Shown: positions 1 to 64,000 of the stretch, piece after piece | How positions within the stretch are numbered: the stretch's first letter is position 1 | Layout: each line of letters begins with the position of its first letter | Assembly: GCA_965140415.1 (NCBI GenBank) | Contig: OZ223209.1 | Coordinates: forward strand, 5,024,001-5,088,000 | Reading direction: 5' to 3' | Length of the DNA stretch: 64,000 nucleotides | Origin: Myxococcota bacterium | GTDB lineage: Bacteria > Myxococcota_A > SURF-8 | Translations under genes and position numbers: made by a program | Notes under the pieces: model-generated | What the model saw: only the letters and a program-made list of their open reading frames with translations | What the model was told of the DNA's origin: nothing | Databases searched by the model: none

Positions 1-134
1 TATTGTTACCCGAAACACAACCAAATGCTCGTCTGTTCGGCAACAGATGATAAATTCTGAGTATGGGGTTTTAGCTGCGTATCCGCTAAGAGAGGCTGCG
101 CAGGATCTTTCAAGATTCGAAGATCACGCGAAAC

Positions 135-1196
<1,062 letters not shown>

Positions 1197-1281
1197 TTAC
1201 CAGTCGAACCGGGGTAGCATAGCACCCCAATTCCGCGATATGCAAGGGAATTTTCGGGGAGTAAAAACCGCTTGTTCAGCT

Positions 1282-2079
1282 TTATCCGAGCGCGTTATTG
1301 AACAGATCGTCGGCGCGTTGCAGGCGATAGGCTTCTGCGTAGGCGAAACCTGCTGATTTCCCAACCGATTCGGCCCATTGACGAATCAGGACTTCCAACG
1401 CCGGACGGTAGTTGTCCGGGTCCAATAAGGGGATCAATTCCTGGTGTCTGCCGGTAGCCTTCAAGGTCTGTTGCAGATCGGTCATCATGGCGCGGATCTG
1501 GCTTTCGTGGACGTCCAAGGCGGCGATTTTATCCTCGATGCTGTCGCTGATATCCTCGATATGATTGGCGTTCTGGTTGTCCTTGGCGAACCAGTAGGCG
1601 GTGGGTGTCAGATGCGGCAGCAACCCGGCCTGTACCTGTTCGGGGTGGAACAGGGGCATTTTCGCAAATTCGAAGGCTTCCAGTGCGGCCATGGCAACGT
1701 GTCGATGGTCGGGATGCGGCTCGTAGGGAGCGAAAAGGTCGAAACTCATCAGAATGTCCGGGCGAAAACGGCGAATCCATTCGATGTAGATTTTGCGCAG
1801 CTCGTTTTTCGGAAATTCATCCAGGAAACCGTCCGGATGACCCAGGAAATGCACTTCTTTCTTTCCCAGCAGCTTTGCTGCCGCCTTGGCTTCCCGCTCG
1901 CGGCTCTGCGCGATCAGTTCGGCCTGATCCAGTTCGTAGGAACCGCGCCCGTTGTCGGTGGCGATCACTTCAACGATCTCCGCTCCGGCTTTGGCCAGCT
2001 TCGCTACCAAACCACCGGCGAAAAACTCGCAATCATCCGCATGTGCGCTAAGAATCAGAACTCTCATCGCCTGGCTCAT
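1282..2079 (-). CDS. PIG-L/LmbE family deacetylase
   Basis: AHADD and HPDH metal-binding motifs, plus KIAALDVHESQ and YAEAY. Start placed at MSQAM after a GGGAG Shine-Dalgarno. Confidence 0.88.
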   Translation of the reverse strand: MSQAMRVLILSAHADDCEFFAGGLVAKLAKAGAEIVEVIATDNGRGSYELDQAELIAQSREREAKAAAKLLGKKEVHFLGHPDGFLDEFPKNELRKIYIEWIRRFRPDILMSFDLFAPYEPHPDHRHVAMAALEAFEFAKMPLFHPEQVQAGLLPHLTPTAYWFAKDNQNANHIEDISDSIEDKIAALDVHESQIRAMMTDLQQTLKATGRHQELIPLLDPDNYRPALEVLIRQWAESVGKSAGFAYAEAYRLQRADDLFNNALG

Positions 2080-4396
2080 CTGCGTTACTCCCTGCTTGCT
2101 GTTCTGAAGAATCGATCTGACAACTTTTCTTTTTATCCGCCTTGGCAATGGGCAGGATCACCTTGAAGGTCGCTCCCCAGCCCAATTCGCTACTGACGCG
2201 GATCTCACCGTCGTAGCGCTTGACAATGCCGTAACAAATCGACAGCCCCAGCCCCGTTCCCTGACCCGGCGCCTTGGTGCTGACAAAGGGGTCGAATAAT
2301 TTGTCCAACAATTCCGCTGCAATACCAGGACCATCGTCCCGAATCGAGATCGTCACTTTGCCGTCGTGCTGCGAAGTGGCAATCCAGATGTTGCCGGAAT
2401 CGTTTTCGATCGCCTGAATGGAATTGTGAATAATGTTGATGAAAATTTCCTGTAACTGCATTTCCTCGATGCAGACCTTGGGCAACGCAGGATCGTAGTT
2501 ACGGTGGAAGATGATGCGCCCCAGCCGCACTTCCTTGTCCCAGAAGGTCAGAATCTCATCGAGCGAGGCATTGACGTCCGCCTCTTCCACACGCGCCTCG
2601 CTCTTTCGGGCGAAGCTAAGCAGGCGATGGGTAATATCCCGGCAACGCCGCACCTGTGCGCGGATTTTGGGCAGACTCTGGTTCAATTCCTCTAGCGTGT
2701 CCGCCTGATTCACCAACGGATCATCTTCCAGTAATTCCGAAAGATAACCACTGATTTCGCCGATGACCGCCAGCGGATTATTGATTTCATGCGCCACACC
2801 CGCCGCAAGTCGTCCTACCGCCGCAAGTCGTTCCGACTGCATGATCTGGTTGATCAGAGCCTTACGGTGCGTGATGTCGCGACATGCTCCCACCGTGCCG
2901 ATCATGTTGCCGTCTTCGTCTTTCAGTTGCGAAAGTGTAATCGTAACGGAAACATCGTGACCGTCTTTGTGGATCAGCTTGGTTTCGTAGTCGGCTACGG
3001 TGCCTTCGTTCTTCACACGACGTAGCAGCGATTCCCGCTCTAGCTTGGTGTGATATAAAATCCACACTGGCTTGCCGAAAACGTCTTCCTGGCTGTAACC
3101 CAAGCTGGCCTGCGCACCGGGATTGAATTGCACGATACGGTTTTGAAGATCGGTGGTGATAATGATGATCGGACTGTGATCGAGAATGTTCTGCAAATAG
3201 TCGCGCGTCGATTTCAATTCGATTTCAGCGAGTTTGAAATCGGTCACATCCTGCATGATGCCGCACACCGCCGTCACCGCTCCGTTTTCATCGAGCACGG
3301 GATACTTGACCGTAGACAGGTAGACCTCACGACCATTAAGCAGCATCTGCTCTTCCAGCGTGATTTCCTTGCGCGTCTCCAGTACGGTGCGGTCGCTGTG
3401 GCGAATGATCTCCGCCGTTGGGGCATCCAGAATTTCAAGGTCGCTGCGCCCCAGAATCTCGTTTTTACTGCGACCATACAAGGTGCAGGCCGCCGGATTG
3501 ACTTCCTCATACACGCCGCGCGGCGTTTTGATATAGGTCGCCATCGGCGCGCTTTCCATAAACTGGTGCAGCTGAATTTCGGTGGCCTTTAACTGCTGAT
3601 CCAGTTGAATGCGCTGCGTGATATCGCGGGTGGATTCGATCATGCCGCTAACGGTGCCGTCTTTTTCGATCAACGGAGCGGCAACAATCGTGGCGTAGCG
3701 CCGGTTGCCGTCTTTATCGAAATGCTTGCGAACGAGCGTGATGGTCTGGCGCGTATTCAACACATTGGAAAACGGGCAGTTTCCCACCGCCACCTGGCAT
3801 TCGCCGCGAATATTCTGTTCTACGTCGTAGCAGTGCCGCCCTACGACTTCCTGGATGGAATAGTTGTTGTTTTTCAGAAAGCCTGCATTGGCGTCCTGAA
3901 TACGCATATTCAGATCCACCACCACGATTTCATCCGGTAGGCTGTCGAAAATCTGGCTGAACCAGTTGCGCTCTTTTTCCACGCGCTCGCGCGTTTCGTT
4001 TTTATGGCGGATCACCGCCTCTTCCGCCTGAAACAATTCCCAGAACAAGCTGGCTCCGAAATGGTCGATCAACGGGACATGGCGCGGACGTTCGCGCTCC
4101 AGTTCATCGCGAATGGCGATATCTCCGGTGAGTTCGATAATCAGATCCAGATCCGGGAGATTGAACAGATCCCGGTAGTCGTTGGTCACGATGGCACCTT
4201 CAATCTGGTGGGCGTGCAGCAGGCCGGGAGCTTTCGGGTCGATATCCGCCACGCCGCGAATCGAAAACCGCCATTGCCCCAGGCGATCGCCCTCGATCAT
4301 GCGCAAAAAGGATTCGCATCCCCTGCCACCACCGACGATCACGATGTTCAACGGCTTGTTTTTCTGCTTCTGTATTTGCGTGAATGCTTGTGACAT
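2048..4396 (-). CDS. Multi-PAS sensor histidine kinase with an N-terminal Rossmann-like domain
   Basis: N-terminal IVIVGGGRGC, three PAS/PAC repeats, H-box AHEINNPL, DDGPGI and GTGLGL ATPase boxes. Confidence 0.93.
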   Translation of the reverse strand: MSQAFTQIQKQKNKPLNIVIVGGGRGCESFLRMIEGDRLGQWRFSIRGVADIDPKAPGLLHAHQIEGAIVTNDYRDLFNLPDLDLIIELTGDIAIRDELERERPRHVPLIDHFGASLFWELFQAEEAVIRHKNETRERVEKERNWFSQIFDSLPDEIVVVDLNMRIQDANAGFLKNNNYSIQEVVGRHCYDVEQNIRGECQVAVGNCPFSNVLNTRQTITLVRKHFDKDGNRRYATIVAAPLIEKDGTVSGMIESTRDITQRIQLDQQLKATEIQLHQFMESAPMATYIKTPRGVYEEVNPAACTLYGRSKNEILGRSDLEILDAPTAEIIRHSDRTVLETRKEITLEEQMLLNGREVYLSTVKYPVLDENGAVTAVCGIMQDVTDFKLAEIELKSTRDYLQNILDHSPIIIITTDLQNRIVQFNPGAQASLGYSQEDVFGKPVWILYHTKLERESLLRRVKNEGTVADYETKLIHKDGHDVSVTITLSQLKDEDGNMIGTVGACRDITHRKALINQIMQSERLAAVGRLAAGVAHEINNPLAVIGEISGYLSELLEDDPLVNQADTLEELNQSLPKIRAQVRRCRDITHRLLSFARKSEARVEEADVNASLDEILTFWDKEVRLGRIIFHRNYDPALPKVCIEEMQLQEIFINIIHNSIQAIENDSGNIWIATSQHDGKVTISIRDDGPGIAAELLDKLFDPFVSTKAPGQGTGLGLSICYGIVKRYDGEIRVSSELGWGATFKVILPIAKADKKKSCQIDSSEQQAGSNADEPGDESSDS

Positions 4397-4511
4397 GCCA
4401 CTTCCGTTTCGGATCAACCGCTTCGCTACTAAAAGAAACGGGATGAGTTTCCCATCCCGAATCGGTTCAATTCATCTCTTTCATGCAGGCGTGAAAGATC
4501 GCAGATCCGAT

Positions 4512-4970
4512 CTAGTCCTCATGATCTTTCAGAGCTTCTCGCGGGGAGAGAATGGCCATATGGAATTTTTCATCCAGCTCATCATCGATTTGAGCTTCTT
4601 TTTGCTCGAAAGCTTTTTCAATCGCCTGGGTCAGATCGTCGAATTCGCAGGGTTTAAGCAGGTAATCAAACGCCCCTTTCTTCAACCCTTTCACCGCCGA
4701 TTCGATCGTCCCATGACCGGTCAGCATAATCACTTCCACATGGGGAAACTGCTTTTTGATTTCCAACAGCGTTTCCGAGCCACCCATACCGGGCATCAGG
4801 ATATCCAGCACAACGACGTCGACTTCATGCTGCGGGATTTTTTCCAGCGCTTCTTCGCCACTATTGGCCACATCTACGCGATAACCGCGCTTGACCAGGC
4901 GCTTGCTCATGTATTCGACGAATTCCTTTTCATCGTCCACCAGCATCACGGATATTTTTCTCATCTTCAT
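4512..4970 (-). CDS. Response regulator (stand-alone receiver domain)
   Basis: LVDDE, VVLDILMPGM, MLTGHG and YLLKP motifs. Confidence 0.93.
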   Translation of the reverse strand: MKMRKISVMLVDDEKEFVEYMSKRLVKRGYRVDVANSGEEALEKIPQHEVDVVVLDILMPGMGGSETLLEIKKQFPHVEVIMLTGHGTIESAVKGLKKGAFDYLLKPCEFDDLTQAIEKAFEQKEAQIDDELDEKFHMAILSPREALKDHED

Positions 4971-5160
4971 GATCGCGATCCTCTGCTATTCGAACTCGCT
5001 TAATTCTAGGACAGACTCGTTGTCACGTCAACATTCCACTATTTACCGCATATTATTTCCAACGTTTTTTTCTTTCGAAACCAAACGTTCGGCTCTTCTT
5101 TGTTCTTCCAATTTTATCGACCTAATGCAAGATATTTCTTTCTTTGTCTTGCTTCCCAAT

Positions 5161-7761
5161 TTAACGAGTAAATTCCTCAATAAATTCATCCCAAGTTGTA
5201 CGCACGCTCCAGATGGCTCCATCTCCCCGATAGCGGCTGTCCATACCGTAGTCGCGTTCCGGAAAATAGATCGAAAGTCCATATGCTCTGGGATGACTGT
5301 CCTGAGCCCGGCTATGCAGAATCGTTTCATCGAGCTGGGCAAGCAGGCTCGCCGCGGATCTGCCAACATCCACCGGGGCACTGTTTAAGTTCATCACTCG
5401 TCGGGCAAAATCACGCAGATCCCGGAATTCATCCGTATAGTCGAAATCCTGTGTGTTTCTGCGAATTTGTTCAAAAGTGGAATGCATTTCCGGATGCGCG
5501 AGCATGACATTGGCAAAGGTGCTCAACCGCCGATCCAGGTTATCCAGGCTGTCCAGGTCGCTCAATGACAAGGTGGAGTCTTCGTAATCGTAGTTATAAT
5601 AAGCATTTACAACATTAGTTCCCAGTTGCTCCGCGCTCATGCTCGGATCGGCGATCAGAGCCGGTAGGAAGCGTTGGTAGGGCCAGCCCGCTAGCGGTTC
5701 GGTTTCCTGCGACGCCAGCAGCAAATGGCTGTAAGGCGCACTGGCCTCGGCCACCTCCCACATACCCATCAAGCAGGCATCGAAACCGACTAGATCCAGC
5801 TTTGCGCCTACTGTGCTGTGAATCCGCGCCAATGCACGGGCGTAATCGCCGTTGGAAATGGAGATTTCTCCTGCCGTTCCATGGTCGTCGTTTGAAAATC
5901 CCTTGAACAACGGAGACTCGCCGGGAGCGGCTTTCGTCCAGCCATCGCCGTGATCCCACAAGATCAAAGCATAATGTCGCGCGGGATAGGCTTGCACTGC
6001 CCATTCTCCGAATTCCGCCAGAACGCGCCAGTCGCTCATATCCACTTCGCCAACCGTTTCCAGCACGTCGTAACCGCCTTGGGTAACATACACACGTTTG
6101 GCGGGGTTACTTAGAGTATCGAAGAGCGCTACGATGTTCACATCTTCCGTACTGCCTGCCTGTCCCATTTCCTGTAGATCTTCATAACCATCCGGTTCCA
6201 GGTTGTTATCGGCGTTCATGAAAACCATGAAGGTCCATTCCTTGGCCTGTGGGTCGGGGACGCAAGCTCCTTGTCCGTCACCGATGTACCCAGGATTGCA
6301 GTCGCAGTGATAGGAATCGGGAAGGTCCATGACGCAGCGGGTCTGGTTGGGCGTTGTGCAGGGATTGTCACTACACAGATCCGTCACACAGGATTCTTCG
6401 AACAGAATCGTCCCATCCGGGCAAACGCAATCGAATGCGCTCCAGTCTTCATTCGGTTGGCAGACCGGGTCACCGGGGCAGGCGGTTTCTTCATCTTCAC
6501 AGGGATCGGGAGTGAGCGTGTAATCGATCTGAAAACCACCGGGTTGATCGTAGCTGTCTGCGAACAAATAATAGGTTCCACGTTGCAACACCATGCTGAT
6601 CACTGCCGACTGGCTGATGGTGTCGTCGTTACAGGCGATTTCGGTTTCCGGGTCGTCGCACTGCGTGCGCATATGCAATACCGTGTCATACCCGCTCATG
6701 TAGAAATAGCCTTTGTGCGGACCGGGTAGATTAAAGGTGTAAATCAATTCCTTGCCGTCTCCGGCGCATTCTCCGCTATAAGCAGACGAACCCGAATTGG
6801 TGTAGTTGGTGACTTCGTCACCTTCGATATCCAACAGCAACGGATCGTCGCAACTCAAACCCGTACCGCTTGTTACATCGCCATCAGGCAACTGGCATCC
6901 CTGCATTTCCGGACAGGCAAGGCAGATATCCGGACAGCAATCGTCGTATTGAAAACACAATTCGTCGCAATTGCAGCCGTCGACATTCGAATTACCGCAC
7001 ATGCCCTCGCAGGCATAGGTCACGATTTCCGGTTCCGTTTCCTTGTCCAGATCGAATTCGATTTCAATCTCTATTTCAACATCGATGTCACCATCTGGCA
7101 TGTCACCGTCAGGTGTATCGCCATCGGACATGTCACCGTCAGGTGTATCGCCGTCGGGAGTATCACCATCGGGCAGGTCGCCGTCGGGCGTGTCGCCATC
7201 GGGCGTATCACCATCGGGCGTGTCACCATCGGGTAGGTCGCCGTCGGGCGTGTCGCCATCGGGCGTATCACCATCGGTCATGTCACCATCGGGCAGATCA
7301 CCATCAGGCGTATCGCCGTCGGGAGTATCACCATCGGGCAGATCGCCGTCGGGCGTGTCGCCATCGGGCGTATCGCCGTCGGGCGTATCACCATCGGGCG
7401 CGTCGCCATCGGGAGTATCACCGTCGGGCGTGTCACCATCGGACGTGTCACCATCGGACGTATCGCCATCGGGAGTATCACCGTCGGACGTGTCACCATC
7501 GGACGTGTCACCATCGGGCATATCGCCATCGGGCGTATCACCGTCGAGGGTATCGGCTTGTTCGAACACATCCTGATCGGTGTCGGCATCGGGAAGATTG
7601 TCGTTATCGGAGGAAGAACAGCCTGCTCCTGTCAACAGAATGATGGAAATCAGCGCGATGAGTAGATTTTGTTGAATCCTTTTGAGCAAAGTGAACAAGG
7701 AGCATTGCTGAGAGTTGTTACGTTTCCCGATGATCATGTGTAAAGCCTCCATTGCCGTCAT
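5161..7761 (-). CDS. Lipoprotein clostripain-family (C11) cysteine peptidase with a DGDxx linker and somatomedin-B-like, PPC-like and EGF-like modules
   Basis: Lipobox GAGC; WTFMVFMNADNNL; catalytic His motif WDHGDGW and Cys motif GFDACLMG; GLSIYFP; CNCDELCFQYDDCCPD (SMB-like); CDCNPGYIGDGQGAC (EGF-like). Confidence 0.88.
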   Translation of the reverse strand: MTAMEALHMIIGKRNNSQQCSLFTLLKRIQQNLLIALISIILLTGAGCSSSDNDNLPDADTDQDVFEQADTLDGDTPDGDMPDGDTSDGDTSDGDTPDGDTSDGDTSDGDTPDGDTPDGDAPDGDTPDGDTPDGDTPDGDLPDGDTPDGDTPDGDLPDGDMTDGDTPDGDTPDGDLPDGDTPDGDTPDGDTPDGDLPDGDTPDGDTPDGDMSDGDTPDGDMPDGDIDVEIEIEIEFDLDKETEPEIVTYACEGMCGNSNVDGCNCDELCFQYDDCCPDICLACPEMQGCQLPDGDVTSGTGLSCDDPLLLDIEGDEVTNYTNSGSSAYSGECAGDGKELIYTFNLPGPHKGYFYMSGYDTVLHMRTQCDDPETEIACNDDTISQSAVISMVLQRGTYYLFADSYDQPGGFQIDYTLTPDPCEDEETACPGDPVCQPNEDWSAFDCVCPDGTILFEESCVTDLCSDNPCTTPNQTRCVMDLPDSYHCDCNPGYIGDGQGACVPDPQAKEWTFMVFMNADNNLEPDGYEDLQEMGQAGSTEDVNIVALFDTLSNPAKRVYVTQGGYDVLETVGEVDMSDWRVLAEFGEWAVQAYPARHYALILWDHGDGWTKAAPGESPLFKGFSNDDHGTAGEISISNGDYARALARIHSTVGAKLDLVGFDACLMGMWEVAEASAPYSHLLLASQETEPLAGWPYQRFLPALIADPSMSAEQLGTNVVNAYYNYDYEDSTLSLSDLDSLDNLDRRLSTFANVMLAHPEMHSTFEQIRRNTQDFDYTDEFRDLRDFARRVMNLNSAPVDVGRSAASLLAQLDETILHSRAQDSHPRAYGLSIYFPERDYGMDSRYRGDGAIWSVRTTWDEFIEEFTR
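7081..7545 (-). repeat. Coding tandem repeat of 31 x 15 bp encoding DGDxx (mostly DGDTP)
   Basis: Units counted in the translation; degenerate 15-bp periodicity in the DNA. Confidence 0.95.
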
Positions 7762-7997
7762 CTCGGATGCGATTGCGCAGAGCGCGAACCAGTCTGCAAT
7801 CCATTGTTACCATTGAAGGCAAAAAGGCAAGAACAGAACGAATTTTTACCGAAATTCGCTCTTCTTGACTGCGGGTTCGAATTCAACAAAGGAAAGTGAG
7901 AACCGGTATTTGAACATCGGCTTTCTTTTGTAAATCGAGTGGGATTCGGTTACAATAGCCGCACTTATCTGGGAACGAAGTATATAAAGGACGCCCG

Positions 7998-9392
7998 ATG
8001 CGATTGCCCAAGCCATTTCCGTACCTGCTGCTGGTCGCGGTTTCGATAGCGTCCCTTATTCTTTCCTGTAACAGCGAAGATGCCTTTTCCCCGCAGGGCG
8101 ATAGCGACGAAGAATCCATCATCGACGGCGATCTGGACGCCATCGATACGGAAGATGCACTGCAACTTCCCGTAGACGATCCAAGCTTCTCCTGCACACC
8201 CGTTTCCTGCCGCGAAGGTTTCCTGCAAGCGCCGGGTTGCATTCTTCCAGATGCCGAACTCTTCCCCGATATGGAGGATGAAGAATCCTGTAGCGAAAAT
8301 GCGGATTGCTCCTCGGAACAAAGCTGCGTGCAGGCCGGATCGGAAAAGATCTGCGTTCCTTCCGCTCTGCCAAACTGGGTCGGCTTGTACCAATGGGATG
8401 GAGCCTGCGGCTGGGAAAACGCCGGTCAACGCAGCACGACCTGCGCCGTAGTAGGCGGTTGGCTGCAATCGGGAGAAATCACGCTGCTGGAGCAATGCCG
8501 CAACAGCGACCGGGGACGCTTATGCCAGGGCAATGATTGTTTGACCACGATTTCCTTTTTCGGACGCACCCTGCTCGACATCAGCACCTGCACCCCGGAT
8601 AACAACCGATTACTATTGATGTTGGATGAGTACGATTGGCCCCCGCGTTACTTCGTGCTGCGCGTTTCACAGGGCGGCTTGACCGAAATCGCAAGTATCA
8701 CCAATCAAACCTACTACTCCAGCGATACCATTCGAGCGCACTTCACTTGTTTGCCAAATGGCGAACTGCTTCTGGTTACACCATCCGAAATTCTGCGCTA
8801 CCAAGACCCGGACTCATTCGTTTCGGTCGAACATATCGAAAATCTGTCGTCGCTAGGCAATCAGGTTTATGGCGCTTTCGACCGCATCTGGGTGAATCCA
8901 GACGATTCTGACCAAATCTATGTAGGGATTGCGGGAAGTTATACAGTCTGGTTCAGCCGCATCGATGTCGAACAGGGACTACAGAAAATCCGTCCCTTTT
9001 CCACGCAGAACTGGCAAACCCGTGTGATTCCAGTGAATCAGAATCGCTGGTTGCTTATCGACGGGCAGAACCTGCAATCCGTCGTCAATGAAGTCGCCAC
9101 CCCGCTATTTACATTGGCAGAGAACGAACGTATCCTTGGAGTCATTGACGATCAATACCTGCTCACGGCGACCCTTACACGCCTGTTCCGCTACCCATTA
9201 GAGGAAAACCCGACCCCTTCCGCGTTGGATCGCGGTCTGCCCTTCCCGGCTTCCTATCGCTACTATGTTCCGGCCATTCGCGGCTTTCAGTGGCAACCTT
9301 CCGGCGATTCGCCACAGGGTCAGGTGATCCTGCAATACCGCAGTACTTCCGATAGCAGTAACGGAGGAATCGATGCTGGTTGGGAAGATTGA
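7998..9392 (+). CDS. Hypothetical lipoprotein: acidic DGD linker, Cys-rich region, beta-rich C-terminus
   Basis: Lipobox ILSC in a 464-aa ORF divergent from the C11 gene. Confidence 0.7.
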   Translation: MRLPKPFPYLLLVAVSIASLILSCNSEDAFSPQGDSDEESIIDGDLDAIDTEDALQLPVDDPSFSCTPVSCREGFLQAPGCILPDAELFPDMEDEESCSENADCSSEQSCVQAGSEKICVPSALPNWVGLYQWDGACGWENAGQRSTTCAVVGGWLQSGEITLLEQCRNSDRGRLCQGNDCLTTISFFGRTLLDISTCTPDNNRLLLMLDEYDWPPRYFVLRVSQGGLTEIASITNQTYYSSDTIRAHFTCLPNGELLLVTPSEILRYQDPDSFVSVEHIENLSSLGNQVYGAFDRIWVNPDDSDQIYVGIAGSYTVWFSRIDVEQGLQKIRPFSTQNWQTRVIPVNQNRWLLIDGQNLQSVVNEVATPLFTLAENERILGVIDDQYLLTATLTRLFRYPLEENPTPSALDRGLPFPASYRYYVPAIRGFQWQPSGDSPQGQVILQYRSTSDSSNGGIDAGWED

Positions 9393-9510
9393 ATCGCCGC
9401 TCATTTTACCGGTATGCGCTGGTTGATCAAATTGTGTTAATTCATTGCATCTATTCGCACATATCGATTGAGTTTCGCGTTTTTTCTAGTGAATCATCAT
9501 CCAATTTTCC

Positions 9511-9539
9511 TTGCGTTAGCTATGGCGTGGCGTTATGCT
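9511..9539 (+). promoter_or_regulatory. Putative sigma70 promoter of the oxidoreductase operon
   Basis: TTGCGT-N17-TATGCT about 85 nt upstream of the 9624 start. Confidence 0.45.
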
Positions 9540-9623
9540 CGTAGCCCGAATCAGGGTGGAGTCAGCCACCCCTTCCCGAAGTCCAGGTAGTGCAATTTTA
9601 TCATGTAGAATGGTTCTTTCGAC

Positions 9624-10340
9624 ATGGACATACGACTACAACCGGTCGTCATCTTTATTGGGAATTATGGGAGCGGAAAAACGGAAGTATCCGTCAATTT
9701 CGCCCTTCATCAAATAGAAAAAAACATGCCCGTTCGCATTGTCGATCTGGATATCGTCAACCCCTACTTCCGCAGTCGCGAAGTGCGCGAAACCATGAAG
9801 GAATACGGCATTGAGGTCATCGTTCCGCAGGATCAGTTCCTGCAAGCGGACCTGCCGGTTGTCGTTCCACAGATGAAGGGTGCGATCCAGAACGAAAACG
9901 GCTGTTCGATATTGGATGTCGGTGGCGACGACGTCGGCGCCACGGTGCTGGGTAGCTTCAAACAAGCCATTTCCCAAGCGCACGTGGATCTGTTGCAGGT
10001 CGTCAATGTCAAGCGCCCCTTCACCGAAACGGTAGAAGGTGCCTTGCGAATTTCCGCCGAAATCGAACAGGCTGCCAAGCAAAATGTCACCGGCATTGTG
10101 GGAAATTCCCACCTGATGGGTGATACCGATGTAGCCACGATTCGCGAAGGATATGAATATGCACAAGAGGTTGCGGCGGCAAAAGGCGTGCCGTTGGCCT
10201 TTATCACGTGTGAAAAGCGATTATTACCGGAACTGGACCCCGGCGAATTCGCCTGCCCGGTCCTTCCGATTGAACGACTGCTGCTGCCTCCATGGCAACG
10301 GCGCGAAAAGCTGGGCAGTCAGAATTTCCTGTTGTCGTAA
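9624..10340 (+). CDS. P-loop NTPase of the type that accompanies Vor/Kor-like 2-oxoacid oxidoreductase operons
   Basis: GNYGSGKTE Walker A, DLDIVNPYFRSRE and LDVGGDDVGA. Confidence 0.8.
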   Translation: MDIRLQPVVIFIGNYGSGKTEVSVNFALHQIEKNMPVRIVDLDIVNPYFRSREVRETMKEYGIEVIVPQDQFLQADLPVVVPQMKGAIQNENGCSILDVGGDDVGATVLGSFKQAISQAHVDLLQVVNVKRPFTETVEGALRISAEIEQAAKQNVTGIVGNSHLMGDTDVATIREGYEYAQEVAAAKGVPLAFITCEKRLLPELDPGEFACPVLPIERLLLPPWQRREKLGSQNFLLS

Positions 10341-10371
10341 TCCGGCGTTATCCGGCTTTTAGGAGGACACC

Positions 10372-11340
10372 ATGCCGAAGGTGATTATCGATCAAGACCG
10401 CTGCAAAGGCTGCGAGTTATGCGTCCATGCCTGCCCGAAGGACGTACTCGCCATGTCCAAGGACATTAATGTTAAGGGCTATTTCTTCTCTCAGGTCGTC
10501 AATCCCGACGACTGCATCGGCTGTCGCAACTGCGCCATAACCTGTCCCGATGTGGCTATCGAAGTGCAGAAGGAAGACAAGAAAACCGGCGAATTGAAAA
10601 CGGTTTTTTCGCGACCCGAATCGCTGACGACCAACGTGACCCACTACTGCCCCGGCTGCACGCATGGCATCGCCCATCGTCTGGTAGCCGAAGTTCTGGA
10701 TGAACTGGGTTTGCGGGAAAGCGCTGTAGGCATCGCCCCGGTGGGCTGCTCGGTGCTTGCCTATAATTACTTCAACTGCGATTTTCAGGAAGCGGCGCAT
10801 GGACGCGCACCGGCCTTTGCCACCGGCATCAAGCGGGTGCGTCCGGATCTGACCGTCTTCACCTATCAGGGTGATGGCGATCTGGCCAGCATCGGCGGCA
10901 ACGAAATCCTGCACGCTGCCAATCGCGGCGAAAAATTCACCACGATTTTCGTAAATAACGCCATATACGGCATGACCGGCGGCCAGATGGCCCCGACCAC
11001 GCTTCCTGGAATGGTCACCACGACCTGTCCTGCGGGGCGCGATGTTGATGACGTCGGCTATCCGATTCGCGTTGCCGAATTACTTTCCACCTTGCGTACT
11101 CCCGCTTATATCGCGCGCGTGGCGCTGCATGAGCCGAAATACGTGGTGCAGGCGAAAAAGGCCATCAAGAAGGCTTTCACCTATCAAATGGAAAATCGCT
11201 GTTATTCCCTGGTCGAGGTGCTCTCCACCTGTCCGACCAACTGGGGTAAAACACCCAAGCAGGCCTGCGAATGGCTGGCAGAGCACATGATGCCCTACTT
11301 CCCGCTGGGTGAATTCAAAACCCCCGAAGACGAAGCATAG
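10372..11340 (+). CDS. 2-oxoacid:ferredoxin oxidoreductase, delta (2x[4Fe-4S]) subunit fused to the beta (TPP-binding) subunit
   Basis: CKGCELCVHACP and CIGCRNCAITCP, followed by YCPGCTHG, GDGDLASIG, NNAIYGMTGGQ and STCPTNW. Confidence 0.92.
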   Translation: MPKVIIDQDRCKGCELCVHACPKDVLAMSKDINVKGYFFSQVVNPDDCIGCRNCAITCPDVAIEVQKEDKKTGELKTVFSRPESLTTNVTHYCPGCTHGIAHRLVAEVLDELGLRESAVGIAPVGCSVLAYNYFNCDFQEAAHGRAPAFATGIKRVRPDLTVFTYQGDGDLASIGGNEILHAANRGEKFTTIFVNNAIYGMTGGQMAPTTLPGMVTTTCPAGRDVDDVGYPIRVAELLSTLRTPAYIARVALHEPKYVVQAKKAIKKAFTYQMENRCYSLVEVLSTCPTNWGKTPKQACEWLAEHMMPYFPLGEFKTPEDEA

Positions 11341-11349
11341 GAGGCGAGC

Positions 11350-11889
11350 ATGCAAGCGGAAATTATGTGTGCCGGTTTTGGTGGTCAGGGAATCATGGTA
11401 ATCGGAAAACTGCTGGCGCTGGCAGCGTTGGATCAAGGACGGGAAGTCGCCTGGATTCCTTCTTATGGACCGGAAATGCGCGGCGGTACGGCCTATTGTA
11501 CGGTCGTTCTGGCGGATCGCCCGATCGGCTCGCCGATCATCGAGAATCCCTCGCATCTGGTTATCATGAACCGACCCTCGCTGGAGAAATTCGCACCGAA
11601 GATGAAAACCAAGGGTGTGTGCATGATCAACAGCTCGCTGATTCCCATCGATGCCGGGCGCGAGGATATCGATCAACTCAACGTGCCGTGCAATGACATC
11701 GCCATCGAGATGGGCAACCCGCGTATGGCCAACATCGTTGCCCTGGGTGCATTCGCTCAGCGCAGCGGCCTGTTCGATATGGACTTGATCCGCAAAGCGG
11801 TGTCGTACAATTTCGAAAAGAAACCCAAGCTGATCGAGCCGAACATGAAGGCACTGCAACGCGGTATCGATATCGCCAACGGCAACTGA
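11350..11889 (+). CDS. 2-oxoacid:ferredoxin oxidoreductase gamma subunit
   Basis: GFGGQG, SYGPEMRGG and NIVALGA motifs. Confidence 0.93.
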   Translation: MQAEIMCAGFGGQGIMVIGKLLALAALDQGREVAWIPSYGPEMRGGTAYCTVVLADRPIGSPIIENPSHLVIMNRPSLEKFAPKMKTKGVCMINSSLIPIDAGREDIDQLNVPCNDIAIEMGNPRMANIVALGAFAQRSGLFDMDLIRKAVSYNFEKKPKLIEPNMKALQRGIDIANGN

Positions 11890-11971
11890 GGCGAAACGGG
11901 ATTTCGTACTATGAAAACGCGCCGCTACGAATGACATAGCGGCCTTGAGCTGATAGCTGGAGGATGTGACC

Positions 11972-13030
11972 ATGGCGAAGAAACTCATGAAGGGAGCCGA
12001 AGCGATTGGCGAAGCCGCCATCTGGGCCGGATGCAAATCCTACTTCTGCTACCCGATCACGCCGCAAACCGAAGTGGCCGAATACCTGGCCCGGCGTATG
12101 CCCGAAGTCGATGGCGTATTTCTACAGGCGGAAAGCGAACTGGCTGCAAGCAACATGCTCTTCGGAGCCGCCGCAACCGGCACGCGCGTCTTTACGACCT
12201 CATCTTCGCCGGGCATCAGCCTGATGCAGGAAGCCATTTCCTACATCGCCGCCGCCGAACTGCCGGTGGTGATCGTCAACATCGTGCGTTCCGGCCCCGG
12301 TCTGGGCGGCATTCTACCGGCGCAGTCGGACTATTTCCAGTCCACCAAGGGTGGCGGTCATGGTGATTACCGCACGATCGTACTGGCTCCCAGCACGGTG
12401 CAGGAAGCGGTCAGCATGATGATGAAAGCCTTCGATATCGCCGATCAATACCGCAATCCGGTGATCATGGTAGGTGACGGCCTGATCGGACAGATGATGG
12501 AACCGGTGGAGTTCCCGGAAAACTACCAGCCCAAGGTGGTCGATCATACCGGTTGGGCCACCGATGGCTGCAAGGGTCGCAAACCGCATCTGGTCAAGAC
12601 CCTGTTCCTGGACGCCCAGCTTTGCGATCTGCACAATCAGAACCTCGAAAAGAAATACAAAGAAATCGAAGCGAATGAAAAAGACTGGGAAGACTGGAAC
12701 CTGGACGACAACTATGAGTTGTTGATCGTGAGCTACGGCACGATGAGCCGCATCTGTAAAACCGCCATCGAAGATCTGGCCAAAGAAGGCATCAAAGTCG
12801 GCATGGTGCGTCCCAAAACCCTGTGGCCCTTCCCCGGCGAAGCCATTGCACGCGCTGCGGACAAACCGGAAGTCAAGGCGGTATTGTCGGTGGAAATGAG
12901 CATGGGTCAAATGATAGAAGACATCGAACGTGCACTGCACGGCATCAAGCCGGTGCATTTTTACGGACGCGCCGGTGGCGTTGTGCCAACGGTAGAAGAA
13001 GTAACCACCAAAATCAAAAGCCTGTTCTAA
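11972..13030 (+). CDS. vorB: 2-oxoacid:ferredoxin oxidoreductase alpha subunit (3-methyl-2-oxobutanoate dehydrogenase VorB-like)
   Basis: YPITPQTE, QAESE, SSSPGISL, GPGLGGI, GGGHGDY and GQMMEPV; GGAGG Shine-Dalgarno. Confidence 0.88.
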   Translation: MAKKLMKGAEAIGEAAIWAGCKSYFCYPITPQTEVAEYLARRMPEVDGVFLQAESELAASNMLFGAAATGTRVFTTSSSPGISLMQEAISYIAAAELPVVIVNIVRSGPGLGGILPAQSDYFQSTKGGGHGDYRTIVLAPSTVQEAVSMMMKAFDIADQYRNPVIMVGDGLIGQMMEPVEFPENYQPKVVDHTGWATDGCKGRKPHLVKTLFLDAQLCDLHNQNLEKKYKEIEANEKDWEDWNLDDNYELLIVSYGTMSRICKTAIEDLAKEGIKVGMVRPKTLWPFPGEAIARAADKPEVKAVLSVEMSMGQMIEDIERALHGIKPVHFYGRAGGVVPTVEEVTTKIKSLF

Positions 13031-13055
13031 AACGAAAGCGAATTGAGTTTTCACG

Positions 13056-13083
13056 CGCCGTCGGTTTTTCCGACGGCGTTTTT
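13056..13083 (+). terminator. Intrinsic terminator
   Basis: CGCCGTCGG-TTTTT-CCGACGGCG followed by a T-run. Confidence 0.8.
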
Positions 13084-13337
13084 CGTTTTCCCAAGACGCG
13101 GCTCTTTTTCCCATTCATCTTGCAGACAAAGTCCTCGCCATCCGGTTGAAATTTTGCTATTTTCAAGACTTATCATGCGCTTGGAAGACTCAAGGCTCCA
13201 GTCTTGAACCAGCGCTTTCCGGTCTGGATTCCCATCCCGACCAAGATGACAAAAAACGGAAGAGCAGGACGGCAGCCCTGTTCCAACTTAGAACCCTGTT
13301 GATATTGCAACCGGATCGATAGAATGGAATTGCAACG

Positions 13338-14351
13338 ATGAAAATCATTTATTCCGAGCAGCAAAAGTCGCACAAACCACGCTGGGAATGGAACTTCGGG
13401 CGTAAAGTGCCCTATCCTGAAAAGTCGAGCCGGATACAGGAGATACTAAAGGGCTTGCACAAACAGGGGTTGGGCGACACGATCATCAAGTCAAAAACCT
13501 TTTCGAAAGCGCATATTTACAAGGTTCACGACCGTGGCATGGTCAATCACATCAAATCCTGTGAGCAAATGCCCGAGGGTGAGAAGGTGCATGCCCACAT
13601 CTTTCCCTATCGTTCGTATGATCCGCATCCCAAAACAAATCTCAAGCGCGCCGGGTATTATTGCTTCGATGTCGGTACCCAGATCGACCGGCACACCTAC
13701 GCTGCCGCCAAATCGGCGGTCGATGTCGCCCTGCACGGTGCGAAACTGATTTACGACGGTAACCAGCAGCGAGTCTTTTCACTCTGTCGACCACCGGGAC
13801 ATCACGCCGCACGCGCCATTTACGGTGGGTATTGCTATTTCAACAATGTGGCCATCGCCGCGTTGTATCTGTCGCAGATGGGACGCATCGCCATTTTGGA
13901 TCTGGACTTTCACCACGGCAACGGCACACAGGGTGTTTTTTACCAGGTACCCAATGTGCTGGTGATTTCCATCCATGGTGACCCGCGCAATCACTACCCG
14001 TATTTCTGCGGCTTCAAAGGAGAAAAGGGAGAGTACCTGGGCGCCGGATTCAATCGCAACGTCCCGCTGCCCGATGGTGTGGATGATGACGCCTACCTGC
14101 ATGTCCTGGAGCGCGAGTTGAAACGGATTCGCGCGTTTCGTCCCAAATGCCTACTTGTGTCGATGGGCTTCGATACCTTCAAGGGAGACCCGGTCGGTTC
14201 TTTCACGCTCAGTTCAGACTTTTACGGGGTGATCGGGGAGGTGCTGTCGCAGCAAAAATTCCCGGTGCAGGCTTGCCTGGAAGGTGGCTATCTGATCGAC
14301 AAGCTCGCCGAGAACGCCTCTAATTTCGCCGTTGGATTGAATGGCGGGTAG
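13338..14351 (+). CDS. Histone deacetylase family protein (acetylpolyamine amidohydrolase-like)
   Basis: RPPGHHA, GYCYFNN, DLDFHHGNGTQ, SIHGDP, GFDTFKGDP and LEGGY. Confidence 0.92.
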   Translation: MKIIYSEQQKSHKPRWEWNFGRKVPYPEKSSRIQEILKGLHKQGLGDTIIKSKTFSKAHIYKVHDRGMVNHIKSCEQMPEGEKVHAHIFPYRSYDPHPKTNLKRAGYYCFDVGTQIDRHTYAAAKSAVDVALHGAKLIYDGNQQRVFSLCRPPGHHAARAIYGGYCYFNNVAIAALYLSQMGRIAILDLDFHHGNGTQGVFYQVPNVLVISIHGDPRNHYPYFCGFKGEKGEYLGAGFNRNVPLPDGVDDDAYLHVLERELKRIRAFRPKCLLVSMGFDTFKGDPVGSFTLSSDFYGVIGEVLSQQKFPVQACLEGGYLIDKLAENASNFAVGLNGG

Positions 14352-14453
14352 AACACCTTCCTCAAATTGGTTTATGCCGTGTTGCAAAAAGTCCAAAGTT
14401 TTTGTTGAAATCTCTGCAATAGGGAGCTAGAAATGGGGTGGAGGTTGTTACCG

Positions 14454-15935
14454 ATGCCTGTTGTAGTTGACCGCGAATCGTCCATTCCACTTCATTTGCA
14501 GGTGCGTCGCGGATTACGTGATGCCATCGTTCGGGGAGATTTTCCACCGGGGCAGGCGTTGCCTTCGTTGCGCACCTTGGCGCAACAAACCGGTGTCAAT
14601 AAACTCACCATGTTAAAAGCCGTCGAAGGACTCAAGCGCATCGGTCTTGTAGAGGCGGTGCGCGGTAAAGGCGTGTTTGTATGCGATCCGCTACCCGAAG
14701 TTGAAGAGCGTTTCGATATCGAGCCGGCGGAAAAAAATCGCTTTTACGAAGGCGCCGCTGAAGGTCCGGAGCCGGAGGAACTGGCGGACGGCATCATGGA
14801 AACGGTGGACAAGGGAATGCGCACCGACCAGATCTCCTTTGCCGCCGCTTTCCCACCTGCCGAATTCCTCCCGGCCAATCACATTCGCTTGCGCATGGCC
14901 GCTCTGCTCAAAGAGCAGCAAGGTGCTGCGCTGGCCTACAGTCAAACTCACGGCGTTCCCGGTTTGCGGGAATCGCTCTGTGACTGGTTGACGACCCGCA
15001 ACCTGCGGATCTCGGATCACGATCAGGTGCTGATCGTTTCCGGTGCACAGCAGGCGATTACGCTGGCGTTACAGGTACTGGTAAGACCGGGCGAATCGGT
15101 ATTGGTGGAAAGCCCCGGTTATCTGGGTGTGATTTTCGCCTGCCGCCAATTGGGAATCCGCATGGAATCGGTGCCGCTGGACAAGCGCGGGCTGGACTGC
15201 GACCGCTTGGAAACCCGCCTGAAGCGCGGAGAATTCCGGGCGCTGTTTTGCGTACCCAATTTCCAGAATCCGACCGGCATCACGATGTCGGAGGTTCGTC
15301 GGCGACGCGTGCTGGATCTGGCGCGCAGTGCGGGCGTGTACGTCATCGAGGACGATGCCTGCGGCGACTTGCGTTTCACCGGCAAGATCATTCCGCCGAT
15401 CAAGGCATTGGAAGGCAACGAGCACGTGTTGTACGTGGGCAGCTTTTCCAAATCGATCGCGCCGGGGCTGCGTGTCGGCTACATGGTCGCCCACCGCGAC
15501 CTGGCCGCCAAACTGCGGCGTATGAAAGAGGTGCATGATATCTGTGCGCCGACATTATCCCAGCATGTGATGGACGACATGCTGCGCTCGGGCATGTACG
15601 CCAGACATCTGCGCAAAACGCGGCGCGCTTTCCGCAAGCGTTGCAACACCATGATTCGTGCGCTACAGGAACATCTGCCGGAGCAGGCGCGTTTTACCGA
15701 ACCCAAGGGCGGTTTGCACCTTTGGGTAGTGCTGCCTGAATCGGTGGATGTAATGCAGTTGCAAAAGCAAGCTGAAAAGCAGCACATTTATTTCAGTCCT
15801 GGAAACCTGTTCTTTGCCGATCGACGCGGCAATAACTGTTTACGTTTGAATTTCGCCAGCAATCCGTCCTCCCAGATCGAGGAGGGCATCTCCCGGCTCG
15901 GACAGTTGATCCGGGAGGCCGAAAGGAGACACTGA
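14454..15935 (+). CDS. GntR/MocR family PLP-dependent transcriptional regulator
   Basis: N-terminal winged helix (LPSLRTLA...VRGKGVFV) plus aminotransferase domain (GAQQA, FQNPTG, IEDD, SFSKSIAPGLRVGY). GGAGG Shine-Dalgarno before MPVVV. Confidence 0.93.
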   Translation: MPVVVDRESSIPLHLQVRRGLRDAIVRGDFPPGQALPSLRTLAQQTGVNKLTMLKAVEGLKRIGLVEAVRGKGVFVCDPLPEVEERFDIEPAEKNRFYEGAAEGPEPEELADGIMETVDKGMRTDQISFAAAFPPAEFLPANHIRLRMAALLKEQQGAALAYSQTHGVPGLRESLCDWLTTRNLRISDHDQVLIVSGAQQAITLALQVLVRPGESVLVESPGYLGVIFACRQLGIRMESVPLDKRGLDCDRLETRLKRGEFRALFCVPNFQNPTGITMSEVRRRRVLDLARSAGVYVIEDDACGDLRFTGKIIPPIKALEGNEHVLYVGSFSKSIAPGLRVGYMVAHRDLAAKLRRMKEVHDICAPTLSQHVMDDMLRSGMYARHLRKTRRAFRKRCNTMIRALQEHLPEQARFTEPKGGLHLWVVLPESVDVMQLQKQAEKQHIYFSPGNLFFADRRGNNCLRLNFASNPSSQIEEGISRLGQLIREAERRH

Positions 15936-17011
15936 TGGATATCCGTATCGAGCCGATGAAACCCGAATTGAAAAAAGATCCGAAGGAAATCCTGGCCGGA
16001 GAACTTGGATTCGGGCAGGTATTCTGCGATCAAATGTTCACCGTGGAATACAATCCGGAACAGGGCTGGCACAATGCCCGTATCCGTCCTTACGAACCAT
16101 TTCAACTCGATCCCGCCGCATTGGTGCTGCACTACGCCCAGGAAATTTTCGAAGGACTCAAAGCCTATCGCCTGCCCGACGGCGGCGTGGGCATGTTCCG
16201 CCCCGAAATGAACGCCGAGCGCATGAACAATTCGGCCCGCCGCCTGGTTATGCCGGAATTACCGGTGGAAGGTCAACTGAAAGCCATGCATTGGCTGGTC
16301 AAGGAATTGAAAGACTGGGTGCCCGATAAGGCCGGGTATTCGCTGTATTTGCGACCCACCATGATCGCCACCACGCCCGTGCTGGGCGTCAGGCCCTCCA
16401 ACGATTACCTGTATTACATCATCTGTTCCCCGGTAGCCGGGTATTTCTCCGGCGGCTTCAAGCCGGTGCGCATCGCCACCAGCCAGCAATACGTTCGTGC
16501 AGCAGTGGGCGGTGTTGGAGCAGCCAAAACCGGCGGCAACTATGCGGCCAGCCTGCTTGCCGCCAAGGCCGCCAAGGAAGAAGGCTTCGATCAGGTGGTC
16601 TGGCTCGACGCCAAGGAACATCGCTACATCGAGGAAATGGGCGGCATGAACATCTTCTTCGTCAGCGGTAAGAAGCTGATGACCTGCCCCTTGACCGGCT
16701 CGATTCTGCCGGGCATCACCCGCAACTCGATTTTAACGCTTGCACCCGAACTGGGCTATGAAGTCGAGGAAACCCTGCTGGATGCAAACGAGGTCTGCGC
16801 CAAAATCGACAGCGGCGAAATCGGCGAGATCTTCGCCTGCGGCACGGCGGCGGTAATTACGGCGGTCGGCGAATTCAGCCATGGCGGAACGAATCACAAG
16901 GTGGGCGACGGCCAACCTGGGGAAATCACGAAACATCTGCACGAAACACTGACCGGTATCCAGAACGGCAAGCTGGAAGACCGTCACAACTGGACCGCGC
17001 GCGTGCTGTAA
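15935..17011 (+). CDS. ilvE: Branched-chain amino acid aminotransferase
   Basis: LHYAQEIFEGLKAY, LYLRP, AKTGGNYAAS, EEMGGMN, ILPGITR and GTAAVI. TGATG overlap with the regulator gene. Confidence 0.95.
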   Translation: MDIRIEPMKPELKKDPKEILAGELGFGQVFCDQMFTVEYNPEQGWHNARIRPYEPFQLDPAALVLHYAQEIFEGLKAYRLPDGGVGMFRPEMNAERMNNSARRLVMPELPVEGQLKAMHWLVKELKDWVPDKAGYSLYLRPTMIATTPVLGVRPSNDYLYYIICSPVAGYFSGGFKPVRIATSQQYVRAAVGGVGAAKTGGNYAASLLAAKAAKEEGFDQVVWLDAKEHRYIEEMGGMNIFFVSGKKLMTCPLTGSILPGITRNSILTLAPELGYEVEETLLDANEVCAKIDSGEIGEIFACGTAAVITAVGEFSHGGTNHKVGDGQPGEITKHLHETLTGIQNGKLEDRHNWTARVL

Positions 17012-17033
17012 CGCAAACCTGTGTGTCATCGAC

Positions 17034-17060
17034 AAGCCCGGCGCTCTGCCGGGCTTTTTT
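17034..17060 (+). terminator. Intrinsic terminator
   Basis: AAGCCCGGC-GCTCT-GCCGGGCTT followed by TTTT. Confidence 0.85.
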
Positions 17061-17204
17061 GGTGGGGTAAAGCCTTTTAGAATCATCGGTTGGGCAAGAT
17101 TTTCTTCCGCTTTTTTACACCCTGTAAGTAACACATGAATCACTATTGAATGAATCCGCTTGACAAGCTCCCGTCGCGTATGGTACTTGTTACATACTCG
17201 CCAC

Positions 17205-17304
17205 GAAAGTCGTAGTCGTAGACATTTTCAATATTCACTCACCATCGATATCATCATCCATCGGCTGTTTTGTCGGACAGAAAATCTGTCCGAACTACAA
17301 TACT
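17205..17304. repeat. REP-doublet-like element, copy 1 (first hairpin deleted)
   Basis: 17221-17304 is identical (84 bp) to 18382-18465 and contains the hairpin GTCGGACAGAAAATCTGTCCGAACTAC. Confidence 0.85.
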
Positions 17305-17364
17305 AATATAATAATGCAGTGCAACAACGATCATTTGTCCTGCTTCTGAAAAAAGGAGACGAAA

Positions 17365-18342
17365 ATGCGAATTAACCGATTGAAAGTATTCTTTTTTGCA
17401 GGAATCATCGCTCTGCTTTTTTGCGCCTGCAACGAATCGGATACAAACAGCGACGGCGATAGCAAGACCGATGGTGATTTGGACATGGAATTCACAGAGA
17501 ATTTCGATGCAGAGCAGGAACCGGAAGCCGAGTTGGATCTGTACGAGGGCAACTGCGAGGAATATATTGTTCCGAGAAGACTGACGGCCTGTTGGGATAC
17601 AAACGCTTGGCCCGATAATTGGAGCGTATTCAAAGATCCAAGTTATGGTGAAAATGTTTTAGTGTTCAATGGCCAGATCTTAGACATCGGTCAAGAACCG
17701 GAACGCATAGGATTTTGTTCAAGCCAAATCAGTTCCATTTCTGGGATACATGAAGATTACGCCTTTGAACCTGGTTCAAAGTGCTGGATCTCCTTAAAAG
17801 ATCAACTGGATACAGTCTGGTCCCTAGGGCTCCTGGGAGCAGGCTTGAACCCAAACCTGCAAACCGGACAAAACGTGAAAATCCTGATGTGGCAGGAACG
17901 GGATTGGGGATTGGGTTGGCTGGATTTGTACGTTGAAGACGAACTCGTATACCAAATTTTCAACACCAGCACAGCTAGAATTGCTGAAGGTTTGCAACAC
18001 CCGGATGAGCTGGAGTTTACGACGGACACCATCTGCCAGCAAACACGCGGCACGCAGGCAAATGGTCGTAGTGATGCTTACCATGAGTTGTGGGTCAAGC
18101 ACGAACAATGCTGGTATGTTTTACAACCCGGCGAAGTGCGCTATATTCCAAACACGGATTGGGTGGTCGTTTTCGAACAATCCAGCAGCATATCGGTTTG
18201 GGGAGAAGACAATCCGTACAACGAAACACTGTACACCAAAAGCCCCGTAGCCCTGTACAAGGTCGATTCCGACCCGACCGGTACGCCGCTGCTAAACGGC
18301 TTCTCCTGGAGCAACGCCCCCTGCCAGCCGGTGGAAGAGTAA
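17365..18342 (+). CDS. Hypothetical lipoprotein with DGD motifs after the lipobox
   Basis: AGGAG Shine-Dalgarno, lipobox FCAC, then DGDSKTDGDLD; appears lower in GC than its neighbours. Confidence 0.75.
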   Translation: MRINRLKVFFFAGIIALLFCACNESDTNSDGDSKTDGDLDMEFTENFDAEQEPEAELDLYEGNCEEYIVPRRLTACWDTNAWPDNWSVFKDPSYGENVLVFNGQILDIGQEPERIGFCSSQISSISGIHEDYAFEPGSKCWISLKDQLDTVWSLGLLGAGLNPNLQTGQNVKILMWQERDWGLGWLDLYVEDELVYQIFNTSTARIAEGLQHPDELEFTTDTICQQTRGTQANGRSDAYHELWVKHEQCWYVLQPGEVRYIPNTDWVVVFEQSSSISVWGEDNPYNETLYTKSPVALYKVDSDPTGTPLLNGFSWSNAPCQPVEE

Positions 18343-18343
18343 G

Positions 18344-18463
18344 GAAAAGCCGTAGCCGTAGGTCGGACAAATTTCTTGTCCGACATTTTCAATATTCACT
18401 CACCATCGATATCATCATCCATCGGCTGTTTTGTCGGACAGAAAATCTGTCCGAACTACAATA
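18344..18463. repeat. REP-doublet (REPIN-like) element, copy 2, flanked by a 23-bp direct duplication
   Basis: GTAG-GTCGGACAAATTTCTTGTCCGAC (18358-18384) and inverted GTCGGACAGAAAATCTGTCCGAA-CTAC (18433-18459). CTGCCAGCCGGTGGAAGAGTAAG occurs at 18321-18343 and 18464-18486. Confidence 0.85.
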
Positions 18464-18498
18464 CTGCCAGCCGGTGGAAGAGTAAGACACCCACACAC

Positions 18499-18533
18499 AA
18501 ACGGGGATGACCTTGCCGGTTCATCCCCGTTTT
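18499..18533. terminator. Probable bidirectional terminator
   Basis: AAACGGGGATGA...TCATCCCCGTTT between convergent genes. Confidence 0.8.
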
Positions 18534-18557
18534 AAAAACAATCGTGTTTGTTTAAAA

Positions 18558-20663
18558 TCAGAGCGTGCGCAGCAAGGTCAATCCCTTTTTCGTGCCGCTG
18601 CGGTCGGCGTCGGTCGAGTAACAGATGGTGCCGCAACGCAGGCAACGCGAGGCTTCACGCAACAGGTCTTCGTGAGTGATGGTCTGATCCACTTCGTCGT
18701 AGGAGTAGATGCGCTCGGCGGGATTCAATTCGTCGAAATGCACGCGCTGGCTGCGATCCACACCGTTCAATTCCGCCAGTTTCGATAAAGTCAGCGGCTT
18801 TTTCTGGATGTTGGCGGGAACGCTCATGTCTTCGCCATTCAGGAAACAATGGATGGCGCGCGCCGCTTTGCGGCCTGAACCGATGGCCGTGACCGCCAGC
18901 GCCGGACCGGTGAAACCGTCGCCTGCGGCGAAGATCTTGGGAACGCCGGTCTGGCAGGTATCGTCGTTGCCGTCCAACGTCCCCCAACGGGTGACTTCCA
19001 ACCCGCGCTCTTTCAAGGATTCCGGCACGAAAGAGGGGTCCACTTTCTGTCCGATGGCGGCGATAACCGTATCCAGTTCGATCACGTGCTCGGAACCTTC
19101 TTTGGGCACCGGGCGACGGCGACCGCTGGCGTCGGGTTCTCCCAGTTCCATTTCGATGACTTCCAAGCCGGTCAGCACGTTGTTCTCGTCGGCGACCAAT
19201 TTCGTGGGTGCGTTCAGGAACAGCAGCTTTACACCCTCTTCCTTGGCGGCATGGATTTCGACCGGGTTGGCGGGCATTTCCTTTTCGGTGCGGCGATAAA
19301 TGATACTCACCTCTTCCGCGCCTTCACGTAGCGCCGAACGGGATGCGTCGATGGCGGTATTGCCGCCGCCGATGACCGCAACGCGTTTGCCCATCGTTAC
19401 AGAGATGCCCTGCTCGCGCTTGGCCAGGAAATTGATGCCGCCCCATACGCCTTCGATGCTGTCTTCGCCTTCCAGTCGCATGGTGCTGTTGATCCAGGCA
19501 CCGATCGCCACCAGCACGGCGTCGTATTTCTCCTCCAGGCCATCCAGCGTGATGTCGCGTCCCAGGCGAACGCCGGTTTTGGCGGTCACACCCATGTCCA
19601 AAATTCCCTGGATATCCCAGTCCAGAATCTTTTTCGGCAGGCGATATTCCGGGATGCCGTAGCGCAGCATGCCGCCAAGGTGGTCTTCGCTCTCGAAGAT
19701 GGTCACATCGTGTCCGAGCCGACGCAGGAAGTAGGCGGCTGTCAAGCCTGCCGGACCACCACCTACAACGGCGATGTGCTTGCCGGTATCGGGCAGAACG
19801 GGCAACTTGATGTGCTGATCGTCCAGCCGTTCCCAGTCCGCCACGTAACGCTTAATCACATTATGAAACACCGGATCGTCACCAGCCGCCGAACGGCGGC
19901 AGCCTTCTTCACAGGGAGCGGGGCAGATGCGCCCGCACACGCTGGGCAAGGGGTTGCGATCCTTAATGATGGTCAACGCTCCTTCGAAATCGCCTTCGGC
20001 GGCGGCTTTGACATAGTTGGGAATATCGATCTGTGCCGGGCAGATCTGGCGGCAGGGAGCCAGGCATTCGTCTACGGTATTCAGATGCAACAGCGAGGAA
20101 CTCAGCGTTTCCAGTTGAATGACGCCGTGCGGGCAGACGCGCACGCAGGCTCCGCAGCCTCTACAAGCTTCGGCGTTGAAACGCGGATAACCGTCCGGTC
20201 CCATGCGAATGGCGTCGAATGCGCAGGCTTCCACACAGGAACCGAATCCCAAGCAACCCAGGGTACAGTTGCTGTCGCCGTCGTAAAATTCCGCCACCGC
20301 CTGGCAGGAAAGTGCGCCATCGTAATGGAACAGTTCGCCCGCGCGCTGGTTGCTGGAGCAGTAGCGCTTGGCCAGCGACGGCTCCTTGACTTCGACCTTG
20401 ATGCCCATAATGGCTCCAACCGCCTGGGCAATGTCCGGGCCTCCGGCCACGCAGCCATCGACGGGCGCTTCTCCTTTGACGATGGCTTCGGCCATCGCGC
20501 CGCAACCCGGCATGCCGCAGCCGCCGCAATTGGCTCCCACCAACGCATCGGCCACCTGATCGATACGCGGGTCCTGTTCCACATAAAATACCTTGGAGGC
20601 AAACGCCAGCCCGGCGGCTGCCGCTAGTCCTAATCCCAGCATCAACAAGGTTGCGCTAATCAT
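18558..20663 (-). CDS. rnfB: RnfB fused to a GltD/NfnB-like FAD/NAD(P)H oxidoreductase
   Basis: N-terminal TM helix, GANCGGCGMPGC and two ferredoxin motifs; then APCRQICP, NPLPSVCGRICPAPCE, GGGPAG, GGMLRYGIPEYRLP, GGGNTAID, YRR and EASRCLRC. Confidence 0.9.
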   Translation of the reverse strand: MISATLLMLGLGLAAAAGLAFASKVFYVEQDPRIDQVADALVGANCGGCGMPGCGAMAEAIVKGEAPVDGCVAGGPDIAQAVGAIMGIKVEVKEPSLAKRYCSSNQRAGELFHYDGALSCQAVAEFYDGDSNCTLGCLGFGSCVEACAFDAIRMGPDGYPRFNAEACRGCGACVRVCPHGVIQLETLSSSLLHLNTVDECLAPCRQICPAQIDIPNYVKAAAEGDFEGALTIIKDRNPLPSVCGRICPAPCEEGCRRSAAGDDPVFHNVIKRYVADWERLDDQHIKLPVLPDTGKHIAVVGGGPAGLTAAYFLRRLGHDVTIFESEDHLGGMLRYGIPEYRLPKKILDWDIQGILDMGVTAKTGVRLGRDITLDGLEEKYDAVLVAIGAWINSTMRLEGEDSIEGVWGGINFLAKREQGISVTMGKRVAVIGGGNTAIDASRSALREGAEEVSIIYRRTEKEMPANPVEIHAAKEEGVKLLFLNAPTKLVADENNVLTGLEVIEMELGEPDASGRRRPVPKEGSEHVIELDTVIAAIGQKVDPSFVPESLKERGLEVTRWGTLDGNDDTCQTGVPKIFAAGDGFTGPALAVTAIGSGRKAARAIHCFLNGEDMSVPANIQKKPLTLSKLAELNGVDRSQRVHFDELNPAERIYSYDEVDQTITHEDLLREASRCLRCGTICYSTDADRSGTKKGLTLLRTL

Positions 20664-20733
20664 GCTCGTGCCTCTCGTATAGCCATAATCATCGTAGAAA
20701 ACCTTCCCTGGCGGTCGTGGCAGACCACCTGGA

Positions 20734-21306
20734 TCAGATCATCCCTTTGAACGCGAAAAAGGTCAATGACATCATACCGGCTGTGATCAATCCCAGAGCA
20801 GTGCCTCTCAGCGGTCGGGGAACGGGAGCGAATTCGAATTTCTCCCGGATACCCGCAAACAATACCAATGCCAACCCGAAACCCGCCGCAGCGGAGAAGG
20901 AATACACTAAGCATTGCACGAAGGTATGGTCATTCTTGATGTTCAACAGCGCCGCACCCAGCACCGCGCAGTTGGTGGTAATCAGCGGTAAAAAGATCCC
21001 CAACGCCTGATACAGGGTCGGCAGGGTTTTTCGCAGAAACATTTCAACCAGTTGCACCAGCGCCGCAATCACCAGAATAAACGCCAGCGTACGCAGATAT
21101 TGCAGATCGTAGGGAACGAGCAGGAAATGCTCGACGATCCAGGCGATGGCCGCCGCCAATACCAGAATGAACTGCACCGCAAGCGCCATGCCGATGGCGG
21201 TATCCATCTTCTTGGAAACACCAAGGAATGGGCAGTTTCCAAGGAATTGCGCCAACAAAATGTTGTTGACGAAAATCGCGCTGATGATCATAAGGAAGTA
21301 GTCCAT
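20734..21306 (-). CDS. rnfA: Electron transport complex subunit RnfA
   Basis: [18 protein letters not shown] and [16 protein letters not shown]. Confidence 0.95.
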
Positions 21307-21356
21307 CGAAACCCTCTATCCGATTAGGTTAGCGAATCCGTATTCTTTTCAATTAC

Positions 21357-21959
21357 TTAAGCCTTCGCCACCTTGGGACGTCCCAAAGCGTTCATGATAC
21401 CCAGCATCAGACCCAGGCAGATAAAGGCGCCCGGTGCCTGCTGCATGAAAGTAAATGGTTCGAAGCTGGAACCGAACAGGCTAATTCCCATGAAGGTTCC
21501 CGCTCCCAGTACCTCTCGCAAGGAAGCCAAGGCGATCAAGGACATGGTAAATCCGGTACCGATGCCCAGACCATCGGCAGCAGAGAGCAACACGCCGTTT
21601 TTACTGGCAAAAGCTTCCGCTCGTCCCAAGACAATGCAGTTCACGACAATCAGTGGAATAAAGATTCCAAGACTCTCGGAAAGACTGAAGAAATAGGCTT
21701 TCATCAGGATTTCCACCGCCACCACGAACGTCGCAATGATGACGATATAGGCCGCAATGCGCACCTCTTTGGGAATGATCTTGCGCACGGCGGAAATAAT
21801 CATGTTGGAACAGGCCAGCACGAAAATGACCGCCACACCCATACCGATGGCGTTTTCCACCTTGGTGGTGACAGCCAATGTCGGACAGAGACCGAGCACC
21901 AACCGGAAGGGCGGAAGTTCTTTCCATAAGCCTTTTGTGAATTCTTTGCCGAAACCCAC
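21357..21959 (-). CDS. rnfE: Electron transport complex subunit RnfE
   Basis: LGLCPTLAVT, GIFIPLIVVNCIVLGRAEAFA and APGAF. Confidence 0.95.
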   Translation of the reverse strand: MGFGKEFTKGLWKELPPFRLVLGLCPTLAVTTKVENAIGMGVAVIFVLACSNMIISAVRKIIPKEVRIAAYIVIIATFVVAVEILMKAYFFSLSESLGIFIPLIVVNCIVLGRAEAFASKNGVLLSAADGLGIGTGFTMSLIALASLREVLGAGTFMGISLFGSSFEPFTFMQQAPGAFICLGLMLGIMNALGRPKVAKA

Positions 21960-21992
21960 AGTATGTCTCCTTCTTCGAAGGTTATCAGCCGC

Positions 21993-22574
21993 TTATTGGG
22001 CTGCCTTGAGAATCTCGTCTTTATGTTCTTCAAACAGCTTAATGCCGTCAGCCAGTGCCTGACAGACCGCACGCGAAGTGACCGTTGCACCGGTCACGGC
22101 GTCCACGCCGCCACCATCGGCTTTGACCTTGAAAACGGTTTGCGTGCTCATGCCTTTGAATTGCTTGGTGAAAGTCGCTTCCTTGGCGCGGGTACCGACA
22201 CCGGGCGTTTCACTCATGGTGGTAATGCCGATGCCGGTCAACTTGCCGGTATTCAACTCGAAACCGATCATCACGCCGACCGTGCCGCCAAAGCCTTTTC
22301 CGAACGATTCCAGCGCCACCGCATACGGTTTGCCGTCTTTCTTGGCCGGGAAAAGCAATACGGGATTTTTCTGCCCGACATCCAGTTTCTTGCGGTCGTT
22401 GAGCAGGTCGTTGGAAGCATCTTGCAAAACGGCCTTGACCGCCGGCATCTGCTTGTTTTCCAGCACCTGGATTTCAATGCGCTCCTTGGTGCCGTTGTTC
22501 AGTGCAGCCAGCGAAAAACCGCTGATCAACGAAATGATCGAAAGCGATAAAATGATGTGCAACCACTTAGGCAT
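21993..22574 (-). CDS. rnfG: Electron transport complex subunit RnfG
   Basis: N-terminal TM helix, GFGG, ETPGVG and covalent-FMN motif DAVTGATVTS. Start placed at MPKWL. Confidence 0.93.
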   Translation of the reverse strand: MPKWLHIILSLSIISLISGFSLAALNNGTKERIEIQVLENKQMPAVKAVLQDASNDLLNDRKKLDVGQKNPVLLFPAKKDGKPYAVALESFGKGFGGTVGVMIGFELNTGKLTGIGITTMSETPGVGTRAKEATFTKQFKGMSTQTVFKVKADGGGVDAVTGATVTSRAVCQALADGIKLFEEHKDEILKAAQ

Positions 22575-23415
22575 GGATCTTCTCCATCGGAATCGATTTG
22601 GGGCGAATGCGGTCGAACATGGGAGCCGCCATGTTTCCAAGCAGTACCGCAAAAGGAACCACTTCCATCCAGATGCCATAGACCCGGATCAACACGACCA
22701 GAACTCCGGCCATCAAACCGAACAGAATCTTGGACAGCAGATTGGCAGGACTTGTGGTTTCGTCGGTCACCAGGAAGAATGCGCCCAGCATGACGTTGCC
22801 GGTGAGTAGCTGCTCCACGGCAGTCAGTGTCGTTTCGGGATACACCGCATGGAAAATCAACCCACCAATAAAGACTCCTGCCAGAAACGCGATCGGCACG
22901 ATGCGGTTGACCAGTCCCAATAGCACAAGCAACAATCCCCCGGCAGCCATCGCGTAGGGACAGGCGGTTCCCAATGTGACACCACCCACCGGTTGCAAAT
23001 GCAGTGGCCAGGAGAGCAGCACCATCAGGTAGCCGATCATCGCCGGGTGGAAGGGATAGCAACCCAAGCCGCCGAAAATCTGTTTGGCCACCACCGAAGC
23101 CAGCGCCGCGCCGATGATAATAATCCAGAAAGGCACCGACGGCGGCATCAGCAGGCCGAAAACCAGACCCATCACCACTGCATGGCCATCCAGCGCATAG
23201 ATAGGCTGGCGCATGAAGTGCTGTGCCAATGCCTCGGCGGCCACACTGGAAAATACGGCCAGCGCCAGGATGAGAACGGCGTTTAAGCCATGCAATACCA
23301 CTGCCGCCGCAACTGCGGGCAACAGCGCCAGCGCCATGGCATAGTGGGAAGCGACGGTACTTGCGCCGATCTTTCGATGTGGCGGCGGTCCGACGGTTAA
23401 AATAGGATCAGACAT
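22567..23415 (-). CDS. rnfD: RnfD-like membrane subunit (short; no recognisable FMN-attachment loop)
   Basis: AKQIFGGLGCYPFHPA, GAFFLVTDETTSP, LIRVYG and FAVLLGN; 282 aa. Confidence 0.88.
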   Translation of the reverse strand: MSDPILTVGPPPHRKIGASTVASHYAMALALLPAVAAAVVLHGLNAVLILALAVFSSVAAEALAQHFMRQPIYALDGHAVVMGLVFGLLMPPSVPFWIIIIGAALASVVAKQIFGGLGCYPFHPAMIGYLMVLLSWPLHLQPVGGVTLGTACPYAMAAGGLLLVLLGLVNRIVPIAFLAGVFIGGLIFHAVYPETTLTAVEQLLTGNVMLGAFFLVTDETTSPANLLSKILFGLMAGVLVVLIRVYGIWMEVVPFAVLLGNMAAPMFDRIRPKSIPMEKIHA

Positions 23416-23486
23416 AGTGATTCGCTCCTCGATTTCGATTCACTGCCCATGCACGATGACTCGAACATGGACGTTGTAAGCGAAGG

Positions 23487-24722
23487 TCAATCGTTTAGTT
23501 TTCGCGCGTTTTTGGCCAGCCGGAACCATTGCACCAAAGGACGTGCGCTGGGACAGACGTAGGCGCACAAGCCGCAGTCGATGCAATACTGCAAATCCGG
23601 GGCATCGTCGTATTGGCCATATTCACAAATACGACCCATATTCTGCACCTGTAACTTGGCCGGGCAGACCTCGATACAAGCACCGCAATTGACGCAAGGA
23701 CGTGAAATTACTTCATCTTGAGAAGTAGCAGCCAGCACCGTCACGCCTTCGATTCCCGGCAGCACCGGAGTATCGAGTGAAAACGTCGGCGTTCCGGCCA
23801 TCGGACCACCCAGCAGAACGCGATCGTGAGTGTCGATCTGAGCGCCGCAGGCGTCCAATGCCGCACGTAACGACGCTCCATAAGGAATACGCACGTTCTG
23901 CGACTTGCCATCCCGTGTAACTACCGTTAAATGCTGGAAAGCCGGTGGCGCTCCGGTGGTTGCCAGGATAAAGAGCGCGCGCGCCAATCCGAACGGAATC
24001 ACGCGCAACCCCTTGGAATCGGCTCCCTGTCGCACCAAGTTGCTCTTTAAAACCCTATCGTGCGCTTCGGGGTAACGTAAACCGACCGGCAGCACTTCGA
24101 CATCGGCATTACCCAATGCCTCCTGCACCGCAGATACGGCAGGCTTCGGCACAGCCAGCAGCATGCGCTGCGCGCCGGAAAGATCCCGGCAAAGCTGCAT
24201 GATGGCGGCCAACCCTTCCAGGCTGTCCTGCAACAGTTGGGCGCGCGAGATCAAGCCCAGATCCTGATCGCAGGCATTGACAACCAGAATCTGCACGTCG
24301 CCTTTCAGCGGCAGCAGTTCTTCACGCACCAGACCGGGCAGATAAGCCTGTAAGGCACTTTCCGTTACCCGCTGACGGATCGTCGCCGAATCGGGCAGCA
24401 CCAGCTTTCCCAGTTTCAGTGGCGCGGGAAGCTCTCCCGGCGTCACCTTAAAAGCCTGAGCCGCTCTCAAGCGGGGTGGAAAGGGCGCTTCACCAACGGC
24501 GCTCACCGTACCGTCTAATGGAGCGATCAGCTTGACATCCTCGTCCTGAGCCAAGACCGCTCCCGCCTCAATGGCATCGCCTTCGGCCACGACCGCAGGG
24601 AACAGGCGTCCACGATCATCAACCAGCGGCCACAGCAACTCCTTGGCCGACACGGTTTTAAAAGGCGATTGGTGATTTGCGTAAGAAAGTCTAGGCTTGC
24701 TAAATCCTCGAAACCATTGCAT
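23487..24722 (-). CDS. rnfC: Divergent RnfC-like subunit
   Basis: First gene of the operon; APLDGTV, LGGPMAG, CVNCGACIEVCP and CIDCGLCAYVCPS; NADH/FMN motifs are degenerate. Confidence 0.8.
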   Translation of the reverse strand: MQWFRGFSKPRLSYANHQSPFKTVSAKELLWPLVDDRGRLFPAVVAEGDAIEAGAVLAQDEDVKLIAPLDGTVSAVGEAPFPPRLRAAQAFKVTPGELPAPLKLGKLVLPDSATIRQRVTESALQAYLPGLVREELLPLKGDVQILVVNACDQDLGLISRAQLLQDSLEGLAAIMQLCRDLSGAQRMLLAVPKPAVSAVQEALGNADVEVLPVGLRYPEAHDRVLKSNLVRQGADSKGLRVIPFGLARALFILATTGAPPAFQHLTVVTRDGKSQNVRIPYGASLRAALDACGAQIDTHDRVLLGGPMAGTPTFSLDTPVLPGIEGVTVLAATSQDEVISRPCVNCGACIEVCPAKLQVQNMGRICEYGQYDDAPDLQYCIDCGLCAYVCPSARPLVQWFRLAKNARKLND

Positions 24723-25383
24723 GGATTATCGTCCTAGCGTCTGAAGTTGAAAGGCTCTCGACTGCACTAGCCGCCCCTGCCGGGTGCGGCGCTACAACGA
24801 ATGATCAGTCATCGATCTAGTTTGCTAAACGGTTTGGATCTTTTCGATATTCGACACTCTTTACGGCCTGAATCGCAAGGTGAACCCTTTCGATTCCGCC
24901 CATTTATGAATACGACAGTCTCTGGAAGGCGTCAATAAAAACCTCGACGGCACCCGATGCGGTTTTTGCCTTTCCATTTGGTAAAAAAGCTTTTTCGGTT
25001 AAAAGTGCCGATCGCGGATTTCCACAGCAGCAGGCTTTCTTTCGGATATTGCAAGTGTCCGAACCTGTTGAAATCATACAGTCTGGGCGATTTCCCGGCT
25101 ACCATTCGATTTTCATTCTCCAGCCTTTGGAGATGAAAGTCTTTAATATTTCAGGCATAATCAATCTTACATATTCCACACACGAATAGATCATATAAGT
25201 AAATACAATAACTCACTAAAGGCTTTTTCTTGAGCTTGCCCGGCAACCGTGCAATCATAACTCGCAATGTGTCGGTGTGTTTTTCTGGAGAGGAAAACAC
25301 GTCGCATTCGTAATCTGCCGGGAAATCCCGGAATCAAAACGGTAGTCTCCCCACAACTTGTCAATTGGAACGGAGTGCATGCG

Positions 25384-27129
25384 TTGAAACCGATCAAAGC
25401 CGTTCATCTCGTTTGGATTCTTGGAGTTTGGGCCGTTACGATCGCCTTGGGCGGATGGGTGCTGGGCGAACAGGACAGCGGTGACCAACTTGCCAACCGT
25501 TTCGGTCCAGTCCCCTGGAACCATGAACTTCACGCACGCCAGGCGGTGCGGAATTGTCAGATCTGCCACCACAAGTCCAAAGCAGGCACCAGTGATCCGC
25601 AAGCCTGCTCCGAATGCCATACAAAACCCGACGTTTCCGATTCCATCTTCGCCGTGGCTCCATTAAGAGGAGAAGTCAAGGTTGTACCAGGTGAAAAGAA
25701 ACCCAAGCCGCGCCGGGTCGCTTTTCACAAAAGTTGCCAGGGCTGCCACAAAGCCGTCGGCAAAGGACCGACTTCCTGTCGTGACTGCCACCAGTCCATT
25801 ATGGTTTCCGAAGGCGGCGGTACTAAAATGGAACACATAACCTATGCCGTCGATCACGATCTGGCCTGCACACGCTGTCACGAAGAAAACCGCCCCACGC
25901 TGATTCCCGGCGATGCCTGGGAAGATTGTGCATCCTGCCACGACGGCGCAGGTCATCTGCATCAGGTGTGGCCTGACGATGCAAAATACGATCACAGCGC
26001 CTTGTTTAAAGGAAAAGCCAGCGAGGTAGTCTGGGATCACCGCGCCCATAAATCCTATGAACTCGACGCGGATGGTGAACAGGTGAACTGCCTGAGCTGT
26101 CACCATCAAGAGCAGGATACAGACCCGCAAGAATACCGCAAATGCGGCGACTGCCACAAGGAACGCGACGGAGCCATGCAATTCGACGGCAAAGCGGCGC
26201 CTTCGCGTGCAGATGCTCTACATAAGGTCTGCTTGCGCTGCCACAACGCGCAGAAAGAACAGCCGGAAGAAATACCCGGCAACTGCCATGATTGTCACCG
26301 CACCAGCGCCAGCAATCGTCCCACAGATTTCGGAATCGCCACCTGGTCGCATAACGGTCATGCACAAGGGCTTGGAGACGATTGCACCGTCTGCCACCAT
26401 ACCGATGAGCCAGACAGCGAGACGATGACCGCTTGCCGTTCTTGCCATTTCGAAGCGGAGGCCTCGGATTTCGCTGCGCTGAAGCACAGCACCAATACCA
26501 CTTGTATCACCTGCCACGAGCAGGAATCGGTGGAAGGAATCCCTGCTGCTCAATGGAAAAACATCCAGATTTGCGATGCCTGTCATCAGCCTGTCGGAGC
26601 CGACCGGGAACAAAGCAGAGCCACTTTTGTAAAGAAACATTCCCCGCTGCAACTGAAGAACGTGATTCACGAGCAGTGCTGGGCCTGCCACAAACAGGAA
26701 GGCAAAGGACCGCAGGCCGGAGAATGCCGAGTCTGCCACGCACTGCCGCGCAGCCGTCAGATGGTGCTGCAATACGGCGACGATTCCCAGCCGCTTAAAG
26801 AGAAGCTGAATCATCTGGCACCCGACACCTACAACACGCATCGCTTGCACGTCGATGCAGGCGGCTTCCCCTGTGCGGATTGCCACCACAACATGAAACC
26901 GAGCGAGGAAGTCACGCAAAAACTGGCGAAGCTGGTCATTCCGGAAGGTAAAAACTGCAACAGCTTGCAGGCCAAAGCGGATGACTGTCTGCCGGGCAAG
27001 ACAGCCCCGCAGCACTGCGCCAACTGCCACGACAATCCCGAGCTTTCCCTGCCACAGGCGGTGACGGTGCGCAAAACGTTGTGCAACGACTGCCACACGG
27101 AGTTCGGTCTGGAAGCCCCCGTGAAATAA
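25384..27129 (+). CDS. Periplasmic multiheme cytochrome c (class III / c3-like repeats) with 19 CxxCH motifs
   Basis: 19 CxxCH counted; c3-type W(N/D/S)HxxH...CxxCHH modules; N-terminal hydrophobic segment. TTG start after GGAG (the ORF is open from 25267). Confidence 0.92.
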   Translation: MKPIKAVHLVWILGVWAVTIALGGWVLGEQDSGDQLANRFGPVPWNHELHARQAVRNCQICHHKSKAGTSDPQACSECHTKPDVSDSIFAVAPLRGEVKVVPGEKKPKPRRVAFHKSCQGCHKAVGKGPTSCRDCHQSIMVSEGGGTKMEHITYAVDHDLACTRCHEENRPTLIPGDAWEDCASCHDGAGHLHQVWPDDAKYDHSALFKGKASEVVWDHRAHKSYELDADGEQVNCLSCHHQEQDTDPQEYRKCGDCHKERDGAMQFDGKAAPSRADALHKVCLRCHNAQKEQPEEIPGNCHDCHRTSASNRPTDFGIATWSHNGHAQGLGDDCTVCHHTDEPDSETMTACRSCHFEAEASDFAALKHSTNTTCITCHEQESVEGIPAAQWKNIQICDACHQPVGADREQSRATFVKKHSPLQLKNVIHEQCWACHKQEGKGPQAGECRVCHALPRSRQMVLQYGDDSQPLKEKLNHLAPDTYNTHRLHVDAGGFPCADCHHNMKPSEEVTQKLAKLVIPEGKNCNSLQAKADDCLPGKTAPQHCANCHDNPELSLPQAVTVRKTLCNDCHTEFGLEAPVK

Positions 27130-27151
27130 AACACAGAAATTACATCACGTT

Positions 27152-27186
27152 AAAAGGGTGGACGCAGTCTGGCGTTCACCCTTTTC
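27152..27186. terminator. Probable bidirectional terminator
   Basis: AAAAGGGTGGACGC...GCGTTCACCCTTTT. Confidence 0.8.
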
Positions 27187-27236
27187 TTATTCGCGAACAG
27201 ATTTGTATGAGATCTTGAAAGCAGCGGCAGTATTAT

Positions 27237-27295
27237 GTTGGATAAAATTTTGTCCGACATTAATAGGATTGTCGGTCAGAAAACCGGACCGACCT
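27237..27295. repeat. Degenerate third copy of the REP doublet
   Basis: GTTGGATAAAATTTTGTCCGAC...GTCGGTCAGAAAACCGGACCGACCT resembles the two hairpins at 18358-18459. Confidence 0.6.
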
Positions 27296-27380
27296 CAATC
27301 TTTAATCGCGTAAGACAATAGGGACTATTCTTCGAACCAATGGATCAAGTCTAAACGATCTGTCTGGGATCCTCAGATGC

Positions 27381-28976
27381 TTATTGCCACATCAGCGCCA
27401 TGGTGCCCATGACTTTGTATACGCCATCGGGTTTGTCGCCGTTGGGATCGGCCAGCGCCATACCAGGAATGAAATAGGCTTGCTCGATGCCAAAACGCAG
27501 ACCCACATGTTCCTTCTGCGGCCAGATGTCCAAGCGTACCGCGCCTAAGACTTCCGTTCCGATATAGCGGCTGTCGGTGGGACGACGCAAGTGGTTGACC
27601 GGCGTCCCTCCTTTTTCGAAGGAGTAATAGGCGTGAGAGAAATAAGACGGCGTGGTGATGACCAGCGCACCCGCCAGGAAAGTCAGATGTTCTTTCAAGC
27701 CCAGGTTGAGATGGGGGCTGTAGCGCAATTGCGGCAGATAATAAATGGTGTTGGTAACACGTCCCTGCGTCGCGACCAGATCGATGCCCTTGGGCGCTTT
27801 GGCGGTGCGGTTGGGATTGTCCAGCACTTCAACGCTGCGCGCGGTAATCAGCGGCAGCATTTCATCGAAGAAGATCATACCCACATTGAAATCGGGGTCG
27901 AAGAAAAAGGCGTGGCTGGTATCGTCGTAGGGATCGTTGTCGCCGGAAGCGTAACCGACTTCGAATTCGATGTTGAAACCGACCTCGACGAACTCCAGTT
28001 TGGCCTGTGCGACGGCTCCGTAGGAGAAGAGATCCAGACCGTCCGGAGTGGATTCCTGCACCCAGCGGGTGGTGTTTCCTATAATCAAGGCAGCTTCGTA
28101 GTTCAATTCAAAGGCCATCTCCAACTCGTTGGGCGCGAAGGTGAAGCGGTTCTGCCCGTTGATATTGAAAACGTAGGTTTTCAGCTTGTCGCCGTCGTCG
28201 TCTTCCTGCCAGCGGTACGTAAAGGAAAAACCGTTACTGAATTCAGGCATGCGATAGTATAGGCCCACCGTGGCCATCGCAGCGATGTCGCCGTCGCGCA
28301 GTTTGGCGTTTTCATCCTGGTATACCAGATCTCCGGCCAGCACCAGGGTCAGGTATTCACCCCAGGCACCTTCGCCGGTTAGCGGTAAAAACGGAGTGGT
28401 GGCAAAGAGCACGCGGTCCACGATGTCACCGCGACTGGTAGTGCCGAAGCGCTCGTGGTTGTCTTCGCCGCTATTACCCAGTACTCCCAAGCCATAACCG
28501 CTGGTCATCTGACCAACTTTCAGCAGGCCGATGGGAGAATACCATTGGATGTAGGCGTTGCGCGGCAGGATTTCTTCGATATGTGTGCCTTCGTTTTCTT
28601 CGCGACGGTCGTAGCGCCAGTAGCCTTCCGCGAAATTCTCGTGATCGCCATACAACTGGCCGTGCAGAATATCCAGATCGACCTTGAAATACAGATCTTT
28701 CCAGTTCAACGACGGCGACCAGCGGATGCGATGCTCACCCCAACTGTGGATGGGATTCTGGGTCTGCGGCGTTTCTGCGTCCAGCGCGAAGTCGCTGAGA
28801 TAGAAGAACTCGCGGCGATACTCACCGGCGACCGGATTCCAATGTACTTCGCCGTCGGTGGAACGCGGTTTCACTTCGGCGGTATAGCCCGCTTGCGCAG
28901 CTTGCAGCGGAAGCAGCCAGAGAATGGCAAGACACATCAGCAGGGTACGATTCACATGTTTCATGGTACATCCCAT
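27381..28976 (-). CDS. Outer-membrane beta-barrel protein (alginate-export/porin-like)
   Basis: Signal peptide; GLLKVGQMTSGYGLGVLGNSG; GYASGD; FFFDPDFNVGMIFF; aromatic residue near the C-terminus. Confidence 0.7.
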   Translation of the reverse strand: MGCTMKHVNRTLLMCLAILWLLPLQAAQAGYTAEVKPRSTDGEVHWNPVAGEYRREFFYLSDFALDAETPQTQNPIHSWGEHRIRWSPSLNWKDLYFKVDLDILHGQLYGDHENFAEGYWRYDRREENEGTHIEEILPRNAYIQWYSPIGLLKVGQMTSGYGLGVLGNSGEDNHERFGTTSRGDIVDRVLFATTPFLPLTGEGAWGEYLTLVLAGDLVYQDENAKLRDGDIAAMATVGLYYRMPEFSNGFSFTYRWQEDDDGDKLKTYVFNINGQNRFTFAPNELEMAFELNYEAALIIGNTTRWVQESTPDGLDLFSYGAVAQAKLEFVEVGFNIEFEVGYASGDNDPYDDTSHAFFFDPDFNVGMIFFDEMLPLITARSVEVLDNPNRTAKAPKGIDLVATQGRVTNTIYYLPQLRYSPHLNLGLKEHLTFLAGALVITTPSYFSHAYYSFEKGGTPVNHLRRPTDSRYIGTEVLGAVRLDIWPQKEHVGLRFGIEQAYFIPGMALADPNGDKPDGVYKVMGTMALMWQ

Positions 28977-29212
28977 CGTGAATGGATTGTTTCGGTCTAT
29001 CCTTAGACCACACAGCCATCTATAAGACAGATGATCTTATCTCTCACCACGAACCCCCATCGACGAGCCTCATGCTCGTTTTTCGGGAATGTTTGCCGGT
29101 GAGGCGCACGTTACAAAGAAATAGTAAGGCGTTTATAACATACGTTCGGGAAAGCTGTAAACTTTTTGTTGCTGCATGTAGTCAGAAAAGGGATTCTTTC
29201 CGGCACCCGGAA

Positions 29213-29983
29213 TCAATCGAAGGAGGATGGTGCACTGTTGACATGATAGCCGGTAAAGGCAATCGTCAAGCCGTACAATCGCCAATTGTCGCGGTCGGTG
29301 GTGTGCCAGATCTGACTGAAGGTCAATCCAATTGCAAGACCGCCACGCTTGTTCAAGCCGAATTCATAACCGATGCCGCCGTCTAGTGACCAGCGATTGA
29401 CATAGGAAGAATCCCAACCCGCTCCGGCACGCAAATACAGTCCTTTGACGGGAAAAAACGTGCTCATCAAATGCAGAATCTGCGAGCCTCCGGCGTTGCC
29501 CTGCTCCAGACTGTCGATCAGCACATCCAGCGAGTAATCCACACCCAATAAAGCCCAGGGGCGGATGCACCAGCCGATACGAAAGTTGGCGCGAAACAGA
29601 ATAGAAGGTTTGTCGCCGCCGGATTCCTGTAGAATAACGCCGGGGTCCAACCCTGCGTACAATTCCTTTCGGGCGGGAAAGTCGGTGTTCTTGCGTTCGG
29701 TGGGCTGCAAAACGCCATCGTCGGAATACGCATTGTAGCCCGATTGCTCGTCGTCTGAAGAATCGGTAGAAGGCGAAAGCTCTTCTTGCTGTTCTACAAT
29801 TTCACCTGGATCATTCGCCTTTTCAGGGGCAATCTGTTGCCCCTGCGAGCGCACGATGGATTCCGGGGTTACCTCTTGCGCCAATGCCGACAAAGAAAAC
29901 ATGGAGATTGTCAGCATTAGCAGACAGACACAAAGAACGCTTTTTGCCGGATGCAAAAAACTGAATGAAGAAATGTGATACAT
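29213..29983 (-). CDS. Small outer-membrane beta-barrel protein with an acidic N-terminal linker
   Basis: Signal peptide (ALA/Q) and amphipathic strands (GLYLRAGAGW, GGIGYEF). Confidence 0.6.
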   Translation of the reverse strand: MYHISSFSFLHPAKSVLCVCLLMLTISMFSLSALAQEVTPESIVRSQGQQIAPEKANDPGEIVEQQEELSPSTDSSDDEQSGYNAYSDDGVLQPTERKNTDFPARKELYAGLDPGVILQESGGDKPSILFRANFRIGWCIRPWALLGVDYSLDVLIDSLEQGNAGGSQILHLMSTFFPVKGLYLRAGAGWDSSYVNRWSLDGGIGYEFGLNKRGGLAIGLTFSQIWHTTDRDNWRLYGLTIAFTGYHVNSAPSSFD

Positions 29984-29997
29984 CAGACTCCGCTATT

Positions 29998-32109
29998 CTA
30001 CTCGAAGGGATCAACGGTGTGGTGCATGACTTCGTCCATGGTGGTCAATCCCTCTTTAACCTTGGATAAACCGTATTCACGCAAAGTCATGAAACCGTCT
30101 TCACGCGCCTGCAACAGCATTTCTTCTTCAGTGGCGCGCTCGATAATCATGCGCCGCAGAACACGATTGACATTCAGGTATTCGTAAAAACCCAGACGGC
30201 CTTTGTACCCACGCTGATTGCAGCGATCGCAACCGGTTCCATGAGTGAACGTGTACCCGCTACGCTCGTGTGCCGGAATCATGGCCATCAGTTTTTTGTT
30301 CGGAGTATATTCCTCAACGCAATTCGAACAGATGCGCCGCGCCAGTCGCTGGTTCATAACCGCCAACAGGGTATCCGCAACCATGAAAGGTTCGATTCCC
30401 ATATTGACCAAACGAGCAATCGTAGCAACGGAAGTGTTGGTATGCAGGGTGCTTAACACCAAGTGGCCCGTCTGGCTGGCTTTGATTGCCAGCCCCGCCG
30501 TTTCCAGATCGCGGATTTCGCCGACCAGAATAATGTCCGGATCCTGACGCAGCAGGGCTTTCAAAATCCTGGGGAAGGTCAACCCGACCTTTTCGCTCAA
30601 CTGCGACTGGTTCAATCCCTCCAGTTTGTATTCGATCGGATCTTCGGCGGTGCTGATGTTCATCTCTTTGCCGCGCGTCTCCAGCAGGTAAATGAGCGAA
30701 GAGTACAGCGTCGTCGATTTACCGGAGCCGGTCGGCCCGGTGATCAGCACCATGCCCTGCGGGCGCGTGATTTTATCGATGTAGCTTTCCAGAATGGGTT
30801 CCGGCAAGCCGATCATGTCCAGTGACAGATCGTGCAGCTTGTTGCTGTCCAGAATACGCAGAACGATTTTTTCGTTGCCGCTGGCAGGCAGGGTGCTGAC
30901 ACGGAAATCCATCACGCCGTGACCTTCGATGCCCAGGCGGATGTTGCCGTCCTGAGGAACACGTCGTTCGGAGATATCCAACTCGGACATAATCTTGAAA
31001 CGCGACACCACCGCCGGGTAATCTTCCGTGCTGATCCAGCCGCCTTCCTGCAACAAGCCGTCCACGCGGTAACGTACACGCGGCACTTCGCCATATTCCA
31101 CGTGAATATCGCTGGCACCCAACTTGACGCCATCGTAGATGATTTTATCGACGATGCGCGAGATGTAGTTGTCTTCCTTGCCACGCTTGATGGCGTCGGA
31201 ATCGACGTTTTCCTCGTCCGGTACGGTCAGCACCGTGATGCGGTCGCCCGATTCCGGTTGAATTTCAGCGGCCTTGGTTTTTTGTATTTCGCTGATCAAA
31301 TGTTTTAACAGCGATTTATCGAAATTCCCGACCGGGCGCACTTTGCCGACGTTGAAAATGGCGGCGAGTTCATCGAGCTTGAACAGATCGGCGTCGTTTT
31401 CGATGTACACTTCCAATGTACGCATGCCGCGATCTTCAATGATGCGTAACGGGAAGAAAAGTTCCTTTTCAAGCCGCGAGAGTTTCAGTCGGTCGCTCAA
31501 ACTGAAGTTGATGAACTGTCCGACTTCCGTCAGATCGGAATTGCCGCTTTGCAGTTGTCCCATCAAGGCTTTCACGAGCAAGCCGTATTTATCGTTGGAA
31601 ATCAGGTTAAGTTGGGCTAATAACGCCCCGATCTTCTTGTCGCGCGCATGATCGGCCTGGTATTTCAATGCATAATCCAGATCGGCACGTGTAATCACAC
31701 CGTGCTTGATCAGGATTTCACCGATCGGCTGCTTTTTCTTGAACAGACTCGGTTTCTGCTCCGCCGGTGGCGCTTCGGTGTCAGCTTTTTCTTCTTTCTC
31801 GGCCTTTTCCTGCTCTTCCGGTAGAGGAGGTGGTAATTCCAGTTCATCCGGCAAGGGTGGCGGCGTTTCTTCTTCAGGCAGGGGAGGAGGCTCCGGCGGC
31901 AGTTCTCCTTCGGTGAGCAGCGTCAATGCGGGATCATACCCCGGTTGCTCCTCTTCTTCCTCTTCCACCGGTTGCCCCGGCACTTCGGTTTTGGACAAGA
32001 TTTCGTTGGCTACCGAACGCAGCAGCGATTGATCCAGGCCTTTGCGACGGATCTTTTTATTCCCGAGTGGAGAACCTTTTTTATCCGAAGGGGTGTCACC
32101 CATTTGCAC
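29998..32109 (-). CDS. GspE/PilB family secretion or pilus-assembly ATPase
   Basis: ASDIHVE, PQDG, GPTGSGKSTT, EDPIE, LRQDPDIILVGEIRD, TGHLVLSTLHTN, tetracysteine motif and an MshEN-like segment. Confidence 0.93.
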   Translation of the reverse strand: MQMGDTPSDKKGSPLGNKKIRRKGLDQSLLRSVANEILSKTEVPGQPVEEEEEEQPGYDPALTLLTEGELPPEPPPLPEEETPPPLPDELELPPPLPEEQEKAEKEEKADTEAPPAEQKPSLFKKKQPIGEILIKHGVITRADLDYALKYQADHARDKKIGALLAQLNLISNDKYGLLVKALMGQLQSGNSDLTEVGQFINFSLSDRLKLSRLEKELFFPLRIIEDRGMRTLEVYIENDADLFKLDELAAIFNVGKVRPVGNFDKSLLKHLISEIQKTKAAEIQPESGDRITVLTVPDEENVDSDAIKRGKEDNYISRIVDKIIYDGVKLGASDIHVEYGEVPRVRYRVDGLLQEGGWISTEDYPAVVSRFKIMSELDISERRVPQDGNIRLGIEGHGVMDFRVSTLPASGNEKIVLRILDSNKLHDLSLDMIGLPEPILESYIDKITRPQGMVLITGPTGSGKSTTLYSSLIYLLETRGKEMNISTAEDPIEYKLEGLNQSQLSEKVGLTFPRILKALLRQDPDIILVGEIRDLETAGLAIKASQTGHLVLSTLHTNTSVATIARLVNMGIEPFMVADTLLAVMNQRLARRICSNCVEEYTPNKKLMAMIPAHERSGYTFTHGTGCDRCNQRGYKGRLGFYEYLNVNRVLRRMIIERATEEEMLLQAREDGFMTLREYGLSKVKEGLTTMDEVMHHTVDPFE

Positions 32110-32203
32110 CTCTCGTTCCCATTAAGTTAGGGGGATACTTTACCACAAGCCCTCATCTCCCGCAATGAAACGATTTCAATTGGCAGAGCAGCAATGTATG
32201 CGT

Positions 32204-33547
32204 TTACTTGGAGGAATCGCGCAGGGGTCTGCTTCTCCACTGCCGCCAGGTTTCCAGCGCCGGTCTCGCCGTAAGGGTTTCATCGTATAAGCCGGTGTCG
32301 CGCCAGATAGCCGCAATGGCATTTTGACCGATCGCCTCCCACAGGGCGTCGAAATCGACGATGGAAAACCAGGTGATAAAGGCAACGTCATACTTGTCGG
32401 CTTCATTGAAAAGCGTATGCAGAAACTCGTTCTGCCACGCTGCCGAAGCGGCGAGATCGATACTATACTCATCGATCTTCAGATCTTCGGCAATCCAGGC
32501 CGTTTCGGTAATGGCCAACGGTTTTCTATTGGCCATGTCCACCGCCTGCGAGAACCAACCCTCCGGCAGATTGTCGGGATTGCCCGCATTGGCATGTCCG
32601 AAAAAGATGTAGGGATACATGCTGACGCCCAGTATGTCCGTGTACGGCAGCACTTCAGGAACGCGCTGCTTCATTTTCTGTGTTTGTTCTCCCGCCGGGT
32701 GTTTCAACGCAATAGAGACCATCACCGGCAGATCGGGATAGACCTGCTTGATCGCCGGATAGACTCGCGAGGCAAACAGAACGAAGTCGCTGAAGGTCTG
32801 ATCATCGGCGTGCATCAGATCGCTGCATTCGGTTCCATAGTTGACGGCCACCGGCTTGAAACGTGCGATCATGTCGATGGCCCAGGCGGAAAACGCATCG
32901 GCGGCTTTCTGGTCTGCAAATCCTATCGTTCCCCAGTCGCCAAAGTCCGAGCGCGGCAGATTTTCCTGATCGTCCCAATACTCGGCCAGATCCGTGCGAT
33001 CCGAACTGAGGCTGTCCAGCGCCAGCACGATCGGAAAGCGGTCCTCCCGTTCCGGCGCGTAGCATTTGCCGTCTTCATCGGCCAGAAAGACATCGTCCGG
33101 ATAGGTTGCATGCAACCTATCACAGATCTCTTTTTCGATATTGTAATGGTAGGCGCTGCCTTCGTAGGCTTGCTGCCAGGGAACCCCTCCCATGAAATGT
33201 TGCGTGACAAGATCGCCATCCTGCCGAATGCGCTCATGGGTGTCGAGGATAGCCGAAAGCGTCAAGTTGTAGGGCCAGGTCGTGAAACTCAACTTGAAGC
33301 TTCGGGTGGCTGTTAGTATTTCCTGCTCGGAATCTACCTCGCTATCGCCATCGGACGGAAGCAGGTCCAAGTCACCATCTTCGCTTGTTTCCTGTTCTGT
33401 CTGTTCCATCTGTTCCGTGACATCCTCGTCCCCCAAATGGAATTCGGAAACCTCCGAACGTTCACAACCGAAAAACAGTCCAAGAAACAGAATCAGCGAC
33501 ATCGGAACGCAAATCACAGTTGAACAACAATTTTGATTTCTTTTCAC
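32204..33547 (-). CDS. Lipoprotein with an acidic DGD linker and a glycoside hydrolase-like TIM barrel
   Basis: Lipobox FFGC; NYGTE and AITETAW resemble clan GH-A catalytic Glu motifs; GVSMYPY and WRDTGL. Confidence 0.65.
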   Translation of the reverse strand: MKRNQNCCSTVICVPMSLILFLGLFFGCERSEVSEFHLGDEDVTEQMEQTEQETSEDGDLDLLPSDGDSEVDSEQEILTATRSFKLSFTTWPYNLTLSAILDTHERIRQDGDLVTQHFMGGVPWQQAYEGSAYHYNIEKEICDRLHATYPDDVFLADEDGKCYAPEREDRFPIVLALDSLSSDRTDLAEYWDDQENLPRSDFGDWGTIGFADQKAADAFSAWAIDMIARFKPVAVNYGTECSDLMHADDQTFSDFVLFASRVYPAIKQVYPDLPVMVSIALKHPAGEQTQKMKQRVPEVLPYTDILGVSMYPYIFFGHANAGNPDNLPEGWFSQAVDMANRKPLAITETAWIAEDLKIDEYSIDLAASAAWQNEFLHTLFNEADKYDVAFITWFSIVDFDALWEAIGQNAIAAIWRDTGLYDETLTARPALETWRQWRSRPLRDSSK

Positions 33548-33599
33548 AGTTGCTCTCCTATCGAACGAGAGGCATTCCTGCCTGAACCTACCTTCCCTC

Positions 33600-34738
33600 T
33601 TATTCCGGCAGACCCGCCCAGTCCGGGAAAATCACATGCGCCATCTCATTGAAGATTTTATCCGCCAAGATAGGGCCCTGTTCGCAAACCAGATAGCCAT
33701 TGGCAAACACCACGATATCGACGTCACGTACGTGAAACATTACGGTCGTGTAACCGGGAATGGCTCCGGTGTGTCCAACCGCGTCTGGAAGACAACCCAG
33801 CCCCAGGCCATATCCGGCACCAGGAATCGACGCGTCCATATTATCGCAGATCAACCGATCCGTGTGCAACGGCTCCTGCAATAACCTGCTGTCCGTCAGT
33901 TCGTCCAGCCAGACCAGCAGATCGGATAAACTCGAAACAAAACCGCCCGCCGACCAGAATGCGGATGGATGCAGCCGGGTCATGTCTTCCGGTTTTGAAA
34001 GCTACAGGCATCCGTAAACGCCAGATATCCCTTTGCATAGTCGCCGGGAATCTCGGTGTCCGTCGGCAATGACGTATCCGATAACCCCAGCGGCTCCAGT
34101 ATGCGCTGTCGAACAAACGTCCCGTAGGACATTCCCGAGACCTGCTCCACGATCAGTCCCAGCGTGATGTAATTCGAGTTGCTGTAGCTTGCTCCCTCTC
34201 CGGGAGTGAATAGCAACTCGTTTGCATTGGCCACAGTCAACAATTGTTCGGGTTGCCAGGATTGACTGATATCCTCATAGAACTCGTCGAACCAGTCTTC
34301 GTTGGTGGCGTAATCGACGAGACCGCTGGAATGCTCCAGGAGCATCTTCACGGTAATATCGCTGCCGCGAGCGAGCAGTCCGGGAACCAGGCTCTCCACC
34401 GTATCCTCCAGCGACAGCTTCCCGTCCTGAACCAGCAGCAGAATCGCTTCCCCGGTAAAGGTTTTGGATACGCTACCGATGCGAAACAGCATCTCTACGG
34501 AAAGCGGAGTCTCCGTCTCCAGATCGGCCAAACCGTAGGCCGCCGTCCAACTGGAGCCGTCGTTAAATCGCACCAGCGCCATGGCTCCTGGAAAATCATA
34601 TAAAGCAGCGGCCTGTTCCATCGATTGCTGCAACTGTGAACCAAGACGCTCGGCCTCGGTCATCGATTCATCCGTATCGCAGGCGGTAAGTGAAACAAGC
34701 GCAAACCACATCGAGATGCCAATCAACAGTACTTTCAT
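33600..34738 (-). pseudogene. Serine hydrolase (class C beta-lactamase / D-Ala-D-Ala peptidase family) lipoprotein split by a frameshift near 33984-34001
   Basis: The 5' ORF has the lipobox LTAC, FRIGSVSK and YSNSNY. The 3' ORF in another frame has WSAGGFVS, YGLG and GHTGAIPGY. Confidence 0.8.
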
Positions 34739-34841
34739 GTTTTTCTTTTCCTCAACAGGTGAAAACCTTTCAGAGGCTCAAGCATACCCGTCTCTTCTAC
34801 TCAAGCCAAGAGATTCTCTCCCCGATTGCGGTTTGAATAAA

Positions 34842-35005
34842 GGCTGTCTCTAAAAAGGGCTATTCGTCGCGAGAACGCATCCTTTGCGAGACCGGGCGTT
34901 TTTCGCAATCCGCAGGCATATCCTGCAGATACGTCGAGTTTTGAGAGAAACGATCCGGGCCGGAAAGTGGCGTTCGTAGCAGAATATGGATATTTAGAGG
35001 TAGCC
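34842..35005. mobile_element. MITE-like non-autonomous element (164 bp)
   Basis: Imperfect terminal inverted repeats GGCTGTCTCTAAA / TTTAGAGGTAGCC extending inward about 36 bp; TAAA on both flanks (34838-34841 and 35006-35009); no credible coding sequence. Confidence 0.7.
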
Positions 35006-35028
35006 TAAACATTGTTGGTAGCTTCTTC

Positions 35029-35196
35029 TTCCCTTCCCCGACGGAGCCGCCTAGCATCATAAGGCTTGAATACCGGGGTGTAAGAGGGCGGCAGTCAAGG
35101 CCGGAGCGCAGCGACGTTCATATAGCCTTGACGGCTGCATGCGCCCCGGTACAAGCCGAGGATGATGCGAGGCAGGTGATGGAAGGTGGAAGGGAA
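35029..35196. repeat. Long imperfect hairpin (about 170 nt)
   Basis: Nested arms TTCCCTTCC/GGAAGGGAA, GCCTAGCATCAT/ATGATGCGAGGC, TACCGGGG/CCCCGGTA and GTCAAGG/CCTTGAC. Confidence 0.75.
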
Positions 35197-35290
35197 CCCC
35201 TTCCTTGATGGTGGGCCTTGTGGATTTCAGCCTGTCCGTTCAGTTCCCCGGTTTTGAGAATAGAACCCGATTTTTTCATCTTCCCTCGCG

Positions 35291-35319
35291 TTGACAAGCG
35301 CCCTCGCTTCAGGTAGCGT
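35291..35319 (+). promoter_or_regulatory. Putative sigma70 promoter
   Basis: TTGACA-N17-TAGCGT upstream of 35358. Confidence 0.55.
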
Positions 35320-35357
35320 CTGCAAATCGACTATAGGAGCGGGCGAGAGGAAAAATT

Positions 35358-36680
35358 ATGGCCATTGATATCGAGTTGAGAAAGAAAATCGAAACCCATA
35401 AAGCGAAAGTGGGTGTACTTGGGCTGGGCTACGTCGGCTTGCCGCTGGTGATGGCGTTTCACAACGTCGGCTTCCCGGTGCTCGGATTCGATTTGGACCG
35501 CAACAAGGTCGATCAATTAAAAGCTGGCAAAAGCTACTTGAAACACATCGACGATTCGGTAATCGAAGAATTGATGGATTCCGGCGCTTTCGATGCCACC
35601 GACGATTTCTCCCGGCTGGGCGAATGCGACGCCTTACTGATCTGCGTTCCAACCCCCTTAAGCGAAAATCGTGAGCCGGATCTGTCCTACGTGCTGGATA
35701 CGGCAAAACAAATCGCGGCAACCTTGCGACCGGGGCAGCTTGTAGCCCTGGAATCGACGACCTATCCCGGCACGACGGATGAAGAACTGCTTCCGATTTT
35801 AGAGCAGGGTGGCTTGCAGGTCGGAAAAGATTTCTTCCTGGCATTTTCTCCCGAGCGTGAAGACCCCGGCAATCCGGCTTTTTCCACGCGCTCCATCCCC
35901 AAAATCATGGGTGGCGTTACGAAAACCTGCGGCGATCTGACGGAAAGCCTGTATCGGCAGGCCATCGACCACATCGTTCGGGTTGGCAGTACACGGGAAG
36001 CGGAGATGACCAAACTGTTTGAAAACATTTTCCGCTCGGTCAATATCGCGCTTGTCAACGAATTGAAAATTCTGTGCGACCGCATGAACATCGACGTGTG
36101 GCAGGTCATCGAAGCCGCCAGCACCAAGCCTTTCGGGTTCATGCCGTTTTATCCCGGTCCCGGTTTGGGCGGTCACTGCATTCCCATCGACCCCTTCTAC
36201 CTGACCTGGAAAGCGCGCGAATACCAGATCACTACCCGTTTCATCGAACTGGCCGGCGAGATCAATGCCGCTATGCCGGAATATGTCATCCGGCGTACAA
36301 TGGAAGCGCTAAACGAGCGCAAGAAATCACTGAACGGCTCGAAGGTGCTGGTGCTGGGCGTCGCCTATAAACAAGATGTGGACGACATGCGCGAGTCGCC
36401 GTCATTGGTGCTGATCGATCTGCTGCGTGAAAAGGGGGCGAAGGTGGAGTACAACGACCCACATATTCCGAAATTGCCCCCGACGCGTAAATACGAATTC
36501 AACTTGAAAAGCAAAGCCTTGACCGAAAAGAAGCTGGCTTCGGTAGATGCAGTGCTTATCGCCACAGCCCATAGCGCCTACGACTACGATTTCATCGTGC
36601 GCCATGCGCCGCTGGTCATCGATACCCGAAACGCCACCCGGCGGGTCAAGCACGGCCATAAAAAAATCGTGCGGGCCTGA
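35358..36680 (+). CDS. Nucleotide-sugar dehydrogenase (UDP-GlcNAc 6-dehydrogenase, WbpA/WecC family)
   Basis: GLGYVGLP, ICVPTP, ESTTYPGTT, FSPEREDPG, GPGLGGHCIPIDP and DDMRESP. Confidence 0.93.
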   Translation: MAIDIELRKKIETHKAKVGVLGLGYVGLPLVMAFHNVGFPVLGFDLDRNKVDQLKAGKSYLKHIDDSVIEELMDSGAFDATDDFSRLGECDALLICVPTPLSENREPDLSYVLDTAKQIAATLRPGQLVALESTTYPGTTDEELLPILEQGGLQVGKDFFLAFSPEREDPGNPAFSTRSIPKIMGGVTKTCGDLTESLYRQAIDHIVRVGSTREAEMTKLFENIFRSVNIALVNELKILCDRMNIDVWQVIEAASTKPFGFMPFYPGPGLGGHCIPIDPFYLTWKAREYQITTRFIELAGEINAAMPEYVIRRTMEALNERKKSLNGSKVLVLGVAYKQDVDDMRESPSLVLIDLLREKGAKVEYNDPHIPKLPPTRKYEFNLKSKALTEKKLASVDAVLIATAHSAYDYDFIVRHAPLVIDTRNATRRVKHGHKKIVRA

Positions 36681-36787
36681 AATCCGGTAATTGCTGCTTC
36701 TTTCTTTTTTCTTGCCTTGACACATCACCGGCGGGTATGACGGGAACGTTGAAACGACACGTTTTTCAGCCGAACAGGAGGCATATC

Positions 36788-37819
36788 ATGTCCGAAGCCA
36801 TCAAATGGGAAAATAATACGCTGTGGTTACTGGATCAAACCCTGTTGCCGCAGGAAGTCACCTATATTCGCTGTGATACGGTGGATATCGTATGCGAAGC
36901 GATCAAGCGCCTATCCGTGCGCGGCGCTCCGGCGATCGGCATTGCCACGGCTTTCGGCCTGGTGGTAGGCGTCCAAGAAGAATTGCAGGCCAGCCAAACG
37001 CCAAGCTTGGAGCATTACGAAGCGGTGGAAAAAGCGCTGACGGCAACCCGCCCAACCGCGGTGAATCTGGTTTGGGCCATCAAGCGCATGCGTCCCATTT
37101 TCGAAAGCCACCTGGGTAAAGATAGTCTACTGCAAGCTTTGATCGCAGAAGCGAAAACCATTCACGAAGAAGATATCGCCATGAACCGCGCCATGGGTAC
37201 CTTCGGAGCGGAATTGATCAAAGATGGCGACGGCATCCTGACGCATTGCAATGCGGGCGCACTGGCCACCGGCGGCTACGGAACCGCTTTGGGCGTCATT
37301 CGGGCGGCCTGGGAACAAGGGAAAAAGATTCATGTTTACGCGGATGAAACCCGTCCCTTGTTGCAGGGTGCACGCCTTACCGCATTCGAAATGAAAGAAG
37401 AAGGCATCCCCGTTACGCTGATTACGGATAATATGGCCGCCGTATTGATGCGCAGCGGGCGTGTGCAGGCGGTGGTTGTCGGTTCGGATCGCACGGTGCG
37501 AAACGGCGATGTCGCCAATAAAATCGGAACTTATGGCGTTGCCGTGCTCGCAAAACACCACGGCATTCCTTTTTATGCCGCCCTGCCAAGCTCCACCATC
37601 GATCTATCCATCGCAACCGGCAAAGACATCCCCATCGAAGAGCGCGCCCCCGAGGAAGTGCGCGGCTATCGGGACGATCAGTGGGCAGCGCAGGTGGATG
37701 TCTGGAATCCGGCGTTCGATGTCACTCCGAATGAGTTAGTAGCTGGAATCATTACGGAAAAAGGAGTCATCCGGCCCCCGTACGACGTGAACATTCCACG
37801 GATTATCGGAGGGGAATAG
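36788..37819 (+). CDS. mtnA: S-methyl-5-thioribose-1-phosphate isomerase
   Basis: VRGAPAIG, TRPTAVNL, THCNAGALAT, ETRPLLQGARLT, NKIGTY and NPAFDVTP; AGGAGG Shine-Dalgarno. Confidence 0.96.
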   Translation: MSEAIKWENNTLWLLDQTLLPQEVTYIRCDTVDIVCEAIKRLSVRGAPAIGIATAFGLVVGVQEELQASQTPSLEHYEAVEKALTATRPTAVNLVWAIKRMRPIFESHLGKDSLLQALIAEAKTIHEEDIAMNRAMGTFGAELIKDGDGILTHCNAGALATGGYGTALGVIRAAWEQGKKIHVYADETRPLLQGARLTAFEMKEEGIPVTLITDNMAAVLMRSGRVQAVVVGSDRTVRNGDVANKIGTYGVAVLAKHHGIPFYAALPSSTIDLSIATGKDIPIEERAPEEVRGYRDDQWAAQVDVWNPAFDVTPNELVAGIITEKGVIRPPYDVNIPRIIGGE

Positions 37820-37851
37820 CGGATCGTCCAACGGGATAGCGAAACAAGATC

Positions 37852-37884
37852 GGGCCGGATGAGAAATCATCCGGCCCTCTTTTT
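37852..37884 (+). terminator. Intrinsic terminator
   Basis: GGGCCGGATGA-GAAA-TCATCCGGCCC followed by TCTTTTT. Confidence 0.85.
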
Positions 37885-37911
37885 ATAGAAGAGCGTTAAA
37901 ATAAAGCGACT

Positions 37912-38511
37912 TCAGCGCCAGATCTGCGGCGACTCCAACTCATCGTTGGTCAGCGACGTCAAGACATGGTCCTGCCACTCTCCATTAATGTATAGATACT
38001 TGCGAGCCGTGCCTTCTGCAATAAATCCTAGTTTTTTCAGAAGGTTACCGGAACGAGTATTGTGAGGAACGTGGTTGGCCATAATACGATGCAGTTTCAT
38101 GGTATCAAACACATAACGGATTGCGGGCTGGATAGCCTCGTACATCAGCTGCTGCCCTTGATAATCTTTATCTAGGTTGTAACCCATATAGCAAGACTGA
38201 AACGCCCCACGTACAATTTCCGTAAAGGTCAACGTTCCGATGATCGGTCGCTCGGGATCGTCCTTGGGGTACAGTCCCAACCAGATGAAATGATTCCGTT
38301 TAAACTCTCCAAGGGCTGCGGCAAGGAATTCCCGCCAGAAAGTTTCCGTATAGAAATCCGCCGCTCTCGGCGGCGACCACGGCGCTAAATGCTCCTTGTT
38401 GCGCTGGAAGAAATCCAGCATCCGCCCGGCATGTTGCGGTTCGGGAATCGTGACAATCAGTCGTTCGGTACGAAAAACAGGTCGCTCGATTGTGGAATAG
38501 GGGTAGCTCAT
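37912..38511 (-). CDS. rimJ: RimJ-like GNAT N-acetyltransferase
   Basis: HLAPWSP, IVRGAFQSCYMGY, LHRIMAN and YLYINGEWQDHVLTSL. Confidence 0.85.
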   Translation of the reverse strand: MSYPYSTIERPVFRTERLIVTIPEPQHAGRMLDFFQRNKEHLAPWSPPRAADFYTETFWREFLAAALGEFKRNHFIWLGLYPKDDPERPIIGTLTFTEIVRGAFQSCYMGYNLDKDYQGQQLMYEAIQPAIRYVFDTMKLHRIMANHVPHNTRSGNLLKKLGFIAEGTARKYLYINGEWQDHVLTSLTNDELESPQIWR

Positions 38512-39327
38512 CCGATTCCCTTGGCTAATCGGCTGGAAGTGAATGTTCCTCTTACTACCATTTTGCCTGCGCCGTAAGCAGACTGTTCTATTCCTATACG
38601 TTTTACTAGCGTGCTCTTTTTGTCAAGAGAATATAGCGGGAATCCACAGAACGAGACCCACTCAGGCATTTTGGCATCCTGGCATCATCTCTTTTCATTC
38701 TCACGATTTCCAATTGAAATGCCCTCGATCACTCGTTTTTGAGGTGAAAATGACCATGTGTTGCGGCAATTGCAACGCTTTTTTTAACTAGTAAGTCGCT
38801 CTCAAACTTTTGTTGTCCACTATTTCAGGACAAACATATCACATTGTATTTACAGCCTTTTTCTAGTACTCTGATTGTCATTCCACGTCATATTTCGATA
38901 AATTCAATCCAGATTACCCCAGAGTATACAAGTGTTGCAAAACATGTGTTGCGCAGCCATCCAGAATGCGTTGCGTCATAATGCTGGTAATTTTCACTAT
39001 GATATCATTGCCTTATAAACACTTCATACCTTACATTGTCGCAAGAGCGCATTATTTGCGCTTTTTTGGTCATTTTTCTGGGTGATTTTCTGAGTGAGGC
39101 TTCATCCATTTTCTTGGAATAGCCACTTTTATTTCTATAATTTGTGAAATCAAAACAACATCACCGCCTGTTGCTGTGCAACAGGTGCGCAGGTTTTACG
39201 TTTTACGTTTTGTCAAGAGTTTCAGTCACATGCCAGGATATTACCGATGCCAGCCAGCGTCCATTTATAACATTTTGGAATACCTGCCTGCTGTAGACGA
39301 GAATGGGGTGATTCTCATTGTGAAAAG

Positions 39328-39344
39328 TTGGCATGCAGATTGCT
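39328..39344 (+). promoter_or_regulatory. Putative sigma54 (-24/-12) promoter
   Basis: TTGGCATGCAGATTGCT has GG-N10-GC spacing. Upstream inverted repeat CCTGTTGC-TGT-GCAACAGG (39167-39185) and further TGTTGC motifs. Confidence 0.7.
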
Positions 39345-39354
39345 TATTCTTCTA

Positions 39355-39960
39355 CTCGTTGTTTGTCGAAGGATCTCTGACAACGTAACCCATCCGCCAG
39401 TAGTAGTTGGCGGCTAGTGGAGATTTCGGGAAGCCGGAGTGGGAGTTGCTCAGGTTGATGCTCTGGTTGGTACTCAGGTTGTAGTTGGTTGTAATGTAGT
39501 TGCTCATTTTGATGTCATGTTCCCGTTTGCCTGGTCCGGCTTCCCTTTAAATTTCCTCTCGACTCAACATAGGAGTAACGGCAACATGAAAGCAGTCTTC
39601 GAATTATTCTCAACGATTTTCAAAGAGAACATGAAATTCTGGTTCTCTTCGATCTTCGAAGAAAAGCGCGGTTAAAAGGCCTATCGGCATTTTCGGCTTT
39701 CTCTATGGATCTCCGAACTGAACTTCTAGCTTTCTTTCCTGGAAGAGTAATTTCTTCTGTACATCACATCCCAAGTGATACGCGTCAATTCTCAATCTAT
39801 CCCTCTGCTATAGAGAAAGCCGTAGATTTTTCTACGCAAGTGTAAAACCCCTTTAACACTTACATATAAATCGTGCGTTAAGGCACGATACACCCGATTC
39901 CCAATCGGGGTCGCCTTGGTTTTTCAAAAACCGGCGGCCTCGTCCTTTTCGCATTTTCTC
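39355..39960 (+). ncRNA. Candidate large structured RNA of unknown family, containing an sORF
   Basis: Two long-range perfect stems (11 bp and 13 bp) and at least 7 local hairpins directly downstream of the sigma54 motif. Confidence 0.5.
39586..39675 (+). CDS. 29-aa small protein MKAVFELFSTIFKENMKFWFSSIFEEKRG
   Basis: AGGAG Shine-Dalgarno at 39571-39575; internally repeated amphipathic sequence. Confidence 0.55.
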   Translation: MKAVFELFSTIFKENMKFWFSSIFEEKRG

Positions 39961-40270
39961 TGTAATAACAATATATTAACTATATCTATGAGAAGCATGT
40001 GGGGTCTTGTCTGTTATTAAAGACCGCAAGATAGGTGCAAGCAATCTATAACTACTCTTCTGCCAGCCCCTCTTTTTTCAGACAAAATGTAAACCGCAAC
40101 TGTCAGAAAACAAATCCGAAAAAAGTGAAAATCTTCTAGTAGGAAAGAAAGCTTTTCAAGCCAACCTAAAATCTGTTACACTTCCCCCGCCAATTTACGT
40201 TGAGTGCCAATCGAATTCGACTTGCAGTTTAGGTGCGAAATTCACGCAATGCCTGCCAGTCGCATGAACC

Positions 40271-41491
40271 ATGGAATGGATAAATGGAGATTTACCGATG
40301 ATCCTACGGTTTGCTCACATGCTCTGCCTGTCTATACTGGTGTTATTATTAATGAATACATGGAGTTGGGCGCAGGAGAACTCGGAAGTCCTTCCGGCGC
40401 AAGCAGAAGAAACAGCAAAAGCCGCTGCCGATGCTCCCGAGACCGATGCTGCCACAACGACTGATTCCGGGACTGAAAATGCGGCTGCAACGGCTGATAC
40501 GCAAGAAAGCACCACGACCGAAACTACTGCGGCGGCGGAAGTGGAAGCCAGTCCGCAAAAGACCGAATCCAACACGGAAACGACCACAAACGCGCCGGTA
40601 AATACACCCGTTGATACACAAGAAGCACAGGACGTTTCCGAGGCTGGGACAAAGGCGACCGGTAAACAACCGCTAAAAGCACGTAACGACACGCAAACGA
40701 CCAGTGAACAAGCTCCGGTTGCCGGTCAGAATATGACCGAACCAGCCACAGAAACGACCGAAACCGCACCGGAAGCGGCGGAAACCACCAACACGGAAGC
40801 TACTCCCGTTGCTCCCGCAGCAGCCGAAGAAAGCTCTCCTTCCGAAACGACACCACCACCGGCAACCGCAGAAGCCACTAAAACGGAAGCAGCACCCGTA
40901 GCAGAAGAAGACGAGGATGAAGAGGACGAAGACGGTGAAGAAGAGGAAAAAGTTCCCGGCAGCCAGATTCGTTTTTCAATCGTCGGCGGTGGCCTGGTTC
41001 CCGTTAAAGGCGGCAAGGCGGGTTTCGCGGTCGGAGGTCATTTGGGATATGAATTCGGCGGCGACTTGAAGAATCTGAGTATTGAATTGTTTTTATACCA
41101 GGGTTGGAACGATAGCAACGAACTACTGGAAAAACCGGGCGAAAATCTGGATAAAACCCGCAAAGGGTTGAAGTTGCTGGCTTTCGCTCCGGGTGTACGC
41201 TATCGCGTGTATGGCGAGCGCTTCCGCGTGTATCTCTCCGGGCATATCGGTTTATCATACGCTACCTATACGCTGCCGGGGGATTCCGGTACTTCCAAAG
41301 AAGGCTTGGCGGCGGATCTGGGCGGCGGCATCGAGTATCAGCTTTCCGACATGTTCCACATCGATATCACTGCCGCCTACGCTTTCCATGCACTGAACAT
41401 TCCGATCATCGAAGGCAGTGCCAATAACAAAGGCAGCTACCTGCACGGTCTGTTCGTCGGCGCGGGAATCGGGTTGAAAACAGATCTGTAA
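40271..41491 (+). CDS. Outer-membrane beta-barrel (OmpA-like membrane domain) with a long Ala/Thr/Glu-rich N-terminal tract
   Basis: Signal peptide (SWA/Q), about 190-aa low-complexity region, then amphipathic strands (GGHLGYEF, PGVRYRV, DLGGGIEY). Confidence 0.7.
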   Translation: MEWINGDLPMILRFAHMLCLSILVLLLMNTWSWAQENSEVLPAQAEETAKAAADAPETDAATTTDSGTENAAATADTQESTTTETTAAAEVEASPQKTESNTETTTNAPVNTPVDTQEAQDVSEAGTKATGKQPLKARNDTQTTSEQAPVAGQNMTEPATETTETAPEAAETTNTEATPVAPAAAEESSPSETTPPPATAEATKTEAAPVAEEDEDEEDEDGEEEEKVPGSQIRFSIVGGGLVPVKGGKAGFAVGGHLGYEFGGDLKNLSIELFLYQGWNDSNELLEKPGENLDKTRKGLKLLAFAPGVRYRVYGERFRVYLSGHIGLSYATYTLPGDSGTSKEGLAADLGGGIEYQLSDMFHIDITAAYAFHALNIPIIEGSANNKGSYLHGLFVGAGIGLKTDL

Positions 41492-41504
41492 GAGGTTTTC
41501 TGCT

Positions 41505-42008
41505 ATGCATTGCGCGATCGTACACACGCTGAAGTTTGTCTTATTCGCTGCGATTCTGATTGTTTTTTCCGGGTTATTGGGTTGTGAGAAAGTGACTGTC
41601 GATCCCAAGCTGCACGATCTGGAAGTTCCCTACATCCCCGACATTCATAAGCCGGGAGCCGTGAAAGATCCGCCTGCCAGCTACCGCGAAGCCTCCTCGG
41701 CGAACAAGCTGTATCGGCAAATGGAATTGGCCATTGTGGCCGGGCGCACCGAAGAAGCCTTGTTTAAATTGAAGGATCATTTAGCCCAACCCAAACCGGC
41801 TTTGGTCGGACGCGGCTATTTTCTGCTGGCGATGGCTTACGTCCGTGCCGGAAAGAAAGATCAGGCGAAAGAAGTTGCCGAACGAGGACTACAGCTTTGC
41901 CCCTATTGCAGCCAACACAACAATCTTATGCAACTGCTAGACGATCTGAAGAAAAACAAGGCAGATTTCGAATTGCCCGATAGCGGAGATGAAGAAGATC
42001 AGCCGTAG
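41505..42008 (+). CDS. Lipoprotein with a TPR-like repeat
   Basis: Lipobox LLGC and GYFLLAMAYVRAGKKDQAKE. Confidence 0.65.
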   Translation: MHCAIVHTLKFVLFAAILIVFSGLLGCEKVTVDPKLHDLEVPYIPDIHKPGAVKDPPASYREASSANKLYRQMELAIVAGRTEEALFKLKDHLAQPKPALVGRGYFLLAMAYVRAGKKDQAKEVAERGLQLCPYCSQHNNLMQLLDDLKKNKADFELPDSGDEEDQP

Positions 42009-43072
42009 AAGTCTTCATAAGCCTGGGCGCTGCCGCGCCAGCGTCGCAGATTCGATACCCAGCGCTCCTTTTCCCATTCCAATATTACATATGTCAACCG
42101 CACCTGGAAGCCGTAGGCTTGAATATCCATGTTGGTGACGCCATTCCAGCAACCGGCGTTCAAATATTCACCCTCGCCGGACCATTGCCGATACAAGGCG
42201 TGGTGCGTATGACCTAGAATGACCGTGCCGATTTTCTCCTTTTTCAACAAATGGCGTACCGCGCGCAATTCGGGAAAACTGCGCGTTTGATTAAGCAGCA
42301 TGGGAATTACCGGCCAGCCGAAACGGCGGTGTCCTACCTTGGCGAAAAAGATCGTGTACAAGTAGAAGAAAATCAGCTTGGTGATGGTTACGATGAAGAA
42401 GCTAAGATCGAAAATGGCCGACCATGTCAGGTAATGTCGAAAGGGCTTGACCTTGTCGATATAGGCACGTCGATTTTTCAATTTACAGACGAAGTGAATG
42501 TAGAAATAGGTGGCCCACGGAATGTTCAGAATGGGCTCCGGCAATCCTCTCGATAAAATCGGCAGCTTGGGGTCGACGTAATGTACCGGCTCGAAACGAT
42601 CTCCGTGCTCGATATGCACGTTGTCGAACACATAAGCGCGGTTGAAAATCTGCACGTTTTCACCCAAGCGTTCTTGCAGCAATTTCTTGGCTTCGGTCCA
42701 GATAAGCCCGGCATCGTGATTGCCTACTGTAAACGTTAAAGTTTTTCCGGGATTCTCAATAAAGGCGCGCAAAGCGTCGAAAACCATGGTGTGACCGTTT
42801 AAGATATCCTGAAGTTGACGAAGTACGATGTCCTCGGTGATGTCGGAGGGAATGCGTCCATCCACCTCTCCCTGGATCAGGTTGAAGAAATCCCCGTTGA
42901 TAATCAACTCGACTTCAGTGTTGGTGTAATCGCCGGAAGAATAATACTCCAGAAACTCCACGAAACGCTCGTCGAGCATGAAGTTTTCCATGATGTTGCG
43001 GGAGCCGTCGGGGTTGCGCCGCCCGGTTCCAAGATGGAAATCGGATACCACCAGCTTGATTCGTTCCGTCAT
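41999..43072 (-). CDS. Calcineurin-like metallophosphoesterase
   Basis: SDFHLG, NGDFF, GNHD, EHG and GHTH motifs. Confidence 0.88.
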   Translation of the reverse strand: MTERIKLVVSDFHLGTGRRNPDGSRNIMENFMLDERFVEFLEYYSSGDYTNTEVELIINGDFFNLIQGEVDGRIPSDITEDIVLRQLQDILNGHTMVFDALRAFIENPGKTLTFTVGNHDAGLIWTEAKKLLQERLGENVQIFNRAYVFDNVHIEHGDRFEPVHYVDPKLPILSRGLPEPILNIPWATYFYIHFVCKLKNRRAYIDKVKPFRHYLTWSAIFDLSFFIVTITKLIFFYLYTIFFAKVGHRRFGWPVIPMLLNQTRSFPELRAVRHLLKKEKIGTVILGHTHHALYRQWSGEGEYLNAGCWNGVTNMDIQAYGFQVRLTYVILEWEKERWVSNLRRWRGSAQAYEDFYG

Positions 43073-44232
43073 GGTGCGATTGTCTCTTCCGTTTCCTGCG
43101 AATTGGAATCTTCCATTCGTTCCGTGGCTTCTTCCAGTTCCTCCGACGTTTCCGAATCCAGATAGAAACGTGTATTCTGGTAGTAATCCCGCATGCGCCG
43201 CCAGAGGATGTTGATAACAGACGCCACCGGCACGGCAATCAGAATACCGGCGAATCCCAGTAATTCACCGCCGATCATCAAAGCCAGAATGACCGCCAGG
43301 GGCGACAGGCCAACTTTGTCTCCAACGACTTTCGGGGTAATAACAAACGATTCGAGCGTTTGCACGATCGTAAAGGTAATGCCGATGCCGATCAGCGGTC
43401 CATAACCCTGCCAGTCCAGTAACGCCAGTAACAGCGACAAACCCACGCCCACCGCCGAGCCAAGGTAAGGAATGAAGGCGACCATGCCTGCAATCAGGCC
43501 GATCAAAAAGCCCAGCGGAACGCCACTGATCGCAAAGCCCACGGCGTAAAGCATTCCCAGAATCAGGCAGACTGTCACCTGCCCGCGCACGAAGGAAGAG
43601 AGCACTTCGTCGATTTCCCGGAACAGATCGATGACCCAGTTTTTGTGCCGCAGCGGAACATAGTGCAGCGGATACAACTTCAAGGTGTCGAAATCGCGCA
43701 GGAAATAAAAGGTGAAGATTGGAATCATGGCGGCGGAAAACAGCGCCATGATGGCCCCAAAGGTGGAGGTGAAAGTGTTCTTTAAAAAGGTCGTTACCGG
43801 AGCCAGTTCGGCGGCGGTCAGGTTATGCAGCCAGTCTTTGGCGCGCAATCCGACCTTTTCCAGTAATGAGGGCAACTCCATACCGGTCCACTGCGTCAAT
43901 AGCGGCACCAGGCGCTTTTCGAGATTCGAAATAATTTCGGGCAATCGAGCGATGAACGACTCGGTTTCATCGACGATCAACGGGATGAAGATGAGCAGGA
44001 ACACAGCAAACACCAGCATGGCCGCAGCCAATAGCAGCACGATGCCGAGTGTGCGCGAGAATTTGCGCTCCTCCAAGCGATCCACCACCGGGTCGAGAAA
44101 ATAGGCGAGCAGAAAGGAAAACGCCACAGGGATCAGTACGTCGCGCAGCAGATACATCAACACGGTGGCCAGAAGTAACAGAACCACAACCAGTTTCATG
44201 TTCGGTGCCGGGCGACTTTGCGACTCGTTCAC
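43069..44232 (-). CDS. AI-2E family transporter
   Basis: LAYFLDPVV, FVRGQ, FIPYLG, ITPKVVGDKVGLSP and GILIAVP. Confidence 0.92.
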   Translation of the reverse strand: MNESQSRPAPNMKLVVVLLLLATVLMYLLRDVLIPVAFSFLLAYFLDPVVDRLEERKFSRTLGIVLLLAAAMLVFAVFLLIFIPLIVDETESFIARLPEIISNLEKRLVPLLTQWTGMELPSLLEKVGLRAKDWLHNLTAAELAPVTTFLKNTFTSTFGAIMALFSAAMIPIFTFYFLRDFDTLKLYPLHYVPLRHKNWVIDLFREIDEVLSSFVRGQVTVCLILGMLYAVGFAISGVPLGFLIGLIAGMVAFIPYLGSAVGVGLSLLLALLDWQGYGPLIGIGITFTIVQTLESFVITPKVVGDKVGLSPLAVILALMIGGELLGFAGILIAVPVASVINILWRRMRDYYQNTRFYLDSETSEELEEATERMEDSNSQETEETIAP

Positions 44233-44301
44233 GATTCCCTCTCCCGTTCTATACTACGATATGCGAATGATAGCAGAAGATCCGCCAGCTAGACAAGTCT
44301 T

Positions 44302-45453
44302 TCAGCTTCCAGGCGTATTAGGACTTCCATCGAAGATCTGCCGAAGTTCTTCGATCATCCGTTTCATCTCCTCCGTCACTGGAGGTAACGACATCTCACC
44401 CGCCTCGCGCCACCAATCCGCACTTTCAGTGTACAGCCACACGATGCCGTCCCCCGCTTGCGAGACAGCGTTCAACTTGCAGCGAAGTTCTTCCACCGTC
44501 AGCGGCTTTCCCTTCTCCGGTCCGATAAAGTGCCGATCGTAAACGCCGAAGGCAATGGGCATTTTGCCAAGAAAGAGAGGAAGCTCCGCTTTACTTAAAA
44601 AGGGATAGCTCGGCGGCCATTGTACACGCATCTGCTGCGCGGCCAGCTTAAATTGTTCAGGCAAACGGAGTGCGTAACGTTCCCCGCCCTCGATCAACTG
44701 CCCCACCTGCGCCGTCATCGCCATGCCTGCCGCAAAGGGACCGATATACGGCCATGGCTCGCGATAGGCTCCCGTTTCATCTACCGAAATCCAAGGTCCG
44801 AGAAAGAGCAGCACCGGTGCGTCCGTCCAACCCGCTTGAATTGCCGCCATAGTTTGTTCGCCACGCGCTTTGTATTGCCGGGCGTAATCCTCGATACTGC
44901 GGTCATTTTGAACGACGTCGAAAGCGAACCAGTTACAGCCATACGGTTCGTTATCAAAAGCCAGCCCGTATAACCCCGCTTCCTTGGCAGCCAGGGAGAA
45001 AAGTCGCAGGTTATCGAAAATCACGCTCCAGTCTTCGAACACATCCGGGGGACAGGCATCCGTCTGCGGAGACGACGCAAACAGCAGCAGCAGATCGTGG
45101 CGTCCCTGTCCTAACCCTGCCTGCCGATACGGTTCCAATGCGGAACGAATTTCATCAATAGTTAAAGCTTGCTGCGAAAAGATGCGATCCCGAAGCGGCG
45201 AGTCGAGCAGGACACCGTCGAATGGAGCGGTGCGCAAGCGCTCGGAGTGACTCGCCGCCCAGGATACCGAAGGCATATCCCAGCCGTGCTTGAGCAGCAG
45301 AACGTTCCCTTTTGTAGGAGTGGATCGCAACACCGCTTTCTGCGAGGCACAGGCCATGCATAAACTAAAAACCGCCAGCAGAATGAAGATTCGACTGGCG
45401 GTATGGTGACTTGTTTCCAACTTGTTTATCGTCAGGGCAGTCCCGAACGGCAA
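44302..45453 (-). CDS. Hypothetical lipoprotein (possible TIM-barrel fold)
   Basis: Lipobox CMAC; PFDGV, GLAFDNEPY and VWLYTE. Start uncertain. Confidence 0.6.
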   Translation of the reverse strand: MPFGTALTINKLETSHHTASRIFILLAVFSLCMACASQKAVLRSTPTKGNVLLLKHGWDMPSVSWAASHSERLRTAPFDGVLLDSPLRDRIFSQQALTIDEIRSALEPYRQAGLGQGRHDLLLLFASSPQTDACPPDVFEDWSVIFDNLRLFSLAAKEAGLYGLAFDNEPYGCNWFAFDVVQNDRSIEDYARQYKARGEQTMAAIQAGWTDAPVLLFLGPWISVDETGAYREPWPYIGPFAAGMAMTAQVGQLIEGGERYALRLPEQFKLAAQQMRVQWPPSYPFLSKAELPLFLGKMPIAFGVYDRHFIGPEKGKPLTVEELRCKLNAVSQAGDGIVWLYTESADWWREAGEMSLPPVTEEMKRMIEELRQIFDGSPNTPGS

Positions 45454-45458
45454 GCGGC

Positions 45459-46232
45459 TTACCAGGAGAAGCCCAGATGCGGCATCAGTGAAGCGTAGAT
45501 GGCATCGCCATGATACTGTCGCTGATCCGAAACGGCATAACCGACCGACAGGCTGACTCCCAAAGTCAGATAGAAGGGGAAGCGGTAACGGTAACCGACT
45601 TCCAACATGGGCACCAGCAGATCAAAGTCTTTGCCGTCGCCCGATTCGTTGAATTTGACCAAACCCCATTCGTCAACGACTTCCGTAGACGCCATGGCGG
45701 CGGGAATCGGATCGGGGTCGCGATGCATGTGAATGAAGAAGAATCCCGGCCCGAAGTACAAACTGCCGGGGCCGTCGCCCAACGGGTACCAATGGAAGGC
45801 GAAACCCAGCCCGTAGCAGAAACCGACATCATCCGGGAAGGGCTGATACCAGGCCCACCAAGCCGTAACACCGAAATGCGGCGCGGCGATTTCCGCCTGG
45901 ATACCGACTTCGAGCAACAGATCTTTACCCAACAGGCCCACAGCGCTACGCTCGGAGATCAGCACCATGGATTTGCCGCCCGTTTCAATTTCTTCTGCCG
46001 GCTCTTCTTCTGCCGGCGCTTCGCCTTCCGGCGTGGCAGCGGGTTGCTCTTCGGGAGCAGCCGCAGGAGCCTCTTCCGGCTGTGGCGGCGGAGCGGTCTT
46101 TAATTCAGATGCGGCGACCGGTTCAGGGGAAACTGCTGTTGTTTCCGCCGGTTCCGGTTCGGCCCATGCCGACATAGTAAGCATCAGCAGTACGATTACA
46201 AGCGCTATTTGGCTGGTATGCTTCATATTCAA
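45459..46232 (-). CDS. Small outer-membrane beta-barrel protein with a Pro/Glu/Ala-rich linker
   Basis: Signal peptide (AWA/E), EVGYRY and C-terminal LGFSW. Confidence 0.65.
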   Translation of the reverse strand: MNMKHTSQIALVIVLLMLTMSAWAEPEPAETTAVSPEPVAASELKTAPPPQPEEAPAAAPEEQPAATPEGEAPAEEEPAEEIETGGKSMVLISERSAVGLLGKDLLLEVGIQAEIAAPHFGVTAWWAWYQPFPDDVGFCYGLGFAFHWYPLGDGPGSLYFGPGFFFIHMHRDPDPIPAAMASTEVVDEWGLVKFNESGDGKDFDLLVPMLEVGYRYRFPFYLTLGVSLSVGYAVSDQRQYHGDAIYASLMPHLGFSW

Positions 46233-46612
46233 CCTCAGACTCCTCCGCTTCTCAACCCATCAAAAGCAAGGCTACAGATCGCGATGCGACTGCCTTACCA
46301 CCCTTTGTGCTTGGGACGTTCGGTTTGGTGCCACATAAAAAGGACTGACAAAAGTCCAATCAATGTATAGGCAAACACACCGATCATGTAAAATTCAACT
46401 GCTGTCATTTTCCCACCTTCCTCTAAACACAGGGGGGATCATAGCCAGATCACCACAAAATTGCAAATTTTTTAATTCTATCGTCTTTACAGCCCTTGGT
46501 AGACTTTGTTATGCTTGAAATGGCTAAGGAAAGCCGAGTGTCAACCCAGTCTTAAAATATCGGGAAAGAGTCTGCTCGTCAGGCTGTAACCCCCGCCAGC
46601 AGGAGCTGCCCC

Positions 46613-49600
46613 ATGTCGGGATTCTTGAAGGCTTGCACTATTGCGTGTCTCTTTATGTGGACAACTGTCTTTTCCACGGCGGTGACTGTTGCCGCACCGA
46701 ATATCGAGGCCCAAACCAATCTCCCGGAAGAAATTCTGGTCGATCAGCCGCTGAATATGGATTTCACCATCCAGCACGGCGCAAAGCATATCGACTATGC
46801 CCTAGTCTACTATCGTAACCTACTGCGCAGTTCATGGAAAACCGTGTTTATTCGGAAAGCGAATTCCGAACGCTGGAGCGCGACGATCCCCGGAGAGCAC
46901 GTCAGCCGTCCCGGCATCGAAATCTGGGCGGTGGCCTTCGACCGACGCGGAGGCAAGCATGCACTGCTGTCCTCCGATTCAGACCCCACGATGATTCCGG
47001 TTGTGGAACGCCTGAGTCGACCGGTTACCGCCACTCCCATTCCCGCATCGGAAGCGACGCCTTCCGGGCAGCAGGAAGAACCCGACGAATTTTCCATGAA
47101 CTGGGAGGAAGGTGTCGATTCGCAGGAGCCGATTGAACCCAAAACGCTTTCGGAGGCTCAGGAACCGGCGGAAGGAGAAGAACTTCAAAAAGCGGAAACG
47201 CTGGAACAGGCAGAGGAATTGTTGGGTCGCGAATTCCAGGGCGAGCCAGGTTTTAAGGATACGGACCTGTCCGAAGAGTTCGCCCTGTTCACCGCAGAAA
47301 CGGAAGCCAAGGTCAAATCGGCTTCCAAGGTAGAGCAGGAAATCTCCACCTCCCCTTCTTCGATCACCGTCATCACCGATGAAGATATCCGCAACTACGG
47401 CTCCACCAGTATTGCCGAGGTGCTGCGCACCGTTCCCGGCATGGATTTTCTGGAGATCAGCCATGCCGACAAAAACCTGAACGTGCGAGGTTTCAATCGT
47501 GAAGGCTCCAACAAAATGCTGGTGCTTATCGATGGTCGCTCAGTTTATGTGGACCTGTTCGGTATCACGTTCTGGGAAGCGCTGCCGATTCCGGTAGAGG
47601 AAATCGAGCGCATGGAAGTCATTCGCGGTCCGGCTTCCACTTTGTACGGAGCCAACGCCTTTTCCGGTGTGGTCAATATCTATACCAAGCGACCGGAAGA
47701 TATCAAGGGCCTGCTGTACGGTGTACATGCCGGACCTTACGGGCAAACGGCATCGGCAGTATTCGGCGATGTCAAAGATCGGCTAGGGTACAAACTTTCC
47801 GCCAGTTACCGGCGGCTGGCCTCCTATGACGACATGGACGACGACTCCATCGAATCGGTCAAAGGCAGCACCCTGATCGAATATGCCTTTGCCAAAGATC
47901 TGGGGCTTTCGATTTCCGGTGGTGCGGAAAAGGATCAGGCGAAGTCGATCTTTTCGTTGGTTGGTCCGGTTTCGGTCAGCACCACTCAGGCCTACACAAA
48001 ACTGAATGCCTGGTGGAAAGGCTTGGAATTCCAGTTCTTCTGGAGCTATCTGAATGTGGCGGCGGGCTTCGATCTGCCGATTCCACAGACAATCGCCGCC
48101 GATCCCAACTATTTCGTAGGCGAAGAGGACACCTCGATCCGCATCGATATCGACAAGCCGGACATGCCGCTGATCCACTCGACCAGCCATACTTTCGATT
48201 TGGACCTGCAATATAATATAGAATTGGGCGGCATCGACCGCATCACGGTCGGCGGTAATGCCCGTATCGTGCGCCTTGATTCTCCCGACGCCGAACAGGT
48301 GGTGGAGAGCGCCGCAGAGGCGACGGAAGCGGCGGTTTCCTCCGCACCGGAAGAAGGACTACGTACAAGGCGTTATACCTATTCGCTCTTTTTGCAAAAC
48401 GAGTTGTATCCGGTGGACTGGTTTATCATGAACGCCGGTATTCGCTACGAACTGCTCGACGTCAAAGAACACAAAATCTTAGACGATCCAACCAGCAGCG
48501 AAGTGGACAACATCCACTCCTGGTCCCCGCGCGGCAGCTTGATTTTCCTGCCACACAAAAATCACGCGCTGCGTATTTCAGGCGGTGTCAGTTTCCGTAA
48601 TCCGGCGTTTTTCGAATCCAACATGCAGGTGAATCTGGGCAAACTGATGATGACCGCCCGCACCTCCGAACTGGATTCCGTGATCCCATTCAACGACATT
48701 ACCGGCGAGGCGGATCTGGCCTACTCCGGAGAATCGTCGCTTTCACCTGAAAAGCTGTACGCCATCGAATTCGGCTATTCCGGGCGCTTCATCAAGCGCA
48801 TCGAGTTGAACGTGGATTTCTTTTACAACTGGTATCGGGATCTGATTTTATTCGACGGCAACCCGGAAAAGCTGTACTGGAATCTGAATCCCTTCTTTGC
48901 TCTGAATCCGGATGACTTCGAAGGCGGTGAGACCGGGCGCGCCTTTAAAACAGCCCAGAAATTGATGAATCCCTTCCGCTTCACAAACGACGTAGACGCC
49001 AATAACGTCGGTTTCGAACTGGCGCTGCGGGTACGCATGACAAGCTGGCTGCGCGGCTTCGCCAATTACAGCTTCCAGCATATCTGGGTATCCAACGCAG
49101 ATACGCTCAAGCAGAAATACGCTGACGACTACAATGCCTTTGTGGATCTACTGCCCACGACCATCGACGCCAACGGCATTCCCATCGCCATAGGCAATGC
49201 CGAAGCTTACAAGGAACATATCTCCCCCTCGGATATTGCGTTGGAGGACATCACCACGGTTCACAAGGAGAATCCGACGCACAAGTTCAATGTCGGACTG
49301 AATACGCACTACAAAGGTTTTTCCGCCAATCTGTTCGGACATTTCGTTTCCGCTACCGAACGGCGCAATTTTCTGACGCGACTGGCGTCCTCGCAGTTCT
49401 ATACCTTTAGCTGGACCGGCGGTGACGGCGGCTGGATTCGTTATAATGGCCGAGATGATGTGGCCGTTTACACCAAAGATCCTGAAAGCGGCGACACCAC
49501 CGTGTACGGCATCGACAAGATTTCGGAATATTTCATTTTGAACTTCAACGCCAGCTATGCGTTGTGGGATGGAAAAATGGAACTGGGTGTAGCCTTTTTC

Positions 49601-49816
49601 GACCTGCTGCAACTCCCCAGCCTGTGGAAATCGCAAAAGAACAACGGCTTTACCTTGGAAAAGAACCAGTGGGACGGAAAAATGAACTATTACACGGCAA
49701 ACGGCATTGCCTCGCCGCGCTACGTTCAGTATCCGCGCCAGTTGCTCTTTGGTGAAACCGTCGGCGGAGAAACCATTCCTACCCGCGTCTTTTTCTTTAT
49801 CCGAGGGAAGATTTAG
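46613..49816 (+). CDS. TonB-dependent receptor with an extra N-terminal Ig-like domain
   Basis: Plug motifs [28 protein letters not shown] and [29 protein letters not shown]; C-terminal barrel strands. Confidence 0.92.
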   Translation: [1067 protein letters not shown]

Positions 49817-49876
49817 AGACGGAATTCATCAAACATAAAATTCTTTCTAACCCATTGCGACTGCCATAAACAAACA

Positions 49877-49898
49877 CCGGGCGGGAAAACCCGCCCGG
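49877..49898. terminator. Hairpin between convergent genes
   Basis: CCGGGCGGG-AAAA-CCCGCCCGG. Confidence 0.7.
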
Positions 49899-49943
49899 CA
49901 TTGTCATCAACTTGAGGAAGGAAGATGAGGGGGAACCGGAAAC

Positions 49944-50387
49944 TTAGGATACGACCGGAATCTGCTTGGGCAGTACGGCTTCGCGCTTGGGAATACGAAC
50001 TTCCAGGACACCATTGGTCAGTTTAGCACTGATTTCATCCGTGTTGACCGTTTCGCCCAGGCGGAAGGAACGTTGGAATTCGCCGCTGTAGCGTTCGGTG
50101 AAATGCACTTTTTCGCTTTCCTCATTGATTTCCGTTTTACGTTCGCCGGAGATGGTCAATACACCCTTTTCCACCGACATATTCACGTCGTCCTTGGTCA
50201 GACCGGGCAAATCCATTGTGAGCAGATAGCCGTTTTCGTTTTCGGTGATATCCACCGGCGCGCTCCACTGATTCGTGCAGCAGTTTTCAAGGTGCCGACG
50301 ACGTCCGCTGTAGAAGTCGTTGAGGAAATTGTTGGTAAAAGTACGACGGCTCGGATTCAGGTAGTTGCGAGTGATGAGGTAAGACAT
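49944..50387 (-). CDS. Hsp20/alpha-crystallin small heat-shock protein
   Basis: PVDITE, DLPG, LTISGER, ERYSGEFQRSF and NGVLEVRIPK; AAGGAG Shine-Dalgarno. Confidence 0.95.
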   Translation of the reverse strand: MSYLITRNYLNPSRRTFTNNFLNDFYSGRRRHLENCCTNQWSAPVDITENENGYLLTMDLPGLTKDDVNMSVEKGVLTISGERKTEINEESEKVHFTERYSGEFQRSFRLGETVNTDEISAKLTNGVLEVRIPKREAVLPKQIPVVS

Positions 50388-50621
50388 GATGTTCTCCTTT
50401 ATGATAACTTTTGTTGTTTTTCACTAACCTGGCCGACTCTCTCTCGGCCTCTCTCATTTTCAGAACCGGTTCAGCGTTCCGTTAGGTAGAAACTAAGAAC
50501 GCTTTCTCCACTGTCAAGTCAGAGAAAAACTTTTTTGTAATGATTTTAGATTAGTTATTAATGGTAATGGAGAAAAGCAGATTGGACCAGACTTCGTTTT
50601 TTAACGAAATGACAAGAGAAT

Positions 50622-51842
50622 TTACTGGGATAAACCATCCCCATCCGGGTAAGGAATCGAATCTTCATCGGCAGGATAGGAGGCTTCTGCGTCCCTTTGT
50701 TCTTGATCGATATCATTGAAATCTCTATCGAAGTCGAGTTCCGAATCGCCATCGGGAATGAAATCGCCGTCTACCACGAGATCGCCATCAAGAACGAGGT
50801 CGCCGTCCACAATGACATCGCCATCTGAATCGAGATCACCATCGAGCATCACATCGCCATCCGGTGGCCATGGGTTTTCCGCTTCTTCTGCTTCTGCTTC
50901 AGCTTCTGCTTCAGCTTCGGATTGGTCCAAATCTCCGTCGGGTGGTTGCAATTCACCGGTGACGTTCAACTCATAAGCGCCGTGTGAGCGCTCCGTGTTT
51001 GTTTGATATCCGGCATCGACGACCAGGAAATATCTCCCGCGCTCCGTGGCGGTAAACGAAAGGGTTTCCGTTTTACCCGCCCAGTTGCGGTCGCTGCCTT
51101 CCAAGCACACGGCCAGATTGGAACATTCCGAAGCGATCAGCAGAGCCGGATCGTACTCTTCGCTTAACGGCGTCAGCTCCGCCCGCAACGAATCACCGCT
51201 GCGCATGTCGATGGCGTATACGTGATCTTCTCCCATCACGCCCCAATCGAAACAACTGGTCTGCACGCGGAAATCGTCACCGGCTTCGAAGGTATCGTCA
51301 CTGACGGAAAACGGCAGTTCGGTAATCCATCCATCCGCTTGGCAGGGTTTCCAGGCCGGGTTGCACAGGCAGTCGTCCATGCCCGTATCCGGGTCATAGC
51401 TGCAACCGGTCGCTAAACCGCCGTTGCGCTCGGCGCAGATGCTGTCACAGTTTCGAAGCACAAACTGTCCTTCTTCACAAACACACAATTCTAAGTCGAA
51501 ACAGACCGTTGGATCTTGCGCCTGGCAGGTACCCGAACACGAGAAGGGTTCGCCGTCCCAGTCGCCGGGAGGGTAGTTCCAATCCGCCATTTCGGCGTCG
51601 CCGTCTACCGGTGTTTCCGGGTTCGAATCCAGATCGCCATCCGACATGGGAGGCTCGATTTCCTGCTCTCGGCTATCGCCATCCACACTGTCGCCGTCAC
51701 TGGTGCTTTCGTTGTCATCGCCATTACAACCCATCAGCAATAGCATCGCCAGCAGCAAGAAACAGTACGCCACCCAGGCGGCATTACTTGCCTGTGCTGC
51801 TTGCCGGTGCAACGGCTGCTGGTGTTTATGCAACGGATGCAT
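50622..51842 (-). CDS. Lipoprotein with DGD repeats, a Cys-rich module and a PPC-like domain
   Basis: Lipobox LMGC; DHVYAI...YFLVVD...GAYELNV; C-terminal 7 x DGDxxx (50736-50861). Confidence 0.75.
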   Translation of the reverse strand: MHPLHKHQQPLHRQAAQASNAAWVAYCFLLLAMLLLMGCNGDDNESTSDGDSVDGDSREQEIEPPMSDGDLDSNPETPVDGDAEMADWNYPPGDWDGEPFSCSGTCQAQDPTVCFDLELCVCEEGQFVLRNCDSICAERNGGLATGCSYDPDTGMDDCLCNPAWKPCQADGWITELPFSVSDDTFEAGDDFRVQTSCFDWGVMGEDHVYAIDMRSGDSLRAELTPLSEEYDPALLIASECSNLAVCLEGSDRNWAGKTETLSFTATERGRYFLVVDAGYQTNTERSHGAYELNVTGELQPPDGDLDQSEAEAEAEAEAEEAENPWPPDGDVMLDGDLDSDGDVIVDGDLVLDGDLVVDGDFIPDGDSELDFDRDFNDIDQEQRDAEASYPADEDSIPYPDGDGLSQ

Positions 51843-51952
51843 GTCTTTCCGATTCCTCTTGCATGGCGATTATCACAAACCGCCTACCCTTCTCCATTTA
51901 CTGTAACAAGCTTTGTCACGGGCGGCAAGAGGATTGTCGAACAGCCTTCAGG

Positions 51953-52645
51953 CTAGAGCCAATGCAGGGTGAACATCAGTGTGTAATAGGCGCCGACCGC
52001 CAGGAAGATCAGGGCGGTGAGACGTCGCATCCAACGTTCGATTGTGGTTAACAGGTTGAAAGCGCGGGAGAGTCGCTGGGTGGCGAAAGCCAACAGCAGA
52101 GAAAAAGCAACGACCGGAAGCGCCGTTCCGATGCCATAGACCAACGGCAAAAGCAGGCTGAATTGATGCTGTAAAGCCAGTGGAATCAAACTACCGAAAA
52201 ACAAGGCTGCGGAAACCGGACAAAAAGCCAGCGCGAACAAAACACCCAGAAGCAATGCGCCCCAGACACCCCATCGATCGGCACGTTGTTGCATCTGCTC
52301 GGAAACTCCGGAACTGCCGAAAGATATCGGCAGAACGTCCAGCAGCAATAACCCGGCCAGAATCAAAATCGGCCCCAATAAACGATTCATGTTTTGTTGC
52401 AGAAAATTGGCAACGATTGGAATGGAGGATAAACCTGCAATTACCAAAGCCGCCACCACGACATAGGCGACCATACGTCCCACGGTATACAGCAGACCGC
52501 TTATCAGCACCAGCCGGGGACGTTCAACGCGTTTGCCGATGTAGCTGATGGCGGTAATATTCGTAGCCAATGGACAGGGACTGATCGACGTCAGAATGCC
52601 TAGCCACAAGGCGCTACCAAGGCCAACCCAGAAAGCAAGCATCAC
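51953..52645 (-). CDS. arsG: ArsG-like (CcdA/DsbD-fold) membrane protein
   Basis: LTSISPCPLATN, ALAFCPVSAALFFG and GIGTALPV; ars cluster context. Confidence 0.75.
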   Translation of the reverse strand: MMLAFWVGLGSALWLGILTSISPCPLATNITAISYIGKRVERPRLVLISGLLYTVGRMVAYVVVAALVIAGLSSIPIVANFLQQNMNRLLGPILILAGLLLLDVLPISFGSSGVSEQMQQRADRWGVWGALLLGVLFALAFCPVSAALFFGSLIPLALQHQFSLLLPLVYGIGTALPVVAFSLLLAFATQRLSRAFNLLTTIERWMRRLTALIFLAVGAYYTLMFTLHWL

Positions 52646-53154
52646 ACGCCATCCAGGTAGTTGCGGATTTCAGCAGCGACATAAGCGATGTAATCGGGCG
52701 GATGATGGACGTGCTCCCAGATTTTGTCGCAGTTTTTCCATTTTATCTGCTTGCCGTCTTTGATCGCGGAGAGCACCAGGGATTTGGTGAAAAGCTGATA
52801 ATCCTGGGTGAAATGCTTGTTTTCTTCCCGATCCGTATTGACGACCTTCCATTGCAGCTTTCCGCTTTTCAACTCCTCGGCAAAGGTTTCCTTGATCGTC
52901 TGATCTGCCAGTTGCTCCATGGTCGTGCAGGTCTTGCAGCGGTAATCCCCGTGGAAATAATACACGATTACCGTGTCGGGAATCGTAACGACTGCCGGCT
53001 TTGCAGCTTTGGTATTGCTCGTATCGGCGGCAGCCTTCTGCGGCGTTGCAGATGGCACCGGCTCCGGCGTGGCTTGCGTCTCCGCCTGACTGCAAGCCGT
53101 CGTAAACGATAACAAGACAAAACACAGAATAAAAAGTGTGAAAAGATACTTCAT
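52642..53154 (-). CDS. arsF: ArsF-like exported thioredoxin-fold lipoprotein
   Basis: Lipobox TTAC and VYYFHGDYRCKTC. Confidence 0.72.
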   Translation of the reverse strand: MKYLFTLFILCFVLLSFTTACSQAETQATPEPVPSATPQKAAADTSNTKAAKPAVVTIPDTVIVYYFHGDYRCKTCTTMEQLADQTIKETFAEELKSGKLQWKVVNTDREENKHFTQDYQLFTKSLVLSAIKDGKQIKWKNCDKIWEHVHHPPDYIAYVAAEIRNYLDGV

Positions 53155-53167
53155 GGTGTTTCCTTGT

Positions 53168-53404
53168 TTATACCAGCAGTTTTTTCAACGCATCCATCGG
53201 CGGCAACTTGCCCACACTTTTAACTTCGCCGTCCACCACCAATCCCGGCGTCATCATCACGCCCTTGGCCACGATCTGCTGAATGTCCTCCACCTTGACG
53301 ACTTCCGCCTCGATACCCATTTCCCCCACCGCCTGCTGCGTCAGTTGAAACAGCTTCTTGCATTTGGCGCAACCCGTTCCAAGAATCTCGATCTTTTTCA
53401 TCAT
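53168..53404 (-). CDS. Small thioredoxin-like protein (MTH895/ArsE type)
   Basis: ILGTGCAKC and GVMMTPGLVVDG. Confidence 0.88.
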   Translation of the reverse strand: MMKKIEILGTGCAKCKKLFQLTQQAVGEMGIEAEVVKVEDIQQIVAKGVMMTPGLVVDGEVKSVGKLPPMDALKKLLV

Positions 53405-53412
53405 TCATCCTT

Positions 53413-54633
53413 CTAGTTTGCTTTATTCGTTTGAAAAGGAGTCCGTAAGAAGGCAAAGGCCAGCACGATGGCAGCCAATGCGGCGCAGGCCGCACCCAGT
53501 CCCAATGCAACGGAAGCACCGTACTGTTGCCACAGAAAACCCGCCATGACCGAAGCAGGCAAGGCCGACACGCCGATGGCGAGATGGTAAGCGCCGAAAC
53601 CTTTCCCGCGCTGCCTCGACTTCACCAGATCCGCCGTCAGCGCTTTTTCCGGGCCTTCGGTCAGGCCGTAGTACAGTCCGTACAAAACAAACAGCGGCCA
53701 GACCTGCCAGGCTGCCTGTGAAGACGCAAACAGGAAATACACCACGGCGTACAACATCCAACCGGCAAGAATCACCGGCACACGTCCGAAGCGGTCGGAC
53801 AGCCCCCCGCAGGGAGTAGCCCAGATGGTTTTACTCAGATGCAGCACAACCCACATAATCGGAGCTAGATAATCCGGCACGCCGAGTTCGTGAGCGTGCA
53901 GGATCAGAAAGACATCGGTCGAATTTCCAAGCGTAAAGAGAATCATGGCCACAAGAAACACACCGAACTGTCGCCGCTCCTGCTTGGTGGTTTCCGGCTG
54001 CGAAGATTCGTCAGCTTCTTTACTCACTTCACGCTTCGGTACCACTTCCTTTACAGCAAACACGACAAACGCGATGGTTAGCAGGCTGGGTACCGCCGCC
54101 AGCAGGAAAATCGTTCGCAGGTCCAGTTGCAAACCGTACAGCAGCGCAAAAGCGATCAGCGGACCGACCACCGCCCCGGCGTGATCCATCGCCCGATGAA
54201 AACCGAAGGCGCGTCCGCGCATATCGGGCCGAACCGACTCCGCCAGCAGCACGTCTCTGGGTGCGGTGCGAAGCCCTTTGCCAACGCGATCCAGACCGCG
54301 CAGAGTAACCAGATGCCAGCCTGCCGTAATCAAACCAAAAAGCGGACGAGTAGCCGAAGCCAGCACGTAACCGGCCACCGCCAGCGGCTTCCGGCGTTGC
54401 AGGCGGTCGGACCACCAGCCGGAGAAATACTTCAACAATGCCGCAACCGCTTCCGCGATTCCTTCCATCACACCTAGAATCTGCGGACCCAGACCAAGCG
54501 TCTGCGTGACGAACAACGGCAGCAGCGGTACGATCATCTCGCTGGCACTGTCGTTGAAAAAACTGACTAGACCTAATGCCTTGACCTGGCGCGGCAGTTT
54601 CTCTTTGCTGTTCTTTTTCGCATTCAATGGCAA
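53413..54633 (-). CDS. MFS transporter
   Basis: GWWSDRLQRRK, DRVGKGLRTAPRD and GRAFGFHRAMDHAGA. Start may be 54627. Confidence 0.9.
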   Translation of the reverse strand: MPLNAKKNSKEKLPRQVKALGLVSFFNDSASEMIVPLLPLFVTQTLGLGPQILGVMEGIAEAVAALLKYFSGWWSDRLQRRKPLAVAGYVLASATRPLFGLITAGWHLVTLRGLDRVGKGLRTAPRDVLLAESVRPDMRGRAFGFHRAMDHAGAVVGPLIAFALLYGLQLDLRTIFLLAAVPSLLTIAFVVFAVKEVVPKREVSKEADESSQPETTKQERRQFGVFLVAMILFTLGNSTDVFLILHAHELGVPDYLAPIMWVVLHLSKTIWATPCGGLSDRFGRVPVILAGWMLYAVVYFLFASSQAAWQVWPLFVLYGLYYGLTEGPEKALTADLVKSRQRGKGFGAYHLAIGVSALPASVMAGFLWQQYGASVALGLGAACAALAAIVLAFAFLRTPFQTNKAN

Positions 54634-54636
54634 CTC

Positions 54637-55806
54637 CTAGCTAAATAGCGCACCGTAAAGCAACCCGCTAAGCGTAGACATCACAATAACCAACAACACG
54701 TAAACCACGGTCTTCTTCGTTCCCAATACACTGCGAATGACCAGCATGTTCGGCAATGACAGTGCCGGACCGGCCAGCAATAACGCCAGCGCCGGACCTT
54801 TACCCATTCCCGCGCCGAGTAAACCTTCCAAGATCGGGACTTCCGTTAAGGTGGCGAAATACATGAACGCCCCCACCACCGAGGCAAACAGGTTCGCCCA
54901 CAATGAATTGCCACCCACCAGGCCGCTGACCCACTGGGAAGGGATGACGCCCTCGTGTCCCGGTCGGCCCAGTAGAAAACCGGCGGCCAGCACACCAATG
55001 AACAGCAGAGGCAGCACCATCTTGGCGTATTCCCAGGAGGAAGCGCCCCATTCGCTCAGTTCGTCACGCGTGAACCAGCGCCACAACACACCCGCCAGCA
55101 TCAGCAGCAATATCCCGCTGATCCACCATTTGGCGGCATAAATCAATCCCCAGATTCCGGCATCACCGGCCTGTGGTTGTCCCCAGTTGGCGAACACGAG
55201 AATTCCGACCATCAGGAAGAAATATAGCAGATCCTGTGCGCCGCTGCGCGCGGTCTGCATGGCGGGCATTTCCGGTAACGACGCCGCTTTTTCCGCTTCT
55301 TCCTTGCGGAAAATAAAGGCCATGCACAAACCGATCACGACCGAGAAGACGATTGCGCCGATGGCTCGCGCCAGCCCCAGTTCCGTTCCCAGAACACGCG
55401 CCGTTAAAATGATCGCCAGCACGTTGATGGCCGGGCCGCTGTATAGAAAGGCCGTCGCCGGTCCAAGCCCCGCGCCACGCGCGTAGATTCCGGCAAACAA
55501 TGGCAGCACCGTGCAGGAACAAACCGCCAAAATCGTTCCGCTGCTGGCGGCAACACCGTAAGCCACCGTGCGCTTGGCCTGTGCACCCAGATATTTCATT
55601 ACCGAAGCCTGCGAAACGAAACTGGCAATGGCTCCGGCGATGAAGAAAGCCGGAATCAGGCAAAGAATCACATGTTCGCGTGCATACCATTTCGATAACG
55701 CCAGCGCCTCATGCAAGGCACCTAAAAATCGGGCGTTTTCGACCGGCAGAAACCAGAGCGCCGCAAACACGGCGAGAAAGAGTAGAAAGAGTTTGCGTTC
55801 CGACAT
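54637..55806 (-). CDS. arsP: ArsP/DUF318 family permease
   Basis: LAVCSCTVLP, FLYSGPAIN, YFATLTEVP and GPALSLP. Confidence 0.85.
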   Translation of the reverse strand: MSERKLFLLFLAVFAALWFLPVENARFLGALHEALALSKWYAREHVILCLIPAFFIAGAIASFVSQASVMKYLGAQAKRTVAYGVAASSGTILAVCSCTVLPLFAGIYARGAGLGPATAFLYSGPAINVLAIILTARVLGTELGLARAIGAIVFSVVIGLCMAFIFRKEEAEKAASLPEMPAMQTARSGAQDLLYFFLMVGILVFANWGQPQAGDAGIWGLIYAAKWWISGILLLMLAGVLWRWFTRDELSEWGASSWEYAKMVLPLLFIGVLAAGFLLGRPGHEGVIPSQWVSGLVGGNSLWANLFASVVGAFMYFATLTEVPILEGLLGAGMGKGPALALLLAGPALSLPNMLVIRSVLGTKKTVVYVLLVIVMSTLSGLLYGALFS

Positions 55807-55821
55807 TAGGATATCTCCACC

Positions 55822-56661
55822 CTAGCCTTTACGACCTACGAACTTGGCACTGTAGATCTTTCCTTCCAACGCTTGCGCCACCCCCGCCACCATTTCCTTG
55901 GGGATTGCGCCTCCCCCGCAGCAGGCAAAGGCATCACGCGGAATTTCGGACTGCGCCAGGCTTGTGAGCTGCGACAAGTCGTACATGAAGCGCTCGGCTA
56001 CTTCGACCTGCTGCAACCCCGCGTTTTTCAATCCTTCCAGATAGTGTTGCTCGCTGATGGCCCCGCCGATACAGGCGCTGTACAATGTCATGCTTTCGCG
56101 CACCCAACCGGGCAAATCTTCCACCACGATATCCGAAATGCTGATGCGTCCACCCGGTTTGAGTACACGCGCGATTTCGGCAAAGACTTTGTCTTTTTCC
56201 GGTGACAGGTTGATCACACAGTTGGAAATGACCCAATCGACGGAATTGTCCTCGACCGGAAGCTGTTCGATGATGCCCTTACGGATTTCAACCTGCCCGG
56301 CACCGGCCTTCTCGATGTTGGCACGAGCATGAGCGATCATTTCGTCGGTCATATCCACACCGATCACTTTTCCGGCTGATCCCACTTTTTCCGCCGCAAT
56401 CAACAAATCGATACCAGCACCACTACCCAGATCCAGCACCGTCTGACCCGGTTCAACCTCACTGAAAGCCAATGGATTACCACAACCGAAACTGTTTTGC
56501 ACCGCATCCTGGGGCAAGACATTCAATTGGTTCTTATCGTAGCCCGCAGTCTGCACCGACACGCCTTGAGGCAAGCCTGGACCGCAGCAGCCACAACCTT
56601 GTGTAACGCTATTGCCGTAAAAGCCGGAAACCTGTTTGCGAATATCGTCTTGCTCATTCAT
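55822..56661 (-). CDS. arsM: Arsenite S-adenosylmethionine methyltransferase
   Basis: GCGCCG, SFGCGNP, VLDLGSGAGID, GVDMT, ISNCVINL and ACIGGA. Confidence 0.92.
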   Translation of the reverse strand: MNEQDDIRKQVSGFYGNSVTQGCGCCGPGLPQGVSVQTAGYDKNQLNVLPQDAVQNSFGCGNPLAFSEVEPGQTVLDLGSGAGIDLLIAAEKVGSAGKVIGVDMTDEMIAHARANIEKAGAGQVEIRKGIIEQLPVEDNSVDWVISNCVINLSPEKDKVFAEIARVLKPGGRISISDIVVEDLPGWVRESMTLYSACIGGAISEQHYLEGLKNAGLQQVEVAERFMYDLSQLTSLAQSEIPRDAFACCGGGAIPKEMVAGVAQALEGKIYSAKFVGRKG

Positions 56662-56728
56662 AGCTGGATTCCTCCGATACATGCAACGTTGTCTTTTAAC
56701 TTGGTTTAGCTAACCTAAAACAAGCTTC

Positions 56729-57040
56729 CTATTCCTTACGCAATTGCAGCACCCGGTTGGTGCAACTGAACATATCCAGCACGCAAGGCGTCAGCAGGCG
56801 ATAGCGCACCGTGTTGCCATCTTTGCGGTTGTCCACGATTCCCGCCGCCAGCAATACGGATAAATGCTTGGAAACCGTCGATATATCCAATTCGACCGCA
56901 GCGGCCAGATCGCCGACGGAGCACTCGCATTCTTTGAGCCAGTCAACGATCATCAGCCGGGCTTCATTGGCCAGCGCTTTATGAATGCGCGCCTGCTGTT
57001 TGTAGTCTCCGCGCGATTTTTTTGGTGTACAGCATGTCAT
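56729..57040 (-). CDS. arsR: ArsR/SmtB family repressor
   Basis: KALANEARL, ECSVGDL, STVSKHL..L..AGIV and VRYRL; several Cys residues. Confidence 0.92.
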   Translation of the reverse strand: MTCCTPKKSRGDYKQQARIHKALANEARLMIVDWLKECECSVGDLAAAVELDISTVSKHLSVLLAAGIVDNRKDGNTVRYRLLTPCVLDMFSCTNRVLQLRKE

Positions 57041-57046
57041 GTCGCA

Positions 57047-57078
57047 AGTATTTGGCTATTTGGCCAATTAGTCAAGTA
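57047..57078 (-). promoter_or_regulatory. ArsR operator palindrome overlapping a sigma70-like promoter
   Basis: 30-bp imperfect palindrome TATTTGGCTATTTGGCCAATTAGTCAAGTA (24/30 symmetric). Minus strand reads TTGACT-N17-AATACT, 6 nt before the ATG. Confidence 0.65.
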
Positions 57079-57385
57079 AAAAAAGAATCGGTTTTGGTTT
57101 TTTTCTGACATTGCATGTGTGTTTCAGGTTGCCTTTCAATTTGTTTTCTGATAATACATATAGGTATACTTGGTTGACTGAAATCCAGCTCCTGCTCAAA
57201 CTCCTGCGATATTTACAATTCTTTCCTGATATCAAGCCCTTCCTGCCGATCTGATTCGCGTTCGAAATTTGCCGGATCAACTACAGCTTTTGCGAATCCC
57301 GATTTTCGATCCTCAACCAAGTCGATTGTCTCAGGTTCTTTCGCTTGCTGATTTCATGCAAGCTCACCACATTCAGGTGCAGCAA

Positions 57386-59194
57386 ATGAACAAATTGGAT
57401 AGCAAACTGGAAAGCTGGATTGCGGAACGATTGTTCGACACCGTACCGATGAGCATCGCCGTAATCGATCGCGACTTCAACCTGGTTGCCGCCAACAGCG
57501 CTTTCGAAGACCTTTTCGGGCATTGGCGCGGCAAGAAGTGCCACGCAGTGTATAAAAGCCGCGATTCGGTCTGCCCGCACTGCAAAGGCTCCCTTGCCTT
57601 CCAGGATAAGCAGCCGCAAGTCAATGAGGAAGTCGGCTATAATAAGGACGGCAAACCGACCCGCTACATCAAATACACCATCCCCATCTTCGACGAACAG
57701 GACGAAGTACCGTTTCTAGTTGAAATGTCTACGGATATCACCGAGGCGGACCAGACGAGGCGTGAACTGCAACTGCTGTTCGATCAGGTTCCATGCAACA
57801 TCACGGTGCTTGACCGGAATTTGAAAGTCGTGCGCACCAACAACAAGATTCATCAGACTTTCGGTGAGGCTATTGGCAAGTTCTGCTATCAGGTCTTTAA
57901 AAATCGTGAAACCGAATGCGAGGATTGCCCCGCGCGGCGCTCCTTTGAAGATGGCGGCATCCACAGTGCACAATCCATGGTCTGTAATGCGCGCGGGCAG
58001 CAAATGCACTTGCACGTCACCAGCGCGCCACTGGAAAGTGTGGACCGGCAGGTGGACCAAGTTGTTGAAATGGCTGTGGATATTACCGAAAATGTGGCGC
58101 TTCAGGATGAATTGCGCATTGCCCATTCCTTTTTGGAAACCTTAATCGCCGCCTCCATCGACGGAGTCATCGCCGTAGATGAGAACATGAACGTAACCGT
58201 TTTCAATGCCGCAGCCAGAAAGCTCTGCCAGGTGGCGGACAATCATTTCGTCACTTCCGCCGAGTTGGAACGCATGTTTCCCGAAGGCTTTCTAAATCAA
58301 GTCCATGCCGGAGTCGGACACGTTTATCTGCCTGATACCGAAATCCGTACCATGCGTGGCGAGGCGCTACCGGTTCGGTTGACGGGAGTTCAACTGCTGG
58401 ATAATGAACGTTACCTGGGAATGGCCTTCAGCATTCAGAACCTGACGCGCATCAAACAGTTGGAAAAAGCCAACCTGGACGCCGAACGACTGGCGGCGGT
58501 GGGACAAACGGTGGCGGGCCTGGCCCACGGCGTCAAGAACCTGATCGCCGGGCTGGAAGGCGGCATGTATATGCTCAATACCGGAATCAAGCTGGGGCAG
58601 TCGGAACGCATCGTGCAGGGCTGGGATATTCTGGATCGGAACATCGGGCGCATCGGGATGTTCGTAAAAGCCTTTCTGGGGTTCTCAAAAGGGCGCGAAA
58701 TCCAGGTGGAAAGCTGCGATCCGGCGTCAATTGCGGAAGAAGTCGTCCAGCTCTACTCGGCCAACGCCGAACGCGCCGGGATCGAATTGAACTACAAGGT
58801 GATCGGACAGGTTAAACCGGCCAATCTGGATAAAGAGGGCATTCACGAATGCCTGACAAATCTGGTCGGTAACGCCATCGACGCCTGTCAGATGAGCGAC
58901 AAAAGCGGCTGCCATGTAACGATACAGGTGCGAGATCGCGGCAATACGTTGATTTACGAGGTCACCGACGACGGCATCGGAATGGATTACGAAGTCAAAC
59001 GCAAAGTCTTCACCACGTTCTTTACCAGCAAGGGACTAGGCGGAACCGGCTTGGGACTATTGACCACGCGTAAAATCGTTCAGGAGCATGGCGGACGGAT
59101 CGATGTCGAAAGCGAGTTGAATCAGGGAACGACGTTTCGTATCGTGCTGCGGCGCGAACGTCTGCCCAAACCGATAAAACAGTCACCGCCGTAA
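57386..59194 (+). CDS. Multi-PAS sensor histidine kinase
   Basis: Three PAS-like repeats, two with C-H/Y...CxxC motifs; AHGVKN, NAIDA, DDGIGM and GTGLGL. The ORF is open from 57269. Confidence 0.92.
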   Translation: MNKLDSKLESWIAERLFDTVPMSIAVIDRDFNLVAANSAFEDLFGHWRGKKCHAVYKSRDSVCPHCKGSLAFQDKQPQVNEEVGYNKDGKPTRYIKYTIPIFDEQDEVPFLVEMSTDITEADQTRRELQLLFDQVPCNITVLDRNLKVVRTNNKIHQTFGEAIGKFCYQVFKNRETECEDCPARRSFEDGGIHSAQSMVCNARGQQMHLHVTSAPLESVDRQVDQVVEMAVDITENVALQDELRIAHSFLETLIAASIDGVIAVDENMNVTVFNAAARKLCQVADNHFVTSAELERMFPEGFLNQVHAGVGHVYLPDTEIRTMRGEALPVRLTGVQLLDNERYLGMAFSIQNLTRIKQLEKANLDAERLAAVGQTVAGLAHGVKNLIAGLEGGMYMLNTGIKLGQSERIVQGWDILDRNIGRIGMFVKAFLGFSKGREIQVESCDPASIAEEVVQLYSANAERAGIELNYKVIGQVKPANLDKEGIHECLTNLVGNAIDACQMSDKSGCHVTIQVRDRGNTLIYEVTDDGIGMDYEVKRKVFTTFFTSKGLGGTGLGLLTTRKIVQEHGGRIDVESELNQGTTFRIVLRRERLPKPIKQSPP

Positions 59195-59213
59195 CGCCAA
59201 GGAGTCGCATACC

Positions 59214-60959
59214 ATGGCGCGCGACAAGCAATGGATGTTATTTCTGGGGGCCGGGAGCAACAGCCTGCATCTGATGGCACAGGGGTTGGCGCAGACACAG
59301 CGATTAAATGGCCTGCAAGTCATCAGCGCCGCCATGACGCCCTCGGAACTGCATCCCATGGCCAACGAGGTGATGACACAGCTAGGGATCGAGTTGCAGC
59401 ATTTTCCCTTATTGACCCCTTTGGATATCGAGCTGTTCCATTTCGATCTTGTCATCACCCTGGGCGACTTCGACCGCTCCTGCCAACCGAATCTTCCCGG
59501 CATGCCGCCCCATATTCATTGGAATATTCCCGAGCCAAACGCCGATGACCCAGCCCAGCGCCTGCTTCAATTCCAGCAGGCACGAGATCGTTTGAAGGAT
59601 AAAATCTCTGCCTTGTACGATCAGGGCTTTTTCGAGGCCTTGTTTACCACGCGACGAAACCTGGATCTGATTCTCGACAACATGATCGAGGGCGTCATGG
59701 CTCACACCACCAATCGCCGCATTTTCTATTTCAACCAGGCCGCCGAACGCATCACCGGGCATCGTCGCGAAGATCTGTTAGGCAAAGACTGCCACGATGT
59801 GTTTCCGGGTCGTTTTTGCGGCGGGCAGTGCGACTTCTGCGAAGGCGGGCAAACAGAGCGGGGAAAAGTAAACCGTAAAGAAGTGATGTTCACCTGTCCA
59901 AACGGAGAACGACGCTTATTGGAAATGGCGACCATGCCGCTTTCCGGCCTGGGAGGAATGAATGTCGGCGCGTTGATTTCCTTTAAAGACAACACCGAAC
60001 TGGCGGCACTGAAACTTCGGCTGAAGCATCATCATTCGCTGGGAGGTCTGATCGGCAAAGACCCGAAAATGCTGGCGCTTTTCGATCAGATCCGCGAAGT
60101 CGGAAAGGTCAACGTCCCGGTATTGATCGAAGGCGAAAGCGGCACAGGAAAAGAACTGGTAGCCAACGCCATCCACGATATCGGAGAGCGGGCAAACAAA
60201 CCTTTTGTGGCCATCAACTGCGGCGCCCTACCGGAAGGCATCTTGGAAAGCGAATTGTTCGGGCACGTGCGCGGAGCGTTTTCCGGCGCGGTGCAGAATA
60301 AAAAAGGTCGCTTTGAACTAGCCGACGGCGGCACGATCTTTCTGGATGAAGTCGGGGAACTGTCACCCGCCATGCAGGTAAAACTGCTTCGGGTGTTGCA
60401 GGAGCAACGATTCGAGCGCGTCGGTGGAGAACATTCGATTTCCGTGGACGTGCGCGTGATCAGCGCCACCAATCAGAAACTGCGCCGCATGATGGAAACC
60501 CGTCGCTTCCGGCGCGACTTGTTTTATCGGCTTTGCGTTGTGCCGATTACGCTGCCGCCGCTACGCGAGCGCCGCTTGGACATCCCGATGCTCGTCGAAC
60601 ATTTTTTGGAGCGCATCGCGACCGAAACCGAGCGCAGCATCCTGCGACCTTCCACCGAAGCGCTGGACCTGTTGACTCAATATCCCTGGCCTGGAAACGT
60701 GCGCGAATTACGCAACTCGATTGAATACGCCTATGTCAAGTGCCATGGCGACACCATCCACCCGGAGCATCTGCCACCGGAAATCACGCAGCAACATCAA
60801 CGCCCGGTCGTCAAGCCCGGTCCTGCTTTGAAATATGACAAGGAAGAGATCATACTGGCCCTGGCGCAGGCCGAAGGCAACAAGCAACAGGCAGCCAAGC
60901 GACTCGGCATCGGTCGCGCAACCCTGTATCGCTACTTGAAAACCTTTCGCCTTAGCTGA
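59214..60959 (+). CDS. Sigma54-dependent activator: ArsC/LMW-PTP-like domain + PAS + AAA+ + Fis HTH
   Basis: GESGTGKE, ESELFGHVRGAFSGA, FLDEVGE, DLFYRL, WPGNVREL and LGIGRATLYR. Confidence 0.93.
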   Translation: MARDKQWMLFLGAGSNSLHLMAQGLAQTQRLNGLQVISAAMTPSELHPMANEVMTQLGIELQHFPLLTPLDIELFHFDLVITLGDFDRSCQPNLPGMPPHIHWNIPEPNADDPAQRLLQFQQARDRLKDKISALYDQGFFEALFTTRRNLDLILDNMIEGVMAHTTNRRIFYFNQAAERITGHRREDLLGKDCHDVFPGRFCGGQCDFCEGGQTERGKVNRKEVMFTCPNGERRLLEMATMPLSGLGGMNVGALISFKDNTELAALKLRLKHHHSLGGLIGKDPKMLALFDQIREVGKVNVPVLIEGESGTGKELVANAIHDIGERANKPFVAINCGALPEGILESELFGHVRGAFSGAVQNKKGRFELADGGTIFLDEVGELSPAMQVKLLRVLQEQRFERVGGEHSISVDVRVISATNQKLRRMMETRRFRRDLFYRLCVVPITLPPLRERRLDIPMLVEHFLERIATETERSILRPSTEALDLLTQYPWPGNVRELRNSIEYAYVKCHGDTIHPEHLPPEITQQHQRPVVKPGPALKYDKEEIILALAQAEGNKQQAAKRLGIGRATLYRYLKTFRLS

Positions 60960-60982
60960 TTTCATCCGATTCCCAACCCGAC

Positions 60983-61230
60983 TGTCTCAAGTCTCACATT
61001 CTCTGCAATTGAAGCAACATGAGACAGTTTGAGACACTACGCCAAATGCGAAAATCCTCCTGATTTAATAAGTCTGTCACTTGCAGATATTTATAGAACA
61101 ACTTGAGACAGCCGTGCTCCATCTTGAGAATCCGAGACGCTTTTATTGTCAGCGTTCTGCACACAAATATGAGTTTTCAACCTGTTTCCAGCTACATACG
61201 TAATTTATAAAAACTGGTACGGCACTTGCT
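60983..61230 (+). promoter_or_regulatory. Sigma54 promoter (61215-61230) with repeated GTCTCA/TGAGAC candidate enhancer sites
   Basis: TGGTACGGCACTTGCT (GG-N10-GC); motifs at 60983, 60991, 61020, 61030 and 61104. Confidence 0.75.
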
Positions 61231-61268
61231 TTTACAAAGCCTGTCTCAGACGCAAAGGAATTGCCATC

Positions 61269-61523
61269 ATGTTTGCGGACCCCATAAATGAAGCTCTGAT
61301 GGATGTGCTCCGGCTCTGTCGGCAGATGCTGCAACTGGCCGAGCGTGGGGATGCGCTTCGCCGCGATGCGGGCTGCGGCGTGGTTTTTGGAACGCTGCGC
61401 GACGATGCCTACAAGGTGCGGCGGCTGGCGGAACGGGAGCTTGAAAAGCACGGTCATGCGAACCGGTCCATGGAACCGGCTCTTAACGATAAGCCCAACG
61501 ACACTAGAAAAAAGGAAGAGTAG
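61269..61523 (+). CDS. Small hypothetical helical protein (DAGCGVVFGTLRDDAYK motif)
   Basis: AAGGA Shine-Dalgarno; first gene after the sigma54 promoter. Confidence 0.7.
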   Translation: MFADPINEALMDVLRLCRQMLQLAERGDALRRDAGCGVVFGTLRDDAYKVRRLAERELEKHGHANRSMEPALNDKPNDTRKKEE

Positions 61524-61528
61524 CAGCC

Positions 61529-61909
61529 ATGAGCGAAAAGAAAAAAGTACTTCTGGTGGATGACGAACAGGATCTGCTGACCTTTTTATCCGCCCTGTTC
61601 ACCGATCACGGCTATCAGCCGGTCACGGCGCTGGATGGGTTGGAGTGCGTGCAAAAGGCGCGCAGTGAAAAACCAGATTTGATCACCCTGGATATGACGA
61701 TGCCCAAGCAATCCGGAGTCAAGACCTTTCGCGAATTGAAAGACGACCCGGAACTCAAAGACATTCCGGTGATCGTCATCACGGCTATCGGCGAGAACAT
61801 GGGCGACTTTTTAAAGGGTCGCCGCCAGATTCCGCCGCCGGAAGGCTTCATGTCCAAACCGATCGATCAGAAGGAACTGATGGAAATGGCCAAGCAGTTG
61901 CTGGGCTGA
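61529..61909 (+). CDS. Single-domain response regulator
   Basis: LLVDDE, PDLITLDMTMP, IPVIVITA and SKP. Confidence 0.92.
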   Translation: MSEKKKVLLVDDEQDLLTFLSALFTDHGYQPVTALDGLECVQKARSEKPDLITLDMTMPKQSGVKTFRELKDDPELKDIPVIVITAIGENMGDFLKGRRQIPPPEGFMSKPIDQKELMEMAKQLLG

Positions 61910-61964
61910 AACCACCGGATTTACATGCGCTTAGACCGCGCATGGTTGAAACAGGAGAAACCGC

Positions 61965-62927
61965 ATGTCCGTTCTCGTATACGTCATTGCTTACCTTGCC
62001 ATTGCCGTCTTCGGTATCGCCGTCGTCGTGCGCTTCGTCGATTACCTGAAAAAGCCCATTCACGTTCGCTGGGAACTGTATCCCGTGGCCCACGAAGGCA
62101 AACGCGCTGAATACGGCGGCGGCTATCTGGAAGAAGTGGACTGGTGGCAGAAGAAACGCGAAGTCTCGCACATCGGCGAGTTGAAAGTCATGATTCCCGA
62201 GATTCTGCTTTTAAAAGCGGTCTGGGAACACAATCGCCCGCTGTGGTTCGTGACCTATCCCTTTCACCTGGGACTGTATCTACTGATGGCCTTTATCGGC
62301 CTGTTGGGACTGGGTGCGATTTTGCAACTGGCCGGTGTATCGCTGGGTTCGGGAGCGGCTCCCGGCACGGTCATCACCAATCTGGCCGGACTGCTCGGAC
62401 CGCTGGGGTTCATTATCGCACTCATCGGCGCACTGGGACTGTTTTTCAGACGCCTGACCAATGAAGACATGCGAGCGTATTCCGGTTTCGGTCACTTCTT
62501 CAACCTGGCTGCCTTTATTCTGGCGACGGGACTGGCTATCGCCGTGTGGTTGTCGGTAGAGAACTACGCCGCACAGATGATGGGCTTTATGGCCGGGCTG
62601 TTAACCTTTGGCACGGCGGCAAGCGCAAAAGCTGTTGGAACTCAGCCGTTGTTCGCCGCGCACCTGATTGTCGCCTTTGTACTGATGGCTTACATCCCGC
62701 TTACGCACATGTCGCATTTCTTCATGAAATACTTCCTTTACCACGATATCCGCTGGGGAGATGAGCCCAATATCAATACGCCTCATACCGATGCCAAAAT
62801 TCAAACCGTGTTGAATTACCCGGTGTCCTGGGCGGCTGGCCATATCGCCGGACATGGTCGCACCACCTGGGCGGAGGTCGCCACGTTCAATCCTGCACGC
62901 GATGTCGAAGAAGGGAAGGAGAAATAA
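61965..62927 (+). CDS. DsrM/NarI-like membrane cytochrome b
   Basis: RWELYPVAHE, YPFHLGLY, AHL and YIPLTHMSHFFMKYF (heme-ligand His residues). Confidence 0.85.
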   Translation: MSVLVYVIAYLAIAVFGIAVVVRFVDYLKKPIHVRWELYPVAHEGKRAEYGGGYLEEVDWWQKKREVSHIGELKVMIPEILLLKAVWEHNRPLWFVTYPFHLGLYLLMAFIGLLGLGAILQLAGVSLGSGAAPGTVITNLAGLLGPLGFIIALIGALGLFFRRLTNEDMRAYSGFGHFFNLAAFILATGLAIAVWLSVENYAAQMMGFMAGLLTFGTAASAKAVGTQPLFAAHLIVAFVLMAYIPLTHMSHFFMKYFLYHDIRWGDEPNINTPHTDAKIQTVLNYPVSWAAGHIAGHGRTTWAEVATFNPARDVEEGKEK

Positions 62928-62928
62928 C

Positions 62929-64000
62929 ATGACCTCCAAATCCAGAAAAGCCAAGTTGAGCGATGTAAGCAAAGGCAATGAACCCTTAACCCACGTCGCC
63001 GTAGAAGATCTGATGCCTTTACCGGGCATGGAGGCGGAAAAAGACTGGACGCCGCTGAAAGACAACGTCAAACAGGACTATGCCTGTTTGCTGGACGACA
63101 CCTCCATTCTTCCGATTCCGCGTCCCAAAACGCCGGAAGAAGAGCAGGAAATGGTCCGGAAGTTTCTTTCCGGCATGGAAAAGCTGTTCACCAAGGAAAA
63201 CAACTGGACCTTCCTGGCTCAGCTAACCACAACGATGGAGCACTGCGCCAAATGCAACACCTGCTCGGATGCCTGTCATCTGTATGAGGCCAGCGGCAAA
63301 AACGAAGTCTACCGCCCGACCTTCCGCACGGAGGTTTTCCGGCGCATCTACAAAAAGTACGTCAAGAAAGAAACGATGGCAGACTGGCGCAACGGTCCCA
63401 TCGATCTGACCTGGCAGGCCGTGGCACGATTGGGTGAAATGGCCTACCGCTGCAACCTATGCCGTCGTTGTGCGCAAACCTGCCCCATCGGGGCGGACAA
63501 CGGCCTGGTGGCGCGCGAAATCCGCAAGATCTTCAGCCAGGAAATGGGCATTCAAACGCCGGAACTGCACGAAAAAGGCTCGATGCTGCAATTGAAAACC
63601 GGCTCCTCCACCAACATGAACTCTCTTGTCGTAAAGGACAACATGGAGTTCATCGACGAGGATATCAATGAAATCAGCGGCTTCAAGTACGAAACGCCTT
63701 GGGATGTGGAGGGCGCGGACATCCTGCTGATCCACAACGCCGGTGAAATTCTGGCCTGGCCGGAGAACGTCGGCGCGTTCGGCATCATTTTCGAAGCGGC
63801 AGGCTTGTCCTGGACGTTAAGCAGCGACTTAGCCGCCTACGACAGCATCAACTACGGTGTTTTCTACGACGACGTTCAGTTCGCCCGCACGGCGATCCTA
63901 CAGGCGCAGGCAGCGGAGAAACTGGGAGTAAAGAAAATCGTGCTCGGCGAATGCGGCCACGCACACAAGGCATTGACCGTCATTGCCGACCGCGTGCTGC
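62929..64000 (+). CDS. DsrK/HdrD-like Fe-S oxidoreductase (truncated by the window end)
   Basis: Hand translation from ATG 62929 gives CAKCNTCSDACH, CNLCRRCAQTCP and LGECGHA. Absent from the ORF track because no stop falls inside the window. Confidence 0.88.
   Translation, partial: MTSKSRKAKLSDVSKGNEPLTHVAVEDLMPLPGMEAEKDWTPLKDNVKQDYACLLDDTSILPIPRPKTPEEEQEMVRKFLSGMEKLFTKENNWTFLAQLTTTMEHCAKCNTCSDACHLYEASGKNEVYRPTFRTEVFRRIYKKYVKKETMADWRNGPIDLTWQAVARLGEMAYRCNLCRRCAQTCPIGADNGLVAREIRKIFSQEMGIQTPELHEKGSMLQLKTGSSTNMNSLVVKDNMEFIDEDINEISGFKYETPWDVEGADILLIHNAGEILAWPENVGAFGIIFEAAGLSWTLSSDLAAYDSINYGVFYDDVQFARTAILQAQAAEKLGVKKIVLGECGHAHKALTVIADRVL

Follow-up and report, generated by a model that had tools for sequence, protein, structure and literature searches.

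A Myxococcota Rnf2-type operon with an RnfB-NfnB/GltD fusion and altered RnfC and RnfD flavin sites, a candidate NAD(P)H:cytochrome c oxidoreductase

According to the sections drawn on here of a 2025 RNF/NQR review (PMC12174285), electrons in canonical Rnf complexes pass from the [2Fe-2S] cluster to the FMN of RnfG, on to the FMN of RnfD, then to riboflavin and finally to the clusters of RnfC. The same sections describe NQR, in which the nucleotide enters through the flavoprotein NqrF, and NqrA, the RnfC homologue, no longer has a nucleotide and flavin site. The Rnf of Methanosarcina acetivorans is NAD-independent, and its RnfG has been proposed as the donor to a cytochrome c (cited here from part of PMC4023990). 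The closest described system is the Rnf2, or "Desulfobacula toluolica Tol2-type", complex of the Desulfobacteraceae (Woehlbrand et al., 2013, cited in Doerries et al., 2016, PMC5109826; Sci Adv 2025, PMC11887813; both used here in part). Its subunits were seen by proteomics in Desulfococcus multivorans (PMC5109826), and six strains have been described as producing it constitutively and abundantly (PMC11887813). As to function, the former source holds that the RnfC of Rnf2 must interact with something other than NAD(H), and the latter treats Rnf2 as a sodium-pumping link of the NADH, ferredoxin and NADP pools.

The 64,000-nucleotide stretch of DNA analysed here (the window) carries on its minus strand a six-gene operon in the order rnfC, rnfD, rnfG, rnfE, rnfA, rnfB-gltD (CDGEAB; Table 1), whose variant RnfC and RnfD we designate RnfC' and RnfD'. 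This operon is a member of the Rnf2 branch of Rnf complexes. It shares with Rnf2 an RnfB of about 700 residues (701 in the window) with NAD(P)-binding domains besides the RnfB FeS domains, an RnfC lacking the NADH-ubiquinone-oxidoreductase (Complex1_51K) and SLBB domains, a cytochrome c encoded within the cluster, an A. woodii-type Rnf1 in the same genome (here a canonical rnf operon with apbE) and, in the RnfA+RnfE tree, common descent with the Desulfobacteraceae operons. The RnfB and RnfC features had already been published as Rnf2, and the initial annotation, which suspected that such fusions might be known in sulfate-reducer relatives, was correct on this point (PMC5109826, in the part cited).

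Table 1. Coordinates of the variant rnf operon and the neighbouring cytochrome gene in the window.
Feature	Position	Strand	Length	Description
rnfC'	23487..24722	-	411 aa	RnfC fold and two [4Fe-4S] motifs, without the FMN/NADH motifs
rnfD'	22567..23415	-	282 aa	membrane subunit without the periplasmic loop and covalent-FMN threonine motif
rnfG	21993..22574	-		likely start M36 of ORF 22679..21993; N-terminal membrane helix; DAVTGAT
rnfE	21357..21959	-		Cys25 in GLCP, Cys108 in VNC
rnfA	20734..21306	-		Cys25 in GNCP, Cys113 in TNC
rnfB fused to NfnB/GltD-type module	18558..20663	-	701 aa	
Intergenic region rnfC'/cytochrome gene	24723..25266	.		separates two divergent genes; presumably a promoter region shared by both
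Multihaem cytochrome c gene	25267..27129	+		divergent; 19 CXXCH; N-terminal hydrophobic anchor

All motifs that the initial annotation had quoted for RnfC, RnfD, RnfG and RnfB were located in the sequence where it had put them. The RnfB fusion begins with a transmembrane helix, an FeS domain and a 2x[4Fe-4S] ferredoxin domain (aa 1-190), followed by a Fer4_20 domain with seven cysteines (200-255), FAD and NAD(P)H Rossmann domains (GGGPAG, 301-306; GGGNTAID, 432-439; YRR, 456-458) and a C-terminal tail with an invariant CxxCxxxC. It matches PF04060, Fer4, PF14691 (83 bits) and PF07992 (125.5 bits), and scores 520.4 bits on NF009410, above the cut-off of 516; judged by these matches, no portion of the GltD-like domain is missing. 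The top five hits of the fused module among solved structures are 9bov_A (Nfn-ABC), 9n5u_A (NfnABC), 8oh5_C (StnABC), and 4ylf_B and 5jca_L (NfnB). Of the 506 residues in the module, 4-487 can be aligned to the NfnB-like portion of 9bov_A (E = 1.2e-134), and GGGNTAxD...YRRT..EMPA is conserved in the listed alignments with solved relatives. The fused module has the Fer4_20 cysteines, GGGPAG and GGGNTAxD..YRR in common with NfnABC, StnABC and NfnAB (9BOV, 9N5U, 8OH5, 4YLF, 5JCA); however, those enzymes are soluble, whereas the module in the window is tethered to a membrane-anchored RnfB and its NuoF-like partner, RnfC', has no FMN/NAD site. By motif likeness, its nucleotide may be NADPH rather than NADH.

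RnfC' was aligned with the solved chains 9eri_C, 7zc6_C and 8ahx_C and with the genome's own canonical RnfC. The alignment bore out the degeneracy that had been claimed for its FMN/NADH motifs: SALQAYLPG (aa 122-130), NACDQDL (149-155) and YPEA (217-220) lie opposite G(L/M)GGA(T)FP, NGAECEP and YPQGAE, with a four-residue deletion in the first of these stretches, so that the canonical site (GxGGAxFP, NGxECEP, YPQG) is missing. GGPM (305-308) and two CxxCxxCxxxCP motifs (343-354 and 380-391) are kept. RnfC' scores below the cut-offs of both TIGR01945 (148.9 vs. 245.95 bits) and PF01512 (Complex1_51K; 22.5 vs. 31.2 bits), and PF10531 (SLBB) is absent among the Pfam matches listed. Its AF2 model (pLDDT 89.8) resembled RnfC chains in Foldseek with a TMq of 0.79-0.81 and full-length NqrA chains with 0.62-0.69, and was also NuoF-like (ranks 17-34). 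RnfC' is the fastest-evolving subunit, with 37-41% identity to orthologues compared to 72-88% for RnfB, RnfA and RnfE. However, all eight of its cluster cysteines are invariant among 48 sequences, and rnfC' is under purifying selection (dN/dS = 0.075), as is rnfD' (dN/dS = 0.10). These features are not well explained by a purely structural role, and the conserved clusters suggest that RnfC' has an additional part in electron transfer.

In RnfD', the stretch SWPLHLQPVGGVTLGTA (residues 135-151) runs through the place where canonical RnfD carries its flavin-bearing loop. HMMER alignments left residues 162-185 of 9eri_D, 140-212 of 8ahx_D and 222-270 of NqrB 9ud3_B without a counterpart, which agrees with the initial annotation that the FMN-threonine loop is missing. 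The covalent-FMN threonine motif, Dxx[ST]xA[TS]P, is absent from RnfD' in the alignments to solved chains and to the canonical paralogue, where DGMTTATP is replaced by a remnant, GGVTLGTACP. The residue opposite the FMN threonine is C152 by HMMER and T150 by MAFFT, and neither is conserved across the nine short-RnfD operons. RnfD' scores 188.9 bits on TIGR01946, below the cut-off of 207.05, and 210.9 bits on PF03116, split into two stretches, while it matches the 285-position model NF041838 without a break. The passages of the Rnf2 literature covered here (PMC5109826 and PMC11887813) make no mention of a loss of the RnfD flavin site.

RnfG has TGAT at residues 196-199 of its ORF, matches PF04205, and scores 223.5 bits on NF045876 (RnfG_DVU2794; cut-off 205) in an alignment that begins at residue 36. 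The [DE]xx[ST]GAT motif is kept in RnfG of all 16 fused-RnfB operons, and the cysteine pairs for the membrane [2Fe-2S] cluster are kept in 17/17 RnfA and 16/17 RnfE. RnfA scores 272 bits on TIGR01943 (cut-off 229.3). Identity to orthologues reaches 76-88% for RnfA and RnfE together (81-88% for RnfE), compared to the far lower values for RnfC', and dN/dS is 0.003 for RnfA (congeneric pair) and 0.049 for RnfE. From its predicted cofactor sites, the route through RnfA/RnfE and RnfG is intact, and it is the best-conserved portion of the complex.

The cytochrome gene lies 544 bp upstream of rnfC' by ORF coordinates, although its start is uncertain (25267, or a GTG at 25375). Homologues adjoin the operon in loci L030, L031 and L033. 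In a second set of loci, a homologous cytochrome c gene was adjacent to 30 of 43 variant operons and to none of 31 canonical ones; many of the 13 variant loci lacking such a neighbour are cut by contig ends. Together with the RnfG motif, these counts favour the initial annotation's proposal that RnfG may pass electrons on to a carrier in the periplasm. The cytochromes of the window's clade have 19 CXXCH motifs in 618-639 aa, whereas those of Desulfobacterales-type loci have 3-8 in 119-222 aa and are encoded co-oriented with rnfC', 13-461 bp upstream of it.

The initial annotation had also called for a survey of whether degenerate RnfC and RnfD accompany the fusion; between the fusion and the loss of the RnfC motifs, no exception was found wherever both genes were visible. 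The variant operon is present in five more genomes from its own family or order. Within the phylum sample, all three FMN/NADH motifs are missing from RnfC in 16/16 fused-RnfB operons and kept in 7/7 RnfC of unfused operons, and the FMN threonine motif is missing from RnfD in 16/16 fused and kept in 6/6 unfused operons. The RnfC motif loss holds in the 43 variant loci of the second set, where the fusion is present in all 22 degenerate-RnfC loci with a visible operon end and in none of 25 canonical loci. Such coincidence supports the view that pyridine-nucleotide chemistry may have moved to RnfB. That the RnfC/RnfD branch is altered is likewise supported, as threonine occupies the RnfD FMN-threonine column in only 2 of 42 variant loci (L087 and L088), compared to 28 of 29 canonical ones.

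A tree of RnfA+RnfE (82 rows, quick search, LG+G4, no bootstrap) placed 45 variant operons and L081 on one side of a branch with an SH-aLRT of 100; loci titled Desulfobacula, Desulfonema and Desulfosarcina fall in the same clade as the window's operon, which itself belongs to a separate subclade of nine rows (SH-aLRT 94). RnfD in this subclade is 282-291 aa long with the periplasmic loop fully deleted, whereas other Rnf2 have an RnfD of about 320 aa with a tyrosine at the threonine position. What sets the subclade apart is that the flavin loop of RnfD is wholly deleted and that the cytochrome has 19 haems; in the window, the gene for this cytochrome is divergent rather than co-oriented.

Compared with canonical Rnf (A. 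woodii 9ERI, C. tetanomorphum 7ZC6, A. vinelandii 8AHX), the operon retains six homologous subunits in the same order, the RnfA/E cysteines, the RnfG flavinylation motif, the N-terminal FeS domains of RnfB and the two [4Fe-4S] motifs of RnfC. It lacks the RnfC FMN/NADH motifs and the RnfD covalent-FMN motif or loop; in addition, its RnfB carries a FAD/NAD(P)H module of NfnB type, and a cytochrome c is associated with it. Its design resembles that of Na+-NQR (Vibrio cholerae) in that pyridine nucleotide would enter on the RnfB side and the RnfC homologue, similar in fold to NqrA, is without flavin. However, the input module is of GltD/NfnB type and unrelated to NqrF, RnfC' keeps both [4Fe-4S] clusters where NqrA has no cofactor, NqrB retains its covalent FMN, and the acceptor of NQR is ubiquinone rather than a cytochrome. 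We rejected an identity with Na+-NQR, given scores of 65-76 bits on nqrB models with cut-offs of 350-792 and the absence of an FMN motif in RnfD'; a PF03116 search of the whole genome found only two loci, both RnfD, and no NqrB. The Rnf of M. acetivorans with MmcA shares a co-encoded multihaem cytochrome c, a covalent-FMN RnfG proposed as its donor, an RnfC with clusters and no use of NAD (PMC4023990, in the part cited), and a short RnfD, but the archaeal RnfB has no NAD(P)H module and electrons come from ferredoxin. A Methanosarcina-type Rnf was likewise rejected on scores far below the cut-offs for RnfC (87.1 vs. 650, NF041837), RnfD (149.5 vs. 400, NF041838) and RnfG (76.6 vs. 230, NF041840).

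We propose, with a probability of about one half, that the complex is an ion-coupled NAD(P)H:cytochrome c oxidoreductase. Since the fused module has its closest solved relatives in the NADPH/FAD subunits of NfnABC, StnABC and NfnAB, it would serve as the input module, and since the RnfD FMN is missing, the canonical path from RnfG to riboflavin would be broken. The electron path, nucleotide preference and ion coupling that we infer from the sequences would be as follows. The FAD in the NfnB/GltD-type module would either take electrons from NAD(P)H or give them to NAD(P)+, electron flow being conceivable in either direction. The two [4Fe-4S] clusters of the module and those of RnfB would then relay electrons to the intramembrane [2Fe-2S] of RnfA/RnfE, the transmembrane step that is coupled to ion translocation in canonical Rnf/NQR, and from there to the covalent FMN of periplasmic RnfG. 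RnfG would hand them to the co-encoded multihaem cytochrome c instead of to an FMN on RnfD. Input at the RnfB FAD and exit from RnfG to the cytochrome would together give the proposed activity, with RnfD' and RnfC' retained as a flavin-less scaffold, much like NqrA in NQR.

Points against this reading are the threonine of RnfD in L087 and L088, the 13/43 loci without an adjacent cytochrome, the invariant cysteines of RnfC', the purifying selection on rnfC' and rnfD', the possibility that RnfD' binds a flavin non-covalently, and the view of Rnf2 as a link between NADH, ferredoxin and NADP (PMC11887813, in the part cited).

A possible, if rather doubtful, alternative follows the assumption made in work on the Desulfobacteraceae that Rnf2 has remained a ferredoxin:NAD(P)+ oxidoreductase, in which electrons would cross the membrane twice as in canonical Rnf. 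NAD(P)H would bind at the RnfB side and ferredoxin, or another low-potential carrier, at the clusters of RnfC', while RnfD' would hold a non-covalent flavin or a cytochrome haem would replace the RnfD FMN. All six subunits are kept in canonical order, RnfC' has the full RnfC fold (TMq ~0.8) with invariant cluster cysteines, and both rnfC' and rnfD' are under purifying selection, all of which is consistent with such a role, as are the published statements on the linked pools (PMC11887813) and on the need for an RnfC partner other than NAD(H) (PMC5109826). However, 40 of 42 variant loci have no FMN attachment motif in RnfD, and the window's subclade has lost the loop altogether. For canonical structures, no link between RnfG and riboflavin other than the RnfD FMN is stated (PMC12174285, in the sections cited), and the ferredoxin site on RnfC' is hypothetical.

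It is less probable that Rnf2 is a membrane-bound bifurcating or confurcating enzyme, in which electrons from NADPH would be divided at the NfnB-type FAD on RnfB, some following the membrane route (RnfA/E, RnfG, cytochrome c) and the others a low-potential route in the cytoplasm, through the RnfC' clusters to ferredoxin. All five solved structures that match the fused module best are bifurcating NADPH subunits, the partner of that subunit in NfnABC and StnABC is NuoF-like, as is RnfC', and the RnfB fusion ends in an extra invariant CxxCxxxC. Nevertheless, the contact of RnfC' with the fused module is hypothetical, and glutamate synthase and dihydropyrimidine dehydrogenase, non-bifurcating enzymes with GltD-family modules, appear lower among the matches. 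A bolder version, which we regard as a long shot, is a bifurcating ion pump in which NADPH electrons split at the RnfB FAD would reach the periplasmic cytochrome (via RnfA/E and RnfG) and ferredoxin (via the RnfC' clusters), and a haem of the 19-haem cytochrome would dock in place of the deleted RnfD flavin loop. If true, this would overturn the stated strict conservation of the four core Rnf/NQR cofactors.

Finally, strain-specific decay of a redundant second rnf operon, for which the complete canonical operon with apbE and the rapid evolution of RnfC' might speak, was refuted by the intact orthologous rnfC' and rnfD' frames in the five related genomes from the family or order and 11 further genomes of the phylum sample, the dN/dS values of 0.075 and 0.10, the single clade formed by the variant operons, the confident AF2 model of RnfC', and the published detection of Rnf2 in Desulfococcus multivorans (PMC5109826) and six strains (PMC11887813).

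The initial annotation described an rnf operon in the window with degenerate RnfC and RnfD flavin sites and an RnfB fused to a GltD/NfnB-like domain. This observation was confirmed, and each of the motif strings that it quoted was found where it had been placed. The six Rnf subunits were each named by both Pfam and NCBIfam (Table). RnfA, RnfE, and RnfG cleared their Rnf cut-offs, RnfG with 223.5 bits against a cut-off of 205 for a model derived from Desulfovibrio DVU2794. RnfC of this variant operon (RnfC′) fell below the TIGR01945 cut-off (148.9 vs. 245.95 bits), as did its Complex1_51K domain (22.5 bits; cut-off 31.2), and RnfD′ scored 188.9 bits, split over two stretches, against a TIGR01946 cut-off of 207.05. 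Residues 1-190 of the RnfB fusion correspond to the N-terminal part of RnfB (a transmembrane helix, PF04060, and a two-cluster ferredoxin domain) and are followed by a complete GltD/NfnB-type module (PF14691 and PF07992; NF009410, 520.4 bits vs. 516). The cytochrome encoded divergently from the rnf genes contains 19 CXXCH motifs, and its N-terminus is hydrophobic. The tail of the RnfB fusion carries a CxxCxxxCY motif, in which the three cysteines are invariant over 56 fused RnfB sequences and which in alignment corresponds to the beginning of the next Fe-S domain of Nfn-ABC and StnA.

Table. Features of the window and of related loci. Positions are those of the window unless a genome (G000 is the window's own), contig (C1), or locus is named; identity is that of the window protein to its counterparts in loci L030-L034.
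Feature	Position	Strand	Length or content	Identity
rnfC′	24722..23487	-	411 aa	37-41%
rnfD′	23415..22567	-	282 aa	53-66%
rnfG (ORF)	22679..21993	-		55-70%
rnfE	21959..21357	-		81-88%
rnfA	21306..20734	-		76-88%
rnfB fusion	20663..18558	-	701 aa	72-79%
CxxCxxxCY motif in rnfB tail	18618-18644		aa 674-682
Multihaem cytochrome gene	25267..27129	+	620 aa	42-45% (three of the five loci)
Flanking ORF, no Pfam match	17365-18342	+	325 aa
Flanking ORF, no Pfam match	27381-28976	-	531 aa
Flanking ORF, no Pfam match	29213-29983	-	256 aa
Low-GC stretch	38511-40271		~1.7 kb
Canonical apbE-rnfCDGEAB	C1:3465572-3472092
Second ApbE gene	G000:C1:4503201-4504031
Extra RnfB-like gene	L097 1973-2773		266 aa
Extra RnfB-like gene	L098 7122-7922		266 aa
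rnfB in two frames	L034 (G008:C1) 7973-10068		87-aa and 650-aa ORFs

Alignment to the solved canonical chains 9eri_C, 7zc6_C, and 8ahx_C, and to the canonical RnfC encoded elsewhere in the same genome, confirmed the degeneracy of the RnfC′ sites. SALQ----AYLPG takes the place of G(L/M)GGA(T)FP, NACDQDL that of NGAECEP, and YPEAHD that of YPQGAE; GGPM and the two CxxCxxCxxxCP motifs are retained. The claim that RnfD′ is missing the FMN loop also held, as HMMER found no partner in it for 9eri_D 162-185, 8ahx_D 140-212, or 9ud3_B 222-270 of NqrB. The canonical paralogue reads VDGMTTATPLG, whereas the window protein reads VGGVTLGTACP followed by a gap. Opposite the FMN threonine, MAFFT places T150 and HMMER C152, and neither is conserved over the nine operons with a short RnfD. 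RnfG does retain TGAT, in the motif DAVTGAT, and the paired cysteines of RnfA and RnfE are present.

Strain-specific decay, which the initial annotation had raised as an explanation that would undo its reading, is contradicted by the occurrence of the variant operon in five more genomes of the same family or order (L030-L034), by low dN/dS, and by a confident structural model. Judged by the identities across these loci, RnfC is the fastest-evolving subunit, and its frame is still open. Values of dN/dS were taken from the congeneric pair L031/L033 only (dS 0.6-1.3), because the comparison of the window with L030 is saturated at synonymous sites (dS 1.2-3.0, with no defined value for the cytochrome). 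They were 0.075 (rnfC), 0.10 (rnfD), 0.054 (rnfG), 0.049 (rnfE), 0.003 (rnfA), 0.025 (rnfB), and 0.09 (cytochrome). RnfC′ was modelled with AlphaFold2 from 48 aligned sequences (pLDDT 89.8, pTM 0.90), and the model could be superposed along its entire length on solved RnfC chains (TMq 0.79-0.81), with full-length NqrA chains next best (TMq 0.62-0.69). As modelled, RnfC′ keeps the fold without the flavin and nucleotide motifs. In a word-index search with RnfC′ (44 proteins), the best non-self match was 31% identical; this reflects the reach of the index and not an isolated sequence, as a genome search returned orthologues at 39-42% identity. In L034, rnfB lies in two frames, with residues 1-75 in the shorter ORF and the rest in the longer; the split near residue 75 is a frameshift or a sequencing error. 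The canonical operon of the window's genome scores 528.9 bits for RnfC and 348.1 bits for RnfD. The first ApbE gene adjoins this operon, the second (also a flavin transferase) is distant from both rnf operons, and there is none within the window.

Of 401 genomes in the window's phylum, 92 had a match to the RnfB N-terminal domain, which in 19 of them was part of an open frame of at least 650 aa. Two of these, L050 and L051, were rejected as Rnf2, as their long RnfB-like frames lack Rnf genes nearby and are similar to the query over the first ~220 residues only, which left 17 genomes with a fused rnfB inside an rnf operon. RnfC was readable in 16 fused operons (that of genome G003, which also holds locus L041, is on a second contig, L036; the contig of G263 ends too early). 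GxGGAxFP, NGxECEP, and YPQG were all absent from the 16, and all three were retained in 7/7 RnfC of unfused operons in the alignment, from which L052 and L054 (longest-ORF calls of 835 and 747 aa) and L055 and L057 (contigs too short) were omitted. The RnfD motif Dxx[ST]xATP was found in 0/16 fused vs. 6/6 canonical operons; the loop is deleted in nine (the window, L030-L034, L036, L039, and L040) and present but motif-less in L043-L049. RnfG carries [DE]xx[ST]GAT in all 16, and a regular expression found the cysteine motifs in 17/17 RnfA and 16/17 RnfE of fused operons. The survey proposed with the initial annotation thus came out in its favour, with degenerate RnfC and RnfD accompanying the fusion in 16 of 16 fused operons and the motifs kept in unfused ones.

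The association extended to a wider set. One genome per species was scanned with the RnfC alignment, giving 599 stretches, of which 566 were confirmed; a single Fe-S pattern was used and the best 80 of the 566 were kept, so that these over-represent relatives of the query and were not sampled at random. After removal of six loci with an RnfC ORF of <380 aa, 43 had no more than one of the three RnfC motifs, and 31 had two or more. Within these best 80 of 566, and where the gene at the operon end was complete, RnfB was fused in 22/22 loci with degenerate RnfC vs. 0/25 canonical loci. Threonine occupied the RnfD FMN-threonine column in 2/42 degenerate (L087 and L088) vs. 28/29 canonical loci, the residue in the former being otherwise mostly tyrosine (28), and a homologue of the window cytochrome was adjacent in 30/43 vs. 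0/31. Since the genomes are related and hence not independent, the counts characterise a clade and do not amount to a statistical test. L067 is partial, with just 150 aa of rnfB at the edge of its contig. L097 and L098 were rejected as cases of degenerate RnfC with a small RnfB, given that the small ORF lies upstream of the operon, whose end is beyond the contig end. In both, this extra RnfB-like gene precedes the cytochrome and rnfC′ genes.

In a tree of concatenated RnfA and RnfE (82 rows, 397 columns; IQ-TREE quick search, LG+G4, SH-aLRT support only), all 45 variant operons, together with L081, which has a degenerate RnfC ORF of 379 aa and was therefore dropped from the 43/31 split, fell on one side of a branch with SH-aLRT 100. 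The six-member clade of the window (SH-aLRT 100) joins L039, L040, and L041 at SH-aLRT 94 to form the short-RnfD group. L043-L049, from the window's own phylum, have loci titled Desulfocarbo and Desulfarculus as neighbours in this tree. By word index, the short RnfD turned up in eight close clusters, with lengths of 282-285 aa, and in three clusters of 291 aa. The fused RnfB is widespread: among the matches listed there were more than 120 clusters of ~700 aa, with sources including Desulfovibrio inopinatus, Desulfovibrio sp. X2, Pseudodesulfovibrio, Spirochaetota, and Acidobacteriota. The cytochrome varies in size. In Desulfobacterales-type loci it has 119-222 aa and 3-8 CXXCH motifs and, with the exception of a second copy in L098, is co-oriented with rnfC at a distance of 13-461 bp, mostly upstream; its counterpart in the window's clade is longer, at 618-639 aa, and carries 19 CXXCH. 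Forms with 11-16 haems lie downstream of rnfB in L039, L040, and L044.

Members of the Desulfobacteraceae oxidise a large share of the organic carbon in marine sediments. Rnf2, the Desulfobacula toluolica Tol2-type complex, is reported to belong to their core genome and to be constitutive and abundant, and it has been regarded as a sodium pump that connects the NADH, ferredoxin, and NADP pools (PMC11887813). Its RnfB was described as ~700 aa long with NAD+-binding sites, and its RnfC as devoid of the NADH-ubiquinone oxidoreductase and SLBB domains (Doerries et al., 2016, PMC5109826, citing Woehlbrand et al.). The same account places a small cytochrome within the rnf2 cluster and both Rnf1 (the canonical type) and Rnf2 in Desulfococcus multivorans and Desulfobacterium autotrophicum. 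In D. multivorans, the full set of six Rnf1 subunits and five of those of Rnf2 were present under every substrate condition tested, and RnfA2 under only six; the mode of action of Rnf2 "awaits experimental verification" (PMC5109826). The window operon is a member of this published type, and for the window itself the result adds a further example of a kind already described. What sets it apart is that the small subclade to which it belongs has lost the RnfD flavin loop completely and that its cytochrome has 19 haems. We found no mention of RnfD in the available text of the two Rnf2 accounts (PMC5109826, PMC11887813), and our literature search for functional work on the RnfB fusion returned nothing beyond such accounts. 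A 2025 RNF/NQR review calls the membrane-core cofactors strictly conserved, and in its available text "Desulfo", "sulfate", "cytochrome c", and "fused" occur 0 times (PMC12174285). At the sequence level, the attachment site of one of these cofactors, the covalent RnfD FMN, is missing across a whole clade, with the loop itself gone in the window's subclade; the family is for this reason a natural experiment on which cofactors the pump needs.

The five best solved relatives of the fused module (9bov_A, E 1.2e-134; 9n5u_A, 8oh5_C, 4ylf_B, and 5jca_L) are NADPH/FAD subunits of the electron-bifurcating enzymes Nfn-ABC, NfnABC, StnABC, and NfnAB. They share with it the cluster cysteines, GGGPAG, and GGGNTAxD...YRRT..EMPA, which fits an NADPH-type site without proving its specificity. 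In the canonical complex, electrons pass from RnfB to the [2Fe-2S] cluster of RnfA/E, the FMN of RnfG, the FMN of RnfD, riboflavin, the RnfC clusters, and finally FMN and NAD+ (PMC12174285). In the window operon, the elements up to RnfG are intact and the most conserved, and the two flavin sites past RnfG are absent. Together with the attachment of a cytochrome gene to this operon type, this leads us to favour, with a probability of about 0.5, a path in which electrons would run between NAD(P)H and cytochrome c through the RnfB fusion, RnfA/E, and RnfG, in either direction, with ion coupling at RnfA/E. The comparative evidence supports the earlier interpretation that nucleotide chemistry moved to the RnfB side, that RnfC and RnfD are altered, and that electrons may exit via RnfG. 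Such a complex would resemble NQR in design, where a flavoprotein input takes the place of RnfB and NqrA is a cofactor-less RnfC. Its exit would be like that of the Methanosarcina Rnf, in which RnfG is proposed to be the donor to a cytochrome (PMC4023990). The main fact that the proposed path leaves unexplained is RnfC′ itself, whose eight cluster cysteines are invariant over 48 sequences and whose gene is under purifying selection, and this keeps two alternatives alive. Electrons might still make the canonical double passage, with ferredoxin acting at RnfC′ and with the RnfD FMN replaced by a flavin bound non-covalently or by a haem; we regard this as possible but unlikely. That the complex is a bifurcating enzyme with RnfC′ as its second branch draws on the same cysteines and selection and seems improbable.

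Around the operon, the three flanking ORFs in the Table had no Pfam match at E cut-offs of 0.01 and 1e-5, and Rfam at gathering score gave none between positions 17000 and 41000. By eye, the N-terminus of the 325-aa ORF is lipoprotein-like and that of the 531-aa ORF signal-peptide-like. The low-GC stretch is devoid of ORFs of at least 120 aa and falls in the lowest-GC bin of the window (0.443 vs. ~0.54).

What the first reader, a model, noticed from the sequence alone, without database searches (positions are those of the whole stretch)
39328..39960. Candidate sigma54-driven ~600-nt structured RNA hidden in an ORF-poor gap
Seen: a good -24/-12 motif (39328-39344) has no normal-sized gene for about 900 bp downstream. 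The DNA there is packed with complementary arms: TTGTC/GACAA (39363-39383); CCGCCA/TGGCGG (39394-39413); a perfect 11-bp long-range stem GGGAAGCCGGA/TCCGGCTTCCC (39428-39438 with 39535-39545); a perfect 13-bp long-range stem CGGCTTTCTCTAT/ATAGAGAAAGCCG (39694-39706 with 39810-39822); and five back-to-back hairpins (39821-39836, 39838-39861, 39870-39889, 39893-39909, 39910-39938) ending in a pyrimidine tract. An sORF lies between the two large domains. Known analogies: S. aureus RNAIII (a structured RNA that also encodes a short amphipathic peptide) and Pseudomonas CrcZ (a sigma54-transcribed sponge RNA). Inference: an undescribed dual-function regulatory RNA. I do not recognise it as tmRNA, RNase P, 6S or SRP RNA.
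Basis: partly seen in the sequence, partly recalled or inferred. Interest (0 to 1): 0.85.

Follow-up and report, generated by a model that had tools for sequence, protein, structure and literature searches.

The report
Sigma-54 RNA encoding a tiny protein
A roughly 500-base structured RNA gene with a sigma-54 promoter carries a conserved gene for a 27-30-residue protein. It is shared by four related Myxococcota genomes, appears in environmental RNA samples and belongs to no described family.

Summary
A TGGCAY-N5-TTGCW sigma-54 motif (39329-39344) is followed by about 930 bp without a normal-sized gene. Both long-range stems and the 29-codon sORF are present.

A covariance model found the same unit, single copy, in 4 of 10 genomes of the class (4 of 6 of the family; Myxococcota). 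Its order is:
- the sigma-54 motif, then 98-103 nt;
- an 11-bp clamp (44/44 cells paired, 3 compensatory pairs) around a GUUG-rich stretch;
- a 27-30-codon ORF;
- a 15-bp clamp (60/60 paired, 4 compensatory pairs) around an almost invariant 12-nt motif.

The ORF evolves as a protein: codon-position differences are 0.54/0.20/0.62, and 3 of 3 strain substitutions are synonymous. It is predicted to be one helix. Contigs from four metatranscriptomes (three studies) cover only 39375-39848, not the flanks. Rfam, Pfam, NCBIfam and PDB gave no match.

Not supported:
- the five 3' hairpins occur in this genome only;
- the core folds no better than shuffles (z -1.1);
- a trans-acting role is untested;
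- in the other three genomes no terminator separates the unit from the next gene, which encodes an exported protein.

Verdict: a real, new sigma-54-linked small-protein RNA family. 'Dual-function' remains a hypothesis.

The parts
39329..39344 (+). sigma-54 type promoter (-24 GG / -12 GC); predicted start near 39355-39357
   Evidence: The same motif class lies 98-103 nt before the first clamp in all 4 homologues. rpoN is in the genome.
39394..39413 (+). 6-bp hairpin of the leader
   Evidence: A hairpin of different sequence sits at the same offset (+60 to +66 from the promoter) in G001 and G004 and is unclear in G002 (my reading).
39428..39438 (+). 5' arm of clamp S1
   Evidence: 11 pairs, 44 of 44 cells paired in 4 genomes; 3 pairs changed on both sides.
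39439..39534 (+). G+U-rich interior of S1 with 7 GUUG copies
   Evidence: GTTG occurs 7 times against 1.6 in shuffles (2 of 2000 reach it). It is also enriched in the other three genomes (3 v 0.8, 6 v 1.3, 5 v 1.1).
39535..39545 (+). 3' arm of clamp S1
39571..39575 (+). Shine-Dalgarno-like AGGAG, 10 nt before the ATG
   Evidence: Purine-rich equivalents in G001 and G002; weak in G004.
39586..39675 (+). sORF, 29 codons plus stop: small protein predicted as one helix
   Evidence: Alignment A7 has no internal gaps in 4 genomes. Codon-position differences are 0.54/0.20/0.62 and pN is 0.31-0.44 against pS 0.64-0.98. 3 of 3 strain substitutions are synonymous. A fifth homologue, P0003, was found. 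AF2 predicts a helix over residues 3-29, pLDDT 83.
39694..39708 (+). 5' arm of clamp S2
   Evidence: 15 pairs, 60 of 60 cells paired; 4 pairs changed on both sides, 2 GC/GU.
39741..39759 (+). inner hairpin of the S2 domain
   Evidence: 7-8 pairs, 95% of cells paired in 3 genomes. G002 has another hairpin in an insertion there.
39777..39788 (+). 12-nt motif, almost invariant, in the loop closed by S2
   Evidence: 10 of 12 positions are identical in 4 genomes, within otherwise diverged sequence.
39808..39822 (+). 3' arm of clamp S2, followed 4-7 nt later by a short U run in all 4 genomes
39821..39938 (+). array of five hairpins, in this genome only (likely transcript end or insulation from the OMP gene)
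   Evidence: Not found in G001, G002 or G004. One RNA-library contig reaches 39848.

Best explanation
This is a separate sigma-54-dependent gene for a structured RNA of about 0.45-0.6 kb, whose main product is a conserved 27-30-residue helical small protein.

Proposed mechanism:
1. An enhancer-binding protein (unidentified) activates sigma-54 RNA polymerase at 39329-39344. This step is inferred.
2. Transcription starts near 39355. This step is inferred.
3. The 230-nt leader folds into a hairpin plus an 11-bp clamp that encloses a GUUG-repeat stretch. The structure is shown by covariation.
4. The sORF at 39586-39675 is translated. Selection as a protein is shown; translation itself is not.
5. 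A 15-bp clamp directly after the stop codon encloses a loop with an almost invariant 12-nt motif and is followed by a short U run. Its structure is shown. Its role as stabiliser and 3'-end or attenuation signal is inferred.

The conserved RNA domains are read here as cis-acting. They set the stability and translation of the small-protein message, and they set how much transcription runs on into the next gene.
For: Conserved unit:
- The unit was found with model R1 in G001, G002 and G004 besides the window (177, 163, 61 and 48 bits). Model R2 found it in 4 of 10 genomes of the class.
- It is single copy in each genome. The second matches are the reverse strand of the same place.
- Parts are collinear in all 4.

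Promoter:
- The motif class is enriched. 20 of its 32 sites are intergenic, and most are followed by a gene.
- rpoN is present.

Structure:
- S2 has 60/60 cells paired, with 4 double and 2 GC/GU changes. Controls with the partner slid give 48-53% paired.
- RNAalifold predicts S2 on its own.
- S1 has 44/44 cells paired with 3 double changes. Slid controls give 17-28 of 44.
- The G-U pairs (S2 in G000 and G001, S1 in G002) fit the + strand only.

Protein:
- Only this frame is open in all 4 genomes.

Expression:
- Four RNA-library contigs from 3 studies lie at 39375-39525, 39577-39801, 39581-39785 and 39632-39848.
- None lies on 39100-39374 or 39849-40500.

Independence from one neighbour:
- The downstream gene differs between genomes. 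It is an OMP barrel in G000 and G001, a lipoprotein in G002 and a BNR-like protein in G004.
Against: - Contigs give neither strand, nor ends, nor proof of transcription.
- No enhancer-binding-protein gene lies among the 20 proteins scanned at 25-52 kb of the window. No upstream site is shared by all 4 genomes.
- Core folding energy is not better than shuffles.
- No terminator-like site lies after S2 in G001, G004 or G002 (0 of 3). The U run is 4-7 nt from the stem, which is not canonical.
- In all 4 genomes the next gene is on the same strand and encodes an exported protein, which fits an operon.
- Only 4 genomes carry the unit, so covariation counts are small. The alignment A6 was fitted to the model.
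- A cis role for the domains is an inference. My tests for pairing of the motif or of the start region with the leader were negative.
Confidence: 0.5

Rival explanations
1. True dual-function RNA. Besides encoding the peptide, the RNA acts in trans. Either the almost invariant 12-nt loop motif works as a base-pairing seed, or the GUUG-repeat domain titrates an RNA-binding protein or a small RNA.
For: - The 12-nt motif is far more conserved than its surroundings and is presented in a loop closed by a covarying clamp.
- GUUG is enriched in the S1 interior of all 4 genomes, although that sequence is otherwise not alignable.
- 230-330 nt of leader and a 150-nt tail are a lot of conserved structure for a 29-codon message.
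- Dual-function RNAs with 28-29-residue proteins exist: AzuCR (PMC8915982) and VcdRP (PMC8672173); abstracts seen.
Against: - No target was found. Sites complementary to the motif are barely above expectation (29 v 11 for 10 nt), and none lies near a crude gene start.
- No binding protein is known for GUUG repeats (my recall).
- The invariant motif gives no covariation to test.
Confidence: 0.25
2. Leader and first cistron of an operon. The sigma-54 promoter mainly serves the downstream exported-protein gene (the OMP barrel here). The sORF and clamps form an attenuator-like leader.
For: - The next gene is co-directional in 4 of 4 genomes, and each carries a signal peptide or lipobox.
- The upstream gene is divergent in all 4.
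- No terminator-like site lies after S2 in the 3 relatives.
- Only 131 nt separate S2 from the OMP start in G001.
Against: - The downstream genes belong to three unrelated kinds.
- OMP homologues exist without the unit: G002 has one directly behind another gene, and G004's OMP match lies elsewhere, at 96.8 kb against 939 kb.
- In this genome 450 bp with five hairpins lie between the unit and the OMP gene.
- No RNA-library contig covers 39849-40500, although 4 cover the unit.
- Leader peptides of attenuators are not usually conserved as amphipathic helices across genera (established knowledge).
Confidence: 0.2
3. Type I toxin-like module: a highly folded, translationally silent mRNA for a small toxic peptide, kept in check by an antisense RNA.
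For: - Peptide of 27-30 residues.
- Long-range clamps in the mRNA.
- A tightly gated promoter.
- An open frame and RNA-library cover on the region opposite the leader.
Against: - The peptide has conserved charged residues in its middle, so it is not a membrane-spanning segment (alignment A7).
- The unit is single copy.
- The antisense ORFs differ in length and frame: 51, 25 and 15 codons, and none equivalent in the fourth genome.
- No pairing of the start region beyond shuffles.
Confidence: 0.04
4. The real gene is the 51-codon ORF on the minus strand (39352-39507), or the whole thing is chance structure in a long spacer.
For: - An ATG-started ORF exists there.
- One RNA-library contig (39375-39525) covers just that stretch, strand unknown.
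- Folding z is similar on both strands.
Against: - Antisense ORFs in the relatives are 25 and 15 codons, or have no counterpart. They read the conserved clamp arm in different frames (my reading).
- It has no Pfam match.
- Chance is excluded by the four collinear homologues.
Confidence: 0.01

Closest known systems
Pxr sRNA of Myxococcus xanthus and relatives
   Same: [quoted passage not shown]
   Different: Pxr is 108 nt with three stem-loops and no coding function, and lies next to the activator gene nla19 (same passages). This unit is 4-5 times longer and has two long-range clamps and a conserved sORF. No activator gene lies nearby, and no Rfam family matched.
AzuCR (E. coli) and VcdRP (Vibrio cholerae) dual-function RNAs
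   Same: One transcript carrying a 28- or 29-residue small protein; AzuC is amphipathic (PMC8915982 and PMC8672173, abstracts seen). The peptide size class is the same, and the fold here is predicted to be a single helix.
   Different: AzuCR is 164 nt (abstract). There is no sequence similarity: nothing in Pfam, NCBIfam or PDB. Base-pairing activity is shown for those RNAs and untested here. A sigma-54 promoter is not mentioned for any dual-function RNA in the 2025 review, which has 0 occurrences of RpoN, sigma54 or Myxococc (PMC12612679).
Staphylococcus aureus RNAIII / delta-haemolysin
   Same: A structured RNA of about 0.5 kb with a short helical peptide gene in its middle, flanked by structured domains.
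   Different: Different phylum, no homology, and a quorum-sensing P3 promoter rather than sigma-54. RNAIII's regulatory hairpins have known targets; none is known here.
Sigma-54-dependent sRNAs CrcZ, GlmY/GlmZ, Qrr
   Same: Sigma-54 plus an activator drives a non-mRNA regulator (GlmY/GlmZ: PMC3045617; Qrr: PMC10162802; listings and abstracts; CrcZ from recall). CrcZ acts through repeated short motifs, as the GUUG repeats might.
   Different: Those RNAs are non-coding, and their motif (A-rich in CrcZ, recalled) differs. This unit has a protein-coding core.

Membership tests
sigma-54-dependent promoter | GG at -24 and GC at -12 in the TGGCAY-N5-TTGCW arrangement | tested here: met
   39329-39344. 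Also met in 3 of 3 homologous loci at the same distance from S1.
sigma-54-dependent promoter | the organism encodes sigma-54 | tested here: met
   Sigma54_DBD match of 223.6 bits in a 514-residue frame of the same genome.
sigma-54-dependent promoter | an enhancer-binding protein and its upstream binding site | tested here: inconclusive
   No such gene among the 20 neighbours scanned. TGTTGC-type palindromes lie upstream in G000 and G001 only.
sigma-54-dependent promoter | rpoN-dependent transcription start about 12 nt after the GC | not testable with these tools
   Only contigs of RNA libraries were on hand. The first one begins at 39375, about 20 nt after the predicted start.
dual-function RNA | encodes a small protein that is under selection or translated | tested here: met
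   Selection is shown. Translation itself could not be tested.
dual-function RNA | the RNA itself regulates other genes or proteins | not testable with these tools
   The search for seed-complementary sites gave nothing usable.
dual-function RNA | a discrete transcript of its own | tested here: inconclusive
   RNA-library contigs lie only inside 39375-39848, and hairpins follow in G000. No terminator-like site is found in 3 relatives.
Pxr sRNA | about 108 nt, three stem-loops, between nla19 and an NADH dehydrogenase gene (PMC5568312) | tested here: not met
   Size, structure and neighbours differ. No Rfam match of any kind. I did not check that Rfam holds a Pxr model.
any Rfam 15 family | score at or above the family's gathering threshold | tested here: not met
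   0 matches in the 64-kb window. The best sub-threshold match in the gap scored 21 bits against a threshold of 34.1 and lies outside the unit.
type I toxin mRNA | hydrophobic membrane-spanning peptide | tested here: not met
   Conserved charged and polar residues at alignment positions 13-15 and 17. This is by inspection; a hydrophobic-moment calculation was not completed.
type I toxin mRNA | conserved antisense RNA partner | not tested
   Stranded reads were not available. No conserved antisense ORF.

The most novel reading that the evidence does not exclude
A sigma-54-gated, portable 'RNA plus peptide' cassette. The RNA is a genuine bifunctional regulator. Its GUUG-repeat domain, held open by clamp S1, titrates an RNA-binding protein or a small RNA. 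Its invariant loop motif, held by clamp S2, pairs with targets or recruits a factor. The helical peptide acts on an envelope protein. The cassette has been placed in front of different exported-protein genes in different genera, which couples their expression to one enhancer-dependent signal.
Probability: 0.15. Interest if true: 0.8.

Novelty: new member of a known kind. Interest (0 to 1): 0.55.

Why it matters
Small proteins and large structured RNAs are almost unannotated outside model bacteria. Here one locus gives both, in a barely sampled class of Myxococcota with 10 species genomes held.

The peptide gene is missed or mis-called by gene finders. The window's own call is a 78-residue frame that starts inside the leader.

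It would be the first sORF-bearing structured RNA tied to a sigma-54 promoter that I could find. Three literature searches list no such case. The 2025 review of dual-function RNAs mentions neither RpoN, sigma54 nor Myxococc.

It is expressed strongly enough to be assembled from wetland and aquatic metatranscriptomes. The promoter, clamps, sORF and motif are all defined, so the coding and RNA functions can be separated by simple mutants.

Tried and rejected
Searches that found no further homologue:
- blastn of the whole gap against 41 genomes, and of the G001 unit against 40, found no homologue because the DNA is too diverged.
- The exact 19-nt motif in metagenome contigs gave 4 hits. All lie in unrelated, mostly GC-rich coding-like sequence, without promoter or sORF, so they are chance.
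- The peptide-pattern scan of genome contigs matched 24 stretches and confirmed 1, which was G001.
With the natural 52-codon frame it returned only the window's own 78-residue call.
- Weak covariance-model hits lack promoter, motif and sORF, so they are noise. These are G048 at 22 bits and G005, G007, G009 and a second G001 place at 15-20 bits; all were checked.
- P0004, a 214-residue repeat protein, was judged a chance match.

Ideas tested and rejected:
- Pairing of the 12-nt motif with the leader is not better than shuffles in 4 of 4 genomes.
- Pairing of the start region with the S1 interior, suggested by inverted repeat I2, is not better than shuffles in 4 of 4.
- A seed-target search in the genome found nothing near gene starts.
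- An upstream ORF or in-frame extension of the sORF, and an ORF starting at the ATG after S2, are not conserved in frame or sequence (my reading).
- The gap is not a repeat family; it is unique in the genome.

Limits of the RNA-library data: the parts of 39100-40500 without contig cover are only weak evidence of absence.

- A hydrophobic-moment calculation for the peptides was not completed.

Full report
**What is in the window.**
- The finding lies in a 1759-bp gap (38512-40270) with 37-47% G+C; the genome average is 52%.
- The gap lies between a GNAT acetyltransferase gene on the minus strand (37912-38511) and an outer-membrane beta-barrel gene on the plus strand (40271-41491).
  - the -24/-12 motif, at 39329-39344;
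  - the small hairpins;
  - the perfect 11-nt and 13-nt long-range inverted repeats;
  - the hairpin array at 39821-39938;
  - a 29-codon ORF at 39586-39675 with AGGAG 10 nt upstream.
- The gap is unique in the 5.98-Mb genome.
- Rfam gives nothing at gathering thresholds over the whole window. In the gap it gives only three sub-threshold matches, none of which explains the unit.

**Is the promoter motif meaningful here?**
- The genome encodes sigma-54.
- TGGCAY-N5-TTGCW occurs 32 times against about 11 expected from base composition.
- 20 of the 32 sites fall in the roughly 10% of the genome outside crude ORFs.
- Of these 20, 12 have a crude gene start within 100 nt. Five more have an ATG-started ORF 57-89 nt downstream, among them a pilin-like and a MotA-like gene.
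- The site at 39329 is one of three without such a start. Its first Shine-Dalgarno-led ORF begins 257 nt downstream.

**Homologues.**
- blastn found none.
- Looking upstream of the OMP homologue of G001, I found the same layout. G001 is a different genus of the same family, and its record is titled 'MAG: Myxococcota bacterium'.
- A covariance model of the 3' domain, built from these two sequences, was run on 151 genomes of the phylum. It found two more members, G004 at 60.9 bits and G002 at 48.1 bits.
- A four-sequence model was run on all 10 genomes held for the class. It found the same four and nothing else credible.
- The two family genomes without a match are 86% and 79% complete.
- All four loci have the following parts in the same order:
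  - a sigma-54 motif;
  - 98-103 nt to clamp S1;
  - a G+U-rich interior of 76-197 nt;
  - the sORF, with its start at +232 to +358;
  - clamp S2, beginning 7-26 nt after the stop codon;
  - an inner hairpin;
  - a 12-nt motif with 10 invariant positions;
  - the 3' arm of S2;
  - a short U run 4-7 nt later.

**Structure.**
- S2 has 15 pairs, and 60 of 60 cells are paired. Four pairs changed on both sides and two switch between G-C and G-U.
- With the 3' partner slid by 1-3 columns, only 48-53% of cells pair. RNAalifold predicts S2 independently.
- S1, anchored on its invariant CCGG core, has 11 pairs with 44 of 44 cells paired and three pairs changed on both sides. Slid controls give 17-28 of 44.
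- The G-U pairs would be A-C mismatches on the other strand, so they point to the plus strand. So do the promoter and the sORF.
- Caveats:
  - there are only four sequences;
  - A6 was fitted to the model;
  - folding energy of the conserved core is unremarkable (z -1.11 in the window, -1.92 in G001). The strong z comes largely from the G000-only hairpin array.

**The sORF is a protein gene.**
- The four peptides (27-30 residues) align without internal gaps and keep a hydrophobic/polar pattern.
- Differences per codon position are 0.54, 0.20 and 0.62. Non-synonymous differences (pN 0.31-0.44) lie well below the saturated synonymous ones (pS 0.64-0.98). Only this frame is open in all four genomes.
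- The three substitutions that RNA-library contigs show inside the ORF are all third-position and synonymous. The chance of this is about 0.005.
- A profile search of 1.84 billion proteins found a fifth homologue, P0003 (29 residues). It also returned the G002 peptide and the window's mis-started 78-residue call.
- AlphaFold2 predicts one helix over residues 3-29 with mean pLDDT 83.
- Pfam, NCBIfam and PDB sequences give nothing.
- The 51-codon minus-strand ORF opposite the leader is not conserved.

**Expression.**
- Four metatranscriptome runs (wetland and aquatic, three studies) each hold one contig of 151-246 nt at 95-100% identity.
- Together the contigs cover 39375-39525 and about 39556-39848.
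- None covers 39100-39374 or 39849-40500, which includes the start of the OMP gene.
- Contigs give no strand or ends and do not exclude DNA carry-over. Still, the cover coincides with the predicted transcript.

**Own gene or leader?**
- For a gene of its own:
  - the downstream gene differs among genomes: an OMP barrel in G000 and G001, a lipoprotein in G002 and a BNR-like protein in G004;
  - OMP homologues exist without the unit;
  - a hairpin array and 450 bp separate the unit from the OMP gene here;
  - RNA-library cover stops before the OMP gene.
- For a leader or operon:
  - the next gene is co-directional and encodes an exported protein in all four genomes;
  - no terminator-like site follows S2 in the three relatives.
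- I favour a separate, possibly attenuating, unit.

**Function.**
- The most economical reading is a sigma-54-gated small-protein message whose clamps act in cis.
- Two features are more than a plain message needs and keep the dual-function reading alive: GUUG enrichment in all four S1 interiors and the almost invariant loop motif.
- My tests for intramolecular partners or genomic targets were negative.

**Literature.**
- Pxr shows that Myxococcota use sigma-54 for a small RNA (PMC5568312, passages).
- AzuCR and VcdRP show that 28-29-residue proteins can sit on regulatory RNAs (abstracts).
- Searches list no sigma-54-dependent dual-function RNA.
- The 2025 review PMC12612679 has no occurrence of RpoN, sigma54 or Myxococc in its main text. 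Supplements were not consulted.

Noticed in passing
window 38758-38778, 38932-38952, 39168-39186; L007 3759-3735 and 3646-3622 (minus): TGTTGC...GCAACA-type palindromes and direct repeats lie in the 800-bp AT-rich region upstream of the sigma-54 motif. G001 shares one 12-nt stretch of them. They are absent from G002, and G004 has only half-sites. They could be binding sites for an activator, or another RNA hairpin.
   Followed up: partly
window 33600-33983 and 33980-34738 (minus): Two adjacent ORFs overlap by 4 nt and match consecutive parts of the Beta-lactamase Pfam profile (positions 3-197 and 217-305). This looks like one gene split by a frameshift.
   Followed up: no
window 40271-41491: The OMP beta-barrel protein has a long N-terminal stretch rich in T, A, E and P before the barrel; AT skew reaches 0.65 there. 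A second ATG at 40299, with a purine-rich stretch before it, gives a cleaner signal peptide and may be the true start.
   Followed up: no
G000:C1:1458813, 5735771, 5115473, 5554912, 3668763 (outside the window): Other intergenic sigma-54 motif sites precede a pilin-like gene, a MotA-like gene and several small ORFs of 62-140 codons. This is a first sketch of the organism's sigma-54 regulon.
   Followed up: partly
window 25267-27129: A 620-residue multihaem cytochrome (class III / c7 / MtrC-like domains) lies near a T2SSE ATPase gene at 29998-32109.
   Followed up: no
window 39821-39938: Five consecutive hairpins follow the conserved unit. They are unique in the genome and absent from the three homologous loci. 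Two of them also score as terminator-like on the minus strand.
   Followed up: partly
L026 7429-8766; L025 4807-6753 (minus): In G002 and G004 the genes after the unit encode a lipoprotein of no Pfam family and a BNR/sortilin-like secreted protein. With the OMP barrel in G000 and G001, the downstream gene product is exported in all four genomes.
   Followed up: partly
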